Under the pieces are notes generated by a model. That model saw nothing but the letters and a program-made list of their open reading frames with translations. It searched no databases and had not been told where the DNA came from. From positions 11,598 through 75,597 of IMG/VR virus record IMGVR_UViG_3300035670_011119: 64,000 nucleotides of DNA. One strand, given 5' to 3'. The stretch comes from a virus. A program made the translations under genes and the position numbers. This document shows, piece by piece, positions 1 to 64,000 of the stretch (position 1 is its first letter; each line of letters starts with the position of its first letter).

Positions 1-2
1 AT

Positions 3-2258
3 CCGAATAATTTTAACGATGCTTTCTCAGCAGCTGTTCCAACACTAGCATCAGGATATATAACTAAACAAAATTTAGGATCTAATAACTATATTTATGG
101 TGATAATAATACCATATTAGGTACTGGTAATACTGTTTTGGGTTTTGATAATAGCTTATCATCATATACTACTGGCGCAATAATATTAGGTCATGGATTA
201 TCTCATAATTATGGTAACAACTATATGGCCATTGGTCCAGCAGATGGTACCAAAATTGTTATTGGTCCAAAATTAGTACTTAACACTGGACTAGCTACCA
301 CACAAATGTATGTTGTTAATACTAGTAATCAGTCTTATGTATATTTTAATAATACTAATAGTAGAATTGGTCTTGGCGCTAGTAATAATGCTCCAAGATC
401 TTTATTAGATGTTAGTGGTACTATCACAGCATCAGCACTAAGAATCGGATTGTCTGGTAATAATGGAGATCTTTTAAGTACAGATAGTGATGGTAATATA
501 TCTTATACTACTCCTACTAGAGTTAGTGGATACTATAATGGTTTAACATATGGTATTTCTAGTACATTAAGTAGTGGTATCGATTATCTTAGATGGAATA
601 AGAATACAAATACTTTGGAAATGTACAATTGGGACGATCCGGATAGTCCAAGTACTAATCCTGGCGATTGGCAACCTGGATTAATTATACGTCCTAATTC
701 TGGTATGATTGTTAATTCTAATCATAGTTATAATGATGATGTTTTTAATTTTATAGTATATGGTAGTGGAGATTTTGAAGAGTTTCCAACGCTAATAAGT
801 ACAGATGTTGCTAAAAATATAGTATCTTTACATCATACTTATTTAGTTAGTGGTATTTTCTCTGGCGGAGTTAGAGTAACAGGATCTTTAGCTTTACCAG
901 GATTGAGTAGCGATGGTACAATTGTTGCTTTGGATAGTAATAAAAATATTACACACAATCAGATATCACCAAACACAATCATTTTGTCCGCATCAGATTC
1001 TAAACCAACAGGATATAAAAATTTTCGTTGGTTTGAAGATGACAAGAGATTTTGTATGGGAAATAGTGTTCCTCATACTGATATTAGTAATAGCTTTGTA
1101 GAGAGTAATTATAATACTATTATTAGTAATGCTGTTGATGATGCTGCTGGAGCTGCTGGTAAAAACTATACAGTATTTAATAGAGATGGTATTGGAAGTT
1201 GGCCAGGTAGCGGTTTTGTGGTGCTTTATTCTGGCCAAGCTGGTAATGGACTAGGATTTAGAATAGATTATACTAATGCTAAAGTTGGTGTGAATACTAA
1301 TCATACTCATTTAACTGGTATAAATAGTTCTTTAATAGTTAATGGTGGTATTTACAGTACTGGATTAAGAATAGGTCCAACCGCCACATCTGGCTATGTA
1401 TTAATGGCTGTGGATAACAATGGTAATTTAGGATATAGACCAGTAAATTTAAATTTAACATCTAATACTATTCAATATCCATTTGTATTAGAAACATTGA
1501 ATAATATAACTAAATTAAAATTAGCTAATACTGATGAAAATAGTGTTGCTTTAGATAATGATGGACATTATAATGATTTGGGTAGAGTATTAGCTTGGAA
1601 TGGAAATTCCGATAAATGGTATATGCCCAAACACTTTAAGTTGTATGAAGGCACAACATCACAAAAACATAATATTCTATTTGGTCAATATGCATCAAAC
1701 TATTATCTTACAACACAAAATTTACATGCTTTTAGTGCTGGCAGTTTTCATAGTACCGAACCAACATACGAAGGGTCAAGTCAATACTTACAGTTTTATT
1801 TAAGAGGATCAGGTAATGCTGCAAATCCATGCGATCTTACTACAGACTGGTCATACGATGATCCAGAAACTCCATCATCAACTAATGCTAATGTTATTAG
1901 AATGCCAAGTACCGATCAAAATTACCATGCATGGATGTATGAAGCTATGATTTCAGTATTAGGTATTAATAGCACAGGAATAGATGATCCCACCTCTTAT
2001 GCTGCTGGCGCTATTAAATTGGTTGGTGCTGTGCGTAGACTAGGTGGTTCAGCATCTCTTGTAAATATTGGAAATCCGCAACAAACCGTTTTCTCCGATT
2101 CTGTTCTAAATGGTATTGGCGCTAATATGGTTTTTAGTCCAGGAACCGCTGGTGCCGGAACAATGACAATTAGGTGTACCGGTGTTGCTAATTATATAAC
2201 AGCTTGGAGTGCTACTGTAAAAATTAATCAATTATCTTTACCACAAGTTAAACGATAA
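3..2258 (+). CDS. Tail fibre / long virion structural protein, 5'-truncated by the window edge
   Basis: The frame of ORF 138..2258 is open back to base 3 (PNNFNDAFSAAVPTLASGY...GDNNTILGTGNTVLG), so the TTG at 138 is not the true start. It is G/S/N/T-rich with N-x-I-x-G beta-roll-like repeats and fibre-type repeats (RIGLGASN..LDVSGTI..LRIG..LLSTDSDGNISY; KVGVNTN..LIVNGGI..LRIG..VLMAVDNNGNLGY). Confidence 0.7.
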   Translation, partial: PNNFNDAFSAAVPTLASGYITKQNLGSNNYIYGDNNTILGTGNTVLGFDNSLSSYTTGAIILGHGLSHNYGNNYMAIGPADGTKIVIGPKLVLNTGLATTQMYVVNTSNQSYVYFNNTNSRIGLGASNNAPRSLLDVSGTITASALRIGLSGNNGDLLSTDSDGNISYTTPTRVSGYYNGLTYGISSTLSSGIDYLRWNKNTNTLEMYNWDDPDSPSTNPGDWQPGLIIRPNSGMIVNSNHSYNDDVFNFIVYGSGDFEEFPTLISTDVAKNIVSLHHTYLVSGIFSGGVRVTGSLALPGLSSDGTIVALDSNKNITHNQISPNTIILSASDSKPTGYKNFRWFEDDKRFCMGNSVPHTDISNSFVESNYNTIISNAVDDAAGAAGKNYTVFNRDGIGSWPGSGFVVLYSGQAGNGLGFRIDYTNAKVGVNTNHTHLTGINSSLIVNGGIYSTGLRIGPTATSGYVLMAVDNNGNLGYRPVNLNLTSNTIQYPFVLETLNNITKLKLANTDENSVALDNDGHYNDLGRVLAWNGNSDKWYMPKHFKLYEGTTSQKHNILFGQYASNYYLTTQNLHAFSAGSFHSTEPTYEGSSQYLQFYLRGSGNAANPCDLTTDWSYDDPETPSSTNANVIRMPSTDQNYHAWMYEAMISVLGINSTGIDDPTSYAAGAIKLVGAVRRLGGSASLVNIGNPQQTVFSDSVLNGIGANMVFSPGTAGAGTMTIRCTGVANYITAWSATVKINQLSLPQVKR

Positions 2259-2283
2259 TTTTATTACTTATTAAGGACATACT

Positions 2284-4347
2284 ATGGCAAAATGCGTTTG
2301 CATAAAATATAATGGCAAATTACTAGCACCAACGCCAATGATTAGTCTGACGCGTTCTTTTCAGGATGTTGCTGGTCGTCATGTTGGATCAACACTTTCT
2401 GTACAATTACAGGGTAAAATAGTTCGTGGAACAACTCCTGGAGCTACTCAAAGAGCTAACTATATAGCTTCGTATCCTTGTGTTGGAGTAACTCATAATG
2501 ATATTATTGGATTAGCAGGAGATGAAATTAATGGCTTATTATACGAAGAAGATAGATTAAGACAAGTATTTATAGCCACAACAGGACAATTATATACAGA
2601 TTATACTCTACAACAAAATTTAGGAGTAACTCCAGCTAATAATTTAACTCCTGATATTCAAACTAATAAATTTGAATTAAGTATTGTTAGTAATGAACCT
2701 GGCGTGACTAGTCCGGTTATTGTTATAGAAGGTTATGGTAGAGTAACAAATTATAGTAGTACTTCTGAATCATATATTAATACTATAGACTATACAGTAG
2801 ATATTGATATTGAAGAGCATAAAAGTTTATTTAATAATAATGATACTAGATATTTACTTAGCAGTTATACTGATACTCTGAATATAGAACCACTAAGCGA
2901 TTTTGCGCCATTCGACGCTAATGATCCGGCATTAAATGCCTACTTTGGCGTAGCATATAATAATAGTAATAGAGATTATAAAGCTGATCAAAGTCATCCA
3001 AAATTTAATATTTCTAGAACCATATCAGCAGTGGGCAAACATTCTAATAATCCGTATAGTAATAATAAAGTTCAAAATCAGGGCAGAACATTGGGTGTTG
3101 GAATAGGTAGTGCTTTTAGTAATGCTAGATACTATGTGTTAGATAGACTAAAGCATTTGCCTACCGAACTCTTTATGACCAATGGTTATATTACAACAAA
3201 TAGGGTTAAGGTTATAAATGCTGATGAAAGTGGCGGATCTTTTAGTATAACAGAAACTAGTTTAGCCGTTCATGCTGATTTTCATCCTCGATTTATTGAT
3301 GATTGGACAGCGGAAGTTAGTTTTGACGGATCATTTTTACAAACCATAAGAATTAATGGCACAATAAAAGGATTAGAAACTTATGGTGATAATATTAGAA
3401 ATGAAAATGCTAGCATTATGGACGGTTCTCAGCCTGGATCTTGGGCTAATACACTGGGTGGAGCTAGTCCAGGAGGATTAGATGAAATTCATAGCTATGC
3501 TCGTTCATTACCAGATTTTATACGACCACAAGATCTTAGTGCTTCATATATTGGCTCGCCTACTACTAATCCGTCAAATACTACGAATGCTGTTATGAAT
3601 AATATATCTCCAGTACCAGTTGCTAATAATCCTACAATACCTAATGCTCCCGGAGAATTTAAAATTGGTAAATATCAAAATGCTATTCAGGGTATGTTTT
3701 GGCTAAAAAATAGTGATCATCCTTATAGAAGTCCAATCTTTAGAAGAGCAGAATTATTTGCATACTCTAGTAATATAAATAATCAAATTACTAATCCCTA
3801 TAAATGGCTTAATAGCGCCCAAGCTATAAGCGAAAGAAGTAGTTTTCCACCATCAGTCGCAAATGTTCTACAATTAAATCCTATACCGATTAGTATGACA
3901 GAAAGTCATAGAAAAAGTGTTGGAGAAATTGATTATAGTTTTGAATTTAATAATAGACCACTAAATTTAATACAGGGCTCTATTAGCGAATCTCTAACAG
4001 TAAATGATACATTTCCAACTCAACAAATAGCAGAAATCTTTGTTTTGGGTCGAAAACTTGGTCCGGTACTACAAGATTTAGGAACAGTAACATCATCATC
4101 AAGAGAAGTAACTTTAGAGGTTGTTATTCCTAGACCACGCATGATTGGCCAAAGATTAATTTTTCCAACTAATATTTTTACAGCAGCAACAGGCTTGGTT
4201 GAACAATTAAATCCAAAGTATACTTTTGGAACACTATCGCCACCCACAAGCATTAAAAGTTATGTTAAGAACGATACTCACAACTATAATCCGCTAGAAG
4301 GAAGACTTAGTATTAGTAAATCATGGATATGGCAAAGAGCTAAATAG
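2284..4347 (+). CDS. Putative tail/baseplate structural protein (687 aa)
   Basis: Long ORF with AAGGA RBS. It has repeated beta-strand-rich segments (FNISRTISAVG, FSITETS, IRINGTIKGL, IDYSFEFNNRP, LSISKSW) and lies between a fibre gene and giant structural ORFs. Function is inferred from context. Confidence 0.55.
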   Translation: MAKCVCIKYNGKLLAPTPMISLTRSFQDVAGRHVGSTLSVQLQGKIVRGTTPGATQRANYIASYPCVGVTHNDIIGLAGDEINGLLYEEDRLRQVFIATTGQLYTDYTLQQNLGVTPANNLTPDIQTNKFELSIVSNEPGVTSPVIVIEGYGRVTNYSSTSESYINTIDYTVDIDIEEHKSLFNNNDTRYLLSSYTDTLNIEPLSDFAPFDANDPALNAYFGVAYNNSNRDYKADQSHPKFNISRTISAVGKHSNNPYSNNKVQNQGRTLGVGIGSAFSNARYYVLDRLKHLPTELFMTNGYITTNRVKVINADESGGSFSITETSLAVHADFHPRFIDDWTAEVSFDGSFLQTIRINGTIKGLETYGDNIRNENASIMDGSQPGSWANTLGGASPGGLDEIHSYARSLPDFIRPQDLSASYIGSPTTNPSNTTNAVMNNISPVPVANNPTIPNAPGEFKIGKYQNAIQGMFWLKNSDHPYRSPIFRRAELFAYSSNINNQITNPYKWLNSAQAISERSSFPPSVANVLQLNPIPISMTESHRKSVGEIDYSFEFNNRPLNLIQGSISESLTVNDTFPTQQIAEIFVLGRKLGPVLQDLGTVTSSSREVTLEVVIPRPRMIGQRLIFPTNIFTAATGLVEQLNPKYTFGTLSPPTSIKSYVKNDTHNYNPLEGRLSISKSWIWQRAK

Positions 4348-4355
4348 GATATTTT

Positions 4356-7300
4356 ATGAGTGATAATGTTTATAATTTTCCAGTAGAAAAAAGAGAATCC
4401 ACAATAGTACCGCCGCAGCCTTCTGTTCCATTAAATAATGGTACCACACAATTAACATCTCAGTTACCGCGAGGGACCATTACTGATGAAGCTTTATTAT
4501 ATACTGATCAAGCTATTTATCAATATGGTCAACACGGACCTTTTAATCAAACATTATTTTTAGGATGTAGCGTTGTTAATTTTAATGCTAATTTAGGTTG
4601 GGGAGGAGAAGCTAGTTCACTAACAGTTAGCTTAGTAGAAGATGATACTCCTCATCCTAATAGTCCAACATGGGATCAGAATAATAATGCCGCGGTGGTG
4701 AGCAATGCTTTGGCTCGTACCCAACCATTTTACGATCTTGCTGCTAGAAGTACTTTTCGAACTGTACCACCCACAACAGATTTTTTAACAGCTGCTGGCG
4801 CCGCTCCCGGCATTCAACACATTCCAACAACTGTACCAGACTTAGCAATAAATGATCCTAATATTAGTCCTGATTTACACAGAAATATACTATTACAAGA
4901 AGAGCATAAAAAAGAACATAATGATATTACAAATGCTAGACTAAGTGTTGCAACACCGAACAGAGCCGACTTTGGTAAAGTATATTATGATCTTCAGCCA
5001 ACTGGCGATATTATTAAAAGATACTGGACCGGCAGAGATCCAGGATTTGTTGGTGAAAGCTATGATATATTAGGTGTTGCTGTAAGATTTATTTTTAATG
5101 ATTTTGAATTTGCCGGCATTGTAACATCATGGAAAAATAATGGTGGATCAGGAGGTAAAAATTTATATACTGTAGAAATTAAGAGTTTTGCTACACTATT
5201 AAAAAATACCCAATTAATTATTGATTATTATCCAGGAACCATTTTTTCACAAGCAGATAGTATTCCTGGTCCTTTTACTCTATTAGATAAATTTGGTTTT
5301 CCTTGTAGTTTCATAGGAGATAGAGTTGGTCCGGCCCAGGGTGTCGAAGCCTTAGAATCAGAATACACAGATGATCATTTTCAGGGCAAAATTGCTGAAG
5401 GCGGCTTGCCAAATGTATTTAATATTTATGGATATTTACAAGCTGTTCGTGGTTGGGGCAAGAGCGATATTAGTGAAAATGGCACACTAGTTAAAGATGT
5501 ATTGTTAGGTATAGAAAACTTAGTCAATAAATCAGAACCACCATCGAATAATATTGTTGATAAGCCATTAATAATAGATGCTAGATTTAGTCCATATGGT
5601 AGAATTGTTGGCAAAGCGCCGGCACTAATTAAACAAGATGGTATTTATAAGGATATTCCATCTGCTACAATTAGATTTTTAAAAGACAAATACGAGATTG
5701 TGGACCCATTAACTCACGCATTTAAAGGTCTAAAAGAAAGAGATATCGCTCAAGCACAACTACAATCTGGTAGCGTAACAGTTGCGGAACAGTTTTTACA
5801 GGATCCTCAGTATGCTGAGAATAGATTTAATAGTACCGGCGGCACAATGACCCTATCTAAAATGGGCATCATACCAACATCCAATCATGTGGATACTATA
5901 CATAGACAATACTATACTTTAGATTTATCAGCACTACCATCTGTTCCTGATGACTATACTATTAATGGTCCTATTATTAGTGTTATAGATTTAATACAAA
6001 ATGTTTGTGATGCAAATAATTTTGATTATTTTATTGATTTTGATCCTCAAACCAGAAATACTATTAAAGTTAGAACAATTTCTCGACAAAAACAGCCACC
6101 AAATAATTATATTGCAGAACTAATTAAAAATACAGAAAATAATAACATACTAACTAGTTATGACTATGGTATAGAATTTAATGACGAAGCTACTCTTAGA
6201 TCAATGTATATTGGAGCCAAGCAAAAAAGATTATTACAACTAAATTCAAACTTCTTGTCTCGTAAAAATAATAGTTTATTATTTGATCCTAAGGTTGGAG
6301 ATATTTTCTTTCATACGGTTGATGATGTTAGAAATACACTAAGATCTCCGGATCATATATTATATAGAAATCCAGCATATTCTTATTATAATGAATTTAA
6401 TAATATACCACCCACTCTTGGTAGTGGCACAGGATGTTTTGTGTCTACAACTCTGGGTACAACTTATTCATATTCTGATTCAACAACCGCATGGAATTGG
6501 GGCACTAATGTTGGCAGAGGAAATTATGGTCATGAAATAAAGTATGTTAATAATTCACAAGATCTTAATATCAAAAATAGTAGTGAGGATGTTTTTAAAG
6601 ATTTAGCACGATCTTTATTTCAGGTTACTGGGTCAGAGCCGATAATAGTGGGCTCAGAATCCGAAGAGAATATAGGAAATCGTCCTATTCTAACTAATTA
6701 TGCACTATGGGATGATTTTATTTGTCCATATTTTGGTCTAGATATCGACGGAACTGCTAGAAAAGTATATTTTGATAATACGATGCAGCAAATTCAAGTT
6801 TTATGTAGTGTTGGAGATATACAAAATATTCTGGGTTTTGCTATAACTCAAGCGCTAAACTTGAATACTGTTACTACTAAACAAGAGGATGATGCTAGAC
6901 TACCATCGGATCCATTAGTTAGTGGTACTGATCCTAGTACTTTTACTGGAAACGATCCTCGAAGAACAAATAGAGAAATTCTTACTAATTTACAACAAGG
7001 TGAAACTGTTGCTACTTTTCATACCAAATGGAATGTTAGAGATAGATCATATTATGATGTTAGTAGTAAGTTTTTAATTTTAGAAAATGAAATTAGAGCC
7101 GCTATGGCAGGATTTGAATCTTGGGTATATTATACCTTTAATAAAAACTTTACTACAGATTTGGGAGTAATGTTAAGATACACAATGGTTAGTCCAACAG
7201 GATTAATAGTTAGGGAGAGTACTGTACAAGAGAATCCGCCCATTTCTAGTATAACAAACAAAGGCGAACCTGTTGTTAGCATGGTATTTCATGGTCCTGA

Positions 7301-10300
7301 TCCGCATTTAATAGGAGACAACGCTGGTGATAGTCCAAATAGTAGTGCGTCGTTGATGAACGATAGAGTAAGTGATATGTTACAAAAAGTACATTCTTAT
7401 GTTAAGAATATTGGAGACACTTATTATGGTAAACAATTTATGGTTAAAATACCAGGATTAAGTATTTCTAGAGACAGACCATCTACAAGTAATAAACAAT
7501 TCGACGCTATTTATAGGGGAGTAACTGCAAATGTAGAAGAATTTCGTGGAGTAGGAACATTATATAGTAACTATAAACCAGCAACAGATGGAGCCTGGGA
7601 AGAGCCCGGAAATATTATTGATAATACTATACTAATAGGTTCTGTTACAGGAGATTTTTTTACAAATGAGGATGGTAGATTCGGAGCAATATTGGGTTAC
7701 AAGGCTAGTTATGAATTTTTAAATGATACTATTCCCGACGAAACAATATATAATGCTACAAAGCCGGATAATTCTCAATCGTCTCCGCCGCCAATATCGC
7801 AAAGATCAGTAGTATTAGATAAAAATAATAAGGTTACTAACTATACATCATTTTCTAGTGGAAATATTCCAGAAGGTGTCAGATTTAGTAAAGTAGAAGA
7901 TATAAAGAACGCCATAAACTCAACTTTATCAGCTTCCGACCAAAACGAACAATCTCCATCAGCAAATCCTCCATCTATGGCTATTATATTGGCTCAATCG
8001 TCCCAGCCAGCTACTGGTATTGATGTTATACCAAATGAATGGTATCCATCATTAATTACCTCACTATCTAATAGTGAATTTTTATATTATCCATATAATT
8101 TTGGAGACTCTTATCCAAGCGTATCACAATTGGCAGATGTTACATTTGCAAATATTAATCATATGCAGAAAACTGCTTATGGTTATACCGTACCAGCATC
8201 AAACACTACACTACATGAACATTTACAGTATAAATTGTATGCAAAAGCATCAATAGAAGATAATTTTATTTTTATCAGAACTGATGAGTGGTTATATAAT
8301 TCATCTAGCACAAATAACAATCCAAACTATAGAGAACCAAGAGCAATTGTGACTCTCTCATCTCCTGTAGAATGTAATCCTGTACACATAGCTAGCAAAT
8401 ATGTGCATCATTGTTTAATGTTAGATAGTACTCTTTTTAAGGTTAGAGCAGCACAGGTTTCTATACCGATTGAAGTAGCGTCTCCATCCAGAATAACGGG
8501 TACTCTTGTTGGCGGACTATTGCCATATAATGGTGGTTTTTCTAAAGCTGGTGATATTATTACTAATGCAACAGATCATTTTTTGGATGCGTTAAATGCT
8601 GTTGATAAAGATGCTAATAAAGCAGTTACTATGCCAATAGCTCCCAAGGCTGCTATGCCAGGTTTTGCTGCTGTGCCACTAGAAAGCCAAGCGGCTGTTT
8701 ATGGGCCATGGATCAATTATCCTTGGATGGTACGAAAAGATATTTTTACTCATCCTGACATATCAGAAAATCCTAATTATATTAAAGATGCTATAGAAAA
8801 TCTTATTGGTGGACTAAAAGTTCAGGTAGTAGAAGAACTATGTCCTTGGAAATATGGTAGTGTTAAAAATCTTGATATGGAAGCAATAGCTAGAGTAGAA
8901 AATGATTCTAATTATCAGATAACACAAGAATATGGTAATGTTAGCATACCAGGATCTCCAATATATAAACTGGGAGATTTTTTGGATAGAGTTTCAGAAA
9001 GAACTAGTGGGCCAATTATTAATTCTATAAGATCAAATATTGGTGATGGTGGAGTAAGTACAGAATATAGTTTAAGAACATTTACCAGAAAATTTGGATT
9101 ATTTAATAAGGAAAATGCCAGTAGAGCTGCTCAAGTAGGAGCAGAAAGAATATCTAGAAGACGAGCAATAGCATTACAAGCAGCAGAGGTAACTAATAGA
9201 AGAGCTGCTGGATTAAGATCTCAAAATTTAAATGATGCTCCAACAAGAGATTATAATAATCCCCCATTACCAGAGTCCTGGAGAAGCTCTAGCGAATTAT
9301 TGGTTGGGCATAACGACATTAATGTTAGAATGCCATTAAATTTGAGAAATTCTCCTGATCAAGGTGTTCTTGCTATGAGTGGTATGTTAAATTATGATGC
9401 TAGATGGGGTTTTACTCCAACAACTACTGGCGCATATAATATTATAGATTATCCTAAAATATTTAGCAATACACAAATCTTAGACAATAGAGAAGCATTA
9501 AACCAATTAGAAAGTTCTTATGAGAATACTTCTTTTATGAGTTTAGATGGCTTATTATCTCCAATTTCATTTTATCCCACAGAAAATTTTAGAACGTATC
9601 ATATAAGTAAATATCCTAGAAAATCTTGTAGATATTGTTTTGGTAAAGGTAAATTAAAATATAATTTTGGCATGGCGGGATTATATAATACTATTACCGG
9701 ATTAAATGCGGGAGGTTTATCTGGAGTTACTCCAGCACAATCACAAGCGTCTAGTGAAAGTAGTATAGATTGTCCATTTTGCGAAGCAGAAGAAGGTAAA
9801 ATTGCTAGATTGCTAACCGGAACAAAAAGAGGACGAGTTACTCCACCATTTATAATGACAACTGGTCTAGATCCATCCGGCGGAGTTGCTGGGTCTAATG
9901 TACATAGAACATTAGGAACTGTTATTAATTATTCTACTTTAAATCCAGTAGTTTTAACATATGGTGAATTTAGTAATTTTCAAAATAGGCAGAGTGATGA
10001 CAATACAGCCAATAGTATAAGAATGGTTGGCTTGAGTACTGTGCCTCCAAATAAGGCTTCTGATAGTTTAAATCAAATGTATGCTAGTGATAATCGTTTA
10101 TATAAGTCTCATCTAGATTATGATCAATTATATTTAGATAAAATTAAAGAACTACACGCTATACCACCAAATAAAAGATCATCAAATATTAATAAGCTTA
10201 TTCAAAAATTACCAGAGAATATAACCCCATTTTCTAATAATGCTAGGTTTTTTGGTTTGCGCGGCCCTATTATGGTTCATGGTTGGGGATACGATACCGA

Positions 10301-11105
10301 AGGATATCCTGTACCAAATGCTTCCGGAGAGATACAAACCATTAATGGTAGAGCGGTTAGAGCAACAGGACAGACAAATCAAAACTATGTGGTTCCTGTT
10401 TATAAAAATCAAATTTTTGTTAGAACAGACGAAGAGTCTGGTAATGAAAATAATCCTAATAATGTTTTAAATACTAATAATAAAGTTATTGTTAATAATC
10501 CCACCGGAGAAGGATATGGATATTATACTGATCCGTATAGAGAAAGGACATTTGCTAAAGGATGGGCTCAAATGCCATCAACATGGCCTGTTGGTCCCAT
10601 AGATTTAAGATGGGATAGTTCCGCTAAAGTTTGGACTTTTGCTAGTGAATATAAAAATGTTTATATTTTATTAGAAGAAGATCTTACTACTAAAAATACT
10701 GTGGCCAGAGGAGAAATTATAGACAATGCTCAGGATATTGATAATAAAATACTAGCATTAAATTTTAGAAAAGCTGTGTTTGTTAAAGATAATATGGGAA
10801 TTTATGCTGCTCCAAAATCATCTATTATATATTGTGCTTACGATGAAGATGGTGGTTTTTATGAACCAGTATCTCAAAATTCTTTTGTCTCATCAGGTAA
10901 TATCATTAGTTCTAATACTGCAAATATGTATAAGCTATTTTATAGAAAGCGTCAATCTTTAGGTAATAATTTAGGATTAGCTAATGAACCAAATCAATAT
11001 ATTACTAAATTTAGTAATCCATTAGGATTTAGGGCCGATCCTGGAAATATGGGATTATTTGCTTTTACTAAAGATGGATGGATATTACAATCTAATGGGA
11101 GATAA
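4356..11105 (+). CDS. Large baseplate-hub / tail-tip-like protein (2249 aa)
   Basis: The N-terminal FLGCSVVNFNANLGWGGEASSLTVSLVED and SVIDLIQNVCDANNFDYFID segments resemble phage hub (gp27/gp44-like) architecture. It has a coiled coil near ERISRRRAIALQAAE and a CRYC..CPFC motif. AGGA RBS. Confidence 0.55.
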   Translation: MSDNVYNFPVEKRESTIVPPQPSVPLNNGTTQLTSQLPRGTITDEALLYTDQAIYQYGQHGPFNQTLFLGCSVVNFNANLGWGGEASSLTVSLVEDDTPHPNSPTWDQNNNAAVVSNALARTQPFYDLAARSTFRTVPPTTDFLTAAGAAPGIQHIPTTVPDLAINDPNISPDLHRNILLQEEHKKEHNDITNARLSVATPNRADFGKVYYDLQPTGDIIKRYWTGRDPGFVGESYDILGVAVRFIFNDFEFAGIVTSWKNNGGSGGKNLYTVEIKSFATLLKNTQLIIDYYPGTIFSQADSIPGPFTLLDKFGFPCSFIGDRVGPAQGVEALESEYTDDHFQGKIAEGGLPNVFNIYGYLQAVRGWGKSDISENGTLVKDVLLGIENLVNKSEPPSNNIVDKPLIIDARFSPYGRIVGKAPALIKQDGIYKDIPSATIRFLKDKYEIVDPLTHAFKGLKERDIAQAQLQSGSVTVAEQFLQDPQYAENRFNSTGGTMTLSKMGIIPTSNHVDTIHRQYYTLDLSALPSVPDDYTINGPIISVIDLIQNVCDANNFDYFIDFDPQTRNTIKVRTISRQKQPPNNYIAELIKNTENNNILTSYDYGIEFNDEATLRSMYIGAKQKRLLQLNSNFLSRKNNSLLFDPKVGDIFFHTVDDVRNTLRSPDHILYRNPAYSYYNEFNNIPPTLGSGTGCFVSTTLGTTYSYSDSTTAWNWGTNVGRGNYGHEIKYVNNSQDLNIKNSSEDVFKDLARSLFQVTGSEPIIVGSESEENIGNRPILTNYALWDDFICPYFGLDIDGTARKVYFDNTMQQIQVLCSVGDIQNILGFAITQALNLNTVTTKQEDDARLPSDPLVSGTDPSTFTGNDPRRTNREILTNLQQGETVATFHTKWNVRDRSYYDVSSKFLILENEIRAAMAGFESWVYYTFNKNFTTDLGVMLRYTMVSPTGLIVRESTVQENPPISSITNKGEPVVSMVFHGPDPHLIGDNAGDSPNSSASLMNDRVSDMLQKVHSYVKNIGDTYYGKQFMVKIPGLSISRDRPSTSNKQFDAIYRGVTANVEEFRGVGTLYSNYKPATDGAWEEPGNIIDNTILIGSVTGDFFTNEDGRFGAILGYKASYEFLNDTIPDETIYNATKPDNSQSSPPPISQRSVVLDKNNKVTNYTSFSSGNIPEGVRFSKVEDIKNAINSTLSASDQNEQSPSANPPSMAIILAQSSQPATGIDVIPNEWYPSLITSLSNSEFLYYPYNFGDSYPSVSQLADVTFANINHMQKTAYGYTVPASNTTLHEHLQYKLYAKASIEDNFIFIRTDEWLYNSSSTNNNPNYREPRAIVTLSSPVECNPVHIASKYVHHCLMLDSTLFKVRAAQVSIPIEVASPSRITGTLVGGLLPYNGGFSKAGDIITNATDHFLDALNAVDKDANKAVTMPIAPKAAMPGFAAVPLESQAAVYGPWINYPWMVRKDIFTHPDISENPNYIKDAIENLIGGLKVQVVEELCPWKYGSVKNLDMEAIARVENDSNYQITQEYGNVSIPGSPIYKLGDFLDRVSERTSGPIINSIRSNIGDGGVSTEYSLRTFTRKFGLFNKENASRAAQVGAERISRRRAIALQAAEVTNRRAAGLRSQNLNDAPTRDYNNPPLPESWRSSSELLVGHNDINVRMPLNLRNSPDQGVLAMSGMLNYDARWGFTPTTTGAYNIIDYPKIFSNTQILDNREALNQLESSYENTSFMSLDGLLSPISFYPTENFRTYHISKYPRKSCRYCFGKGKLKYNFGMAGLYNTITGLNAGGLSGVTPAQSQASSESSIDCPFCEAEEGKIARLLTGTKRGRVTPPFIMTTGLDPSGGVAGSNVHRTLGTVINYSTLNPVVLTYGEFSNFQNRQSDDNTANSIRMVGLSTVPPNKASDSLNQMYASDNRLYKSHLDYDQLYLDKIKELHAIPPNKRSSNINKLIQKLPENITPFSNNARFFGLRGPIMVHGWGYDTEGYPVPNASGEIQTINGRAVRATGQTNQNYVVPVYKNQIFVRTDEESGNENNPNNVLNTNNKVIVNNPTGEGYGYYTDPYRERTFAKGWAQMPSTWPVGPIDLRWDSSAKVWTFASEYKNVYILLEEDLTTKNTVARGEIIDNAQDIDNKILALNFRKAVFVKDNMGIYAAPKSSIIYCAYDEDGGFYEPVSQNSFVSSGNIISSNTANMYKLFYRKRQSLGNNLGLANEPNQYITKFSNPLGFRADPGNMGLFAFTKDGWILQSNGR

Positions 11106-11107
11106 TA

Positions 11108-14100
11108 ATGTCAAATTTAGACTGTAATATATTTCAGGCATCCTTTGTCCAAAAAGCTCCGGAAATTGACAAATGGAATCTACAGTTAGGCTGGCTAAAA
11201 TCTTTAATTCCAGCTTTCAATAATAAAACTAGTGGAGTTTGGCAGCCAATCGTAATATCTAGGAGTAATAGTAATTCTATAGAATATGGTAAATTATTAA
11301 GTAATCCATATAATACTGAAGATCAACGAATGGTTCCGTGCAATTGTAGTACCGGCACCGCCGTTGTAGCAAGGAATGTTCAGCAAAAAATTGCTTTATT
11401 CGGAACCTATTTGGGTAACGAACCAGAAGATGGTATTTTTTGTAATTATTGCGAAAGCATTCGTGTAGAAGATCCAAAATATAATAATTGTATTGTGTAT
11501 GTTGATTATATTCCCAGAGAGCCAGGCATAGCTCGTAAAAGACTAACATGGCCAATAGATGAGGAAGCGGCCGAATCCGACGGCGATCCTACGATTTTTC
11601 AACCTAGTTGTTGTAAAGGAGGCTGTGATACCAGAGCGCTAACAGATGATCTAACTCCAAAAATTCCTTATCTATATACTAATTATCATTATAATTTTAG
11701 AGATTTTAAGCATCATAAACAATTTCCAGCTATTATTAATCCTGGTCTTGGATATGAAAAATTTGGTACATATAATGGTAAATATGATGATATTACTGTA
11801 AATAATATGAATTTACATATAGACTGGGTTTTGGAGCCTAGAATAGGAGAAATACAACCACCTCAAAACCATGCGAATACTCATCATGATAACATGTATT
11901 CTCATAAAAAATCTTATAAAAACTATCTAATGCAGAATAAAACATGTGGTAATTTCATTTTAACAAAAGTTAATACGTCCGATCCTGGCTCAATATCAGA
12001 ATTACAATCACAAAAAATGCCTAAAATTAGTGGTATCCATTTGGGCTCTGGCATTTCCGCTCATCCGTCTATGCCGATAACAAAATTGATACCAGCGGTA
12101 GATAAATTTACAATACCGTATGGTATCAGAGATTCTACTCACTGGAATATTTTCTTAAAAGAACCATTTGATAAAGAGGGTGGTTTATGGAAATGGAATA
12201 TTAGTTCCGGAATTATAGGTTGGTATAGATATTATGACAAAGACCGAACAAATGATACCAGACCTATTCCTCAAATAGATCTATATATTAGTGACGGAGA
12301 TGTGTTCTTTGCTACTAATGATGGACCAGAACCACTCGCCATGCCGGGATCGGATAGTAATTGTTCGCCAAAGTCATGTCCATCCGGTTTAAAACTAACT
12401 AATTATACTAATTTAAGCGCATCTGGTATGACTGTTGTGCCTAGTGGATCAGAGTTTATATATATATCACAAAATTTATATGCTCAAACATATAAATATA
12501 TGAATAAAATTATGAATATATATAAAAAACAATCCTCGTCTTTAATATATAAAGATATATTATATTCTGCTGCTATTTTATCAACAGGCCCTGTGTTTGA
12601 TGATATTACAGTAGATTTATATACTACTGGTAATTATTCTCAAGAAGCAAGAGAAGAATTTGTTAATCTTATAAATACAAGACCTGAAAATACAGGCACA
12701 ATAACACTACAACAAGTTAACTCCTACTATTCCAGTGATCAGCCAAGAGATATCTATGGTAGAAATGCTGATTTGGTAATGAAACTTACTAATAAGCCTA
12801 TGCCATCATATAATGATTTAAATATTATACAAACTACAGGCGATCTAGTAAATACCTTAATTCATAAGTATGGAGGATATTTATGGTTAAATAAAGATTC
12901 AACAGGTAGCGTATCGATTAATAAAAAAGTTTATCCGAATCTTGCAATGGATATTAATTTTGAACCAGTTATCAAACATAGTGATACATTTAATGCTGCT
13001 GCACCACGTAACAGGCTAGATTGTTCATCCACTATTAGAGGAACTACTAAAGTATTTTCTTATGATCAAAAATTTAATATTAGCAATGCTACGATAAGTA
13101 GTCGTATTTTAGATCAGGGATTAGTTTATAATGCACTATGCGATACTGGGACGGGAAGACCAGTATCCACAATTACTGATGTTGCTAATACCATGAGCGT
13201 TTTTGCTAATGATCAAAGAATACACACCCAAGCTATGTGGGAGTCTCAAACAAGATTTGAAGATATTTATTCCAGATTCCCTTCTGTATCATCTACTTTG
13301 GATCCAACATTTCAAAATTTACAATTTGCCCAAGATTCGTGGGATGATGCTAATGTATACTTTTTGGCTCCAGATAGGCAATATAGACATAAAAGAACCT
13401 ACAATGCTATCATAGGACATCCGGCCATAGATCTTGTAGCATTTCATAGAGATGGTGGGTTTTACTACGACAGCTCGGCCCTTAATAAATATCCTGGTAC
13501 TGGTACTGTTGCTTTTATTAAAAATTTTCGCATAAATAATAGAAAAACATCACCATTTGTGGAATTTAAAACATATGATGTTGGATTAAAATTTTATGAT
13601 ATAGATATATATAAACTTAGAGATCCAGATAATTTATCTTGTAGCACTATGCCATTAGATCAGTCTTGTAAGTGCTGGGATTTGGATATAGTACAAAGCT
13701 ATCCATATAAATGTAATAATAATGGTCCTGTTGTTTTAGAAACACCAGACTTATACACTCCTTACTTATCAACAGCTTCCAATCCTATAAAAGCATATGG
13801 AGGATTTCCAGCTGAAAAGGTTCAAGATCTTTTGGGAGATTTTAGATTTCCAAATCATCCTGGTATTGGTTCTAATTTAAATTTTACTAATAAAGTTCTT
13901 GATCCTGTGAATAGTTTTGGTTGTAAATATACTGCTGGTATCACACTATATACTCTTACAAATACCACATGGGAAGTTAGATTGCCCGATTGGGATTTAA
14001 ATGATGCTGATGTATGGGTTTATGCTTCTGATGGAGATATTTTTAGTAATAGAAATGCTACATTATTAATTATTAATGGAATAGAAGTTCATCCTAATAC

Positions 14101-17100
14101 TCAGGTTAATCTTGGTAAAATTAGTAGAGACTTAACTATTGTAGCTAGAAATATTTTTCTAGATGCTATTTTTAGAGATAATCATCCTTCTTTATATAGT
14201 CCTAATATTTTTCCATGCTCTCGCGAAAGAGGATCAGTATCCAGTATTTTAGGTCAAGTTAGATTAACTACCGTTATATTTGGTAGAGTTCCATCACAAT
14301 CTAAAGTAGTCTTCTCTTTGCCCTCTATATCTAAAATGACCAGTATAAGTGCCGCTAAGTTTGATCCAAATAGTGGAATCATAGGAGGTGAACAAGGATC
14401 TACTCTGGAACTTAAAAATAATGGAATGTTTACTTTTGGATATGACGATAGGACATTTAATGGATCTGTTGACTATAATACTTCCCATAAAACTTATTCC
14501 GGAGTAATATCTTTAAATGAAGCATTTAGACTACAAACATTATTAGAATTATTAGATAATACTAAAAAATTAAGATTATATGTTAAATTAAATAATAGTT
14601 GGTATGAATATCAAGATCATAGAACATTTGGTTATTATAACAAAAATATTGATGAACAGTATATAGGCTGGCCATCTATATTTTCCGAAAATCATCTGAC
14701 AAATGTTGAGCAGTCTATTGGTCCTTTTATACCAGCAATTCCAAAAGTTCCTCTGGAAATGGTATATGTGTTTAACGATCTTGGTGCTCAGTCAGCAAGT
14801 ATACCTAAAGATTACTATCCATATTTATCGTTTGCTTTTTTTAGAAATACACAAGATAAGAAAACTATCTATATACCAGGATCAAGAGCCTATTTTGCAT
14901 TACTAGATAATGATAGTAAAGATACTATAAATAATGAAGATTTTATAGACTATACACACGAATCTTATTCTAGTTATATTGCACATTCGTTAAAAGTTTC
15001 TATACCAATAGAGATTAAACAAGATAATAATTCTCCCTTACAACCCAATAATATTATAGAAAAAAGTATAGTTGTTAATCCTAAACTATTTGTTAGTGGA
15101 CAAATTAATCTTCCATTAATAAATAATGTATATAATAATATTTATACAAAGTTAAAATTGTCTACTGATTTACCGGGTAGTGTCATCAATGGCTCTTTTT
15201 CTGTCACTGGGGTTAATAGTGATCAACAATTATATAGTTTGACTTCTTTTGCATCTGTTCCTGTTATAAATGCGCAAGATACCAATATTATTAGTTTATT
15301 CGGTAATACTGGCTCTATAGATATTAGCGCATTGTCTAAGTTTTCTTCTTTGTGGTCAGATAAGTATTATTTATCAAATATAGATATACTAAATAGTCCA
15401 TTTATAAGTAATGCTATTAATCAAGCATATGCTCCATATATATATGATAATCTTTTATCTCATTTAATAGCAAATAATTTGGTAAAATCACAATATAGAA
15501 TTAGTAACAGTGGAACGAGCGTACCATCTGGCACAATGATGTGGCGCGTTCAAGCTCAAGGAAACAACAGTCCTTCACCAGCTGCAACAAAAATAATTTC
15601 GACTACTGGAACCGGACTATCCTACTATATTCATAGACCATTTAGTCTTAATGATAATTTTAATTTTGATCACATAGCTAGAGTTAATGATAAATATGAT
15701 GGTTCGGCATCAAAATATAATCTATATAAAAATCAAAATGGACTTATAGATATAAATTTAGTTTCGCCATTAGTTAGTAACGAGGAAGAAGAAGAAGAAC
15801 CAGATACTTTTATCGATGCTTTAACACTATATAATAGTACAAGTAATATTAGATACCCTTTTGGTATTTTACAAATTAGCGGTCTTCATAAGCCAACATA
15901 TTTTACTCCTCCAACAGGAGTCGTTTTTGATAAAGTTCCTTTCTTTTTGGATTTGAATCCTAAGTTTTTCTTAAAGCCAGTACCGGTACCAGCTGATGAT
16001 AATATTTCTATTTATAGTAATAATTTTGCAATAAATGATCCTTATGATGTTTATGCTGGAATCAGAATAGAGTCCAGCATAGATCCTAATGCGGATATAT
16101 CAGAATGTACAAATATTATTACTCCAAATATTGGAGTGCCGCCAATATTAGATGGTGGTGGTCCTTTTGATTGGTCAAAATTTAGTAGAGCTATAACTTA
16201 TGGTAATCCTTATACAACTTATGATATTATTTGCGATATTGATAAAGGAGAACCTTGTTACAAACCTCCGCTTGGCAGCGCGGGATTGAAAACCACATCA
16301 ATAGGTAAATTTAATATCATTTCTAAATACTATAATTATAGCTATAAATATAAAAATATAAGCGAATTACCAAATGAAAATATAGAAATAGCATTTGGAA
16401 TCGATGCTGGAATATATACTAGTATAGGATCTAATAAAAGCATACCTCAGGTTGTAAGAGCCAAGTTTGAAACCTATTCGCCATTATTTCCTGATATTAA
16501 TTTATTGGGGAATACTTCTTGTATTGCTGGTCAGTCGTTTGTTCCGTTAGAAAGAAATTTACGATCTTGGGACAGTACGTTTCAATCTGAAATATCAAGT
16601 CATTTAATTGATAATCTTACTATAGATACTTGGGCAAATGAACTAATATTTAGAACACTATATGGATCAAAAGAAGATGTTGGATTTAATGATATTTCTA
16701 AAAAATCATCTCAGAATCTTATTAGTAGAACTAGTATTTTAGATAATCTTATAAATAATGCTGATAGTAGTTTACAATATTTATATGATAGTATTCCTAT
16801 GGATTATGATACTGCATCTACAGCAGAAAATATTACAATCAATGGAGCTATTAGTATTTATGGTAAGGGTACTGTTGGAGATAACATCCAGTTCTATTAT
16901 AATGATGAATTATTTAATATAAGAATAACAGAAGATGACCAGGCCGTATATGCAGAATGTAGAGAGTTGGAAGCTAAGGGGATGCTATTTGAAAAATTTA
17001 GTAGAAGCGTTTCATATTTTCTAAGAGAGGCTGGCTCTAATGCTAGCAGTATTATAGGAGACGGAACTTCTGAAAATGTTGTGGGAACCTGTAGAAGTGC

Positions 17101-19159
17101 GGGAAGTACTAGCGTTGGTGTTCAGTGTGCTTGTGGAGGAGAAAATACTTTTACTCAGCTTCTTGGACCAACATGTAATCCTGGTGCTTTATTTGTGGAG
17201 TGTCCTATAAACTGTTTAGATGTTTCTAATGATTTTTATCCACCTCCAATAGCTGGTGGATTGCCATCTTTTTCTACAGAGCCGTGTACGGCATTTCCTA
17301 TTAAAGATAAAAATTCTAATGAACATAGCGGACCAGTAGATAATGGATGGACAAGATATGGTATTAGTAATGGTTTTAATAATCCTGTCGGTGGAGAAAG
17401 TGTAGGGCTTGAGTGTGGCGCATGGGATGCTAGTTTTGGTAGAGGAACTTCCTGTTGCGGAGATGCTGATACTGGACGAGCAGTTATTAGTTATAGTATA
17501 ACAAATTGTCATTATACATTCACTATGATAGGCCGAGTATTAAATGGCATAATAGGAGGTGCGACTCTTAATTTTACAAATTCTCCGGTTGGAGGATGTT
17601 ATATTCCACAATATGATAATGTAGTAATACCGTTTAATCCTGGGATTAGTGCTCCAGCACTATGCGATTGTAATCGTCCGGATTCGGAGCCATGCTCTCT
17701 TGGAATGAGACAAGTTGATTGCGAAGCATACTCTACACAATGTGCTATTGTAGGGCCAGAAAACCCAGATCTTTATGCAGCATGTGCATTTGCTGCATAT
17801 GATCCATGCTGCAAACAATGGTGCGGCGGGGCTACTTTTCCACAAAGACAATGTTTGTGTCTCTATCAAAATGAAGAAAAACAAACAGAATATTTTACAT
17901 TTACAACCACAAGCAATCCCGGAGTTACATACGAAGTTGTAGAAACAACTAATACTGGACCTTCTGATAGCGGATACACTGCTGATTGTAATAAAATGAT
18001 AGCTACTATTGTTTATGATAATGAAATACTAAGAATTAATGTTGGTGCTAAAATTGTTAGAAATAATGTCATTTTAACTAATGGTGGTAACTGTGGAGCG
18101 AGACCCATCTCTTCTTGCCCTAAAATTAAGATAGTTTTGCCAGATGATACATATGGAGCATATCAAAACACAGATTCGTCGTGTGAAAAATGTTCTAAAA
18201 AAAGAAATATTATTGAAATTACAGAATCTCCTTCTTTTGAAACAACAACAGAAACTAAATATTGCATATTAGGTATATTTTCTTGGGTATCTCCAGTACA
18301 AAATGATATCACTTCTGGATTTTCTTGTGGAGAATTCGGATTGGCAAGTATTTGGGTATCTACTAGTGAATTTACTCCAGAATTTATGGCCAGGTCTAGC
18401 CAACCACACTATATAAGTAGTAGAATAAGAGAATGTGGTAAGCCCTTAGATAATTATCAGCTAGGAGGAACGTCTTATTCTGCATGGAGTTATTTTTTAC
18501 CATCAGCAGCTGTTGCTAGAAACTCTTTAGAAACTCCGGAAGGATCGGCTTGTGCAATAAATCCAGCATTATCTGATGTTAAGCTGGTGAGTGTGGATCC
18601 GGTTATGAGTAATGGTGAGTCAGCATCTGCTGCTATAGAAGCATGGAAAGCTAATATGGCAGAAGCATTCGCAACACAACATTTCTGTTTTAATAGCGAT
18701 AACTTTAATGAAGATGATTTAATAGAAGGACCAATTCCTGGTTCTTGCTCTCTTAATTTTGCTGGAGGTAGTTGGCCAGCATATGCTGTGAGAACTAGCA
18801 GAACCTATAAACAGGAAGGTAATAATAATGCATCCTGGGAATATGATTCCGAGGCTAGACAAACTAGTGCAAATTTTCAGGTAGCTTATGTTTCATATTC
18901 ATATAAAAGGCCAGTTAGTGTACAAGATAAATTTATAGAAGTATATTCTCCAGAGATTACTGTTGGAGAGTGCAATACTTTTTTTGGAGCTACTCCAAAA
19001 AATGCGTTATGTGCATCAACAGCATATAATATTAAAGAAATATTTAAGAGCACAGAAACTATTGATAGTAATTGCCCAACCGATCCTCAGTGCTATGATA
19101 GTACTAGAGGATGCGCTCCAAGGAACTATTGTTGTGGGACACCATACGCAAGAGGTTAG
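11108..19159 (+). CDS. Giant cysteine-rich putative virion protein (2683 aa)
   Basis: Uninterrupted 8-kb ORF starting 2 nt after the previous stop. Cys clusters occur at the N-terminus (CNC, CNYC, CCKGGC) and throughout the C-terminal ~700 aa. No catalytic motif recognised. Confidence 0.6.
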   Translation: MSNLDCNIFQASFVQKAPEIDKWNLQLGWLKSLIPAFNNKTSGVWQPIVISRSNSNSIEYGKLLSNPYNTEDQRMVPCNCSTGTAVVARNVQQKIALFGTYLGNEPEDGIFCNYCESIRVEDPKYNNCIVYVDYIPREPGIARKRLTWPIDEEAAESDGDPTIFQPSCCKGGCDTRALTDDLTPKIPYLYTNYHYNFRDFKHHKQFPAIINPGLGYEKFGTYNGKYDDITVNNMNLHIDWVLEPRIGEIQPPQNHANTHHDNMYSHKKSYKNYLMQNKTCGNFILTKVNTSDPGSISELQSQKMPKISGIHLGSGISAHPSMPITKLIPAVDKFTIPYGIRDSTHWNIFLKEPFDKEGGLWKWNISSGIIGWYRYYDKDRTNDTRPIPQIDLYISDGDVFFATNDGPEPLAMPGSDSNCSPKSCPSGLKLTNYTNLSASGMTVVPSGSEFIYISQNLYAQTYKYMNKIMNIYKKQSSSLIYKDILYSAAILSTGPVFDDITVDLYTTGNYSQEAREEFVNLINTRPENTGTITLQQVNSYYSSDQPRDIYGRNADLVMKLTNKPMPSYNDLNIIQTTGDLVNTLIHKYGGYLWLNKDSTGSVSINKKVYPNLAMDINFEPVIKHSDTFNAAAPRNRLDCSSTIRGTTKVFSYDQKFNISNATISSRILDQGLVYNALCDTGTGRPVSTITDVANTMSVFANDQRIHTQAMWESQTRFEDIYSRFPSVSSTLDPTFQNLQFAQDSWDDANVYFLAPDRQYRHKRTYNAIIGHPAIDLVAFHRDGGFYYDSSALNKYPGTGTVAFIKNFRINNRKTSPFVEFKTYDVGLKFYDIDIYKLRDPDNLSCSTMPLDQSCKCWDLDIVQSYPYKCNNNGPVVLETPDLYTPYLSTASNPIKAYGGFPAEKVQDLLGDFRFPNHPGIGSNLNFTNKVLDPVNSFGCKYTAGITLYTLTNTTWEVRLPDWDLNDADVWVYASDGDIFSNRNATLLIINGIEVHPNTQVNLGKISRDLTIVARNIFLDAIFRDNHPSLYSPNIFPCSRERGSVSSILGQVRLTTVIFGRVPSQSKVVFSLPSISKMTSISAAKFDPNSGIIGGEQGSTLELKNNGMFTFGYDDRTFNGSVDYNTSHKTYSGVISLNEAFRLQTLLELLDNTKKLRLYVKLNNSWYEYQDHRTFGYYNKNIDEQYIGWPSIFSENHLTNVEQSIGPFIPAIPKVPLEMVYVFNDLGAQSASIPKDYYPYLSFAFFRNTQDKKTIYIPGSRAYFALLDNDSKDTINNEDFIDYTHESYSSYIAHSLKVSIPIEIKQDNNSPLQPNNIIEKSIVVNPKLFVSGQINLPLINNVYNNIYTKLKLSTDLPGSVINGSFSVTGVNSDQQLYSLTSFASVPVINAQDTNIISLFGNTGSIDISALSKFSSLWSDKYYLSNIDILNSPFISNAINQAYAPYIYDNLLSHLIANNLVKSQYRISNSGTSVPSGTMMWRVQAQGNNSPSPAATKIISTTGTGLSYYIHRPFSLNDNFNFDHIARVNDKYDGSASKYNLYKNQNGLIDINLVSPLVSNEEEEEEPDTFIDALTLYNSTSNIRYPFGILQISGLHKPTYFTPPTGVVFDKVPFFLDLNPKFFLKPVPVPADDNISIYSNNFAINDPYDVYAGIRIESSIDPNADISECTNIITPNIGVPPILDGGGPFDWSKFSRAITYGNPYTTYDIICDIDKGEPCYKPPLGSAGLKTTSIGKFNIISKYYNYSYKYKNISELPNENIEIAFGIDAGIYTSIGSNKSIPQVVRAKFETYSPLFPDINLLGNTSCIAGQSFVPLERNLRSWDSTFQSEISSHLIDNLTIDTWANELIFRTLYGSKEDVGFNDISKKSSQNLISRTSILDNLINNADSSLQYLYDSIPMDYDTASTAENITINGAISIYGKGTVGDNIQFYYNDELFNIRITEDDQAVYAECRELEAKGMLFEKFSRSVSYFLREAGSNASSIIGDGTSENVVGTCRSAGSTSVGVQCACGGENTFTQLLGPTCNPGALFVECPINCLDVSNDFYPPPIAGGLPSFSTEPCTAFPIKDKNSNEHSGPVDNGWTRYGISNGFNNPVGGESVGLECGAWDASFGRGTSCCGDADTGRAVISYSITNCHYTFTMIGRVLNGIIGGATLNFTNSPVGGCYIPQYDNVVIPFNPGISAPALCDCNRPDSEPCSLGMRQVDCEAYSTQCAIVGPENPDLYAACAFAAYDPCCKQWCGGATFPQRQCLCLYQNEEKQTEYFTFTTTSNPGVTYEVVETTNTGPSDSGYTADCNKMIATIVYDNEILRINVGAKIVRNNVILTNGGNCGARPISSCPKIKIVLPDDTYGAYQNTDSSCEKCSKKRNIIEITESPSFETTTETKYCILGIFSWVSPVQNDITSGFSCGEFGLASIWVSTSEFTPEFMARSSQPHYISSRIRECGKPLDNYQLGGTSYSAWSYFLPSAAVARNSLETPEGSACAINPALSDVKLVSVDPVMSNGESASAAIEAWKANMAEAFATQHFCFNSDNFNEDDLIEGPIPGSCSLNFAGGSWPAYAVRTSRTYKQEGNNNASWEYDSEARQTSANFQVAYVSYSYKRPVSVQDKFIEVYSPEITVGECNTFFGATPKNALCASTAYNIKEIFKSTETIDSNCPTDPQCYDSTRGCAPRNYCCGTPYARG

Positions 19160-19161
19160 TT

Positions 19162-19629
19162 ATGAACATGTTTTGTGAGTTTCAAGATACTAATTTAACC
19201 TATAATAATAAAAAAATATATCAATGTAAATATTGTAATATAAAATTAACTCTAGATAATATTGATACTAGAGTTTTATGTTTTAAAAAACAAGAAGCTT
19301 TATCAGATTTTGTTAATCCGCATCTATCAAAACCAATAGATAATATAGATAGTATTGAAAGTGTTTTAGAAATAGCTAGACAACAAGCTTATGACAAAGC
19401 TAATATAGACAACTCTATATTTGCTAATTCTGGACAACCACAGCAAGATAATCTGTGTTCAAAAGAACAAATAGAATATAGAATGTCTATATGTAACAGT
19501 TGCGAATACTTTAAAGAAAACTCTTGCTTACTGTGCGGCTGCACAGTAGTAAGAGAAAGAAACTACAACAATAAGTTGGCCCAAAAGAATCAACATTGTC
19601 CAATTATGAAATGGAAAGAAATTAAATAG
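19162..19629 (+). CDS. Small Cys-cluster (zinc-binding) protein, DUF6171-like C-terminus
   Basis: Likely start is the ATG at 19162, after GAGGT. N-terminal C..CKYC..C and C-terminal RMSICNSCEY..CLLCGC..KL..CPIMKW. Confidence 0.6.
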   Translation: MNMFCEFQDTNLTYNNKKIYQCKYCNIKLTLDNIDTRVLCFKKQEALSDFVNPHLSKPIDNIDSIESVLEIARQQAYDKANIDNSIFANSGQPQQDNLCSKEQIEYRMSICNSCEYFKENSCLLCGCTVVRERNYNNKLAQKNQHCPIMKWKEIK

Positions 19630-19634
19630 TACTT

Positions 19635-19961
19635 TTACTGTTTATCCTTGCCAGTCCATTTATGCCAACCCTTATTGGGTAGATAAGCATTGTTATCATC
19701 TTTTCGTTTGGGAAATAGTGTGCCGCCCTTTTTATGTTGACCAAAAGATAATATGGCGCCACAGTCACCGCACCTTAGTTCAAAATAGTCATTGTCCTCA
19801 ACCGTACGCACAATAAATCGTATATTCTTTTTATTGCACAACTGACAGGATTCTTCTCCAAATATTTCTTGTAGAGTAGCCAATTCTTTAAACATTTCCT
19901 TTTGGCCATTAGCTTCTACTTCAAATTCTAACCTATCATTAACGCGATAATTAGCTTTCAT
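19635..19961 (-). CDS. Zinc-ribbon hypothetical phage protein
   Basis: CQLC..CGDC motif; AGGTG RBS; last gene of the - strand block. Confidence 0.6.
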   Translation of the reverse strand: MKANYRVNDRLEFEVEANGQKEMFKELATLQEIFGEESCQLCNKKNIRFIVRTVEDNDYFELRCGDCGAILSFGQHKKGGTLFPKRKDDNNAYLPNKGWHKWTGKDKQ

Positions 19962-19968
19962 ACTTCAC

Positions 19969-20652
19969 CTATTTCCAATTTTGATCGTATGTTTTAATAC
20001 TATCCGGAATACTATCAACACTTTGTTGTAGTTTAGATAGCTCCCTTATAATAGACACAGCATTATCATGAGTCAAGTTTTTAATATTATCTATAGATAG
20101 AGACATTGAGTCTATTAATTTAGCCACATTAACATTAAGTCTTTTAGCAATAACATCTATAAAACTAATTTGATTAGAAGTGATTTTACCAACACTGTCC
20201 GCGGTAACATCATCTTCAACATTTGTGGCCAATTCTTCTGCTGCCACCACTTTGCGTAGTCTTAGTCCTCTTCTTAGGGCTCGACCTTCTGCTCTAGTTT
20301 CTGCAACCGCAACCGGATGATTACGATATACCTTGTCACAGTTTCCCCAATAAACGTCGGCGGCGCCGCTTACGGACCTAAATTTAGTGTCGGCATCCTT
20401 CTTGTCTATATTTTTTAATGCATAGCTTATAGAGTGTACCACGGTTGCTCTTTTTTCATTTGATGGATCAGGAGATTGTACCACTGTGGTATCTGTTGAA
20501 GTAATAACACAATCTAGCGCTATTTCGAATATTCTTCTTAAACCATCTGTTGTGGGATTCCCGCTTATTTTTTCATCATCTGTTAACAATCCAAGCACAT
20601 AATCATTCCATTCTAAACTATTAATGCTTGGCTTTTCTGTTGACTCGCTCAT
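19969..20652 (-). CDS. Putative single-strand annealing protein (Rad52/Sak-like fold)
   Basis: Beta-beta-beta-alpha pattern ending in AVAETRAEGRALRRGL, then an acidic linker and a C-terminal ITSNQISFI helical motif of the kind found in phage SSAP tails. Confidence 0.5.
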   Translation of the reverse strand: MSESTEKPSINSLEWNDYVLGLLTDDEKISGNPTTDGLRRIFEIALDCVITSTDTTVVQSPDPSNEKRATVVHSISYALKNIDKKDADTKFRSVSGAADVYWGNCDKVYRNHPVAVAETRAEGRALRRGLRLRKVVAAEELATNVEDDVTADSVGKITSNQISFIDVIAKRLNVNVAKLIDSMSLSIDNIKNLTHDNAVSIIRELSKLQQSVDSIPDSIKTYDQNWK

Positions 20653-21455
20653 TAATTATCTCCTATTTTAATTTCTCTATGTCCTGGTTGTGGAAAGTCT
20701 TTTTGTACTTTTTGTAATATCTCTACCAATTTAGTATAGATTAACGACGCTCTGGCTCTAGAAAAATCCATCGTTTGTTTAATTCTGATTAATACTAATC
20801 CTTTTCCTAGAATCAATCCTGTTTTTTTATTATCATATCTAATATTCTTTTTTAGGGTATCTTTTCCCCATACCTCTTTAAAATGAGATGGCCCATCCAC
20901 CTCTATGGCTACATTTATACTAGGTAGAAAAAGGTCTATTTGCAACTTTGTGTTTGATAGTATTTGTTCTTTGTGAAAATCTACTTTATAGCCACCAGAT
21001 ATCAGATTATACAATAAGTATTTTTCTAATTTAGATCCGGTTTTACTACTTTGTCTAACAGCCTGATTAGCTGCTTTTAATATAAAATCTTTTTTATTAT
21101 CAGACAAACTATTCCAATTTTTTCTGGCCTTATCTTGTCTTTTTTGTTTTTCTTTTGATGACAACTCATCCCAATTTTCCATAACAGCTTGTCCTATTTT
21201 TGCCTTAGTTTCATCATCCCTTTTGGTCCCTTTGGTAGGATGCTTGTGTCTACCAGATTTTAAAGCTGTTTTTTGAGCTACGCTTTTATCTCTCAAATTT
21301 ATTCCATATTTAACAGCATCTCGTCTAATTTTATTAGCATATGTTGATAGTTTTTGTGCAATTATAGCTAGGCTTTCTTTGTTATCGACATATAACTTAT
21401 TTATTATACTCTTTTTTTCCGTTTCTGATAAACTATCATAATTTTTGTATAACAT
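20652..21455 (-). CDS. Free-standing homing-endonuclease-like protein (NUMOD-like basic region + Vsr/DUF559 nuclease)
   Basis: HPTKGTKRDDETKAKIG (NUMOD3-like), followed by SKLE..QIDLFLP..AIEVDGPSH..YDNKK..LIRI. Confidence 0.7.
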   Translation of the reverse strand: MLYKNYDSLSETEKKSIINKLYVDNKESLAIIAQKLSTYANKIRRDAVKYGINLRDKSVAQKTALKSGRHKHPTKGTKRDDETKAKIGQAVMENWDELSSKEKQKRQDKARKNWNSLSDNKKDFILKAANQAVRQSSKTGSKLEKYLLYNLISGGYKVDFHKEQILSNTKLQIDLFLPSINVAIEVDGPSHFKEVWGKDTLKKNIRYDNKKTGLILGKGLVLIRIKQTMDFSRARASLIYTKLVEILQKVQKDFPQPGHREIKIGDN

Positions 21456-21897
21456 TTTTACAACCTTCTAAACTAAAACCGTCTACCATATTTGAGATAG
21501 GTTCTTTAAAGCACATCTTATATAGATCATAGTTTTTTTGGTCTAATGTTACAATATGCACATTTGACTCTAATAGATTTTGCCATAGTGTTGTTGGAGT
21601 ATGTTTATTTTGCCAAATAATATCACTGGCTATAAATACTTTATGTGATGGTCCTGGAAATTGACTAATTACAGACAAAGAATCAGGATCAAAACAAAAT
21701 AAAATTCCATAAAAATATCTAGCATTAACAGATGGTAACAAGCAAAACTTGCGATTGTTATCTGTTTGTTGATATATTGTATTAAACATAATAGTATTAT
21801 CTGCTTGATCCGTTAAACCATTAAGCACTTGAGTGATAGTCAAGTGTTGAGGAATATTAGAAATATGTGGACAATAAAAGCCTATTTGTTGGATCAT
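21436..21897 (-). CDS. Hypothetical protein, possibly a remnant GT-B N-terminal domain
   Basis: Likely start MIQQIGFY at 21897, which forms an ATGA overlap with the upstream stop. Alpha/beta pattern; sits in the GT cluster. Confidence 0.45.
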   Translation of the reverse strand: MIQQIGFYCPHISNIPQHLTITQVLNGLTDQADNTIMFNTIYQQTDNNRKFCLLPSVNARYFYGILFCFDPDSLSVISQFPGPSHKVFIASDIIWQNKHTPTTLWQNLLESNVHIVTLDQKNYDLYKMCFKEPISNMVDGFSLEGCKNVIQKL

Positions 21898-22673
21898 TGC
21901 AAATATCCTATTATATTTTGAATAAAATTTGTTACAGGAGTAATGTCTTTCTCGTATGGTTTGGGCGTTGTGTCTATCCAATCTACTATTTTTTGATATG
22001 CTGGCGTCCCGCACACCATAATTTCTGCATCATACGATCCTGATAGATCCAAAACGCCATTACACTCATTTAATAGCTTGCTCATATCTTCATCGAAAGC
22101 CAAGCCTACATTTTGATCATATTCAATTTCTGGATTATTAACCATAATAATATTATGTTTTGTATTTGGATACAAGTATTGTTTTACTAAGTCTACACAT
22201 GCTGGATCTTTATCTAGAATACATAGTATCTTGTCGTTGCGTGTTTTATTTTCATTCCTAAATATTAAATCATTATATAGTCTATTGTATCCGATTAACT
22301 TGGAGGCTGCTACGCCACTACTAACTAGTGTCGCATATATTTCTGCTGGAACAATATATTTAGCTCCCAAAGCCTGTTTATTAAATAAATCTTGTATAAT
22401 ACTCACATATTTTTGATATAAAGATGGATTATCATCTATAGTAATAATACTAGTTATATTTATTGATGGGTCATTAACAAACTGATGTATTTCTTGGGTA
22501 TATTCCTCCATTTGAAATACGATAGCTTGTGGCTTTATACTAAGCGCAGTATCATACAGATTATTATGAATATTTAATAGTCTAATATTAGGAAATAATG
22601 ATAAAAATCCTCTGGTTATGGCGCTATGTGTTTTGGAATAAGAGTTTTTATGAATTAAAATGGAATTATTCAT
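21894..22673 (-). CDS. Divergent GT-B glycosyltransferase-like protein
   Basis: YNDLIFRNE and MSKLLNEC..YDAEIMVCGTP resemble GT4 C-terminal elements (D..F; E.A.ACG.P), but the E-x7-E motif is incomplete. Confidence 0.45.
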   Translation of the reverse strand: MNNSILIHKNSYSKTHSAITRGFLSLFPNIRLLNIHNNLYDTALSIKPQAIVFQMEEYTQEIHQFVNDPSINITSIITIDDNPSLYQKYVSIIQDLFNKQALGAKYIVPAEIYATLVSSGVAASKLIGYNRLYNDLIFRNENKTRNDKILCILDKDPACVDLVKQYLYPNTKHNIIMVNNPEIEYDQNVGLAFDEDMSKLLNECNGVLDLSGSYDAEIMVCGTPAYQKIVDWIDTTPKPYEKDITPVTNFIQNIIGYLQ

Positions 22674-23358
22674 TACAAACCTTGTGTGTTTTTAAGGTAT
22701 TATTATTAACATAAGTATATTGTTTATTTTTAATCGGCATATGCGTAAATACAACTCCATGATCTTTAAGATAATTAATAATTTCTAATAAAAATAATGG
22801 ATCTGTAAACTTTATTCGATTAAAATGCTTTAATAGTCTTATAGTTTCATTATTTATATAGCACATACCATTCCAATAATAGTCTGAACTATTATAGGAT
22901 AAATACTCTACATTATCATCTATAACATTGCATGTAATATCTGTATTGGTAATATCTTTTGATGTTGTAAATATATAGTTTTTATGAGGATTCAATTTCA
23001 AAGGTTCGGTAATAATAAAACTAATATCTGATATCAAAAATATTCCATTATAATTGACTGGGCTATATTTAAGTAATATGTCTTTGATAATTCTACCATG
23101 ATTGGTGTTTTTATAATCTAGCACAACGCTATAATTCAGATTATTATTTGGCTTCAAACACTTTAACACCTTATCTGATTCAAAACCAACAACCACATGA
23201 TTATATACATTACCGAAGAGTTTTTCAGTATAGTTGATACTATGATTAATTAGATAATTTTTTTCCTTTTTGATCGGTACTGTGACCGATGATTTTGGAC
23301 CAATATATTTCATATTTTTAGTAGGTTGATAACAAAAATAAATAGTATATATTGACAT
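22666..23358 (-). CDS. Divergent sugar/choline-phosphate nucleotidyltransferase-like protein
   Basis: MKYIGPKS, VVVGFESDKV, YKNTNHG, FLISDI and LFLLEIIN match the NTP_transferase/LicC layout, but the N-terminal LAAGxG motif is absent. Confidence 0.5.
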   Translation of the reverse strand: MSIYTIYFCYQPTKNMKYIGPKSSVTVPIKKEKNYLINHSINYTEKLFGNVYNHVVVGFESDKVLKCLKPNNNLNYSVVLDYKNTNHGRIIKDILLKYSPVNYNGIFLISDISFIITEPLKLNPHKNYIFTTSKDITNTDITCNVIDDNVEYLSYNSSDYYWNGMCYINNETIRLLKHFNRIKFTDPLFLLEIINYLKDHGVVFTHMPIKNKQYTYVNNNTLKTHKVCNE

Positions 23359-23374
23359 ATATTATCCTAATCTA

Positions 23375-23785
23375 CTATTGAATAGCTTTACGGAGATGTA
23401 ATATTAATTTATAATTATGAGAATATCTGTGTTCAACATAATACTGAGGAAAATTTCCAATTAATTCCATAATATCAAATTCATACTGAACAGAAACAAT
23501 ATCTTGTAATAATTCAGAGACTGTTTTTGATGAGACCGATCCATTGGACATGTCTTTACCAAGAGACATAGTATCTAATACTTCAATAATTAATAATCCA
23601 GTATATTTAATTTTACTAAGAATATTAGATAGCAATGATCCTCTGTCAGCATGAGATATACTGTCTAATTGCTTAAATAGGATTTCTGATACGGAGCCGT
23701 TAACCAAATTATTTATTTGATCTATTGCAATATTATTATATCCCTGAATAGTATCTTTTTCAGATAAACATATATTAATTTTCAT
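23375..23785 (-). CDS. Divergent short SAM-methyltransferase-like protein
   Basis: MKINI..GYNNI..NGSVSEI..LDSI..KIKYTGLLII parallels the LNLGCG..GYINID..DNSVDEI..LEHI..LKPGG layout; the motif I glycines are missing. Confidence 0.45.
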   Translation of the reverse strand: MKINICLSEKDTIQGYNNIAIDQINNLVNGSVSEILFKQLDSISHADRGSLLSNILSKIKYTGLLIIEVLDTMSLGKDMSNGSVSSKTVSELLQDIVSVQYEFDIMELIGNFPQYYVEHRYSHNYKLILHLRKAIQ

Positions 23786-24690
23786 ATTATGAAAGCCTTA
23801 GAAAGAGAATTGTTTAATATTGTATTTATTTCTTTGCTAGTTTCTTCGAAGCTACCGACGATTTCATGATCGATTGGCACATCAGAATAAACAGGATTAG
23901 TACGCAATAGTTCTGCTAAATTACCAATAGAATTAATAATATACAAATTGGGTATGTTTTGATACTGACTCAAAGAATTATTCGTATCAATAATAACGGC
24001 AACACATCCGCAAGCAATGGCCCATAGGGCATTTACTATAGATGCTGGATCTAGTTCGATGACTATCTTATAATTATTTAATATATTGCAAGCGTCTTTA
24101 GTTGTTGATGGAATCTTACTAAGATTTATAGTCTTAATTCCTATTGTATTTTCCAAATAATTATCATCTATTTTTTTATTATAGCAAAATAGAGCTATTT
24201 CTTTTCTATTCCCTATATCGTTATTTATTTGTAATGTTGGTGGTATCCCATATTTGATTTGTTTACTTACGATTTTATTACAGTTAAATTTGGACATGGC
24301 GCTTGGAAAATATAATAAAGTATCATTTGGTCTAATAGTATTATTACAGATTAAAAATACATCTTCTTTTTTAAGATCTAAAATTCTACTATCGTGTGAT
24401 ACGAAGATAGAATTAAGATGCATTGCTGTAGCACTATTATTTTTTATGCTTAGTAGGGGATTATTAGTTAAAAATATAGAGTATGATTTTAAGCATAAAG
24501 ACTGTTCATCTAGTCCGATGATAGGAGAATCTTCATTAAAAAATTCTTTAGTATTTGGATCTATAGTATACAGCGATAATCCGAGATCCATCATCATCAC
24601 ATCAAACAAACTAAAGTGTGGTTGATATAAAATATTGTCGTGATTCTGAATAGATTGCAGAATATTACTTAATTGGAATCCTGGATACAT
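23782..24690 (-). CDS. Divergent GT-B glycosyltransferase-like protein
   Basis: IKYGIP..ILNNYKIVI..NALWAIACGCVAV resembles a GT4 C-terminal domain with the catalytic Glu residues lost. Confidence 0.5.
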   Translation of the reverse strand: MYPGFQLSNILQSIQNHDNILYQPHFSLFDVMMMDLGLSLYTIDPNTKEFFNEDSPIIGLDEQSLCLKSYSIFLTNNPLLSIKNNSATAMHLNSIFVSHDSRILDLKKEDVFLICNNTIRPNDTLLYFPSAMSKFNCNKIVSKQIKYGIPPTLQINNDIGNRKEIALFCYNKKIDDNYLENTIGIKTINLSKIPSTTKDACNILNNYKIVIELDPASIVNALWAIACGCVAVIIDTNNSLSQYQNIPNLYIINSIGNLAELLRTNPVYSDVPIDHEIVGSFEETSKEINTILNNSLSKAFII

Positions 24691-25793
24691 AATTTTTTGC
24701 CTATTGTAGAATAACTAAATGATTCTTTTTGTGATATACCTAGATTTGATTTTTCATCCCAAGCTTTTTTATCTTTCTTGTAAAGACCGTATGCCTTTTG
24801 CATTTGTTTGATAAGATCGTATATATCTATTTTATACCAATGCTGGTTAGCATTATAATAGTCTGTGTTTCCGGCTATCGGATGATGAGGCATAATAACC
24901 GGAGTTTTATGACTATTGACTAAAAATCCATTATCATTATTTATGAAGTCTTTCATGCCAGAATTTTTGTTCACAATCGGATTTTTTCCTAGACACAAAG
25001 CCTCTGCTGCTGGACGACAAAACGCCTCTCCATATGAAGGCATAACAAAACAATCACAGCTAGAATGAATTCTTAAAATATCGTCATAAGATATTCTTTG
25101 TGTCATCCAAACTTCATTTTTAAATGGTTTGTTTAGATGTAGAGATTGTTTTATTTCGTTAGCAAAAGTAGTAAGCTCTTTTATATCTCCATTAGTTTTT
25201 ATTACCAAGGATACAGGATCGCCTAGATCAAAAGCTAGATTAAATGCTATTATAAGATCTTGTAAATTTTTTCTAAAATTATTCTCACATATTGTATAAA
25301 ACCTAAAATGATTTGCGATAGCGGGATTGAGTATAGCCCTAGGATATATCTTGAGTATATCTATATCTAAAGCTTCACTAATAGCCCTTATAGTTTTTGT
25401 ACATCCACTAGACTGTAAAGATTCTTTTTCTAGACTTGACGGTACCCAAATCTCATCCATTCTGTTAATATTTGATATAACCTTAGTTTTACTAAAATTA
25501 TTTATTTCTAATGTAAATAAACCAATATTTTTACCATATCTACTATCATAGTAGAAATATTCTGGTAAAGTATTTTGTATTACATAATGATATTTATCAG
25601 CTTTATTATTTTCATATGATATAATTTGTTCATCATTAAAAGATGCATCAGTATTACCAGGAGCCAAATATATTGGGCGTGTGGTTAAATTAATATTAGG
25701 CAATGAAGATATTGCTCGTATATAGTCTCTAGCGGCTAATCCCCAGCCGTCGTGCTGTCTATATGGTCCAACAAATAATATATTTGTACTCAT
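24669..25793 (-). CDS. Glycosyltransferase family 4 (GT-B)
   Basis: DEIWVPS, RKN..DLI.AF and DCFVMPSYGEAFCRPAAEA (E-x7-E). Confidence 0.9.
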   Translation of the reverse strand: MSTNILFVGPYRQHDGWGLAARDYIRAISSLPNINLTTRPIYLAPGNTDASFNDEQIISYENNKADKYHYVIQNTLPEYFYYDSRYGKNIGLFTLEINNFSKTKVISNINRMDEIWVPSSLEKESLQSSGCTKTIRAISEALDIDILKIYPRAILNPAIANHFRFYTICENNFRKNLQDLIIAFNLAFDLGDPVSLVIKTNGDIKELTTFANEIKQSLHLNKPFKNEVWMTQRISYDDILRIHSSCDCFVMPSYGEAFCRPAAEALCLGKNPIVNKNSGMKDFINNDNGFLVNSHKTPVIMPHHPIAGNTDYYNANQHWYKIDIYDLIKQMQKAYGLYKKDKKAWDEKSNLGISQKESFSYSTIGKKLCIQDSN

Positions 25794-27463
25794 GATACTG
25801 ATCCTAAATTAGCTTTAAGATGAGCATATTTAATATAATCTTCACTACTTAATTTATCTTTATTCACAATGGCTTGTTGAGCAAAATTATGATTAGATAT
25901 AATGGTTTGGATAGTGTCTATTACATTTTGTCTGGTAAACGGTTGAATTTGCATTCCGTTTTGTGTATATCCATACTCTAGATCTCTAATCATCTGTAAA
26001 GGAATAATACTATGAATGATGGGATGGTTTGGTAAAAATTGTTTCATAATATTATATACAAAATTATAATTAGTCATTCCTTTTGTAATCTCCATTATGT
26101 CGGGAGGTAATGGCTGAAAAGGATTCATAGGTTGGTCCCATTGACCTTGTAATCCAACAAGTTTAACATTATCAAAATATTTTTCCCACTTTTTTGCTAT
26201 GTCATCCCAATTATAATATAGTTCTGTTAATTTTCTAGTTTCCTGTCTTTTTTGTAGTCTTAATATTGGTGGTAGCTTATAAAGATTTTCTACTATTTCT
26301 ATAAAATGATTATTATCAGGATAAACTCTAATAGCTTGTGTTTCTAGTTCCTTAAAGGCTCTTTGTACTCTAACTGGATATCCATTTAGTTTATGAACCA
26401 CATCGTTCATAGCACTATAATCAACAGAGGCCAGAGGTATACCACATGCCCCAGCTTCAACTTGAGGCATACCAAAACCTTCGCATATAGCATACTGTAC
26501 ATAAAGATCGAATGTATTTATAATATGTGCTAGCCTATGTGAATCTATACCATTATTAACACTAGGTAATTGCATAGACTTTTGTCCACACCTAGGACAT
26601 CCAGCAACAACATGACTAAATAGCATAGAGCATATGTGTCCACAATGACGACACGCATATGTAAAAAATACCTTGTTAGATATATTATATTCTTTTAGTA
26701 ATTGCGGAATATCCCAGCCAGCATCAGGGTAGCTAGTATGAATATATAAATATGTTTTTTTATACAGCTCGGGATTCTTTTCTTGTAGAAGCTTTAGAGC
26801 ATCAAAAAGATCAGGAATTAATTTTCTCTTTTGGTTCCTAACAACGGTGCCAATAATAAAACTGTCTTCTGGAAGACCGAGGGCTATCCTAATATCTCTT
26901 TGCTCATTAATCATTGGATGAAAACATGCGAGATCAACACCAGGAGATGCTGTATCTATATAATTAGCATGATTATTACTTTGCTGTAACAATACATCTC
27001 TACCAAAATCAGAATATGTAAATAAAGCATCTGCTGATATATAAGTGTCTATCCAGGTTTCTTGTTGTGGCGACGAGTCTATTGTTGGCATTACAACCCA
27101 ATGATAGTATGGTCGTAATGGAGAGTATTGTTGATATGAATTCATCCAATAGTCGCGTATATCAAATACTATATCTGGTTTAAAGTCTAGTAATACTCTA
27201 TCAAATCTCCATTTTCCAAATTGATTTTCTGTACTATTATTATATTCTCTGGCTCTTGGATCATTGTCTGCTGGGGCATTTGCATACAACATCCAAGGAA
27301 TATTAATATCTCTTGGATCATTAACCTTAGCATAAGAAGCAAACTCTGCTACTTCATATTTATTAGTAGCATATAGTCTCTTTAATAACTCTCTACTATA
27401 GCCAGAAAATCCAGAGCTAAGATAACTAGCTTCTGAGCACATTAGTAATCTTAATTTTTTCAT
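25790..27463 (-). CDS. Glycosyltransferase family 4 with zinc-ribbon insertion
   Basis: Likely start MKKLRLLMCSE at 27463. Motifs SGFSGY, PGVD..F.P, RNQKRK and FDLYVQYAICEGFGMPQVEAGACG, with an inserted CRHC..CPRC. Confidence 0.9.
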   Translation of the reverse strand: MKKLRLLMCSEASYLSSGFSGYSRELLKRLYATNKYEVAEFASYAKVNDPRDINIPWMLYANAPADNDPRAREYNNSTENQFGKWRFDRVLLDFKPDIVFDIRDYWMNSYQQYSPLRPYYHWVVMPTIDSSPQQETWIDTYISADALFTYSDFGRDVLLQQSNNHANYIDTASPGVDLACFHPMINEQRDIRIALGLPEDSFIIGTVVRNQKRKLIPDLFDALKLLQEKNPELYKKTYLYIHTSYPDAGWDIPQLLKEYNISNKVFFTYACRHCGHICSMLFSHVVAGCPRCGQKSMQLPSVNNGIDSHRLAHIINTFDLYVQYAICEGFGMPQVEAGACGIPLASVDYSAMNDVVHKLNGYPVRVQRAFKELETQAIRVYPDNNHFIEIVENLYKLPPILRLQKRQETRKLTELYYNWDDIAKKWEKYFDNVKLVGLQGQWDQPMNPFQPLPPDIMEITKGMTNYNFVYNIMKQFLPNHPIIHSIIPLQMIRDLEYGYTQNGMQIQPFTRQNVIDTIQTIISNHNFAQQAIVNKDKLSSEDYIKYAHLKANLGSVS

Positions 27464-27483
27464 TTTTAATCCTAGAACTACCC

Positions 27484-27516
27484 AAAAAGACACAAGCCCA
27501 TATGGGCTTGTGTCTT
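27484..27516 (-). terminator. Intrinsic terminator downstream of ssb
   Basis: Perfect 30-bp palindrome AAGACACAAGCCCATATGGGCTTGTGTCTT (27487-27516) running into TTTTT on the - strand, 13 nt after the ssb stop. Confidence 0.75.
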
Positions 27517-27529
27517 CTCGGATAATAAA

Positions 27530-27904
27530 TCAGAAAGCTACAGATTCTTCCTTATTGGCATCCTTATCCTTTTTTGATAAGCGAGTAATCTTGGAAAAAT
27601 TATTAACTCTAACCTTTAGGGTGCTATGCTTAACACCATCTTTTTCCCATGTATCGTTTCTAAGAGAACCTTCAACCATCACAGGATCTCCCTTTCTAAA
27701 CGATTCTCCTATTACCTCGGCCCCGCTATCCCAAGCTTCGCAATTAACAAATGTTGTAATCTTATCTCGATCACCATTAGCCTTAGTATACTCTCTAGAA
27801 ACAGCAACTGTAAAATTAACAACAGCAGTTTCTTTACCGCCTGAATTAATATGCCTAAGTTCTGGATCGCGAGCTAGATTACCCTTGAGTAAAGTGATAT
27901 TCAT
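27530..27904 (-). CDS. ssb: Single-stranded DNA-binding protein
   Basis: MN..L.GNLARDPELR..VVNFTVAV..FVNCEAW..KGDPVMVEGSL..WEKDG; acidic C-terminus ending in F; GAGGAG RBS. Confidence 0.95.
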   Translation of the reverse strand: MNITLLKGNLARDPELRHINSGGKETAVVNFTVAVSREYTKANGDRDKITTFVNCEAWDSGAEVIGESFRKGDPVMVEGSLRNDTWEKDGVKHSTLKVRVNNFSKITRLSKKDKDANKEESVAF

Positions 27905-27949
27905 AATTTTTTATGTTCTCCTCGGAAAAAAGTAAACTCAATACAATGT

Positions 27950-27977
27950 ATTATACGTCCAGGCTTTGTTTTGTCAA
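27950..27977 (-). promoter_or_regulatory. Sigma70-type promoter for ssb
   Basis: The - strand reads TTGACA (27977-27972), 16 nt, TATAAT (27955-27950); both hexamers are perfect consensus. Confidence 0.8.
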
Positions 27978-29581
27978 GTGGTAGGTAAAAAGATCTTTTC
28001 TACTATGATTCCATCTTTAGTATTAGACTTTTTCCCTTTGATAATAATAATATTGCCTTCGAATAAAACGTGTCGAAATTGTTTGTATTGTTCAGCAAAA
28101 CAAACCACAGAATCTAAACAGCCCGTATTATCTACTACAGATAGAAATGCCATATCTTGACCTTTGCTTTTGCCACTTTTAGTCTTTACTACATGTATTC
28201 TATCAATTTCAGCCGCTAATAGTATATTAGTAATACCGATATTATTTTTTATATCTCTGCAAGTAGCATTTGTCATAGTAATATCATACATATCAATTTT
28301 TGAACATGTAATTGGACAACCTAGCAATTCATTTTCCGTATCAGAAATCCATTCGGCACTATCTTCTAAACTAAATGGAGGATGTAGCATTGTGTACATT
28401 ATTTCTTTGATAGTTGAATTTCTATTTTTAGTAATTTTACTATTATTTAGTAGATTTTCTAACGCTTTGTATAAATCTTGATTAATATTTTGTCTAAGTA
28501 ATTCTAATTCTCTTTTAGTTAGTTGACTAACTGTAGACAAATCGAATAACATAGTATTTCTTGATCTGCCAAAAATATCTAACGCTCCAGAACCTATTAG
28601 AGCCTTAGCGGCGATACTATTAATTTTTAGTAATACATCTATCAAAAAAGCATACCATCCATTCTTATTATATTCTATTGTTACAGATGATACTATCTTG
28701 ATTAGTTTATCAAAAACAGATTTACCAACGCCCTTAATATCTGTTAATCCAAAATATATAGTATTATTATCTAAACAAAAGAATTCATTTAGCAGTCTAA
28801 TGTCTGGTGGCTTAACAGAAATATCCATTTCGTTTGCATTTTGAATTAACTCTTTTATTTCTTGCTGAGGATCAATTTTATCTTTAGCAAATCTAAGATA
28901 TGAAGCAAAAAAGATTTTAGGAAAATGGGCTTTTGTATATGCTGATAAATATGCATTAATAGCATAAGATACGCTATGACTCTTATTAAACGAATATCTT
29001 TGACTTTTTTCGATCCAACTAAAAATTTCTTCTGCTTGATCCTCATTAAGAATTTTTGTAGTCTTAGATCCTTCTAAAAATTTTAATTTAACCTTTGCCA
29101 TTTCTTCCGGTTTTTTCTTGCCAATTGCTTTTCTTAACAAGTCAGCTTCTTGTAGATTAAATCCTGCTATAACCCTAGTAATGTCCATAGCCTGTTCTTG
29201 ATAAACCATCTCCCCATATGTTGGTTTTAATATAGGCTCTAAAGCAGTATGAAAATAGTCAACAGCTTCCTGACCATTTTTTTTGTCTATGTAGTGATTA
29301 CTAACGCTTTTACCATCCCTCATAGCCTCTAGACATCCTGGCCTAACTATACTAATTAGAGCAGATAATTGCTCTATATTTTCTGGTTTAAGTTTTTTAG
29401 CCATAGTACGTCCGAGTCTGCTTTCCAACTGAAAACAGCCCTTAGTATTTCCGGACGAAATAAGATCCCAGGTTTTGTCACAATCAAGAGATATATGCTC
29501 GATAGTAGCATCAAAACCAATAGAATTATTATCAGAATCGATAGGAAATTTACATCCACAATCAAATGTAAAATATTTCAT
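27974..29581 (-). CDS. dnaE: DNA polymerase III alpha subunit, C-terminal half (fingers, HhH, OB)
   Basis: GCFQLES, LSALISIVRPG, TYGEMVYQEQ, ADLLRKAIGKKK, YSFNKSHSVSYA, FGLTDIKGVG and a C-terminal OB fold (MAFLSVVD). No PHP or palm domain. Confidence 0.93.
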   Translation of the reverse strand: MKYFTFDCGCKFPIDSDNNSIGFDATIEHISLDCDKTWDLISSGNTKGCFQLESRLGRTMAKKLKPENIEQLSALISIVRPGCLEAMRDGKSVSNHYIDKKNGQEAVDYFHTALEPILKPTYGEMVYQEQAMDITRVIAGFNLQEADLLRKAIGKKKPEEMAKVKLKFLEGSKTTKILNEDQAEEIFSWIEKSQRYSFNKSHSVSYAINAYLSAYTKAHFPKIFFASYLRFAKDKIDPQQEIKELIQNANEMDISVKPPDIRLLNEFFCLDNNTIYFGLTDIKGVGKSVFDKLIKIVSSVTIEYNKNGWYAFLIDVLLKINSIAAKALIGSGALDIFGRSRNTMLFDLSTVSQLTKRELELLRQNINQDLYKALENLLNNSKITKNRNSTIKEIMYTMLHPPFSLEDSAEWISDTENELLGCPITCSKIDMYDITMTNATCRDIKNNIGITNILLAAEIDRIHVVKTKSGKSKGQDMAFLSVVDNTGCLDSVVCFAEQYKQFRHVLFEGNIIIIKGKKSNTKDGIIVEKIFLPTT

Positions 29582-30279
29582 ACTGTAGTTTTACCAAAAG
29601 AGTCCTTAAAAAGAATTTTACGAGATAATTTACGATGTAATTTCATAAATCTGATTAAAATTTCTGCACTATCTTTAACATCTTTAATCGCATCATGTGC
29701 GCCGTCTTTAGAAATACCCAAATATTCTCTTAAAGAATCTAATGAATAGCTGGATAGGTCTTGATTATTCTCGAACCATAAAAATACAATATTCATTATA
29801 TCCAGAACATCTCGCATATAAAAGATATTGCTACGATTTTCTTTATTTAGATTATTATATTTTTTACTTAATCTATCTACTATGATCAAATCAAATCTAT
29901 GAATATTATAGCCAGCAGCAATAGGAGCAGTAAATTGGCTCTTTTTACTTCCTGATCTACAGTGATACTTCGATAAATATTCGGTAAATAAATTCCAAGA
30001 TTGTTTTTGCGATGGATACTCCTTCCATTCTGCCAAAACTTGTTCTTTGGAAGAACCTTTAACTTTAGCATGAAAATCTAATATATCACCTTCGTATATA
30101 TGGTTAGGATTGTTTTCTAATACTTCTGGTTTAAAATTTATATTAAATTCAGAATCAGGAATAATAGATAATTGTAATGGATCAACCATAACCGCAGCTA
30201 TTTGTACAGGACTGCAAGATAGAGGGTCCGACCCATCTGTTTCAAAATCAAATACACAAATTTTGTTATAATTAATCAT
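29578..30279 (-). CDS. DEDDh 3'-5' exonuclease (DnaQ/epsilon-like)
   Basis: ExoI VFDFETDG, ExoII GYNIHRFD, ExoIII AHDAIKD. Confidence 0.9.
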   Translation of the reverse strand: MINYNKICVFDFETDGSDPLSCSPVQIAAVMVDPLQLSIIPDSEFNINFKPEVLENNPNHIYEGDILDFHAKVKGSSKEQVLAEWKEYPSQKQSWNLFTEYLSKYHCRSGSKKSQFTAPIAAGYNIHRFDLIIVDRLSKKYNNLNKENRSNIFYMRDVLDIMNIVFLWFENNQDLSSYSLDSLREYLGISKDGAHDAIKDVKDSAEILIRFMKLHRKLSRKILFKDSFGKTTV

Positions 30280-30457
30280 TAACTTCTACTTGTTGTACGG
30301 GAGTGATAAACTGTTTAACTTCTGGATGATTTACTTGCGCAGCATTAAGTGCGGTGCAACAACTAACCCTAATAGTTTCTATCTTAGTATAATCTATGCC
30401 CTGAAACTTAAAAGTACTACCCACAGCTAACTCATGAAACGGTACAAGTTTTGACAT
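30272..30457 (-). CDS. Small hypothetical protein (61 aa) between the dnaE halves
   Basis: ATG at 30457 is preceded by GGAG. The ORF overlaps both neighbours. Sequence includes FHELAVGSTFKFQGIDYTKI..VSCC. Confidence 0.65.
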   Translation of the reverse strand: MSKLVPFHELAVGSTFKFQGIDYTKIETIRVSCCTALNAAQVNHPEVKQFITPVQQVEVND

Positions 30458-32333
30458 TATATTCTCCATTTTTTAAAAGATCTCTTATTGTCATAATTTT
30501 ATCTAACATTGCTATGCCTAAAATATCAAATTTAATCACGCCGATACTTTCTAAATCTTGCATCTCCATACCAGCAATAAGTTGCTCATTTTTTGCATCA
30601 TAGACCATCGGACATATTTCTGCTAAAGGTTGTTCAGCAATAACTACGCCAGCAGCGTGTTTGGACTGATTTGACTTGGTCCCTTCTAATCTAATAGCTT
30701 GCTCAAACCTTTTGGCAAGTGGCCCCTTTAATTCTTGAGTATCGCTATCCAAATAACACCAGTCTCTTAATTTATCTGGATTATTTTCTAGAGCCCATTG
30801 TATTATGGAAGCTTCTCCATATTCTTCTTTCATTTCTTGAAGTTCATCTGCTATTTTTGCCTCATCAGGAATATTTTTGGTAATTTTATTCATTTCATCA
30901 AATGATATATTGCCGTATACTCTTAGTACATCTTTTAATGCGCCACGACCCTTCATTGTATTAAACGTTATCATTTGAGATACTTTATTGGTTCCATATT
31001 TTTCTTTAATATAGTTGATAATATTTTCTCTTTTATTAATAGGAACATCTACATCTATATCTGGCATAGATACTCTATCTTTAGTATTTCGACCAGCATT
31101 ATAAAATCTATCAAAGATGAGGTTGTATTTTATTGGATCAATTGAAGTAATACCTATTAGATAAGATACTAGACAACCAGCAGCACTTCCTCTACCGGGA
31201 CCGGGTAGCCAATTATTAGATCTTACATAGTTCACAATATCTTGCACAATCAAAAAATAACTAGACAGATTAGCTCCTTGTAGAACATCTAACTCATATT
31301 TAATCCTATCTACATATTCTTGTTGATTTTCTTTCGATATTGTATTTGCTATTTTGTCTCTCCAGCCATCTCTACATAATTGTCGTAAATATTCTGCGTC
31401 GTCGTACCCTGCTGGGCATTTAAAATTTGGTAGCATGGGCTTGTGTGTGATATCATAACTTTCACATAAAGAATCAACATATCTTGTATTTTCTATCTCT
31501 TCTTCTGTATGTAGAGATCTAATTTCTTCTTGCGAAAGAATATGAAAATTATCAGATGTAAAAAAACAAGATAGTCCAACATCTTCATTGTTATTTAGTT
31601 TATTTTGTATGCTTTGAAAAGTAGTTTTTAAATTATTACATAATAATACCCTTTGATCAACAGCATCTTCTTTAGTACAATAATGAGCATCTGGTGTGCA
31701 TATAACTTTTGTATTGCTTAATTGTCCAAGTGTTCTAATTTTTTCGGTTAAAATATCCTGAATAGGAGTATTAATACGATCCATTAATTGCGCTTCTAAA
31801 AATAAATTATCTCCAAATACTTCTTTTAGTTCAGATATATGATTTAGACCCATATTTTGCCAATTATCAACTATATCGTCATTCACCATAATTTTATCCG
31901 CAAGTGTTGATCCAAGATGACCGCAAATACCTATCATGTGTGGGCCACAGATCTCTTTGAGTGTATTTATATCGAGCCTGGGCTTGCGATAAAAAAAATC
32001 TGGTCTGTTGGCGCAAGAAACTAAACGAATAAGATTTTTCCATCCTTCCAAATTTTTTGCTAAAACTATGAAATGCGATAGTTTTCCGTTTTCTTTAGAC
32101 TGATCTCTTGGGTCATTATTACAGATATATAATTCGCACCCTAAAATAGGTTTAATATTTTTATTCTTCATGGCTGTAAAAAACTGCACAGCACCGGCTA
32201 TATTTCCATGGTCGGTTAGTGCGCAGGATTCTGCGCCTATATCATGGCACCTTTGTGCCATTTGTTCTGGTTTGCTAAGACCGTCCAATAAAGAAAAATG
32301 ACTATGGGTATGAAGAGGTATATAATTATTCAT
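30432..32333 (-). CDS. dnaE: DNA polymerase III alpha subunit, N-terminal half (PHP + palm/thumb)
   Basis: PHP motifs LHTHSHFSLLDG, LTDHGN, GCELY, DAHY; GPGRGSAAG; catalytic PDIDVD and KFDILG; HAAGVVI. The ORF ends 27 aa after KFDILG. Confidence 0.95.
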   Translation of the reverse strand: MNNYIPLHTHSHFSLLDGLSKPEQMAQRCHDIGAESCALTDHGNIAGAVQFFTAMKNKNIKPILGCELYICNNDPRDQSKENGKLSHFIVLAKNLEGWKNLIRLVSCANRPDFFYRKPRLDINTLKEICGPHMIGICGHLGSTLADKIMVNDDIVDNWQNMGLNHISELKEVFGDNLFLEAQLMDRINTPIQDILTEKIRTLGQLSNTKVICTPDAHYCTKEDAVDQRVLLCNNLKTTFQSIQNKLNNNEDVGLSCFFTSDNFHILSQEEIRSLHTEEEIENTRYVDSLCESYDITHKPMLPNFKCPAGYDDAEYLRQLCRDGWRDKIANTISKENQQEYVDRIKYELDVLQGANLSSYFLIVQDIVNYVRSNNWLPGPGRGSAAGCLVSYLIGITSIDPIKYNLIFDRFYNAGRNTKDRVSMPDIDVDVPINKRENIINYIKEKYGTNKVSQMITFNTMKGRGALKDVLRVYGNISFDEMNKITKNIPDEAKIADELQEMKEEYGEASIIQWALENNPDKLRDWCYLDSDTQELKGPLAKRFEQAIRLEGTKSNQSKHAAGVVIAEQPLAEICPMVYDAKNEQLIAGMEMQDLESIGVIKFDILGIAMLDKIMTIRDLLKNGEYNVKTCTVS

Positions 32334-33373
32334 TCTACGCTACCTGGGGCTTTGTACTTTCCAACAGTATAACCGGGCATTGTGTATTGGTCAACTACTT
32401 CTTTCATGCCCTTGAGTTCAATATCGTGTTTCACTTGTTCGCATTTTGTCATATGATTATTAATAGGTGTTAATTGATTATCTCTATATTCTAGTATTGG
32501 TAATACATGACTATTTTCAAATGTGGTTTTACCAAAATGACATAACTTATTGCAGATCCAGCTTTTATTTAGTTTGGGTTTTTTGGTCTTTTTAATATAT
32601 TCAAATTTATCTCTTAGCATTTGTTCGGTCTTGCTTAAATCAGACTCGTTAAAACAGACAGAAAATGGACCACCATCATTAATAAAATAAATAGTAACTA
32701 TTATGTTTTTAACATTTGGGTATATTTTTTTAATAGCATAATGATAAATACTTAATTGGGGATCTGTTTCTAGTTTTTCTTGTGTTTTTTCTGCTCCGGT
32801 AGCCCAATCTAATCTTCTGCCGGTTTTCCAGTCTATCAACTCATAAGTATCATCATCTATTTTGGTAATTAGATCGATAGTTCCCTTAATTGCTAAATTA
32901 CCCTCTAAAACTCCTTCGTTTGTTTCGTATTTATAGTATGACCATGGTTGTTCGATAGTAATATCGAATCTTTGTTCTGGACATACTATTGTTCGGTTTC
33001 TAGGATCGAACATTCCATTATGATAATTAATTGCTTTATAAACCCAACTATAACAATCTTTATAGTCTTTTTTCTCCCATTCGTGATGAGAAAACTGTTT
33101 GGTATAATATTGATATACCTGTTCTATAATATGATCTAGATTATATTTATGGGTGTCTATTTTTCCTATGGTATCATCATCGACTATTTTTTTATTATCT
33201 TGTAATCCTTGTTTAATAACGGCTAATATCTCAAGTACTTTATGTACAATCGTACCTTTATCGGCTTTTTTATTGGATGGACCTCTCCATCCTAGCACAT
33301 ATTCAAAAAAATATTGTTGTTCACACATATTATGTGCATTGTAAGAAGAACTACGAAAATATGTAATTATCAT
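32330..33373 (-). CDS. PD-(D/E)XK nuclease (RecB/Cas4-like exonuclease)
   Basis: S.S....C..QY, GTIVHKVLE, E.RF, GTIDLI, IDWKTG, QLSIY, and C-terminal C..LC.F..C (possible Fe-S ligands). Confidence 0.85.
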   Translation of the reverse strand: MIITYFRSSSYNAHNMCEQQYFFEYVLGWRGPSNKKADKGTIVHKVLEILAVIKQGLQDNKKIVDDDTIGKIDTHKYNLDHIIEQVYQYYTKQFSHHEWEKKDYKDCYSWVYKAINYHNGMFDPRNRTIVCPEQRFDITIEQPWSYYKYETNEGVLEGNLAIKGTIDLITKIDDDTYELIDWKTGRRLDWATGAEKTQEKLETDPQLSIYHYAIKKIYPNVKNIIVTIYFINDGGPFSVCFNESDLSKTEQMLRDKFEYIKKTKKPKLNKSWICNKLCHFGKTTFENSHVLPILEYRDNQLTPINNHMTKCEQVKHDIELKGMKEVVDQYTMPGYTVGKYKAPGSVE

Positions 33374-33972
33374 AAAGCCTCAGAGTATGGTAAAATATTA
33401 AATTGTAGCACTAGTCTTTTGAGATACTCAAACTGTTCTCTAACTGTCATATTGTCGTTGTTTATAATGGCACTAAAGTTTTTCCAGTTATAGTTAGCTT
33501 TATCTAAACAAGATTCGCTAGTGTGTTCTGAATTAAATGGATTTCTACTTAATCTAAATACTAATCCATTATTATTTTTAATAGCTTCTATTTCATTAGG
33601 AAATCTACAATCTGACACTATGACCATTTGATGATTATTCTTTTTAATTCTATTTATAAGAGCATTTACCCAAACATTATTATTTAATTTTCTAAATAGG
33701 TCGGTACCTATTAGTTGCATCAGATCTCTTGCTGTTAATTGTTTATTGTCCCAGTATGCATCTATGAGTTCGTTTTTACTATCGTCACTACCATAACATT
33801 GTTCGTAAGTTAATCCAAACATATTCATACAAATATCTTCTTTTAGAGGATCTGCAAAATTATATATAGGAACATCGCTGTATCCATTGGATAATAATAG
33901 TTGTTGCAAAAAATCTGAGCATACTGTTTTGCCAGATTGTTTTCTGCCGGAAAAAGCAATAATATTTACCAT
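33370..33972 (-). CDS. Deoxynucleoside monophosphate kinase (T4 gp1-like)
   Basis: SGRKQSGKT, FADPLK, RDLMQLIGTD..R, W, SDCRFPNE, H.SE. Confidence 0.9.
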   Translation of the reverse strand: MVNIIAFSGRKQSGKTVCSDFLQQLLLSNGYSDVPIYNFADPLKEDICMNMFGLTYEQCYGSDDSKNELIDAYWDNKQLTARDLMQLIGTDLFRKLNNNVWVNALINRIKKNNHQMVIVSDCRFPNEIEAIKNNNGLVFRLSRNPFNSEHTSESCLDKANYNWKNFSAIINNDNMTVREQFEYLKRLVLQFNILPYSEAL

Positions 33973-35111
33973 TTAATTTGCTCCAGATAATTTTTAATTT
34001 CTATTGTAATTTCGTCGGATGTCATTTCGCCAATATCATTTTTTGATATTTTAGGTATTAATATATTATATGTTTTTGAACATTTGTTTTGTATTTGTTC
34101 AGCAGCTTTTTTACCAGCATCGTCATTATCTGTTAAGATAATAATATTCATTGCTCCAGAAGAGTCTAGTATTAGTTTTTGTCTATCACTAAGAGAACAT
34201 CCAAAAAGACCAACACTATTGTGTATTCCATTTTCTTCTAATTTCCATACGTTGCCGGGGCTTTCAACAAGTATCACGCTTCCTGTTTCTAAAATGTGTT
34301 CTTTAGCAAACCAAAAATTATACAAATAATTTTGAGATTTAAATCCATTACTATGTTTCCATTTAGAATATTTCCAAGAATCTTGCTGTGATGGACAAGA
34401 TGTTTCAGGATTATGAAAACTGCCACACCCATTGCATTTATTAAATATGGATCTACCAGTACATCCGACTACAAATCTGTGATTATCATCATAAATTGGT
34501 GCCACAACTCTATTGTACATTTCTTTACCAGCAGTAGAACATAGTCCAACATCATACTTTTCTAGTATTTCGTTAGTATATCCTCTATCTATATAATATT
34601 TAGCAGGGATAGATAGGGCGGATCTAACGTATTGCCTGTTTACCTTGGTGCTATCAAATGTAGTTAATGGTTTAATTTTTTCTACTATTTGGGTAAATTT
34701 ATTTTTTTCTTGGGTTTTCTTTGAGACTTTAAAATCTTTCACATCTTTATTTAAAAACTCTAGTGCAAATTCTACTGCTTGATTAAAAGGATATATCTTA
34801 TCTCCATCTTGTTTCCATTCATATTTTTCTACAGACAACAAGCCCCTAATAAAACCAATAATGGATGGTTGAAATATCTTCTCGCATTGATGAGTTCTAC
34901 AGGCCCAATTTCCTCTGTAATGATCTCCCAAGTGATAAATGTTTAATGCAGACTGGTTATCTCCGCCATGTATTGGACATGACATTGTAAACATTTTGTG
35001 ATTTTCTTTGTAGTCTAATTGAAATAAATCAAATAGAGTCTCAATATTATCACATAAATTATCACAAACTAATTTCAGTTCAGACTGACTATAGGAACGG
35101 GATTTGCTCAT
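33966..35111 (-). CDS. dnaG: DNA primase (Zn-binding + Toprim)
   Basis: CPIH..W.C..H.C zinc domain, RVVAPI..VGCTGR, KS..LYN, ILVESP and LTDNDDAG. Start is either 35111 or 35129. Confidence 0.88.
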   Translation of the reverse strand: MSKSRSYSQSELKLVCDNLCDNIETLFDLFQLDYKENHKMFTMSCPIHGGDNQSALNIYHLGDHYRGNWACRTHQCEKIFQPSIIGFIRGLLSVEKYEWKQDGDKIYPFNQAVEFALEFLNKDVKDFKVSKKTQEKNKFTQIVEKIKPLTTFDSTKVNRQYVRSALSIPAKYYIDRGYTNEILEKYDVGLCSTAGKEMYNRVVAPIYDDNHRFVVGCTGRSIFNKCNGCGSFHNPETSCPSQQDSWKYSKWKHSNGFKSQNYLYNFWFAKEHILETGSVILVESPGNVWKLEENGIHNSVGLFGCSLSDRQKLILDSSGAMNIIILTDNDDAGKKAAEQIQNKCSKTYNILIPKISKNDIGEMTSDEITIEIKNYLEQIKW

Positions 35112-36552
35112 CGTTTTCGTCTGTTTCATCTGTTATAAAGCCTTCTGATTTTGCATTGGAATTATGACTTATTTCTAATTTGGTTTTACCTTCTGTAATT
35201 TTAGCGCACCAACCCTTCATGTGACAATTAATATAGTCATTATCGTCTAATCCCCCACCATGACGACTGATAATAGGTACTAATTTTCTATTGCCATTAT
35301 TTGGACCATCTTCTGCAATTTCTTCATCTGATTTTCGTTTGAAAATAGTAAAGTTACTACACAGCCATATAATTCTATCCGAACCGCTAGCCGTGTCCGT
35401 ACTTTCTTTGGTTATCCCATCCCTATTGAGCTGTACAAAAGCTACTATTGGTATTCCAAATTTGGTAGCAAAATTATGTAATTGTGTCATCATAAATCCT
35501 AATAATTGATATTCTTTAAGATCTTGACTCATACCCTGAGTATCCATCAATTTTAGGTAGTCGTAAAATACAACACACTCTTTAGCTGTGCCATCATCAT
35601 TAAGTCCAACATGCTTGAGAATCCAGCGTCTCATTATGGATAACTGTTCGTCAAATGGCTTACCAGCAATAGACTTATAATAGATAGGAATATTTGATAA
35701 TTCTTGGGTAGCTTTTTCTATTTTTTGTTTTGCGGCCGATGACTGTGCAAACTTTCCTGTTTCTATATCTCTTAATTCTGTTTCCGTCATCATTCCCAGC
35801 AATCTATGTACATGGTCTTCTTTTGTCATCTCGGTATCAAGATTAAGTACTGGAATATTAAGATTTCTGGCAATGTGAAAACCCATATTATCTACTAATA
35901 ATGTTTTTCCAGTTTTGGGCCTTGCAGCAATTACATTAACAGTACTTTTTCGTAGTCCTCCTCCTATGGCCTGATCATATATTGGAAATCCAGTTGGAAT
36001 ACCAACTTGATCCACAGGATTAGAAGACAAATATTCTATATATTCAACAATACCCTTACCCATCAGTATAGGACTGTTGTCATTATCTGTTAATGAATTT
36101 GTAAAACCTAAAATGGATTCTTCTGCTATTCCTACAATATGGCCAACAGATTCACTACCATTAATGTCTAAAATCTTTTCTTGTACAACCTCTAATTCTT
36201 TATGCAAAGATCTAGCAATTTCTAGCTTTTTGATTTTTGCAGCAAATTTTCTAATATTATCTTTTCCGACAGGAAAATCAACAATCGCCCTAAGATGTTG
36301 TGCTTCATCTTTTGAAGATATTAAATGAGAAACTCCTATTTCGCTAGCAGCAGAATATATTGATGGTATATCAATGTTTAGAGTAGCATCTTTATCATAA
36401 AGATGCTTGATACATTTATATATTAGACTATTACTATCTATAGTGAAACATTTCTCATCTATAAGATCAGCAATATCTAGATAAACCTCTTCACCAAATC
36501 TACATATTCCAGCTAAAACGGCTCTCTCAGCCGCTGTATCACTTAATATCAT
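35089..36552 (-). CDS. dnaB: Replicative DNA helicase
   Basis: AERAVLAG N-domain, GIPTGF, Walker A ARPKTGKT, DTEM, YDYLKLM, VQLNR, SRHG. Confidence 0.95.
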   Translation of the reverse strand: MILSDTAAERAVLAGICRFGEEVYLDIADLIDEKCFTIDSNSLIYKCIKHLYDKDATLNIDIPSIYSAASEIGVSHLISSKDEAQHLRAIVDFPVGKDNIRKFAAKIKKLEIARSLHKELEVVQEKILDINGSESVGHIVGIAEESILGFTNSLTDNDNSPILMGKGIVEYIEYLSSNPVDQVGIPTGFPIYDQAIGGGLRKSTVNVIAARPKTGKTLLVDNMGFHIARNLNIPVLNLDTEMTKEDHVHRLLGMMTETELRDIETGKFAQSSAAKQKIEKATQELSNIPIYYKSIAGKPFDEQLSIMRRWILKHVGLNDDGTAKECVVFYDYLKLMDTQGMSQDLKEYQLLGFMMTQLHNFATKFGIPIVAFVQLNRDGITKESTDTASGSDRIIWLCSNFTIFKRKSDEEIAEDGPNNGNRKLVPIISRHGGGLDDNDYINCHMKGWCAKITEGKTKLEISHNSNAKSEGFITDETDENDEQIPFL

Positions 36553-36554
36553 AA

Positions 36555-37052
36555 TTAATTTCTAATACTAATTTTGGACTTATAAACCATTGTTAAGATA
36601 TCTGCTAAATTTTTTATATTTCCAGACAAATATGATAGTCTATCGGATCTCTGTTTGGCGTACTTCTTTATTTTATTGAGCGCGGACGCCTTGTCATTGT
36701 GTTTGATCGCTTGCAAGGATTTTTCCAAAAAACCATATCCTTTGTAGTTATTGATATCGTCAGCTATCACTTCTTTGATTGTTTCTTCAGCCCAATTATA
36801 TCTAGCTATTTCTCTATTGGATGTGCGCTGAATATGTAAAGCTAATTGACTAAGTCTATAAGATATTTGTAAACAATCTTCTGGTGATAGTTTTTCTATA
36901 TGATCTCTATTCATAGAAAAGTACAAACTAACTTCAGATTCTGGAATAAGTGTATTTTCATATTTTGGTAGACCAGTACTAGTTTCGTATTCATCTAGTA
37001 TTCTATCCCATTCTTCTAGTTGGTCTTTTGCTGTCTTAATCTGTTCAGCCAT
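36555..37052 (-). CDS. Helical protein, possibly a UvsY-like recombination mediator
   Basis: Coiled-coil-like and 165 aa, located between the recA-like gene and dnaB. The assignment rests on size, helical pattern and context only. Confidence 0.35.
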   Translation of the reverse strand: MAEQIKTAKDQLEEWDRILDEYETSTGLPKYENTLIPESEVSLYFSMNRDHIEKLSPEDCLQISYRLSQLALHIQRTSNREIARYNWAEETIKEVIADDINNYKGYGFLEKSLQAIKHNDKASALNKIKKYAKQRSDRLSYLSGNIKNLADILTMVYKSKISIRN

Positions 37053-37429
37053 TGTTCATAACTTTCATTAAAGGGAAGTTCTATAAAACCTATACCATTC
37101 AGATTGCACCATTCTTTTTTTAGCTTATCTCGTTTTTGATGACGTAAAAAGCCTAGTGCATTACCATGATAGTGAGCAATAAATTTATAATGTTGTTCGC
37201 CATGGGTTTCTATGCATAGTCTTTTTAATGGAATATAAAAATCTAAATATAGAGTATCATTCCTAGTAATTTTAATCGGCACTTCTTCTAAAATTTGTAA
37301 CGTAGGAAATATTTCTGTAATCATTTCCCTAGCCTTCATGTGAAGACCAGATTTTTTTATATTTGGATTAGCTTGATATCCAACTAATTGCCAATTATAG
37401 ATATTTCCATCTAGATCATGCACTTCCAT
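37016..37429 (-). CDS. Vsr/DUF559-like endonuclease
   Basis: LYLDFYIP..CIETHGEQHY..RDKLKKEWC..NGI.FIELP. Likely start at 37429. Confidence 0.8.
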   Translation of the reverse strand: MEVHDLDGNIYNWQLVGYQANPNIKKSGLHMKAREMITEIFPTLQILEEVPIKITRNDTLYLDFYIPLKRLCIETHGEQHYKFIAHYHGNALGFLRHQKRDKLKKEWCNLNGIGFIELPFNESYEQWLNRLRQQKTN

Positions 37430-38441
37430 TATTAATACCAACAGTATTTTTTACAGCCTGATATAGTTCTTCGTATCGTGTAGGATTGTCTATTAAGAAC
37501 TGTCTTACTTTTTCAGAACCTTGAAATTTAAGTTTTTCATCGGTAATAAAATCTAACGTATACCAAGCTCCTCCTTTATTAATTAGTCCCATATCTGTAG
37601 CTATCATAACTAATTCTGTAAATTTATCGATACCTTGTCCATATCTTAAATATGATGTGATTGTTCCGCCGGGCGGTCCAAGAGCAGAACATAAAACTTG
37701 CCATTCTACTTCTTGACCTATTTGAGCACCATCTGTGCCTAAAACCCATGGTTTATGAAATTTTGCCTTTAATTTTACATCTGTTTGATATGCAATAGCT
37801 TGTCCGCTTTTTTCTTTCCATTCAACATTGCCATATCCTGGATTACCCATAAGATGTGTAATACCAATTACTATATTCTTATTTACTGGTATAACATTTG
37901 CAACCTTACGACAAAATTTAGCTAATAGTTTTGCTCCATCTGCTCTTTGCATTTTATCCATATCACTTGTAATCTCGGCCTCGGTACATAATGCAGAATA
38001 GGAGTCTATGATTATGATTGATCCTGGTTCTTCATTGATAAGTTTTTCTGCAATTTGTAAATATTCTTCAGCATGTAAAATCTTTCCTTGCTGAGAACCT
38101 ATTACATCAAATCTATCTAGATCTAATTCTTTTATACCTTCTAAGTCTCTCTTTTTTAGTCTACCTTCTATGTTAAGGTAGTACACATGTCTTGGGCTTT
38201 TCAGATCTCCACGATATGCTTCCTTTTGGGCTGTTGCAGCAAAATCAAGAGATGTGGTGGTTTTGCCACATTTTGGCTGACCAGTAAAAATAACGAAACT
38301 ACCTTCTGGTATACCTCCTTGAAGCACAAGATCCAATGCTGGACTAACCGGTATAATTATAGATTTTCTGTCTACTATGGAATTACCAGACAGAATGATA
38401 TCCGTACCAAAGTTTTTCTTTACGTCTTCTTTAACTGTCAT
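37416..38441 (-). CDS. recA: RecA/UvsX-like recombinase
   Basis: ALDLVLQGGIPEG, Walker A GQPKCGKTT, NIEGR, Walker B IIIDS, GITHL and GAWY..KFQG. ATG at 38441. Confidence 0.9.
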   Translation of the reverse strand: MTVKEDVKKNFGTDIILSGNSIVDRKSIIIPVSPALDLVLQGGIPEGSFVIFTGQPKCGKTTTSLDFAATAQKEAYRGDLKSPRHVYYLNIEGRLKKRDLEGIKELDLDRFDVIGSQQGKILHAEEYLQIAEKLINEEPGSIIIIDSYSALCTEAEITSDMDKMQRADGAKLLAKFCRKVANVIPVNKNIVIGITHLMGNPGYGNVEWKEKSGQAIAYQTDVKLKAKFHKPWVLGTDGAQIGQEVEWQVLCSALGPPGGTITSYLRYGQGIDKFTELVMIATDMGLINKGGAWYTLDFITDEKLKFQGSEKVRQFLIDNPTRYEELYQAVKNTVGINNGSA

Positions 38442-38850
38442 TGTCAATTTCCTTTAGTTTTGATAAGATATTTTTTTGTGGTTGTGGTGCTTTGCGATGA
38501 TCTATTATTTCTTTTCGATTAAACTTTTGTTTCAATGTTTTATTGCTTGTTTCTAGTATTTTTTGTTTATCTACTATAATAGGTTTGAGAAATGGAGCCC
38601 TTAGAGAATATATATTCTTAGCTTTGGGATCATTTAAAGCTTTGATAATAGCTAGTGGTTCGTATTCTTTTACTAATTTATTTGCTGTGGCTATTTGATC
38701 TCTAAAAAATTTACTCCATTTAGGAGATGTCCAAAATCTATAGTGTAAATCTAATTTATCTTTTTGGGCTTTTTTTTCGCATATCATTTCCGTAATAAAC
38801 TGAGCCGGAGTAACAGTTTTATTATTGGAATATTTCGAAATAAACTGCAT
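38431..38850 (-). CDS. Hypothetical protein
   Basis: 139-aa ORF overlapping both neighbours. Confidence 0.65.
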   Translation of the reverse strand: MQFISKYSNNKTVTPAQFITEMICEKKAQKDKLDLHYRFWTSPKWSKFFRDQIATANKLVKEYEPLAIIKALNDPKAKNIYSLRAPFLKPIIVDKQKILETSNKTLKQKFNRKEIIDHRKAPQPQKNILSKLKEIDNDS

Positions 38851-39191
38851 TATATTTTTTCGATATACTCTAGTACAGAATTAACTTTTTCTACAGGATC
38901 TTCGCCTATCATTACTTTTTTTAAGAAGGACTTATTATAATGATTAATTAGCTCAATCCTTTGTCCTATCTGATTATCTCTAAATATTTTTATTCCAAGC
39001 ATAATCTCTATATCATATGGATATTTGATTTCTTTTTCCGTTGTTACATCTGTTTGTTGATTATTTTGTTCATCTTTGATTAGAGATAATCTATCATTCA
39101 TTGATTTAAATAAATCTATAAAATTAGCATATTCTTCAACAGTTAATAACTGTTTTGCCATTATATCTAATCTATCTATAATATCATGCAT
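38850..39191 (-). CDS. Hypothetical protein
   Basis: 113-aa ORF overlapping both neighbours. Confidence 0.55.
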   Translation of the reverse strand: MHDIIDRLDIMAKQLLTVEEYANFIDLFKSMNDRLSLIKDEQNNQQTDVTTEKEIKYPYDIEIMLGIKIFRDNQIGQRIELINHYNKSFLKKVMIGEDPVEKVNSVLEYIEKI

Positions 39192-39768
39192 TATGATACT
39201 CTAATAAATAATTTTTCCAAGCACTCGGTATATCTACACCTATAGTAGATAGTTGCGCGCTCACTGGCAAGTATCTAAAATCATACTTTGGCTGATAAGG
39301 AAAAGATAATAGCTCCATATTAGCCTGCTCTGGTGTTTTATTTTTCTTCTTTCTGTTGCACAAAGTACAAGCCGTTATGATATTTGACCAACTTGTAGCT
39401 TTATGCTTATCGTGTATAAATTTACTTTTTGGTATTACATGATCGTATGTTAATTGATTATATGGAAAACTTTCTCCACAATATTGACATGTATAATTAT
39501 CTCTAATAAAAAGATTTTTTCTAGAAAATTTTAAAGACCTATCGTATAGATTAAAATATTTTACAGTTTTAGCTACAGATGGAACAGGATAGGTTTTATT
39601 AGTTCCTTGTATATATTTATCACTATAATAGTCTATAATTTGGATAGCGTAATTGTGATTCTCATTATATCTTAATGACCATACAATTGCCTTTTGCCAA
39701 CTGATAATTTTTAATGGGCAATAGTTGGCATTTAGTAATAAACATTTACTATTTTCTGCCTTGTTCAT
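39184..39768 (-). CDS. HNH endonuclease (McrA-like)
   Basis: LLLNANY.PL..W.KA, RDNYTCQYCG, TYDHVIP, W.NI.TAC..CN..K.NKTPEQA. Confidence 0.92.
   Translation of the reverse strand: MNKAENSKCLLLNANYCPLKIISWQKAIVWSLRYNENHNYAIQIIDYYSDKYIQGTNKTYPVPSVAKTVKYFNLYDRSLKFSRKNLFIRDNYTCQYCGESFPYNQLTYDHVIPKSKFIHDKHKATSWSNIITACTLCNRKKKNKTPEQANMELLSFPYQPKYDFRYLPVSAQLSTIGVDIPSAWKNYLLEYHNA
39242..39270 (-). promoter_or_regulatory. Candidate sigma70-type promoter inside the 3' end of the HNH gene
   Basis: The - strand reads TTGCCA, 17 nt, TACTAT, about 50 nt upstream of the ATG at 39191. Confidence 0.4.
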
Positions 39769-40489
39769 AATTGTCTAATTTAGCTAAAATTTTTGCTATG
39801 ATAGGATTACGAATAATGTCATGATCGGTTAGTGTTGAGATGCCAATTCCTTCTACATCAGATAAATTTTTAATCATCTCATAAAAACCGCCCTGTAAAT
39901 GTCTAGCCAAGTCTGATTGGGAAACATCTCCAGTTAATACCATTCTACTGTTTTGACCAATTCTTGTCAACAACATTTTTAATTGTTCGTATGACGCATT
40001 TTGACACTCGTCCGCTACAATAAAACAATCATGAAAATTTCGACCTCTCATAAATCCTAGTGGTACAATTTCAATTTTATTATTGAGCTTAAGAGTTGCA
40101 TTTAATGCTGGACCGATAAAATAATTTATTTCATCTTCTATGGGCAATAGATAAGGAAATAACTTTTCTTCATATTTACCTGGAAGATATCCTATTTTTT
40201 CTCCAGCTTCAACAACAGGTCTGGTTATAATAATTTTTTTAATCTTTTCGTCTAATAAATATTCTAAGGCTAATCCAACAGCACAATGAGTTTTACCACT
40301 ACCAGCGCTGCCTTGACAAAAGGTAATGGTGTTCTCAATTATAGAACGTATATATTCTTTTTGATTATCTGTTCTAGGTTTTAACCTATTGCGATAAACT
40401 ATTCTATTTTCATTATTAAGGGTAACATTTGTAAGATCGATAAGTTTGTCTTTTTTGTTATTAACGTTAGCATTTTTTTTCTTTCTCAA
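39749..40489 (-). CDS. phoH: PhoH-family ATPase
   Basis: PRT.NQ..Y, GSAGSGKT, ITRPVVEAGE.IGYLPG, FMRGRNF, DECQN, LTRIG, GD..Q.DL. Confidence 0.95.
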   Translation of the reverse strand: MRKKKNANVNNKKDKLIDLTNVTLNNENRIVYRNRLKPRTDNQKEYIRSIIENTITFCQGSAGSGKTHCAVGLALEYLLDEKIKKIIITRPVVEAGEKIGYLPGKYEEKLFPYLLPIEDEINYFIGPALNATLKLNNKIEIVPLGFMRGRNFHDCFIVADECQNASYEQLKMLLTRIGQNSRMVLTGDVSQSDLARHLQGGFYEMIKNLSDVEGIGISTLTDHDIIRNPIIAKILAKLDNYEQGRK

Positions 40490-40546
40490 AGATGTACCCT
40501 TTAATATGTAGGTAAATAATATATTCGTATATTAATATACACCATA

Positions 40547-40909
40547 CTATATAAATGATTTAAGATTGGGTGGCTGCCAATTTTGTGGTTTGAGCACTTT
40601 ACCATCTTCTCTTTTTTTTACTTTGCCTGTAGCGCTATCTACTTTAGCAAAATTAGTCTTCATTACTTCATCCCATGCTCCTTGAGCATTTGCCCCCATA
40701 CTATTAATAGCCCCTGCCGTAACAACTATAATGTCTATTAAAGCATCTAATATTTCAACGCGATCATTAGCATCAAAAGCTTCTTGTAGTTCTGACACCT
40801 CTTCCTTAATCAAGGTATGATACATATTTAATTGAGGTATGTTCCATTCGCATACACTCTGATCGCAAGCTATCATAAATTTTGTTTGATCTTCGAATAC
40901 ATTTCCCAT
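40547..40909 (-). CDS. MazG-like / PRA-PH family nucleotide pyrophosphohydrolase
   Basis: LIKEEVSEL..EILDALIDIIVV..EVMKTNFAK..REDGKVLKP. ATG at 40909 follows GAGGA. Confidence 0.88.
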   Translation of the reverse strand: MGNVFEDQTKFMIACDQSVCEWNIPQLNMYHTLIKEEVSELQEAFDANDRVEILDALIDIIVVTAGAINSMGANAQGAWDEVMKTNFAKVDSATGKVKKREDGKVLKPQNWQPPNLKSFI

Positions 40910-40925
40910 TTCTAATCCTCTTGTA

Positions 40926-42578
40926 TTAAGACTCACAACTAGAACATGATAAAATATTACGAGCTAATTCTTGTGCAGGATTAGCACTTCTTTGATAATA
41001 AAAGGTTTTGACTCCTAATTGCCATCCTTCTATAAGAAGGTCGCTAACTTGCTTAGGAGGAATATCTGGACCTATCATTATATTTAATGACTGAGATTGA
41101 TCAATATATTTTTGTCTTTGAGACGCTTGTATAATTATTTCTTTTTGACTAATCTCACCAAATGTTTTAAATACCTCTTTTTCATTATCGGTTAAAAACT
41201 TTAAGTGTTGCACGGAGCCGCCTTTTACTAATATGCTTTTCCAAGTAGATTCATCATTTTTTTCATACTTTTTAAGTATATCTTTTAGATAAGGATTTTT
41301 GTATGTAAATTTACCTTTTGCTAAATTCTTAACAAAGTAATTACTATTTAATGGTTCTATACTAGGACTAACTTGTCCCAATATAAAACTACTACTTGTT
41401 GTTGGTGCTATAGCAAGAGTTGTCACATTTCTACGACCATATCCTTCTAATATTGGTGCTTCACCAAATTTATCTGCTAATTCTTTAGTTGCCTTATCAG
41501 ATCTGTCTCTTATAGTTTGCCACATATTACTATTAATAAGCTTAGCCTGCATACTTTCAAAGCTTACCATTTTACTTTGTAAATAAGAGTGCCATCCTAA
41601 TACGCCCATACCTAATGCTCTTTGATTTAAAGCAAAATTTCTGGCACTTTTCATAAATCTAGTATTTTGTGTTTTATTAACAAATTCTTCGTTAACACTA
41701 TCTAAAAAGTATATTAATGTTTCAATAGCATCTGTTTTTACAATATCATCCCAATGCAAAAGATTCAAAGAACTTAATACGCATACAAAACTATTATTCT
41801 CATCCGAACTCAATGCTATTTCACTGCATAAATTACTAGAGTTGATTTTTAGTTGTTTATCTTTATAGACCTGTGGAGCATTGTTATTAACAGTATCGCT
41901 AAAGAAAATATAAGGATAGCCACTTTCGAATCTTTTTTGTATTATCTTTGCCCAAATTTTTCTTTTATTTTTATCGCCATTAATCATACTATTCATCCAG
42001 TCGTCAGTAATGGTAACACCAATACTCATATTTTGAATAGGATGTCCTTCATTTCGTATTTGTAAAAATTCTTCTATATCAGGATGTTCAACAGGTAAAT
42101 AAGCAGCAAAAGATCCTCTACGAGCAGATCCTTGACTAATAACATCAGCTACTTTATCAAATAGTTCCATAAAATGAACAGGACCACTACTTTCTCCACC
42201 AACACTTATAGATGATCCTCTGCTTCTTAAATCTCCAAAATAACCACTTGTTCCTCCGCCCAATTTACTCATCATTCCAACTTCCGCCACTTTGTATAAA
42301 ATACTATCCATTCTATCGCTAATATGACTATTAAAACAACTTACTGGTAATCCTCGTGAGTTACCATAGTTTGTCCAAACTGGGGTGGATAACGAATAAA
42401 ATCCTAGACTCATATAGTGTTCAAATTTTTCTGCAAAGCCGGGAATATTTAATAGTTTCTCGGCGTGTTGAGAAATATCTCTAATTCTATCTTCTGGACT
42501 TTGGTCTTTTTGTAAATAGCCTCTTTCCAGAAAAATACGACTATGAGAATTAAGCCAATAGTAAGACTTGTTGTTCAT
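40926..42578 (-). CDS. nrdA: Ribonucleotide reductase class I alpha subunit (short, no ATP cone)
   Basis: VSCF, GGGTS, RRGS.A.Y, NLCSE, APTTSSS, DQSQSLN, KTFYY, C-terminal CSSCES. Confidence 0.95.
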   Translation of the reverse strand: MNNKSYYWLNSHSRIFLERGYLQKDQSPEDRIRDISQHAEKLLNIPGFAEKFEHYMSLGFYSLSTPVWTNYGNSRGLPVSCFNSHISDRMDSILYKVAEVGMMSKLGGGTSGYFGDLRSRGSSISVGGESSGPVHFMELFDKVADVISQGSARRGSFAAYLPVEHPDIEEFLQIRNEGHPIQNMSIGVTITDDWMNSMINGDKNKRKIWAKIIQKRFESGYPYIFFSDTVNNNAPQVYKDKQLKINSSNLCSEIALSSDENNSFVCVLSSLNLLHWDDIVKTDAIETLIYFLDSVNEEFVNKTQNTRFMKSARNFALNQRALGMGVLGWHSYLQSKMVSFESMQAKLINSNMWQTIRDRSDKATKELADKFGEAPILEGYGRRNVTTLAIAPTTSSSFILGQVSPSIEPLNSNYFVKNLAKGKFTYKNPYLKDILKKYEKNDESTWKSILVKGGSVQHLKFLTDNEKEVFKTFGEISQKEIIIQASQRQKYIDQSQSLNIMIGPDIPPKQVSDLLIEGWQLGVKTFYYQRSANPAQELARNILSCSSCES

Positions 42579-42607
42579 TTAAAATCCTGTTGTAGAGCTT
42601 GATAAAA

Positions 42608-43579
42608 TTAAAATAGCGCTTCTATGTCGAACGATAGAGCCTTTTTGGAGTACTCAACAGGACGAGAATGAAAGAAGTCGGTCATATTATTGCCCAATAT
42701 CTGTTCGTCGAACCATGAGGTTTTCTTCAATAGTTCGTTATCTATATCAAATATTGGATCGTAACCAATTTCTTGCAAGGATTCGTTTAGCCTATTTTTA
42801 ATAAACTCTTTTAAGATCTGTGAATCTAGATTGGCCTCTTTATATCCGTTAACTATCCAGTCTATAATTTCGCATTCGTATTTCACAGCTTCTTGGGACT
42901 CATATATAATTTTTTCTTCTAGTTCTTTATCGAATAGTTCAGGATATTCCTGTTTAATAGTATTGATTATTTTGATACCAATCATAGCGTGAAGATTTTC
43001 TTCTCTGCTAGTATATTCTACTTGCTTGTTGGTGTCTTTGAGAAGATTAAGGAATCTACCAAAATAACTGATGGTATAAAACTGAGAAAATAAAGCTATA
43101 TTCTCAACAAATAATGTAAATAAAATTAAAGAATATATAAATTGTTTTTTATTATCGTTATGAAATTTATGTAGATGTTTGCGTAGATAATTGACTCGTC
43201 CCTTTATAATATCTAGTTCTAATATTTTTTCGAAATTATCATCTATACCAAGAACCTCTAAGAGTCTTTCATAAGCATCTCCATGAATAACTTCAACATG
43301 AGCCATTGTATAACCCAAATCGTTAAGCGATGGATGTGGAAGATTATCTCCTAGTTTAGCCCAAAATTTCTTAACACTAATTTCTAATTGACCAATTGTG
43401 GATAATGCTCTAATAATAATTTGTTTTTGTTGTTCTGTTAAATTTACTCTAAAATCTTGAACATCACTACTAAAAGTAAATTCTCTATGAGTCCAAAAAC
43501 CATTATGCATAGCTTCTATAAAATCTTGTGTCCATGAATAGTGGTCAGGTTTTCTAGAAATTTGTTCATCAAAAATCAT
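42608..43579 (-). CDS. nrdB: Ribonucleotide reductase class I beta subunit
   Basis: FW..E, EVIHGDAY, VENIALFSQF, REENLH, DFF..RPVEY. Confidence 0.95.
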   Translation of the reverse strand: MIFDEQISRKPDHYSWTQDFIEAMHNGFWTHREFTFSSDVQDFRVNLTEQQKQIIIRALSTIGQLEISVKKFWAKLGDNLPHPSLNDLGYTMAHVEVIHGDAYERLLEVLGIDDNFEKILELDIIKGRVNYLRKHLHKFHNDNKKQFIYSLILFTLFVENIALFSQFYTISYFGRFLNLLKDTNKQVEYTSREENLHAMIGIKIINTIKQEYPELFDKELEEKIIYESQEAVKYECEIIDWIVNGYKEANLDSQILKEFIKNRLNESLQEIGYDPIFDIDNELLKKTSWFDEQILGNNMTDFFHSRPVEYSKKALSFDIEALF

Positions 43580-43590
43580 AATAGACTCCG

Positions 43591-43728
43591 TTATTTTTTG
43601 TTTAAGATAGCAAGTAGGCCCAATATTATAACACAGACAAGTTCATTACCTATAGGATTAAAGGTTGGTCTAAAAAAATAGTTTAAATAGTAATTACCTA
43701 TCATTATATAAAAAAGGATACTTGTCAT
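43591..43728 (-). CDS. Small hydrophobic protein (45 aa), absent from the supplied ORF track
   Basis: MTSILFYIMIGNYYLNYFFRPTFNPIGNELVCVIILGLLAILNKK*. It has an ATGA overlap with the deaminase stop and fills the gap to nrdB. Confidence 0.55.
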   Translation of the reverse strand: MTSILFYIMIGNYYLNYFFRPTFNPIGNELVCVIILGLLAILNKK

Positions 43729-44195
43729 AGTACACCAATACTATGTCTCAGCCACTCAAGATTTGGATCAACATAAACTATATTGATCTTACTCATTGAT
43801 ACGAAAGTATCAAATATTTTTTGAGCTTTTTCATCAAACAAAACAGTACCGTGACTTTGTTTCATATATACCGTACCTATTCCTTCTTGCCACAATGCCA
43901 TAATACAATCGTTGCAGCATTGTCCAGTAACATATGCTATGCCATCATCTGGCCTAACAACACAATTAGCCAAAGCATTTCGTTCGGCATGAATCATCCA
44001 AGGATATTTTTCTGGTCTTGTGGTTGGTAATTTTGTATCATCTAGTCCACGAGCAAAATCATTATAACCAACACCCAAAACTCTATGTTTTTGGTCTGTA
44101 ATTATACATCCATGTTGGGTTTGCTCGTCATGACTTTTTTTGGCCACGATATGAGCCAAACCAATATAGTAAGAAGTCCAGTCTTTTGGTCTCAT
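43725..44195 (-). CDS. dCMP deaminase family protein
   Basis: W..Y...A...A.KS.D, GYN, HAERNA, CNDC. Confidence 0.92.
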   Translation of the reverse strand: MRPKDWTSYYIGLAHIVAKKSHDEQTQHGCIITDQKHRVLGVGYNDFARGLDDTKLPTTRPEKYPWMIHAERNALANCVVRPDDGIAYVTGQCCNDCIMALWQEGIGTVYMKQSHGTVLFDEKAQKIFDTFVSMSKINIVYVDPNLEWLRHSIGVL

Positions 44196-44200
44196 GATCT

Positions 44201-44228
44201 ATGATATGAACTTTTGATCTCTTGTCAA
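44201..44228 (-). promoter_or_regulatory. Sigma70-type promoter, probably leaderless, for the deaminase-nrdBA genes
   Basis: The - strand reads TTGACA (44228-44223), 16 nt, TATCAT (44206-44201), 5 nt, ATG (44195). There is no room for an RBS. Confidence 0.65.
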
Positions 44229-45542
44229 CTACTCAAAAACAAATGCTTTGGAATTCAAAAGAAGATCATTGTTTTTTATTTTGGTGTATTGCTGTGCTAA
44301 GTTAGTTTTATTTTTGATTTCTATTTGAAACACATCGACATTATACAGCCCTGGGTTGTGTTTGTCAATCCAGTCATATATATTTTGTATAAATGCTGCT
44401 CTTTCTTTACCAAATCCATAAGCTAAATCCGAATATTTGGTTGTAATAATTATATCATGCTGTGAAATTTTATCTGATAGGTATTCAATATGATTGTCTA
44501 GTTCTGTCATATTAAATAGATGACGCACAGACTTCCAATGTTCGTCGCTATAATTCCATCGCAAATTAGCATAATATTCTGTATCAAATACTACTCTGCG
44601 CTTTAGCTCGTTTGCAATAAGAGAGTTATTTAAATACAAAACCTTACAATAGGTTTCCAAAAATTGCAACAATCCAAAGTCTACAAATTGATCAATATCA
44701 ATATATATGCCAAGATCAAATATTGGTTTGGCCTTATGGCCAAAAAATCCCCATTTTCTAATAAATTTTTTAAGTTCTTGATGATCAGCGATTTGTTGTA
44801 GAAGATTTTTTTGCTCTACTGTTCTATCGGATTCTGGTTTGAACCAGTTTTTGCCACGAGAAGAAACACAAGTAAAATGATAAACACTAGCATCCCATGT
44901 TTGTACCATATTTAAGCCAGCAAGACCCATTCTAATTATCATATCAGAATCTTCTCTAGAACATCTGAAATGAGTATCAAATCCACCAAGTTTCTCAAAC
45001 CATGTTTCTTTGTATACTACGAATGGTGCAAAATGTCCTTCCATGTTTGGTTTATTTTCTTTTTGTAATTCTAAAGTAAATTCTTGAAACTTTTCGTATT
45101 GAAAACTTTCTGGTGTCACACCAAAATCTTTTATGATTTTTTCTGGCGAAGCAGGGTGAAGTGGCGGTTCTATCCGAGAACAAGTTAAAACCATATCTTT
45201 ATTAATCATATTTTTCAATATATGTTTATCAAAATTTTTACCTACTACCATATCAGATTGTAAATAACATACAATATGTTTTGTGGCAGCATCGAACATT
45301 AAGGAAACATTGCGTTGACTACCAATAGGCATAGACGTATTGTTTCTATATATTTTTATATTTGATAACGATTGTTTAATTTCTAATAAGTCTTCATATG
45401 TATTTTGATTATCGCTATCAATAAATACTAATATTTCATGATTTTCAATTTTTGTGTTTTCTATTAGAGAACGAATCAATAATTTAGTATATTCTTTTTC
45501 ATTTTTAGCAGATGCTATACAGAAACTGATACTATTGTCCAT
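44229..45542 (-). CDS. Glycosyltransferase family 2
   Basis: ISFCI, EILVFID, LQSDM, GGFD..F...EDSD...R, VYHF..SSR. Confidence 0.9.
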   Translation of the reverse strand: MDNSISFCIASAKNEKEYTKLLIRSLIENTKIENHEILVFIDSDNQNTYEDLLEIKQSLSNIKIYRNNTSMPIGSQRNVSLMFDAATKHIVCYLQSDMVVGKNFDKHILKNMINKDMVLTCSRIEPPLHPASPEKIIKDFGVTPESFQYEKFQEFTLELQKENKPNMEGHFAPFVVYKETWFEKLGGFDTHFRCSREDSDMIIRMGLAGLNMVQTWDASVYHFTCVSSRGKNWFKPESDRTVEQKNLLQQIADHQELKKFIRKWGFFGHKAKPIFDLGIYIDIDQFVDFGLLQFLETYCKVLYLNNSLIANELKRRVVFDTEYYANLRWNYSDEHWKSVRHLFNMTELDNHIEYLSDKISQHDIIITTKYSDLAYGFGKERAAFIQNIYDWIDKHNPGLYNVDVFQIEIKNKTNLAQQYTKIKNNDLLLNSKAFVFE

Positions 45543-46404
45543 TTTTAGATTCCTTTTGATTTTTATGCTCTTTATAAATTAATTTAATAGCGTTTTCTAA
45601 ACCTATATATTTTATGTGTGTTTCAACGTATTGGCCTGTATAGTCCTTGTTAGATAAGCCGATATTATTGGTGTTGTTCTCATAAATAATTTCTACTTTA
45701 TGATCATCTAAATTATTAATTATATTAGCTATTTCAGACAAATATACTTTATCTTTATAACAACAATCAAATCTTTTTGGTATATTCTGTGTTTGTATAA
45801 AAAAGTGTATAACTTGAGCCAAGTCTCCTACATAGAAAAAGTCCATTTTACGATCAGAATGAATGACCATATTTTCATAATTTAAATATTTAGTAATATT
45901 ATTTCTTATCATTCTATCTGGTTGTTCATCATAACCAAAACAATTATAAATTCTAAAATTACACAATTTTGGTTCATCAGCAGTTATTTTATCTATTACG
46001 TTTTTACACAAACCATAAGGATCAATTGGATACCTATTAATAGATTTAGAGTTAATATTATATCTTCTGTCTAGTTCTGCTCCGGAACCGAAAGATATGA
46101 TGCACTGAAAATAATCTTGATAACTTAAAAGATTATATAGCATTAATAAATTATTATATACTATAATTGGATCATCTGGTTTATTTCTTCGTCCACCCTC
46201 AATAGCGGTATGTATTAAGAGATCGAATGATTTGTTGTGTTTTTGAAAAAATGTTTTAACTTGTTCACTATCTAATAAATTAGCATCTTGTCTAGTTAAT
46301 GTTGTTATATGATATAAGTATTGATTATCTTTTTTCATATTACCCAAATAAGTTTTTAGATTACGACCCAAAAATCCATTTGATCCAGTAATTAATATAT
46401 TCAT
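45532..46404 (-). CDS. NAD-dependent epimerase/dehydratase (NDP-sugar reductase)
   Basis: ILITGSNGFLG, GSGAE, YGLCK, DFFYVGD. ATG at 46404. Confidence 0.9.
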   Translation of the reverse strand: MNILITGSNGFLGRNLKTYLGNMKKDNQYLYHITTLTRQDANLLDSEQVKTFFQKHNKSFDLLIHTAIEGGRRNKPDDPIIVYNNLLMLYNLLSYQDYFQCIISFGSGAELDRRYNINSKSINRYPIDPYGLCKNVIDKITADEPKLCNFRIYNCFGYDEQPDRMIRNNITKYLNYENMVIHSDRKMDFFYVGDLAQVIHFFIQTQNIPKRFDCCYKDKVYLSEIANIINNLDDHKVEIIYENNTNNIGLSNKDYTGQYVETHIKYIGLENAIKLIYKEHKNQKESKNGQ

Positions 46405-46602
46405 ATTATAGCCTCTTCTATCATAGAACATATATTATTCATAGAAAAATCATTAGACCATAGCATTTTTGCAGTTTTTTCATGATATCCCCAAACTTTA
46501 CTTTCTATATTTTGTGGGTCACTCAAAGCTTCGAAAGCAATGTTTGGATTTGTGGTTTAATTCCATATTATTTTGCAGCATGATTATTTTCTCTATTTGC
46601 AT
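46401..46602 (-). pseudogene. Small ORF (~66 aa) interrupted by a 1-nt frameshift
   Basis: ATG at 46602 gives MQIEKIIMLQNNMEL. Removing one base near TTAAACC (~46556-46560) continues TTNPNIAFEALSD..MIEEAII*, and that TGA overlaps the epimerase ATG. The span is 202 nt, i.e. 67 codons + 1. Confidence 0.4.
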
Positions 46603-47575
46603 GTTTTTTTATTCTTTTTGCTATACCAATAAATGTTTCGTCTATAGATTCAGACATGTGTGATATATTAGCATTTTTATATTTGTGTTGCATGTATTTA
46701 ATAATTATAGGAATCTTTCGTGGAATTCCACCAGTGAGCACAATCGTTTTATCATATGGAGTAAACAAAAATTCATCATATTGATCAATATAACATCTAA
46801 TAATAGAAGCTGTAAAATTTTTGACATTAAAAGAATTTTCATATATATTATTAATATTTCCACCACTAATTGTAAACTTATGTGCCTGATGAAATATATT
46901 TAAGTTTATATTAATATTGCTATCTAGTATATCTTGTAGAGATATTTGTTTTGTTAGTTTAAATAAGTCGGAACCAAGTTCAAGAAAAAAGTTTTGAAAA
47001 ACATTTAGTGCTCTGCCACTAGGTATATAGCTGTATCTATTATATTCTCTTCCATTTTGTATTTGTATAACTTGTGATCCTGTACCAAGATTAACAATTG
47101 ATCCATAGTCTGGTATCATAGACCTAGCCGCTTCTATAACACAATTTGTGTCACCAAAAGAACTATAAACTGGTTTATTATTTATAAATCCAAGAACTGA
47201 ACAATCTTCTATAAATTTATATTTTGATGATGTTCTATAATGATCAGAATGCATATGAAAAGTTGGTAAACCATAAAACAAACCGCTAATCATACAACAA
47301 TCTTTAATGTTTTTATCATATATTTTATTGCTTTGCCAAGAATGATAATAGTCATTTATATAATATCCGCCCAGAATTGAACAAATATAAATATTATCAA
47401 TTTTATTATCATATATAGATACAATACTAGTAAGAATATTGATTAGATCTTTTTTATGTATAGATTTAGAACACAAAAATGGAGATTCTCTTATGGAATA
47501 ATCAAAAAAATTTATACCATCATACAAAACACTTTTTATATTTGATGCACCGAAATCAATTAGTAAAGATTTCAT
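46568..47575 (-). CDS. ASKHA/FGGY-like sugar kinase (short, divergent)
   Basis: LLIDFGASNIKS (phosphate-1), SWQ, GDTNC, VNLGTGSQ (phosphate-2), PSGRAL, LTGG. Confidence 0.7.
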   Translation of the reverse strand: MKSLLIDFGASNIKSVLYDGINFFDYSIRESPFLCSKSIHKKDLINILTSIVSIYDNKIDNIYICSILGGYYINDYYHSWQSNKIYDKNIKDCCMISGLFYGLPTFHMHSDHYRTSSKYKFIEDCSVLGFINNKPVYSSFGDTNCVIEAARSMIPDYGSIVNLGTGSQVIQIQNGREYNRYSYIPSGRALNVFQNFFLELGSDLFKLTKQISLQDILDSNININLNIFHQAHKFTISGGNINNIYENSFNVKNFTASIIRCYIDQYDEFLFTPYDKTIVLTGGIPRKIPIIIKYMQHKYKNANISHMSESIDETFIGIAKRIKKHANRENNHAAK

Positions 47576-48578
47576 TTAATTTATATGCTAGTTGTTGATC
47601 GAGTGTTGAATCAATAAAATTTGTTATGCCTATTTCTGAAGGCACAACCAATGTAATTTTATTTAGTTTAGTTTTTTTATCTTGCTTAAGCAGCTCAATT
47701 ATAGTAGAGGTTTTTAGATTTTTAATTTTATCTAAAGAGGTATATTCTGATATGATTTTACTAATATTATTATTGTTAGTGAACAGCCTATTTATTATCT
47801 CAATACCTAATAAAACAGCCTCTCCATGAGGTATTGTATAATTTGTTGCGGCTTCTATTGCGTGACCAAATGAATGTCCATAGTTTAGTGCTTTGCGTAT
47901 ATTTATTTCGAATTCATCATATTCTATAATAGATTTCTTGATAGCTAACCCATGAAAAATTCTTTCTTGCATAGAATATTGATTTATTTTTTCTATGTAT
48001 GATATACCACCTAAAATAAAAAATTTAATAATTTCTCCCATTCCATTAATAATATCTTGAGAATTAAGAGTTTTTAAAAACTTAGGATCAATTATAACTA
48101 AAGATGGTGCAGAAAAAAGCGCTAGTTGATTTTTGATACTATGAAAATTTAATGCTGTTTTACCTCCAATACAACTATCGCATTGAGACAATAGCGTTGT
48201 TGGAATATAAACCCAATTGATTCCTCTTTTGTAGATCGAGCCAACAAAAGCGCCTATGTCTTGTGTAATTCCTCCACCAATAACAAATAATCTATGTCCT
48301 TTATTAAACCCTTTATCACAAAGCCATTGACAAACCTTCAAAACCGTCTCTATGTTTTTATTTGATTCTATAGGATTTATAATAAATGTATTCTTATGAT
48401 TTATATCATACAGTTTTTGTACATTATTATCTATTAATAGAAAATCATTTGTATCAAAACTATTATTAAAAGAATCAAATATAACACTATAATTTTTTGG
48501 ATGTGAAATAATTTCTAAATTATTTGTAAAATTATGTAAGGGCTGCAAAGATACATTATCAATAATAAATTTATTCAT
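47556..48578 (-). CDS. AroB-related sugar-phosphate cyclase (3-dehydroquinate synthase family)
   Basis: IGGGITQD, RGI, PTTLLSQCDSCIGGKT, KN, GEIIK, DEFE..RKALNYGHSFGHAIE, HGEAV. Confidence 0.9.
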   Translation of the reverse strand: MNKFIIDNVSLQPLHNFTNNLEIISHPKNYSVIFDSFNNSFDTNDFLLIDNNVQKLYDINHKNTFIINPIESNKNIETVLKVCQWLCDKGFNKGHRLFVIGGGITQDIGAFVGSIYKRGINWVYIPTTLLSQCDSCIGGKTALNFHSIKNQLALFSAPSLVIIDPKFLKTLNSQDIINGMGEIIKFFILGGISYIEKINQYSMQERIFHGLAIKKSIIEYDEFEINIRKALNYGHSFGHAIEAATNYTIPHGEAVLLGIEIINRLFTNNNNISKIISEYTSLDKIKNLKTSTIIELLKQDKKTKLNKITLVVPSEIGITNFIDSTLDQQLAYKLNEIFTN

Positions 48579-48579
48579 T

Positions 48580-49209
48580 TTAAATTCCTAGTAGACTATA
48601 TCCACCATCAATAATAATATTTTGTCCAGTTATACTTTTGTTTTGTTTGAGAAAAAAAACACAAATATCAGCTATATCTTGAGGTATTGTTATGCCAAGA
48701 GGTATTTTTTCTTGTAGTTCATTAATTCTATTTTGTGTATTATTTTTTATTGTCATTGGCGTTAGAACAAAACCAGGAGAAATCATATTAACTTTAATTT
48801 TATTTGATGCCATTTCTAATGCTAGTGTTTTAATAGCGCCGAGCATGGCATGTTTAGACATGGTATATGCTAGTCTACCTATTTTTGTAGATGTCGAATA
48901 TAGTGATCCTATAGCTAAGATATTTGCTCCTTGATTGAAGCTTAGAGATTTGCATAAAGATACAAAACCAAAACAATTTATTTGCATTGTTTCTTTGATA
49001 TTTTCTATACTTAAATTATTATATTCACAAGGATTATTAATTCCAGCACAATATATTAGTCCATTAATATTATTAGCATTAAAACAAATATCAGATTTAA
49101 GATCGTGGATTTGTCTATTTAAAGATATTATGTCGAACCCAGCCGCAATACAAGAGGATTGTATACTTGATCCTATACCACCAGATGAGCCAGTAATAAT
49201 TATAGACAT
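48580..49209 (-). CDS. Short-chain dehydrogenase/reductase
   Basis: TGSSGGIG, CAGIN, YTMSK, VNMISPGFV.T, ITGQ..IIDGG. Confidence 0.93.
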   Translation of the reverse strand: MSIIITGSSGGIGSSIQSSCIAAGFDIISLNRQIHDLKSDICFNANNINGLIYCAGINNPCEYNNLSIENIKETMQINCFGFVSLCKSLSFNQGANILAIGSLYSTSTKIGRLAYTMSKHAMLGAIKTLALEMASNKIKVNMISPGFVLTPMTIKNNTQNRINELQEKIPLGITIPQDIADICVFFLKQNKSITGQNIIIDGGYSLLGI

Positions 49210-50957
49210 TAAAAACTTTCAGAAATGAACATATCTGTCAAAGATCCAGGTATAATTTTGCCATCCTTGTCGATACCACGATGCGTTACTTTTGGTTCGT
49301 GTCTTTCTTTTGGGTGTGTGAACACCTCGATCACACACGGTTTATTATATTGTTTGGCTGCGGTTAGGCAATCAACAATTTCACTATTATCTGATATTGA
49401 GTAATATTTGATATCAAAAGCATTAGCAATAGATTTTATATTAGGTATTGACACGCCATTTTCTGGACCACTCGCAAATTCTTGTCCTTTAAAAAAAGAT
49501 TCCTGTGTTAGTTTTATAGATAGATATCCCTGATTATTTATTATTATTATCGCTATTGGTAGTTCATGATGCTTTATGGTTTGTAATTCTTGAAGATTCA
49601 TCATAATACTACCATCACCTTCTATGCATATGGTTTTGCTTTTATTTTTTGCTATACAAGCACCTATGCTCGATGGTAATCCGTATCCCATGCTTGCGCA
49701 TCCGACATTTGTAAAAAGTTTTTGATTAGTATGTAGTCTATAGGACTGTAGTGTAATAACATGTGCGCTACCATTACTAGTAACTATTGTTTCAGTATCC
49801 CATATCTCTTTTGCTAGATGTATTAAATAGTAAAAACTAGCATAGTTTTGTATATTTTTATGTTTAATGTGATAATATTCTTGTTGTTTTCTAATATTAT
49901 TTATCTGAGATAGCCATTCGATATTTGTTTTTATCTTTCTAGAATCATTAGAAATCGAGTCGAAAAACACATTAAGATCAGACACTATTGCTAAATCTAT
50001 ATCAAATGGATGTTTTTTGATTTCGTTATGATCTATATCCACCATAATTTTTTTAGAATTTGGCGAGAATTCTTTTGTATTATATCCGGTCATTTTTACA
50101 GGAATTCTTGTTCCTAAACAAATTAACAGATCGGACTGTTGTACAATTTGATTGGATGTTAATTGTCCTAGAATACCTATTCTACCCATATAATGTTTAT
50201 AATTATTATCAATACAATCTATACCAGAGTGTGGGCCTGTTACTATTGGTAAATTATATTTATTTAGAAATTCTAATAGTTTTGTAGAAGTATTTGATAA
50301 ACAAATACCATTACCTGTTATCACTAATGGTTTTTCGGCATTGCTTAATAATGTTAGGAATTGTTCTATATCAGAAATAGTGATGGATTTTTGTATGTAT
50401 TCCTCTGTATATCTTTTACATTTGTCACAATCTATTATGGCTCCTTGTATATCTAATGGAATATCTATCCATACTGGTCCGGGTCTACCAGACATGCTAA
50501 TTGTATATGCTTTTTCTAATTCATAATATATGTCGTATGGATCTAAAATTATTGTTGAATATTTTGTAATTGGTTTTACTAGATTTACAATATCAAATTC
50601 TTGATCTCCTATTTGTCTACAACCAGTATTTTTAGATAGTTGCGATCTAGGAACTTGTCCAGAAATAAATAATCCAGGAATACTATCTGTCCACATACCC
50701 ATAAGACCAGTTATGGTATTTGTACCTCCAGGACCTGTGGTGACTATGTTGGCACAAAGCTTGTTTGACTGTCTGTAATATCCTTCAGCAGCCATTGCTA
50801 TTGACTGTTCGTGATGAAAACAATATGTATTTAATTTATCTGAATGCGTTCTTAGGCTATCTACAAGATGTATACAGCCACCACCAGATATAGTAAATGC
50901 ATCAGTAATATTTTTTTCTATTAAAAATTCTATAACGATATCAGATATTTTTTTCAT
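49209..50957 (-). CDS. ThDP-dependent acetolactate-synthase-like enzyme (YerE-like carboligase)
   Basis: HHEQ..AMAAEGY, TTGPGGTN, RQIGDQE, GRPGPVWIDIPLD, SMGYGLP and the ThDP motif GDGS..NN. It sits in a sugar cluster with rfbH. Confidence 0.9.
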   Translation of the reverse strand: MKKISDIVIEFLIEKNITDAFTISGGGCIHLVDSLRTHSDKLNTYCFHHEQSIAMAAEGYYRQSNKLCANIVTTGPGGTNTITGLMGMWTDSIPGLFISGQVPRSQLSKNTGCRQIGDQEFDIVNLVKPITKYSTIILDPYDIYYELEKAYTISMSGRPGPVWIDIPLDIQGAIIDCDKCKRYTEEYIQKSITISDIEQFLTLLSNAEKPLVITGNGICLSNTSTKLLEFLNKYNLPIVTGPHSGIDCIDNNYKHYMGRIGILGQLTSNQIVQQSDLLICLGTRIPVKMTGYNTKEFSPNSKKIMVDIDHNEIKKHPFDIDLAIVSDLNVFFDSISNDSRKIKTNIEWLSQINNIRKQQEYYHIKHKNIQNYASFYYLIHLAKEIWDTETIVTSNGSAHVITLQSYRLHTNQKLFTNVGCASMGYGLPSSIGACIAKNKSKTICIEGDGSIMMNLQELQTIKHHELPIAIIIINNQGYLSIKLTQESFFKGQEFASGPENGVSIPNIKSIANAFDIKYYSISDNSEIVDCLTAAKQYNKPCVIEVFTHPKERHEPKVTHRGIDKDGKIIPGSLTDMFISESF

Positions 50958-52027
50958 TGAATATCATTAACAGTGAGAGGTTGATCTTTTTTAAGGTCTC
51001 GTTTAGCGATACTATTGGTTTCTATAAAAGTTCTAGAAGATAGTTGATTAATTTCTGGCTGAAAAGGGATCGCACAATATAGATCAGATAGAGTGATACT
51101 ATCTCCGGCACGAATATTTTTATTCAAATAAAGACCTCTATGTAATGATGTTAGATAATTCGTTTCTTTGTCGTCTATATTGCGTCTTTGTGATGAACTG
51201 ACACCACACATTTCTATTGCTTTACGATAAGCACAAAACCATTTATCTATTTGCTCGGGCAATGAGCAGTATTTACTAACTTCTTTTTGTTCATCATTTG
51301 GTCCATATGGTATATCTATATGTCTTTCCCATGTCCTAGCTCCTTTAGCATATGAAATCAGCATAGAAGAATACCAATCGCCATATTCATGAGTAGATAA
51401 GCCTATAATATGGTTAGGATATCTTTGTTTTAAATAATCGATTTGATGTAATTCTAGCTCATGATCTTCGCTTGGATATTTAGAAATACAGTGATTAATT
51501 GCTAAAGAAATATTTCTTTTTTCAAAGAATGTCACAACATCATCTATTTGTTTTTCGTTTGCTCCACCAGTTGATATTATAACGGGTTTTTTGGTTGATG
51601 CAATTTTATTAAGTAAAACCCAGTCATTTATATCTGAACTAGCAACCTTTATTAAAGGTAAATCCATATCAACGCACCAATCGACAGAAGTCTCATCAAA
51701 TGGCGTAGCCATTGGTAAACAATTTCTGTGTTTAATAAATTTTACTAATTCGTAAAATTTTTCATATGATAATTTAGTTCTGTTTGTTTTTTGAATGTAT
51801 CTAGTTCTTTTGGAAAGATCAATAAGATTATTATCAATACCTTCCATAATAAAATTTTTATGTATAAACGTATCAATATCTCTAAACTGTAGTTTTATAG
51901 CTGCTTTAATATTATGTTTTCTAACAATGGCAGAGAATTGCTTAACTATATTTTTACCTCTTTCTAAGGAGCCCCAATGATTGTTTGCTAGCTCAAGCAC
52001 GAAAAGATCATTAAATATATTATTCAT
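50954..52027 (-). CDS. NeuB / N-acetylneuraminate synthase family protein with SAF domain
   Basis: ELANNH.G, IKLQ, TPFD, IKVAS, PVIISTG, HC.SKYP, GLSTH, ERH, and a C-terminal SAF-like domain. Confidence 0.9.
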   Translation of the reverse strand: MNNIFNDLFVLELANNHWGSLERGKNIVKQFSAIVRKHNIKAAIKLQFRDIDTFIHKNFIMEGIDNNLIDLSKRTRYIQKTNRTKLSYEKFYELVKFIKHRNCLPMATPFDETSVDWCVDMDLPLIKVASSDINDWVLLNKIASTKKPVIISTGGANEKQIDDVVTFFEKRNISLAINHCISKYPSEDHELELHQIDYLKQRYPNHIIGLSTHEYGDWYSSMLISYAKGARTWERHIDIPYGPNDEQKEVSKYCSLPEQIDKWFCAYRKAIEMCGVSSSQRRNIDDKETNYLTSLHRGLYLNKNIRAGDSITLSDLYCAIPFQPEINQLSSRTFIETNSIAKRDLKKDQPLTVNDIQ

Positions 52028-52323
52028 ATATGTTTCCAGTCTTTGGTATTAATATTTTTATCATCTATAAATAGATCATAATACGGCTTACCAAATTTAA
52101 TTTGATGGTATTTAACACCCCATTTAGCAAATTGTTCTTTAGTAACTTCTGACCAATCTATACCACTCTTTGTTCCTCTTGCTGTCCAATATACAATAGT
52201 ATGTCCGTCTTCATACAGAGCGTTGGCTTTTTTGATATTATCAACTATTGGTATACTATCATTATAGTCTGGCTTGTTAGGACTATAACAAATAGTATCA
52301 TCTATATCTATATATATTACCAT
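52024..52323 (-). CDS. Small HAD-superfamily phosphatase (capsule-biosynthesis type)
   Basis: DIDDTIC, WTARG, GKP, FIDDK. Confidence 0.88.
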   Translation of the reverse strand: MVIYIDIDDTICYSPNKPDYNDSIPIVDNIKKANALYEDGHTIVYWTARGTKSGIDWSEVTKEQFAKWGVKYHQIKFGKPYYDLFIDDKNINTKDWKHI

Positions 52324-53276
52324 ATAAATTTATCTTTATAATAATTAACTATGTTAGACAATTCTAGATCAAAGTTTTTAGTTGGGGACCAACCCAAAGC
52401 TCTCAACTTGGAATCATCTAGTGCGTACCTAAGATCTTGTCCGGGACGAACCAACGAAACATCTATATATTTATCATAGTCCTTAGAGCCGGTTGCTGCA
52501 AGTATAACTTTTTTAACAGTGTCTATGTTTTTCTGTTCAAAACCGCCACATATATTGTATATTTGGTTTTTAGAAATATGATGATTATCAATAACACACT
52601 GAACCGCCCTAGCGGTATCTTCGGCATGAAGCCAATTTCTTATGGGCTCTCCGTTATTATGAAGAGGTATTTTACGATTAAGCCCTATGTATTTGCATGT
52701 TTTTGGAATCAATTTTTCTACATATTGGCCAACACCATAATTATTTGTTGGTCTTAATATAATATATGGTATCTTATATGTTCTACCCCAAGCCATTATT
52801 AACATATCTGCGGCTGCTTTGGTAGCAGAATAGGGATTACTGGGTTTTAGTATATCTGTTTCTAAATGTGCGCCATCAAGAATATCCCCATATACTTCGT
52901 CTGTACTAAAATGAACTAATGTTGGAAGACATTGATTTTCTTGTCTATAGTTTCTTAATAGTTCTAATAAATGATAGACACCATCGATATTTGATCTAAC
53001 AAAGTCTTCACTTTTAGCTATAGAATTGCCAACATGAGTTTCTGCTGCTGTATTAATAATATAGTCACAATCATATAAAAATTCTATATGGTTTATATCT
53101 TTTTGTTCAAAAGTAAAATTAGTATATTTATTGAAATCTGATAACAAATCAAGATTAGCCGCGTATGTTATTTTGTCTATACCTCTAACATACCAGCCTT
53201 TATTTAGATATGCTTTGGTTATATAAGATCCTATAAATCCTAAACACCCAGTAATGTAACAAATTTTTTTATTCAT
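52317..53276 (-). CDS. rmlB: dTDP-glucose 4,6-dehydratase-like
   Basis: GCLGFIGS, DKITYAA, AAETHV..SI, STDEVYGD, PYSATKA, NNYG, RPGQDLRYA. Confidence 0.88.
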   Translation of the reverse strand: MNKKICYITGCLGFIGSYITKAYLNKGWYVRGIDKITYAANLDLLSDFNKYTNFTFEQKDINHIEFLYDCDYIINTAAETHVGNSIAKSEDFVRSNIDGVYHLLELLRNYRQENQCLPTLVHFSTDEVYGDILDGAHLETDILKPSNPYSATKAAADMLIMAWGRTYKIPYIILRPTNNYGVGQYVEKLIPKTCKYIGLNRKIPLHNNGEPIRNWLHAEDTARAVQCVIDNHHISKNQIYNICGGFEQKNIDTVKKVILAATGSKDYDKYIDVSLVRPGQDLRYALDDSKLRALGWSPTKNFDLELSNIVNYYKDKFIW

Positions 53277-53358
53277 CTTTTATACTCAATTTTTTACATA
53301 TTATTTGATAATCAGATCATAAGATTTCATAAAAATCAGAATATGAATCACAATATTA

Positions 53359-54261
53359 TTAGCCAATAGGCAGCCATGTATCAGGATAATAATTACAGTT
53401 ATAGAAATTGCATGTGGTTGGATTAAAATAATATTTTGGGCATACAATTTGTTTGTGTGGATTTTTGCATAGTATTGATGCCATTATACTAAATGTGCTA
53501 TTAGCATTAATGATATGGTCGCATAAAGATAATGCGCACAAGCCGCTAGAGCTAGATAATTTAGGTAAAAATACTGTTTCAAATCTTGCTGGTAGTCCTT
53601 TAAAAAAAACTTCATTATGTTCTGGCATATCGCTAAATATAACAAATATGCATTTTGCAGGATCGAACTGTAGAATAGCTTCCTTATAATATATTTGTGT
53701 AAGTTTTACTTGGTTGATAGCATATGAAGAATATCTATATTCATATCTCATACATACGCCCACTTTTTTTTTGTCTGTATATGGTAGTAGTGTTCGACAA
53801 TGTTTGAGTAGTGTTGTATCGAATTCCAATAGCTCGATGATTTTATCAGTATATTTATGCCAAAAAGTACAGAAACCAAATCTGCCGTGTATGTTATAGC
53901 TTTTTTGGGGTGATATTTTATTAGATAGTTCTTTAAGAGAATAATGTTGGTTGCATGGTAATTGGCCATTATTTATTGTTATTGTTTCAAATTGAAGTTT
54001 TGTATTATCTTCAAGTGTTTTAAATTTGATTGGAATATTTGGGAAAGTTTCTTGTATTGTTAATTTAAATGGTAGAGCATTATCGTTGAACCAATTAAAA
54101 GCAATGAATTGATTATCGTCTTCTATGTGTTTTATAATAGCTGGTGTTTTTTGGGTTTCCAGACAGAGAGCATAAAGCCCAGCGTATTCTAAAAGTCTAG
54201 AAGCGAAACCTTCAATATTTCTTCCGTATGTTTGTATAATATATCCATTATTATTTGTCAT
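53359..54261 (-). CDS. GT11 alpha-1,2-fucosyltransferase-like protein (divergent)
   Basis: FVIFSD, SLCDHIINANSTFS and YYPDTW; the HxRRGDY motif is replaced by CMRYEY. ATG at 54261. Confidence 0.8.
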   Translation of the reverse strand: MTNNNGYIIQTYGRNIEGFASRLLEYAGLYALCLETQKTPAIIKHIEDDNQFIAFNWFNDNALPFKLTIQETFPNIPIKFKTLEDNTKLQFETITINNGQLPCNQHYSLKELSNKISPQKSYNIHGRFGFCTFWHKYTDKIIELLEFDTTLLKHCRTLLPYTDKKKVGVCMRYEYRYSSYAINQVKLTQIYYKEAILQFDPAKCIFVIFSDMPEHNEVFFKGLPARFETVFLPKLSSSSGLCALSLCDHIINANSTFSIMASILCKNPHKQIVCPKYYFNPTTCNFYNCNYYPDTWLPIG

Positions 54262-55079
54262 ATGGATATCCAATTTGGAGGATAATAATTATGATTAATA
54301 ATATGCGCTATTTCGTGTTGATCGATGACATATTTTTTCGGGCATACTATTTTTTTATTTGGGTTTTTATTAAGATATGCGGCCCACCAGCTAAATGAAC
54401 TGTTAGCAATGATATTATGATCACATAAGCTCATCAAACATAAATCTAAATAATCTGTGTTACCATCAACATAAGTAATATTGCTATGTAATGTATTCAA
54501 ATTTTCTTGGCACCATAATACATCATTAGAAAAAATTATTAGCTGAACATTGTTTAAATCATAATTGGCTAATGCTGCGCTATAATATTTTAAATCCAAT
54601 ATTGGATAAACAGCATTTTGTGGCAATAAATAATCACCCCTTCTAACATGTAAACTAATTGTAATTTTGCTATTTTTTATAGTGGATAATATGTTTTGTG
54701 CTTCATTTAAGATATTGGTTTGAAATTGCAGATTATCTACTTTAGACTTAATGGTATGGTACCAATAATGATAAAGATCAAACCTAGACATAAAAGCATA
54801 ATTGATATCATGACTTAAATTAAACACATTATTGTCAACATGTACATAATTATTAACTTGTACAAATAAAAAATGCTGTAAAGAAGAGTCATCTATTATA
54901 GATATTGGCACATCTAGTAGTTCTGCGAACTTAAAACCGAACCCTATACTTAAAGAGACCTGTGGGAACACAAGCTTTTTATTGTTTATTTCTGCTATTG
55001 ATAGCATAGAACAATATTGTTGTATTTGAGAGCCTAAGTTACCAATTTCGCCTATGAGCGGCAATGTCATATAACTCAT
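54258..55079 (-). CDS. GT11 alpha-1,2-fucosyltransferase family protein
   Basis: GNLGSQ..QY, LHVRRGDY, IFSND..WC, MSLCDHNIIANSSFSWWAAYL. Confidence 0.93.
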   Translation of the reverse strand: MSYMTLPLIGEIGNLGSQIQQYCSMLSIAEINNKKLVFPQVSLSIGFGFKFAELLDVPISIIDDSSLQHFLFVQVNNYVHVDNNVFNLSHDINYAFMSRFDLYHYWYHTIKSKVDNLQFQTNILNEAQNILSTIKNSKITISLHVRRGDYLLPQNAVYPILDLKYYSAALANYDLNNVQLIIFSNDVLWCQENLNTLHSNITYVDGNTDYLDLCLMSLCDHNIIANSSFSWWAAYLNKNPNKKIVCPKKYVIDQHEIAHIINHNYYPPNWISI

Positions 55080-56440
55080 TTATTCTCCAGCACAAATTGA
55101 TCTACTGTGGACTCTATGTAGTCTAGTTGCTGATCTGTAATTCCTGGATATACTCCAAGAAAAAATGTATCCATAGTGGATTTGGTTGCAATTGGAAATA
55201 GTTTATCACAATCCGGATATTTTTCTGCCAAATCGCTATATGCTGGATGAAATAGCGCGTTGCCTGTGAAATAAGATCGCGTTTGAATTTTTTTGCTTTC
55301 CAAATATGATACTATCTTGGCTTTGCTAAATGGAGCATTATCCTTGAGCGTAACCAAAAAACCAAACCAAGAAACATCTGCTTTGTCTAGTTTTTCTGGT
55401 AGTATAAAATATTCAGGATATTTAATAAATATATTATATAGCTTTTGAAAATTGTATTTTCTACGACTATGCATATATTCCAATTTTTTAATTTGTTCTA
55501 ATCCCATAGCCGCCTGCATTTCTGTTGGCTTTAGATTGTATCCAATTTCATCAAATACATATCTATGGTCATAAATGATATCTTTTCTTTGTTTAAACCA
55601 TGTATTAAATCTAGTACCACACGCAGTACCACAAGTTACGTCTCCCGGCTTTTTGGTGTTGCAATAGCAGGCTCGTCCCCAATCTCTTAGACTAGATACT
55701 ACTATTCTCTCTTTCAGATTATTAACACCAACATATCCACCCTCTCCTATTGTCATGTGATGGGCTGGGAAAAAAGAACAACTAGATAAATGACCAAAAG
55801 ACCCTAGCGGCTTATTATCCCATGTTGATCCGAGAGCATCGCAAGTATCTTCTAGAAAGATTAGATGATATTTATTAACTAAAGACATCAGCCTATCCAT
55901 GTCGGGAGGATTTCCCAATACATGAGCGAATATAATACCACGAATTTTTTTATCTTTATCAGTAGCTAACTTTGCTTCTACCTGATCTAGATCAAGATTC
56001 AAAGATGGTAATGTTACATCCACAAAAAGTGGTTCAAAACCATTTTGAATAATAGGATTAATAGTTGTTGGAAAACATACTACAGATGTTATAAACTGAG
56101 ATCCTGCTGGTAGATTAAAGAGCCTCTTAGACTTACAAGCGGCTAACATTAAAAGATTAGCAGAAGAACCGGAGTTAGTTAAAACTCCATCCGTTTTGCC
56201 CAAATATGGAGCAAAAACAGTTTCAAACTCTCGGGCTTTATGACCTAAAATTAACCATTCTTCTAATAGACTATCTATAGCAGCAACATATTCGCTATGA
56301 TCAAAAAAGGGACCAGAATACGTTACCCATTGTTCGTTTGGTTTCCAATATTTTTGGTATTTCTTTTTTTGTTGTATATAAGATTGTACTAGTTTTAGTA
56401 TAAGTTGTTTTTTCTTTTTAAGTAGCCATTTGCTGAACAT
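55076..56440 (-). CDS. rfbH: NDP-4-keto-6-deoxyhexose 3-dehydrase (RfbH/DdhC/E1 type)
   Basis: NSGSSANLL, EDTCDALG, SFFPAHHMT.GEGG (His in place of the PLP Lys), RDWGRACYC..C..CG Fe-S motif, YDHRY..GYNLK. Confidence 0.9.
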   Translation of the reverse strand: MFSKWLLKKKKQLILKLVQSYIQQKKKYQKYWKPNEQWVTYSGPFFDHSEYVAAIDSLLEEWLILGHKAREFETVFAPYLGKTDGVLTNSGSSANLLMLAACKSKRLFNLPAGSQFITSVVCFPTTINPIIQNGFEPLFVDVTLPSLNLDLDQVEAKLATDKDKKIRGIIFAHVLGNPPDMDRLMSLVNKYHLIFLEDTCDALGSTWDNKPLGSFGHLSSCSFFPAHHMTIGEGGYVGVNNLKERIVVSSLRDWGRACYCNTKKPGDVTCGTACGTRFNTWFKQRKDIIYDHRYVFDEIGYNLKPTEMQAAMGLEQIKKLEYMHSRRKYNFQKLYNIFIKYPEYFILPEKLDKADVSWFGFLVTLKDNAPFSKAKIVSYLESKKIQTRSYFTGNALFHPAYSDLAEKYPDCDKLFPIATKSTMDTFFLGVYPGITDQQLDYIESTVDQFVLENK

Positions 56441-57347
56441 AGTAGTCATAAATCCTGGGTATGTTATCTTGGAATGATGAAAACTTAAAATTCGGTATTG
56501 TTTTATTTAATAAGTCTGAAGAAACATCTTTTCTAATTTGACCATCTGGTTTAGATGTATCATAATTAATTATCCAATCATTTTTACCTAATATTTTAAG
56601 AATTTCTTTAGCCATATAGTCTATACTAAGATTAGAATCTGGCGGAGCAACATTAAGACTATTTGTGATATTTTTATCTATAATAATTCGAATAATTTTA
56701 GCCAGATCACCAGCATACATAAATTGACGCATGGGTTTTCCGGTACCAAATAATTGAATATGTTTTTCTTGTTTCTTTTCTGCTAAAACTATTTTATATA
56801 GCAGTCCTGTAATAAAATGCATCTTATTAGTATTATAAAGATGATCAAATTCACTATATAGATTACAAGCTGATAAATAATTATACTTTGTACCAAATTG
56901 TTGGTTCGCAGCATCGATTTGAACCATCATTGCTCTTTTGGCATATCCATAAGCAAAGTTTGTGTTTGTTGGAGGTCCGTTGTGAACATCATTTTCGGTC
57001 ATAGGATATTCTTTAGCAATATCTGGAAAAGCGCATGAGCTACTAATAGCTATAAATTTTGGAATCTTGTATTTGATTGCGGCTTTAATAATATTAGTAT
57101 TTATTAATACGTTTTGTTCAAAAAAATCATAAGGATATGAGATATTATCGATAATACCTCCTACTTTAGCCGCAGCATGAACTATTGTCTCTGGTTTATG
57201 TATAGATAAGAATCTATCTATAGAATCAAACTCTAACAGATCAAGTTCTTTCTTATTGGGACATAATGCGTGTTCAAGAATTTTTTGTAAATGCCTACCC
57301 AACATTCCATTGGCGCCAGTAACAAGAACTTTATGATAATCCATCAT
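56418..57347 (-). CDS. fcl: GDP-L-fucose synthase-like epimerase/reductase
   Basis: TGANGMLG, AAKVGGI..N, SSSCAFP, YGYAKR, NLY, H, GTGKPMRQF, KPDG. Likely start at 57347. Confidence 0.9.
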   Translation of the reverse strand: MMDYHKVLVTGANGMLGRHLQKILEHALCPNKKELDLLEFDSIDRFLSIHKPETIVHAAAKVGGIIDNISYPYDFFEQNVLINTNIIKAAIKYKIPKFIAISSSCAFPDIAKEYPMTENDVHNGPPTNTNFAYGYAKRAMMVQIDAANQQFGTKYNYLSACNLYSEFDHLYNTNKMHFITGLLYKIVLAEKKQEKHIQLFGTGKPMRQFMYAGDLAKIIRIIIDKNITNSLNVAPPDSNLSIDYMAKEILKILGKNDWIINYDTSKPDGQIRKDVSSDLLNKTIPNFKFSSFQDNIPRIYDYYVQQMAT

Positions 57348-57963
57348 AGTAAGAATTTTGTTTTTCTTGTTTTGTGATAGTTTTTTCGTGTAGCAAACAA
57401 AACTGTGGTTCTGGTGGTAATGATCCTTGAGCCGTGGCGCCAACTATAATTTCGTGTACTTTATTTTGCCAAACTATATGTGGTAAATTTTTTAATATTC
57501 TTGCTTGATAGTCTGGAAAATTAATTCTTTGTTTAACATCTAGATTCCAGTTCCATTTTATTATATGATCTTGTGTTAGTCCGGCAACATAGTTTTCTCT
57601 TGGAACCCATAACAATTCTAATACTGAATTTTGGCTCAATATGGTTTTTATATGTTGTAATAGGAATTGGTTGGGAATTTCATCTGCATCTATTTGAAAA
57701 ATATATTCTTTAGAACATATTTTTTTAAGTTTATTTTTCCAATTAGCAAAGTGATTGTCAAATTTATCTGCATAATATTTTATATTGCCATAATTAGCAT
57801 GATCATTACATAATGTATTGACCTGATCATTAGATTTTGTAATATCATGTAATACTACAATTTCGTCTATAGATAAATCAATATTTTTTAGTAAATGAGT
57901 TAATAAGTTATTTAACTCAATATATTCATCACAAACTGTAATAGCATAAGAAATTTTTATCAT
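57331..57963 (-). CDS. Glycosyltransferase family 2
   Basis: ISYAITVCDE, FANWKN, IFQIDADE, PR.N, FPDYQ.RI, W..KVHE. Start at 57963. Confidence 0.9.
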   Translation of the reverse strand: MIKISYAITVCDEYIELNNLLTHLLKNIDLSIDEIVVLHDITKSNDQVNTLCNDHANYGNIKYYADKFDNHFANWKNKLKKICSKEYIFQIDADEIPNQFLLQHIKTILSQNSVLELLWVPRENYVAGLTQDHIIKWNWNLDVKQRINFPDYQARILKNLPHIVWQNKVHEIIVGATAQGSLPPEPQFCLLHEKTITKQEKQNSYYDGLS

Positions 57964-57970
57964 TTTAAAT

Positions 57971-60223
57971 CTATATACAACCATTTGGTTCGCTAACATT
58001 AGTACACTGTGGACTACCATCGGGACATCCTAAAGTATATGTCCATACTGTACCTTGCGGACCTTCTACTGTTACTGTTAACGAGGAAGTATTTTTTGGA
58101 ACACAAAATTCTACTGATCCTTGTCCTGGACCAGTAGCATTCTGATCGCCTCCAACGTAGCCAGTATCAACATATGTAACACCATTCCCTGTTACTGTAA
58201 ATTTATCAGAAACGTAATATGAGTCATAACTAAAAACTATATTGCCTCCAATTGGTGGTATAGAATGTTCTCTTATTGTGACTCCGGCTCCCCCAGAAGA
58301 AGTAGACTCATCACAATCATAATTTTCATTATCGGTTGGTGCATCTGGATCTTCAACACTACTATTGGTAAAGCTTCCCAGACTACTAAATTGTTCATAA
58401 ACCATATCTTTTCTCATAAATGGAGGATTATCATCAAAAGATAAAGCATAAGCTATGCCCCATGGTTTTTGATGCTCTCCACATTGTTTATAATCACATA
58501 CTGTCATTGGTTCACAATTAAGATCACATTGTGGTATATCTCTGAATTCAACCATTCTGGAATTTTCGCAAGCTTGTTGCGATAAGAATCTAACAACTTG
58601 TCCATTACAATTTACTCTTTGCCAGAGCTGTGTTTGTCTCTGAATGGGTCTGCCGAAAACTTGCTCAATACGGTTTATCTCTCCTAATAAACCGCCTAGT
58701 GTCGGGTATGGCATTACATCTAAGAAATCTCTATTTGGATCATTATCAACCCCGATGCATCTGCTAATAAATAGAGGATTACAGTCGTGTATTTGAGCAA
58801 CTCTTGAGAATTCTGTGCCTAGAATACAATCCAAATGAGAACCGGTTATTAAAAAAGAACCTTTTGGTATTGGTCCCCAATTTGGTTGTCCTCCATGATT
58901 CCATTCTCCCCAAGAATTTGCTAATAAAAATAAAGCATCAGGATGTAATCTTCGTGTATCGTCGCATCCTATAATCGCTAATGTATGATACCATAATCTA
59001 TCAGGATAAGATAATCCTATACTATCTCTGGTATCAGAGAATCCAACATTGGTACTTAAAACAACTCCATAACCATTATGGAGCATATTTCTAACTCCAC
59101 AAGATGTTTTAATCTGAGTAATATTTTTAATTCTTTTAACAGGAATAATAGAATTTGCTGGTAAATTACGTTTTGTGGTATAATACCTATCAGATTCAAA
59201 TATTGGATTATTAGATGTTCTAGCATAGCTAAAAGCATTTTGTGCCTGAGCGTATCTTACAAAGATATCAGGATCTCTTGTGCCAAAAAAAGCATCATTA
59301 GCATTAATAAAATTGCCATACCCACCATATGATTTTCTTAAAAAATATCCCGCATGTCTATAATCAGATATAGGATCACTATTATTTGATGAGAATCCGA
59401 CTCCTCTTGGATCAATTCCGGTAGGCCACATTGGTTTTGGTTCCTCAGCACATTCAACTGCTTTTAGTCCTGTTTGAGCATCACATTCTTCGCTGGCGCC
59501 CGCCATACATACCCTGGATTTTGGCCCAAACGGTTTACATGGTCCCGGAGGTTCGGATGGACAAACACAGCCCCAAGTTGCTCCCATTAGCTCTGGTAAG
59601 CACGGAATACCAGCAGACTTTGTTACTTGAGTAAGCTCTCCTAAATATCTTTGGTGAGATACTCCAGTAGGCATAACATTTGGAGCACAAAAAATTAATC
59701 CTTTAGCTAAAGAATTTTTAGCAAATTCATATATCGGTTCTGTTGCTCCTCTGGCTTCCCATTCATATAATGGATCTATAGAATTATCTTTTTTGGCTCT
59801 AAAAAAAATATCACAAGCTCGGCTAACATCAGCAGCATTTCTTATAGCGTGAGCAACACTATGATATTCAGATTGTTGAACTTCTTGAAAAGCATATGGA
59901 TCTAATATTTCTAAAAATTTATACGGTAAAGACAACTTACCTCTACCACTATTTTGAAAATCTCCAAATTGATATGCCCATCTTACATCTGTTGGTAAGG
60001 AATTAATATTTTCAACATTTTCTGTGGGTAAAGTAATATTTTGCATAGCAGCAACATACGAGCGAAAACATGAAAATGGAAGCATTTTTGCTAAATGAGC
60101 AAAACCCTCCATATCAAAAGCAGCACCCTTACCCCATTTTAATGCTCTTTTTCCCCATAATGTATTTTTATCACAAAAGTCATATGAGAAATTAAAATAA
60201 TACTGTTGAGGACTAAGGCTCAT
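57971..60223 (-). CDS. Papain-like (C1) peptidase paralogue with catalytic Cys replaced by Ser, Cys-rich insertions and a C-terminal beta-sandwich
   Basis: Aligns by eye with 62756..63685: GRGKLSLPYK vs GKGKLSTPYK, RNAADVSRA vs RNAVDISRA, ARGATE, NGYG, W.H....CDD, NSWG.WN.GG.P.WGPIP.GSFLI. Confidence 0.8.
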   Translation of the reverse strand: MSLSPQQYYFNFSYDFCDKNTLWGKRALKWGKGAAFDMEGFAHLAKMLPFSCFRSYVAAMQNITLPTENVENINSLPTDVRWAYQFGDFQNSGRGKLSLPYKFLEILDPYAFQEVQQSEYHSVAHAIRNAADVSRACDIFFRAKKDNSIDPLYEWEARGATEPIYEFAKNSLAKGLIFCAPNVMPTGVSHQRYLGELTQVTKSAGIPCLPELMGATWGCVCPSEPPGPCKPFGPKSRVCMAGASEECDAQTGLKAVECAEEPKPMWPTGIDPRGVGFSSNNSDPISDYRHAGYFLRKSYGGYGNFINANDAFFGTRDPDIFVRYAQAQNAFSYARTSNNPIFESDRYYTTKRNLPANSIIPVKRIKNITQIKTSCGVRNMLHNGYGVVLSTNVGFSDTRDSIGLSYPDRLWYHTLAIIGCDDTRRLHPDALFLLANSWGEWNHGGQPNWGPIPKGSFLITGSHLDCILGTEFSRVAQIHDCNPLFISRCIGVDNDPNRDFLDVMPYPTLGGLLGEINRIEQVFGRPIQRQTQLWQRVNCNGQVVRFLSQQACENSRMVEFRDIPQCDLNCEPMTVCDYKQCGEHQKPWGIAYALSFDDNPPFMRKDMVYEQFSSLGSFTNSSVEDPDAPTDNENYDCDESTSSGGAGVTIREHSIPPIGGNIVFSYDSYYVSDKFTVTGNGVTYVDTGYVGGDQNATGPGQGSVEFCVPKNTSSLTVTVEGPQGTVWTYTLGCPDGSPQCTNVSEPNGCI

Positions 60224-60227
60224 AATA

Positions 60228-60599
60228 TTATCCAGGAGAAATTGAGCATCTATTACACTTGTATCGTTCTATTTCTGCGCTGGTAGCAACTTGAGGATTA
60301 ATTTTTTCTTCTTTACCGCATACTCTGCACCTAACACTCAAAGGTTCGTAAGTGCGAGTTCTAGGAACAGGGGGATGCACTCTTAATTGTTTGTCAATAG
60401 CAATATCCTCTTTATGCATATTTTTTTCCATCATATTATCAAATTTATTGATAAATTTAGGTTTTGTACTAGTTGTAGTACTAAAGGTTTTTACCGAAAC
60501 TGTTTCTTGTGGTTCGGGCTCTGCATCATTGTTTGTTGGCTCAAGCATACTTTGTAATATGCTAATCATTGCTTGTATTTTTGCGGGATCGACGTTCAT
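60228..60599 (-). CDS. Hypothetical protein with C-terminal zinc ribbon
   Basis: CRVCG..YKCNRC. Confidence 0.7.
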   Translation of the reverse strand: MNVDPAKIQAMISILQSMLEPTNNDAEPEPQETVSVKTFSTTTSTKPKFINKFDNMMEKNMHKEDIAIDKQLRVHPPVPRTRTYEPLSVRCRVCGKEEKINPQVATSAEIERYKCNRCSISPG

Positions 60600-60916
60600 G
60601 ATATTTTATGTATATGGGGTGGAGTTGATGAATTTTTAGGATAATTTTTTCTGGCTTCGTCATTCAGCATAGAAGCTTGTTGAGTCATAATGGAGACACT
60701 ATTAATATTATTTTGGCTATGTCTAATCATAAAATCTTTAGAGGTTTGCCTAACGCTTGTTGAGGGTTTTTCTTCTGGTTTTTGAGCTGAAGATGATATT
60801 GTTTCTGCTATTTGTTTGGGAGTAACATTTAGTTCTTTAGATATAGATTCATGTGACAATCCTTGACTATTGAGCCATAGTATAGCATATTTATTATTTT
60901 TACTTAATCTTGGCAT
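60596..60916 (-). CDS. Hypothetical protein with N-terminal helix-turn-helix
   Basis: QGLSHESISKELNVTPKQI. Confidence 0.6.
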   Translation of the reverse strand: MPRLSKNNKYAILWLNSQGLSHESISKELNVTPKQIAETISSSAQKPEEKPSTSVRQTSKDFMIRHSQNNINSVSIMTQQASMLNDEARKNYPKNSSTPPHIHKIS

Positions 60917-61317
60917 TATTCGGCCTCTCTTTCAGCATTATTTAACCATAATATATTTTTTGATTGTAAAAATTTTACATAAAGATTCAATGTTTTTTCG
61001 CTAACTTCTCTAAATTTTTGATTTGATCTACATATACGATCCAAAAAAGTTTTATTATTTTCTGTACCGTATATAGAAATTGGATTATAAAATTTATTAT
61101 TAGAGTCTATTCTAATCATATGTTTAATTGATCCATCTATTCTAGAAATGGTCTTAGCGCATATTTGTTCGCCATTAGAGGTAACCAAAAGATTAACGTC
61201 GTTATCTTCTATGCCTATTTCGCCAGATAGAGTGTACGCCAGAATAGATGTGGCCTGATTGTTATTGTGACTACTGGAATAGATACTGTTATTATTAATC
61301 GATGTAAAATTTTCCAT
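60916..61317 (-). CDS. Hypothetical protein
   Basis: ORF abutting its neighbours; C-terminal YVKFL.SKN..WL..AER. Confidence 0.65.
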   Translation of the reverse strand: MENFTSINNNSIYSSSHNNNQATSILAYTLSGEIGIEDNDVNLLVTSNGEQICAKTISRIDGSIKHMIRIDSNNKFYNPISIYGTENNKTFLDRICRSNQKFREVSEKTLNLYVKFLQSKNILWLNNAEREAE

Positions 61318-61319
61318 AT

Positions 61320-61667
61320 TTAATACCATTTATTTTTAGTTTTAGATTTTTTTATGCGCTGCATACCTTTTGGTAGTTCTTTTTTTGATTCTTGTTCTTT
61401 ATAGTTGTTATGCTTATAATATAGTTCTAATTTATGGTCATCGCTCATTCTGTCTCTATTACGATTGGCAATATCACCTATTGTTTTAAGCTCGCTATCA
61501 GACTTTTTTACAAAACTGATACTTTGTTGAGCATCGTCAATATATGACCGATAAGTATGAATAGACTCACAATGTGAGCATTTTGGCTGATCAATATAGT
61601 CTTTAAAAAAGAAAAATAGTTCAAATTTTTTATTACACTTATTACAACAATATGTATAGGTTGGCAT
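61320..61667 (-). CDS. FmdB-family zinc-ribbon protein
   Basis: MPTYTY.C.KC...FE..C.HC.S; ATG at 61667 follows AAGGA. Confidence 0.85.
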   Translation of the reverse strand: MPTYTYCCNKCNKKFELFFFFKDYIDQPKCSHCESIHTYRSYIDDAQQSISFVKKSDSELKTIGDIANRNRDRMSDDHKLELYYKHNNYKEQESKKELPKGMQRIKKSKTKNKWY

Positions 61668-61714
61668 ACGAGTTTCCTTACAGGTATAATATGCCAGAAT
61701 ACACAACAGGCAAA

Positions 61715-61963
61715 CTATCCTTGTGTTAGCTTATTGTATAAAATTAGAGTAATAACCCCACCAGCTATACCCATAAAAATACCTGATGGACTAAGACTAT
61801 CATATGTTCCTAATAGATATAAAATAGCACCACCCATATAAGAGCCGGCAACTCCTAGGGCTACTGTTTGAAAAAATCCTAATCTTAGATTGATAGGAAC
61901 TATTGCTTTTGTTAGCGAACCAACAAACAAACCATATACTAGCCAGATTAAAAGATTAAACAT
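61715..61963 (-). CDS. GlsB/YeaQ/YmgE (transglycosylase-associated) small membrane protein, possible holin
   Basis: LIWLVYGLFVGSLTKAIVP..G...T..LGVAGSYMGG; three hydrophobic segments. Confidence 0.85.
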   Translation of the reverse strand: MFNLLIWLVYGLFVGSLTKAIVPINLRLGFFQTVALGVAGSYMGGAILYLLGTYDSLSPSGIFMGIAGGVITLILYNKLTQG

Positions 61964-62345
61964 TTGTTGCCTCCAGAAGTGTTAAAGATTCAGTATCGTC
62001 GAGATTTTTACCAACTTCCATGATGGCATTTCTTAAACTGACTCCGTATTGTTTGTATTGTTGTTTGCTCAAATGTTGTTTAATTATTTTATTTAATCTA
62101 TAATTATTTAACCAACTATCTTTAATAGTTAAATTAACTATAGTATGTCTAAGATCTAAAGCTTCGCTCATTTTATCATTTTTGCGTCTTTTACTTCTGC
62201 ATTCTTGAATAACTCTTATTAAACTAAGTATAACACCAATAACAATAATTATTGTTATAGGATCAAAGCCGTAGTTATTATTTTTAATATTTGCTTTATC
62301 TATTACTTTTTGAGCAATTTGCTCTAAATTAGGATCTACTTGCAT
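61956..62345 (-). CDS. Single-pass membrane protein
   Basis: FDPITIIIVIGVILSLIRVIQEC followed by a basic run. Confidence 0.7.
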   Translation of the reverse strand: MQVDPNLEQIAQKVIDKANIKNNNYGFDPITIIIVIGVILSLIRVIQECRSKRRKNDKMSEALDLRHTIVNLTIKDSWLNNYRLNKIIKQHLSKQQYKQYGVSLRNAIMEVGKNLDDTESLTLLEATNV

Positions 62346-62357
62346 ATTATATCTCTC

Positions 62358-62588
62358 TTAGGGTAAGCAATAACCACAATCAACCATTTTGATTCCATCG
62401 CCACTCAAATATTTACCACTTCCTTTGCACACCGGACATTCTTTTCTTTTGTATTTTTTAACTGGTTCATTACCAATATTTTTTATAATAGCTCCGGATA
62501 AAACAACAGGAGCAGATGAATTACCGTTGTATCTTGATGATCCAAATATTATAGCAGCAAATAATAGTGGTAGTATTAGTTTATTCAT
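62358..62588 (-). CDS. Signal-peptide/TM protein with DnaJ-like zinc motif
   Basis: MNKLILPLLFAAIIFG..CPVCKGSG..GDG..CGYC; GAGGT RBS before 62588. Confidence 0.7.
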   Translation of the reverse strand: MNKLILPLLFAAIIFGSSRYNGNSSAPVVLSGAIIKNIGNEPVKKYKRKECPVCKGSGKYLSGDGIKMVDCGYCLP

Positions 62589-62748
62589 TTCTACCTCTTG
62601 GAAATAATCGTTTGCGTTTTGTTGGCGGTTTGGGAACGATAGAATCATCTGATTCTGTTTTTGGTATTACTAATTTTATAACAGATAATATAAAGCTTAA
62701 AATAATAGATACTAGTCTATTTAATGCTAACTTATCAAGAAATCTCAT
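62581..62748 (-). CDS. Small membrane protein (55 aa), absent from the supplied ORF track
   Basis: MRFLDKLALNRLVSIILSFILSVIKLVIPKTESDDSIVPKPPTKRKRLFPRGRNE*; it fills the gap between the peptidase gene and 62588. Confidence 0.65.
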   Translation of the reverse strand: MRFLDKLALNRLVSIILSFILSVIKLVIPKTESDDSIVPKPPTKRKRLFPRGRNE

Positions 62749-62755
62749 ATTGTTC

Positions 62756-63685
62756 TCAGCTTTCTAAATAATCAAAACCATAGTCTGGTAATTTTTGTAA
62801 TGGAAATCCGTCAAAGTCGCTAAAAGCGTATGCTCCGTTGCCTTTTAACATACCGGCTGCTACATCTGCCTTTATTAAAAATGACCCGTCAGGGATCGGT
62901 CCCCACGCTGGGTGACCACCATCATTCCATTTACCCCAGCTATTCTGTACGAGAAAAGCCGGTTCGCTACCAGTGTCGTCGCAAGCAATCCATGCCATAG
63001 CATGAGCCCACGATCCCTGTGGTTTAGCAAATCCTTTACTATCTCTTCTACTACTAAATCCATAACTACTACAAACACTAATTCCATAACCATTAGCGAG
63101 AGCGTCTCGTGCTTCTTCTATTGTTCTTACTAAGCTAACAGTTTTAACCTGATGATCATTTGCAAGATCTATAACTTTGTCTGGCAAACTACGACCACCC
63201 CATCCAGCACCTAACATACCTTGATATTTACTAAGATCAACAACACCAGGGTAATTTTTTCTAACTAAGACACCACCATATTGGCTAACAAATTGTGCTG
63301 CTCTAGAACAACTCATTCCTTGTCCACCATGACCTCTTGCTCCGTATATGGCTTCTGTTGCGCCTCTTGCTATCCAACTTTCTTTATGTTTATCTATATC
63401 TATTTCTACAGCACGAGAAATATCTACAGCATTTCTAGTAGAGTGGCTTACACAGTCCCCTGTAACCTGGCGCTCATTATATGGATTCTTATCAAACTTT
63501 AAAACACTTTTATACGGAGTAGATAGTTTACCTTTACCGGTTCCAACAATTTTTTTAGCTCCATCTCCAAAATAACCATACTTAGAATTATCTAATAAAT
63601 TTTCGAATACGTGTTCTTCCCAAAGACATCCTTGAAACCCGTCTTTGTATAGTTTTAGTAATTGTTCAGGAGAATATTTTGCCAT
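62756..63685 (-). CDS. Papain-like cysteine peptidase (C1 family)
   Basis: Oxyanion Gln and catalytic Cys in Q..GDCVSH, His in WAHAM, Asn in QNSWG. Confidence 0.9.
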   Translation of the reverse strand: MAKYSPEQLLKLYKDGFQGCLWEEHVFENLLDNSKYGYFGDGAKKIVGTGKGKLSTPYKSVLKFDKNPYNERQVTGDCVSHSTRNAVDISRAVEIDIDKHKESWIARGATEAIYGARGHGGQGMSCSRAAQFVSQYGGVLVRKNYPGVVDLSKYQGMLGAGWGGRSLPDKVIDLANDHQVKTVSLVRTIEEARDALANGYGISVCSSYGFSSRRDSKGFAKPQGSWAHAMAWIACDDTGSEPAFLVQNSWGKWNDGGHPAWGPIPDGSFLIKADVAAGMLKGNGAYAFSDFDGFPLQKLPDYGFDYLES

Positions 63686-63999
63686 TATCTACTACCTTCA
63701 TAAAAAGCCCACGCTAAACCATTAAAAGCTTCAACAGCTTTTTTTCTAAGTTCAGGATCTAGGGCCACATTATCATCTCCGATATGCTGTACAACAACAT
63801 AAGTAGCGGCCTGTGTTAGATCAGGATATTTACCCTTAAGATCAAGATTATAAAAAGCTCCAGCTATTTTATTAGCTTCTCTAATTTCGTCGGTATTTTT
63901 AATTACTTCGTTTTCACCATCTAGTTCTATTAGTCTTGCCAAGTCAGAGAATAAACCACTTAATTTCACACCATCAACTGATCTGTCAGAACTTCCGGA
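63685..63999 (-). CDS. Hypothetical protein, 5'-truncated by the window edge
   Basis: The frame of 63685..63969 stays open to the end of the window. Confidence 0.6.
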   Translation of the reverse strand, partial: SGSSDRSVDGVKLSGLFSDLARLIELDGENEVIKNTDEIREANKIAGAFYNLDLKGKYPDLTQAATYVVVQHIGDDNVALDPELRKKAVEAFNGLAWAFYEGSR

Positions 64000-64000
64000 T

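Follow-up and report, generated by a model that had tools for sequence, protein, structure and literature searches.

A DNA polymerase III alpha subunit encoded as two proteins, with an exonuclease gene between them, in an uncultured freshwater phage

The locus described here raises the question of whether a bacterial-type polymerase III (Pol III) alpha subunit, DnaE, whose gene is divided in two by other genes can still be a single polymerase, and how its parts would come together. The locus lies in the window, a 64,000-nt stretch of the IMG/VR virus record IMGVR_UViG_3300035670_011119 (positions 11,598 to 75,597). The source is an uncultured freshwater phage, and its sole recognisable DNA polymerase is of the bacterial Pol III alpha type, present in two proteins. 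As the genome of the window is about 52% complete, the statement that this is the only polymerase rests on relatives: three complete ones (192-231 kb) carry one DnaE palm each, and neither PolA, PolB nor a beta clamp was found in these three. No blastn match to the stretch was obtained among cultured phages, and the best cultured-phage protein match was at 34%. The features of the block are given below in window coordinates; the last three lines are given for context only.

30432-32333, minus strand: dnaE-N (N-half), 633 aa, with PHP, palm and thumb
30272-30457, minus strand: small conserved protein, 61 aa counted from Met5, with a conserved cysteine pair and an invariant 'SCC..NA'
29578-30279, minus strand: DEDDh 3'-5' exonuclease, DnaQ-like, 233 aa, RNase_T
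27974-29581, minus strand: dnaE-C (C-half), 535 aa, with fingers, HhH domain and OB fold
29480-29581, minus strand: head of dnaE-C, residues 1-34, a three-cysteine beta-hairpin
32330-33373, minus strand: PD-(D/E)XK nuclease gene, directly upstream of dnaE-N
27530-27904, minus strand: SSB gene, directly downstream of dnaE-C
33370-36552, minus strand: dNMP kinase, DnaG-like primase and DnaB-like helicase, upstream in the same replication block

The gap of about 870 nt between the dnaE halves codes for two proteins, and each gene overlaps its neighbour. The overlap is 4 nt (ATGA) between the PD-(D/E)XK stop and the dnaE-N start, 26 nt between dnaE-N and the small ORF (counted from Met5), 8 nt between the small ORF and the exonuclease gene, and again 4 nt (ATGA) between the exonuclease gene and dnaE-C. 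The first ATG of the small ORF gives a protein of 65 aa (30272-30469), while Met5 at 30457, which has a GGAG 9 nt upstream, gives 61 aa. The ORF coordinates thus reproduce the gene structure proposed in the initial annotation, with four overlapping minus-strand genes of 633, 61, 233 and 535 aa; the domain content that it had read from the letters (PHP and three catalytic aspartates in the N-half, a DEDDh exonuclease in the gap) was recovered by Pfam and by the motif positions.

In dnaE-N, Pfam recognised the PHP domain (1.9e-34) and the whole of DNA_pol3_alpha (PF07733, 1-260 of 260, 7.8e-76). The catalytic aspartates are found in PDIDVD at residue 424 (D425 and D427) and in KFDILG at residue 601 (D603); both motifs align with the matching motifs of Taq alpha, and the alignment to E. 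coli alpha spans the region. The GRGSAAG nucleotide-binding loop begins at residue 380. Nine positions read off the Taq alpha alignment, which we take to be the PHP metal ligands (H8, H10, D17, H42, E67, H87, H139, D215, and H217), all keep residues of the metal-ligand type, H139 being placed where Taq alpha has a cysteine. The protein aligns to Taq alpha 8-636 and ends 30 residues past D603.

The remainder of the polymerase is found in dnaE-C, which carries the fingers (DNA_pol3_finger, PF17657, 18-164 of 166, 2.1e-46), HHH_6 and an OB fold. The fingers motifs LLRKAIGKKK (at 148) and FNKSHS (at 198) lie within the alignment to E. coli 586-903, and the AlphaFold2 (AF2) model has a pLDDT of 89.7. 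The protein ends at position 1052 of the 1146 positions of PRK05673 and is thus without the tau-binding C-terminal domain; no clamp-binding motif of the QL[SD]LF type was recognised in it.

The cut falls in one loop, with the N-half reaching Taq alpha residue 636, the C-half resuming at 638, and no residue missing. Aligned to E. coli alpha, the N-half runs to about 566-575 and the C-half picks up at 586. Likewise, the halves match positions 5-576 and 581-1052 in NCBIfam PRK05673, and 41-616 and 622-1076 in phrog_405. Approximately 140 of the best 150 clusters at 50% identity end at the same boundary. The locus does not encode a single continuous DnaE chain: a stop codon follows residue 633, two other genes come next, and the C-half is read from a start codon of its own. 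The palm/fingers position assigned to the cut at the outset is therefore confirmed by the E. coli and Taq alpha alignments, and so is the claim that cyanobacterial DnaE is cut further downstream. The cyanobacterial cut is located about 175 residues away, near FNKSH; the NCBIfam models for the two cyanobacterial halves adjoin each other around C-half residue 198.

The C-half opens with a head of about 18 extra residues that has no counterpart in single-chain DnaE. Its pattern is aromatic-x-aromatic-x-C-G-C-x-F, followed after about 20 residues by L-D-C, and C8, G9, C10, F12, and C34 are conserved in at least 90% of 46 diverse C-halves. AF2 places strands at residues 3-5 and 11-15 (pLDDT about 88). 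The CxC...C head is found in split lineages both with and without the small ORF, while the joined forms are without it. Since one split sublineage has no such head, it is not indispensable. The three-cysteine hairpin probably arose together with the split, as a cap or for docking, and it possibly binds metal. We also considered a zinc site shared between the cysteine pair of the small protein and the CxC head, an idea weakened by the occurrence of the head in lineages without the small ORF.

Concerning the two proteins encoded in the gap, the exonuclease displays the complete DEDDh pattern (D11, E13, D130, H195, and D200), scores 43.1 bits with Pfam RNase_T (cut-off 24) and matches phrog_192, 'DNA polymerase exonuclease subunit', at 1e-18; the NCBIfam epsilon models score it far under their cut-offs. 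From its gene position and conservation, it is predicted to be an epsilon-like proofreading partner of the polymerase. The small protein is 56-72 aa long in 78 of 80 close relatives, with F7, F16, C33, and C34 invariant. It had no match in Pfam, PHROG or NCBIfam, and its ESM Atlas matches were only unnamed viral clusters. AF2 modelled it as a five-stranded all-beta barrel (pLDDT 94.6), for which the best Foldseek folds were those of eIF5A/EF-P domain I (E about 0.01). This match is weak, and the protein was therefore taken as a generic SH3-like barrel and not as an eIF5A/EF-P homologue. The theta subunit is helical, and a theta-like (HolE/HOT) role by homology was rejected on account of the predicted all-beta model. 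The barrel protein of 61 aa is probably a further accessory subunit. Deeper split lineages are without the small ORF, so it is not required for assembly. An additional ORF of 227 aa, with no Pfam match, is found in the gap of only two relatives (L075 and L078) and is suspected to encode a homing endonuclease.

The same arrangement was found in many hundreds of related viral contigs. The order N-half, small ORF, exonuclease, C-half was present in all 80 close IMG/VR loci, and the same order, with the small ORF optional, in nearly all of 80 more distant ones, which were retrieved by an alignment query; single-protein IMG/VR queries with P0090 and P0017 gave no match. Both the position of the cut and the genes in the gap are thus kept across a very large phage clade (160 loci). 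Median dN/dS values were 0.045 for the N-half, 0.091 for the small ORF, 0.028 for the exonuclease and 0.044 for the C-half, and although the clade has diverged to 38% identity, the polymerase residues are kept at a dN/dS of about 0.045. The stretch is also present in independent public lake runs of 12 studies. Contigs from three of the four runs examined cross the junctions collinearly; in runs X20 and X2 parts of the stretch were uncovered, and these were given no weight. Nothing was found to suggest that the broken gene is a decaying pseudogene or the product of an assembly artefact or a frameshift error. With 160 loci from different metagenomes showing the arrangement, collinear contigs in runs of different studies and years, and dN/dS far below 1, we regard this explanation as next to impossible, and the misassembly against which the initial annotation had cautioned is not seen.

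A different account is that a covalent link between the halves is restored, whether through a very short split intein of atypical form, through another type of protein ligation, or at the RNA level through an intron or ribosomal bypass. Inteins are common in this gene family: in relatives they were found at N-half residues 66 and 382 and at RPG/C of the C-half, and a split intein occurs at FNK/C. The head of the C-half also carries conserved cysteines. However, no Hint or intein match was obtained in either half (Pfam, E<=0.01), while the same Pfam model detects the inteins of the relatives used as positive controls (L060, P0007, and P0019, and the split-intein N part in P0005), which bears out the lack of intein termini reported from the letters. 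The end of dnaE-N is without a split-intein N part (about 90-105 aa, Cys first), the tail beyond the last homologous residue being 0-10 aa long, variable and free of conserved Cys, Ser or Thr. Similarly, a C part (about 33-54 aa, ending in Asn followed by Cys, Ser or Thr) is absent, as the head has no such junction. A HINT fold needs roughly 130 residues, and tail and head together fall far short of it. At the nucleic acid level, no Rfam intron family was found in 27000-33500; the sole Rfam match there, to a miRNA family, reached 29 bits where the gathering score is 98 and was put down to chance. No joint skipping the insert was seen in DNA- or RNA-library contigs, though a rare spliced form could be missed in those from RNA libraries. 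The gap moreover encodes two proteins under purifying selection, and none of the genes in the gap of the window is a homing endonuclease gene. Covalent rejoining is thus, in our judgement, very improbable.

It could also be argued that the halves no longer make up one polymerase and serve separate roles, for example as a PHP nuclease and a DNA-binding factor, while host Pol III copies the phage. Neither a phage clamp nor a clamp-binding motif was identified, and with ligand-type residues at all nine PHP positions the N-half could act alone as a nuclease. Against this, the polymerase-specific residues are kept in both halves under the strong constraint described above, the halves are always adjacent and in order, and they are surrounded by the phage helicase, primase and SSB genes. 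In addition, joined dnaE genes occur in the relatives P0017, P0042, P0074, and L087/L164, and in trees they are nested within the split clade, which implies that the halves still fit together. We find separate roles unlikely, if less so than covalent rejoining. Because of their nested position, the joined relatives are no argument that the split form is non-functional. The initial annotation had coupled intact relatives with relaxed selection: such relatives do exist, but the halves are under strong purifying selection. In both joined loci seen, the exonuclease gene lies upstream. Human-faecal 'Bacteriophage sp.' matches that resembled joined phage DnaE turned out to be bacterial dnaE beside pfkA and were used solely as an outgroup. 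In Bacillus phage vB_BceM_WH1, DnaE is found in three CDS, cut at other places.

We therefore favour, with good though not full confidence, the explanation that the gene block encodes a replicative polymerase core as genes in pieces, assembled non-covalently from two chains. Judging from the ATGA overlaps and from the active site being divided between them, the two halves most likely form a non-covalent complex. The N-half would give the PHP domain, the thumb, the GRGSAAG loop and a palm that bears all three catalytic aspartates, and the C-half would give the conserved basic residues of the fingers, to which binding of the incoming dNTP is assigned in single-chain DnaE, together with the HhH and OB DNA-binding modules. 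As the parts of the active site are divided between two proteins, it would be complete only upon their association, with no peptide bond across the cut loop. The ATGA overlaps also suggest coupled translation of the block, from PD-(D/E)XK through dnaE-N, the small ORF and the exonuclease to dnaE-C, by which the products could be made side by side in near-equal amounts. What we infer here is that the chains physically assemble, in what proportions they do so, and what the small protein and the head contribute. That split phage polymerases can work is indicated by the PolB halves gp43A/43B, which co-purify and are active according to PMC2988022 (citing Petrov et al. 2010). A bolder reading, which we consider rather doubtful, is that the split serves as an inherent interlock on assembly and goes far back in a very large clade of aquatic phages, with the CxC...C hairpin as a zinc-dependent docking element in place of the peptide bond; the gene would have been re-fused at least twice, with the exonuclease moved upstream. 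Since dnaE-C starts on the exonuclease stop and the active site is shared, such an interlock would yield polymerase only where the proofreader had just been made.

No paper describing this arrangement was found in the literature, but parts of it can be compared with known systems. Like the block in the window, the E. coli Pol III core (alpha, epsilon, theta) brings together a C-family polymerase, a DEDDh proofreader and a third protein of small size, and PolC likewise has its DEDDh unit within the coding sequence of the polymerase. The genes of the E. coli core are dispersed, however, and its alpha is one chain, while in PolC the exonuclease is a fused domain inside PHP and not a separate gene at the palm/fingers junction. 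A cultured case is Rossellomorea phage phiT1 (PV767480.1; gp20, gp19, and gp18), whose DnaE is cut at the same loop (the first half ends in …NQGVAV and a stop, the second begins with MFDILDIPLDD…) with a small ORF between the halves, and which is sister to the large aquatic clade in trees. In contrast to the window, its gap holds only a 49-aa ORF with no BLAST link to the small protein, both a gap exonuclease and the CxC head are absent, and identity is only 34-38%. A split origin shared with the aquatic clade is no more than a possibility.

Cyanobacterial dnaE-n/dnaE-c, as summarised in PMC2677866, are a split Pol III alpha joined by a trans-splicing split intein. As in the window, Pol III alpha comes from two genes that are both needed, but the cyanobacterial halves carry split-intein parts, are ligated and have genes far apart, whereas the window has no intein and a tightly packed block with partner genes between the halves. 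The 'fractured genes' of environmental phage-like DNA, which include three DnaE loci (Dassa et al. 2009, PMC2677866), share with the window the origin in aquatic metagenomes, the adjacent halves of a replication gene and another gene between them. A further likeness is one intein-less case (SbcD-like) in the same paper, with residues added beside the break (Dassa et al. 2009, PMC2677866). Fractured genes differ in that they carry split inteins and that their gap contains a free-standing homing endonuclease instead of a conserved exonuclease and a micro-protein. The typical fractured form is also present in the same DnaE clade, in P0005 and P0038, with a split-intein N part at FNK/C. The gp43A/gp43B split of PolB in Aeromonas phages 25 and 44RR, relatives of T4, likewise spreads the replicative polymerase of a phage over two neighbouring genes, with no intein involved (PMC2988022, citing Petrov et al. 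2010); it belongs to family B and not C, the gap is an untranslated spacer or a homing endonuclease gene, and the phage group is narrow. Finally, the group 2.2 jumbo phages have a minimal split Pol III alpha module (Iyer et al. 2021, PMC7824862), also of two stand-alone proteins proposed to reconstitute. That module is reduced to a core that lacks PHP and other domains, is encoded by widely separated genes and occurs alongside a PolB replicase, while the window has a full-length DnaE, cut once, as the sole polymerase found.

The arrangement would be a natural and widespread C-family replicase with a two-chain active site and no protein splicing; the split DnaE forms with demonstrated rejoining that we found in the literature rely on inteins. 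It also shows where Pol III alpha tolerates a cut, in the loop behind the helix next to the third catalytic aspartate, and this site, together with the candidate docking element, would be useful for structure/function work and for the engineering of split polymerases. Within one clade, there is a natural series of split, split with extra inserts, split-intein and re-joined forms, from which the cost and benefit of the split could be approached, and phiT1, being in culture, gives access to experiments. Given the abundance of the clade in lakes and oceans, many phages of these waters may replicate their DNA in this way.

The window, with a G+C content of about 32%, is taken from an IMG/VR viral contig of 75.6 kb whose completeness CheckV puts at about 52%. 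The two dnaE halves were originally described as separated by a small ORF and an exonuclease gene, each gene overlapping its neighbour, and this layout was confirmed, as the region is filled by four overlapping ORFs:

30432-32333, minus strand: dnaE-N, encoding the N-half of Pol III alpha (633 aa)
30272-30469, minus strand: small ORF (65 aa; 61 aa if counted from Met5)
29578-30279, minus strand: exo, the DEDDh 3'-5' exonuclease gene (233 aa)
27974-29581, minus strand: dnaE-C, encoding the C-half (535 aa)

The Met5 start of the small ORF is preceded by GGAG 9 nt upstream, and ATGA stop/start overlaps are present in the gene block. At 30432-30469 the N-half tail extends ~9 residues beyond that of most relatives (633 vs about 624 aa) and shares 26 nt with the small ORF. 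The replication block reads DnaB-like helicase, DnaG-like primase, dNMP kinase, PD-(D/E)XK nuclease, the four genes, SSB and glycosyltransferase.

The N-half carries a PHP domain and the complete Pfam palm model (positions 1-260 of 260), while the C-half matches the Pfam fingers model from position 18, followed by HHH_6 and an OB fold. In alignments to solved structures, the N-half stops at Taq alpha residue 636 and the C-half resumes at 638; with E. coli alpha the gap lies between about 566-575 and 586, which places the cut at the palm/fingers boundary, as the initial annotation had it. Likewise, the two halves cover 41-616 and 622-1076 of phrog_405, and 5-576 and 581-1052 of the 1146 positions of NCBIfam PRK05673. 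Because the alignments and models resume directly across the gap, dnaE has, judged by sequence, a single cut, in the loop behind the helix following the third catalytic Asp, with nothing lost. The N-half contributes the three catalytic Asp (D425, D427 and D603) and the GRGSAAG loop, the C-half the fingers motifs LLRKAIGKKK and FNKSHS; therefore, the active site is shared by two proteins. In the PHP domain (N-half residues 8-217), His, Asp or Glu occupies all nine positions that, from the alignment to Taq alpha, we take to be metal ligands, with His replacing the Taq Cys at one of them. Since all nine carry ligand-type residues, the domain may be an active nuclease besides the separate DEDDh exonuclease.

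An assembly error was considered as the source of the split. Near-identical DNA is present in runs from 12 lake or fresh-water studies (2011-2024) and from one subsurface study, perhaps the source sample. Contigs from a DNA run of 2011 and from an RNA-library run cover 27400-33000 collinearly and without gaps, and a 2024 contig crosses all three junctions. No joint skipping the insert was found in the contigs examined, although contigs could miss a rare variant. Among the 315 close relatives in IMG/VR, all 80 that were fetched have the order primase, dNMP kinase, PD-(D/E)XK nuclease, N-half, small ORF, exo, C-half, SSB, glycosyltransferase, with products of 612-633 (N-half), 56-72 (small), 228-235 (exo) and 533-559 aa (C-half). 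A wider IMG/VR alignment query returned at least 549 loci, and nearly all of the 80 fetched (41-50% identity to the joined relative P0017) keep the order N-half, small ORF where present, exo, C-half; deeper lineages are without the small ORF, and their exo starts 9-35 nt downstream of the N-half. Among the 150 top-ranking matches (38-69% identity) from 1.84 billion exhaustively searched cluster representatives, about 140 stop at the same boundary. Thus, the split arrangement is real and conserved, not an artefact. The glycosyltransferase (25790-27493; 567 aa, with an internal zinc ribbon) adjoins SSB in 56 of 80 close loci; the remaining loci stop short of it. Copies in the relatives form two groups, either about 38-45% or about 53-68% identical to that of the window.

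Decay of an intact gene was raised initially as a possible objection. Of its two parts, relaxed selection is not seen, the median dN/dS being low in all four genes (N-half 0.045, small 0.091, exo 0.028, C-half 0.044). On the other hand, relatives with a joined dnaE do exist (P0017, P0010, P0042, P0074 and loci L087/L164). In the last two (both 5286-9402), exo lies directly upstream of a joined 1139-aa dnaE, 4 nt apart, and the CxC head of the C-half is lacking. In N-half trees the joined P forms are nested within the split clade at two places, and monophyly of the split forms was rejected by an AU test (p 0.0175), though this group was named only after the tree had been seen. A single early split followed by re-fusions is the more economical reading, though not a proven one, because the cut site, the nested exo and the head are common to split forms. 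Three complete relatives (192-231 kb) have one DnaE palm match each, and no PolA, PolB or beta-clamp N-domain was found in them, leaving DnaE as the sole polymerase recognised there.

Rejoining of the halves by splicing was also considered. Neither half matched Hint/intein models at E<=0.01, in line with the first description, while the same model library, as a strong control, detects inteins in the relatives L060, P0019, P0007 and P0005; the N-half tail outside the homologous part is variable and 0-10 residues long, and no Rfam intron family matched at the locus. The cyanobacterial split lies, as expected, further downstream, by about 175 residues: its two NCBIfam models meet at about C-half residue 198. 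DnaE loci are among the known 'fractured genes', which have split inteins and homing endonucleases (PMC2677866). The relatives P0005 (891 aa) and P0038 (881 aa) represent this polymerase in 'fractured gene' form, with an unbroken palm/fingers loop and a break at FNK|C or FNA|C, respectively, near the cyanobacterial site; the break carries an apparent split-intein N part (Pfam Intein_splicing match for P0005, sequence similarity only for P0038).

Other relatives have inteins within a half. In the fingers, C-half genes of 788-799 aa from L060 (10726-13089), L076 and L094 are interrupted at RPG|C by an HNH-bearing cis-intein (CISGDTKI…VVHN|CLEA); L076 was judged by sequence to have the same CI(S/A)GDTKI…VHN|CLEA insert as L060. 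The window's C-half is intein-free at this site (residue C83). Large inserts recur at two places in many N-halves of 950-1421 aa, one following GCE (about residue 66; P0019, P0036, P0064) and one following the GPGRGS loop (about 382; P0007, P0021, P0029, P0031 and others), with the split boundary unchanged in all; P0019 and P0007 were tested with Pfam, and both proved to contain inteins, that of P0007 with LAGLIDADG. Extra ORFs at the break in some relatives fit a site tolerant of insertions. In L075 (2130-2810) and L078 the N-half is followed by a Cys-rich ORF of 227 aa without a Pfam match, which we suspect to be a homing endonuclease; L003 (10769-11781) and L004 have two ORFs (146 and 191 aa) before the C-half. 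In P0126 (762 aa) the N-half is fused C-terminally to a circularly permuted YpsA SLOG domain (PF12694, 1.6e-35).

The C-half starts with about 18 residues absent from single-chain DnaE. The head reads aromatic-x-aromatic-x-C-G-C-x-F, with a third Cys about 20 residues on; conservation of C8, G9, C10, F12 and C34 reaches at least 90% among 46 diverse C-halves, and AF2 predicts a confident hairpin. It occurs both with and without the small ORF, and is missing in every joined form and in one split sublineage. In our reading the head evolved together with the split, as a cap or dock; that it binds metal is a guess. The small protein has an invariant CC pair and a predicted five-strand SH3-like barrel (pLDDT 94.6), a fold by which a theta-like identity was rejected. 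Its fold matches are weak, and in the ESM Atlas it meets only unnamed viral clusters.

The cultured Rossellomorea phage phiT1 has its DnaE cut at the same loop; its gap, unlike the window's, holds no exonuclease, and its 49-aa ORF is not linked by BLAST to the small protein. It is a singleton among cultured phages, and Bacillus phage 019DV002 has a joined gene. In Bacillus phage vB_BceM_WH1 (LC597490.1, L083:3911-8109), three CDS (gp235, gp236, gp237) separated by 400-700 nt are annotated as DnaE, and the breaks lie elsewhere than here. MT835501.1 and MT835885.1 (L085, L086), filed as 'Bacteriophage sp.' from human faeces, encode a joined DnaE of 1140-1153 aa; the next gene starts with a phosphofructokinase-like N-terminal motif, as read by eye, and from their sequences the two records look bacterial, not phage.

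Jumbo phages have a minimal split Pol III module (PMC7824862), and one survey states that viral C-family polymerases follow the E. coli domain layout (PMC3201878). We found no description of the present arrangement in the literature searched, most subscription journals being outside its coverage. PMC2988022 presents the split PolB gp43A/43B of Aeromonas phages as a working split enzyme; by this analogy, non-covalent split polymerases can work. The best reading is a non-covalent core in which alpha-N and alpha-C would together form the polymerase, with the DEDDh protein as its putative proofreader and the small protein as a likely accessory. The ATGA overlaps suggest that translation would be coupled and assembly side by side. 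The first reading is supported, and the locus would encode a genes-in-pieces polymerase of a form for which we found no earlier description.
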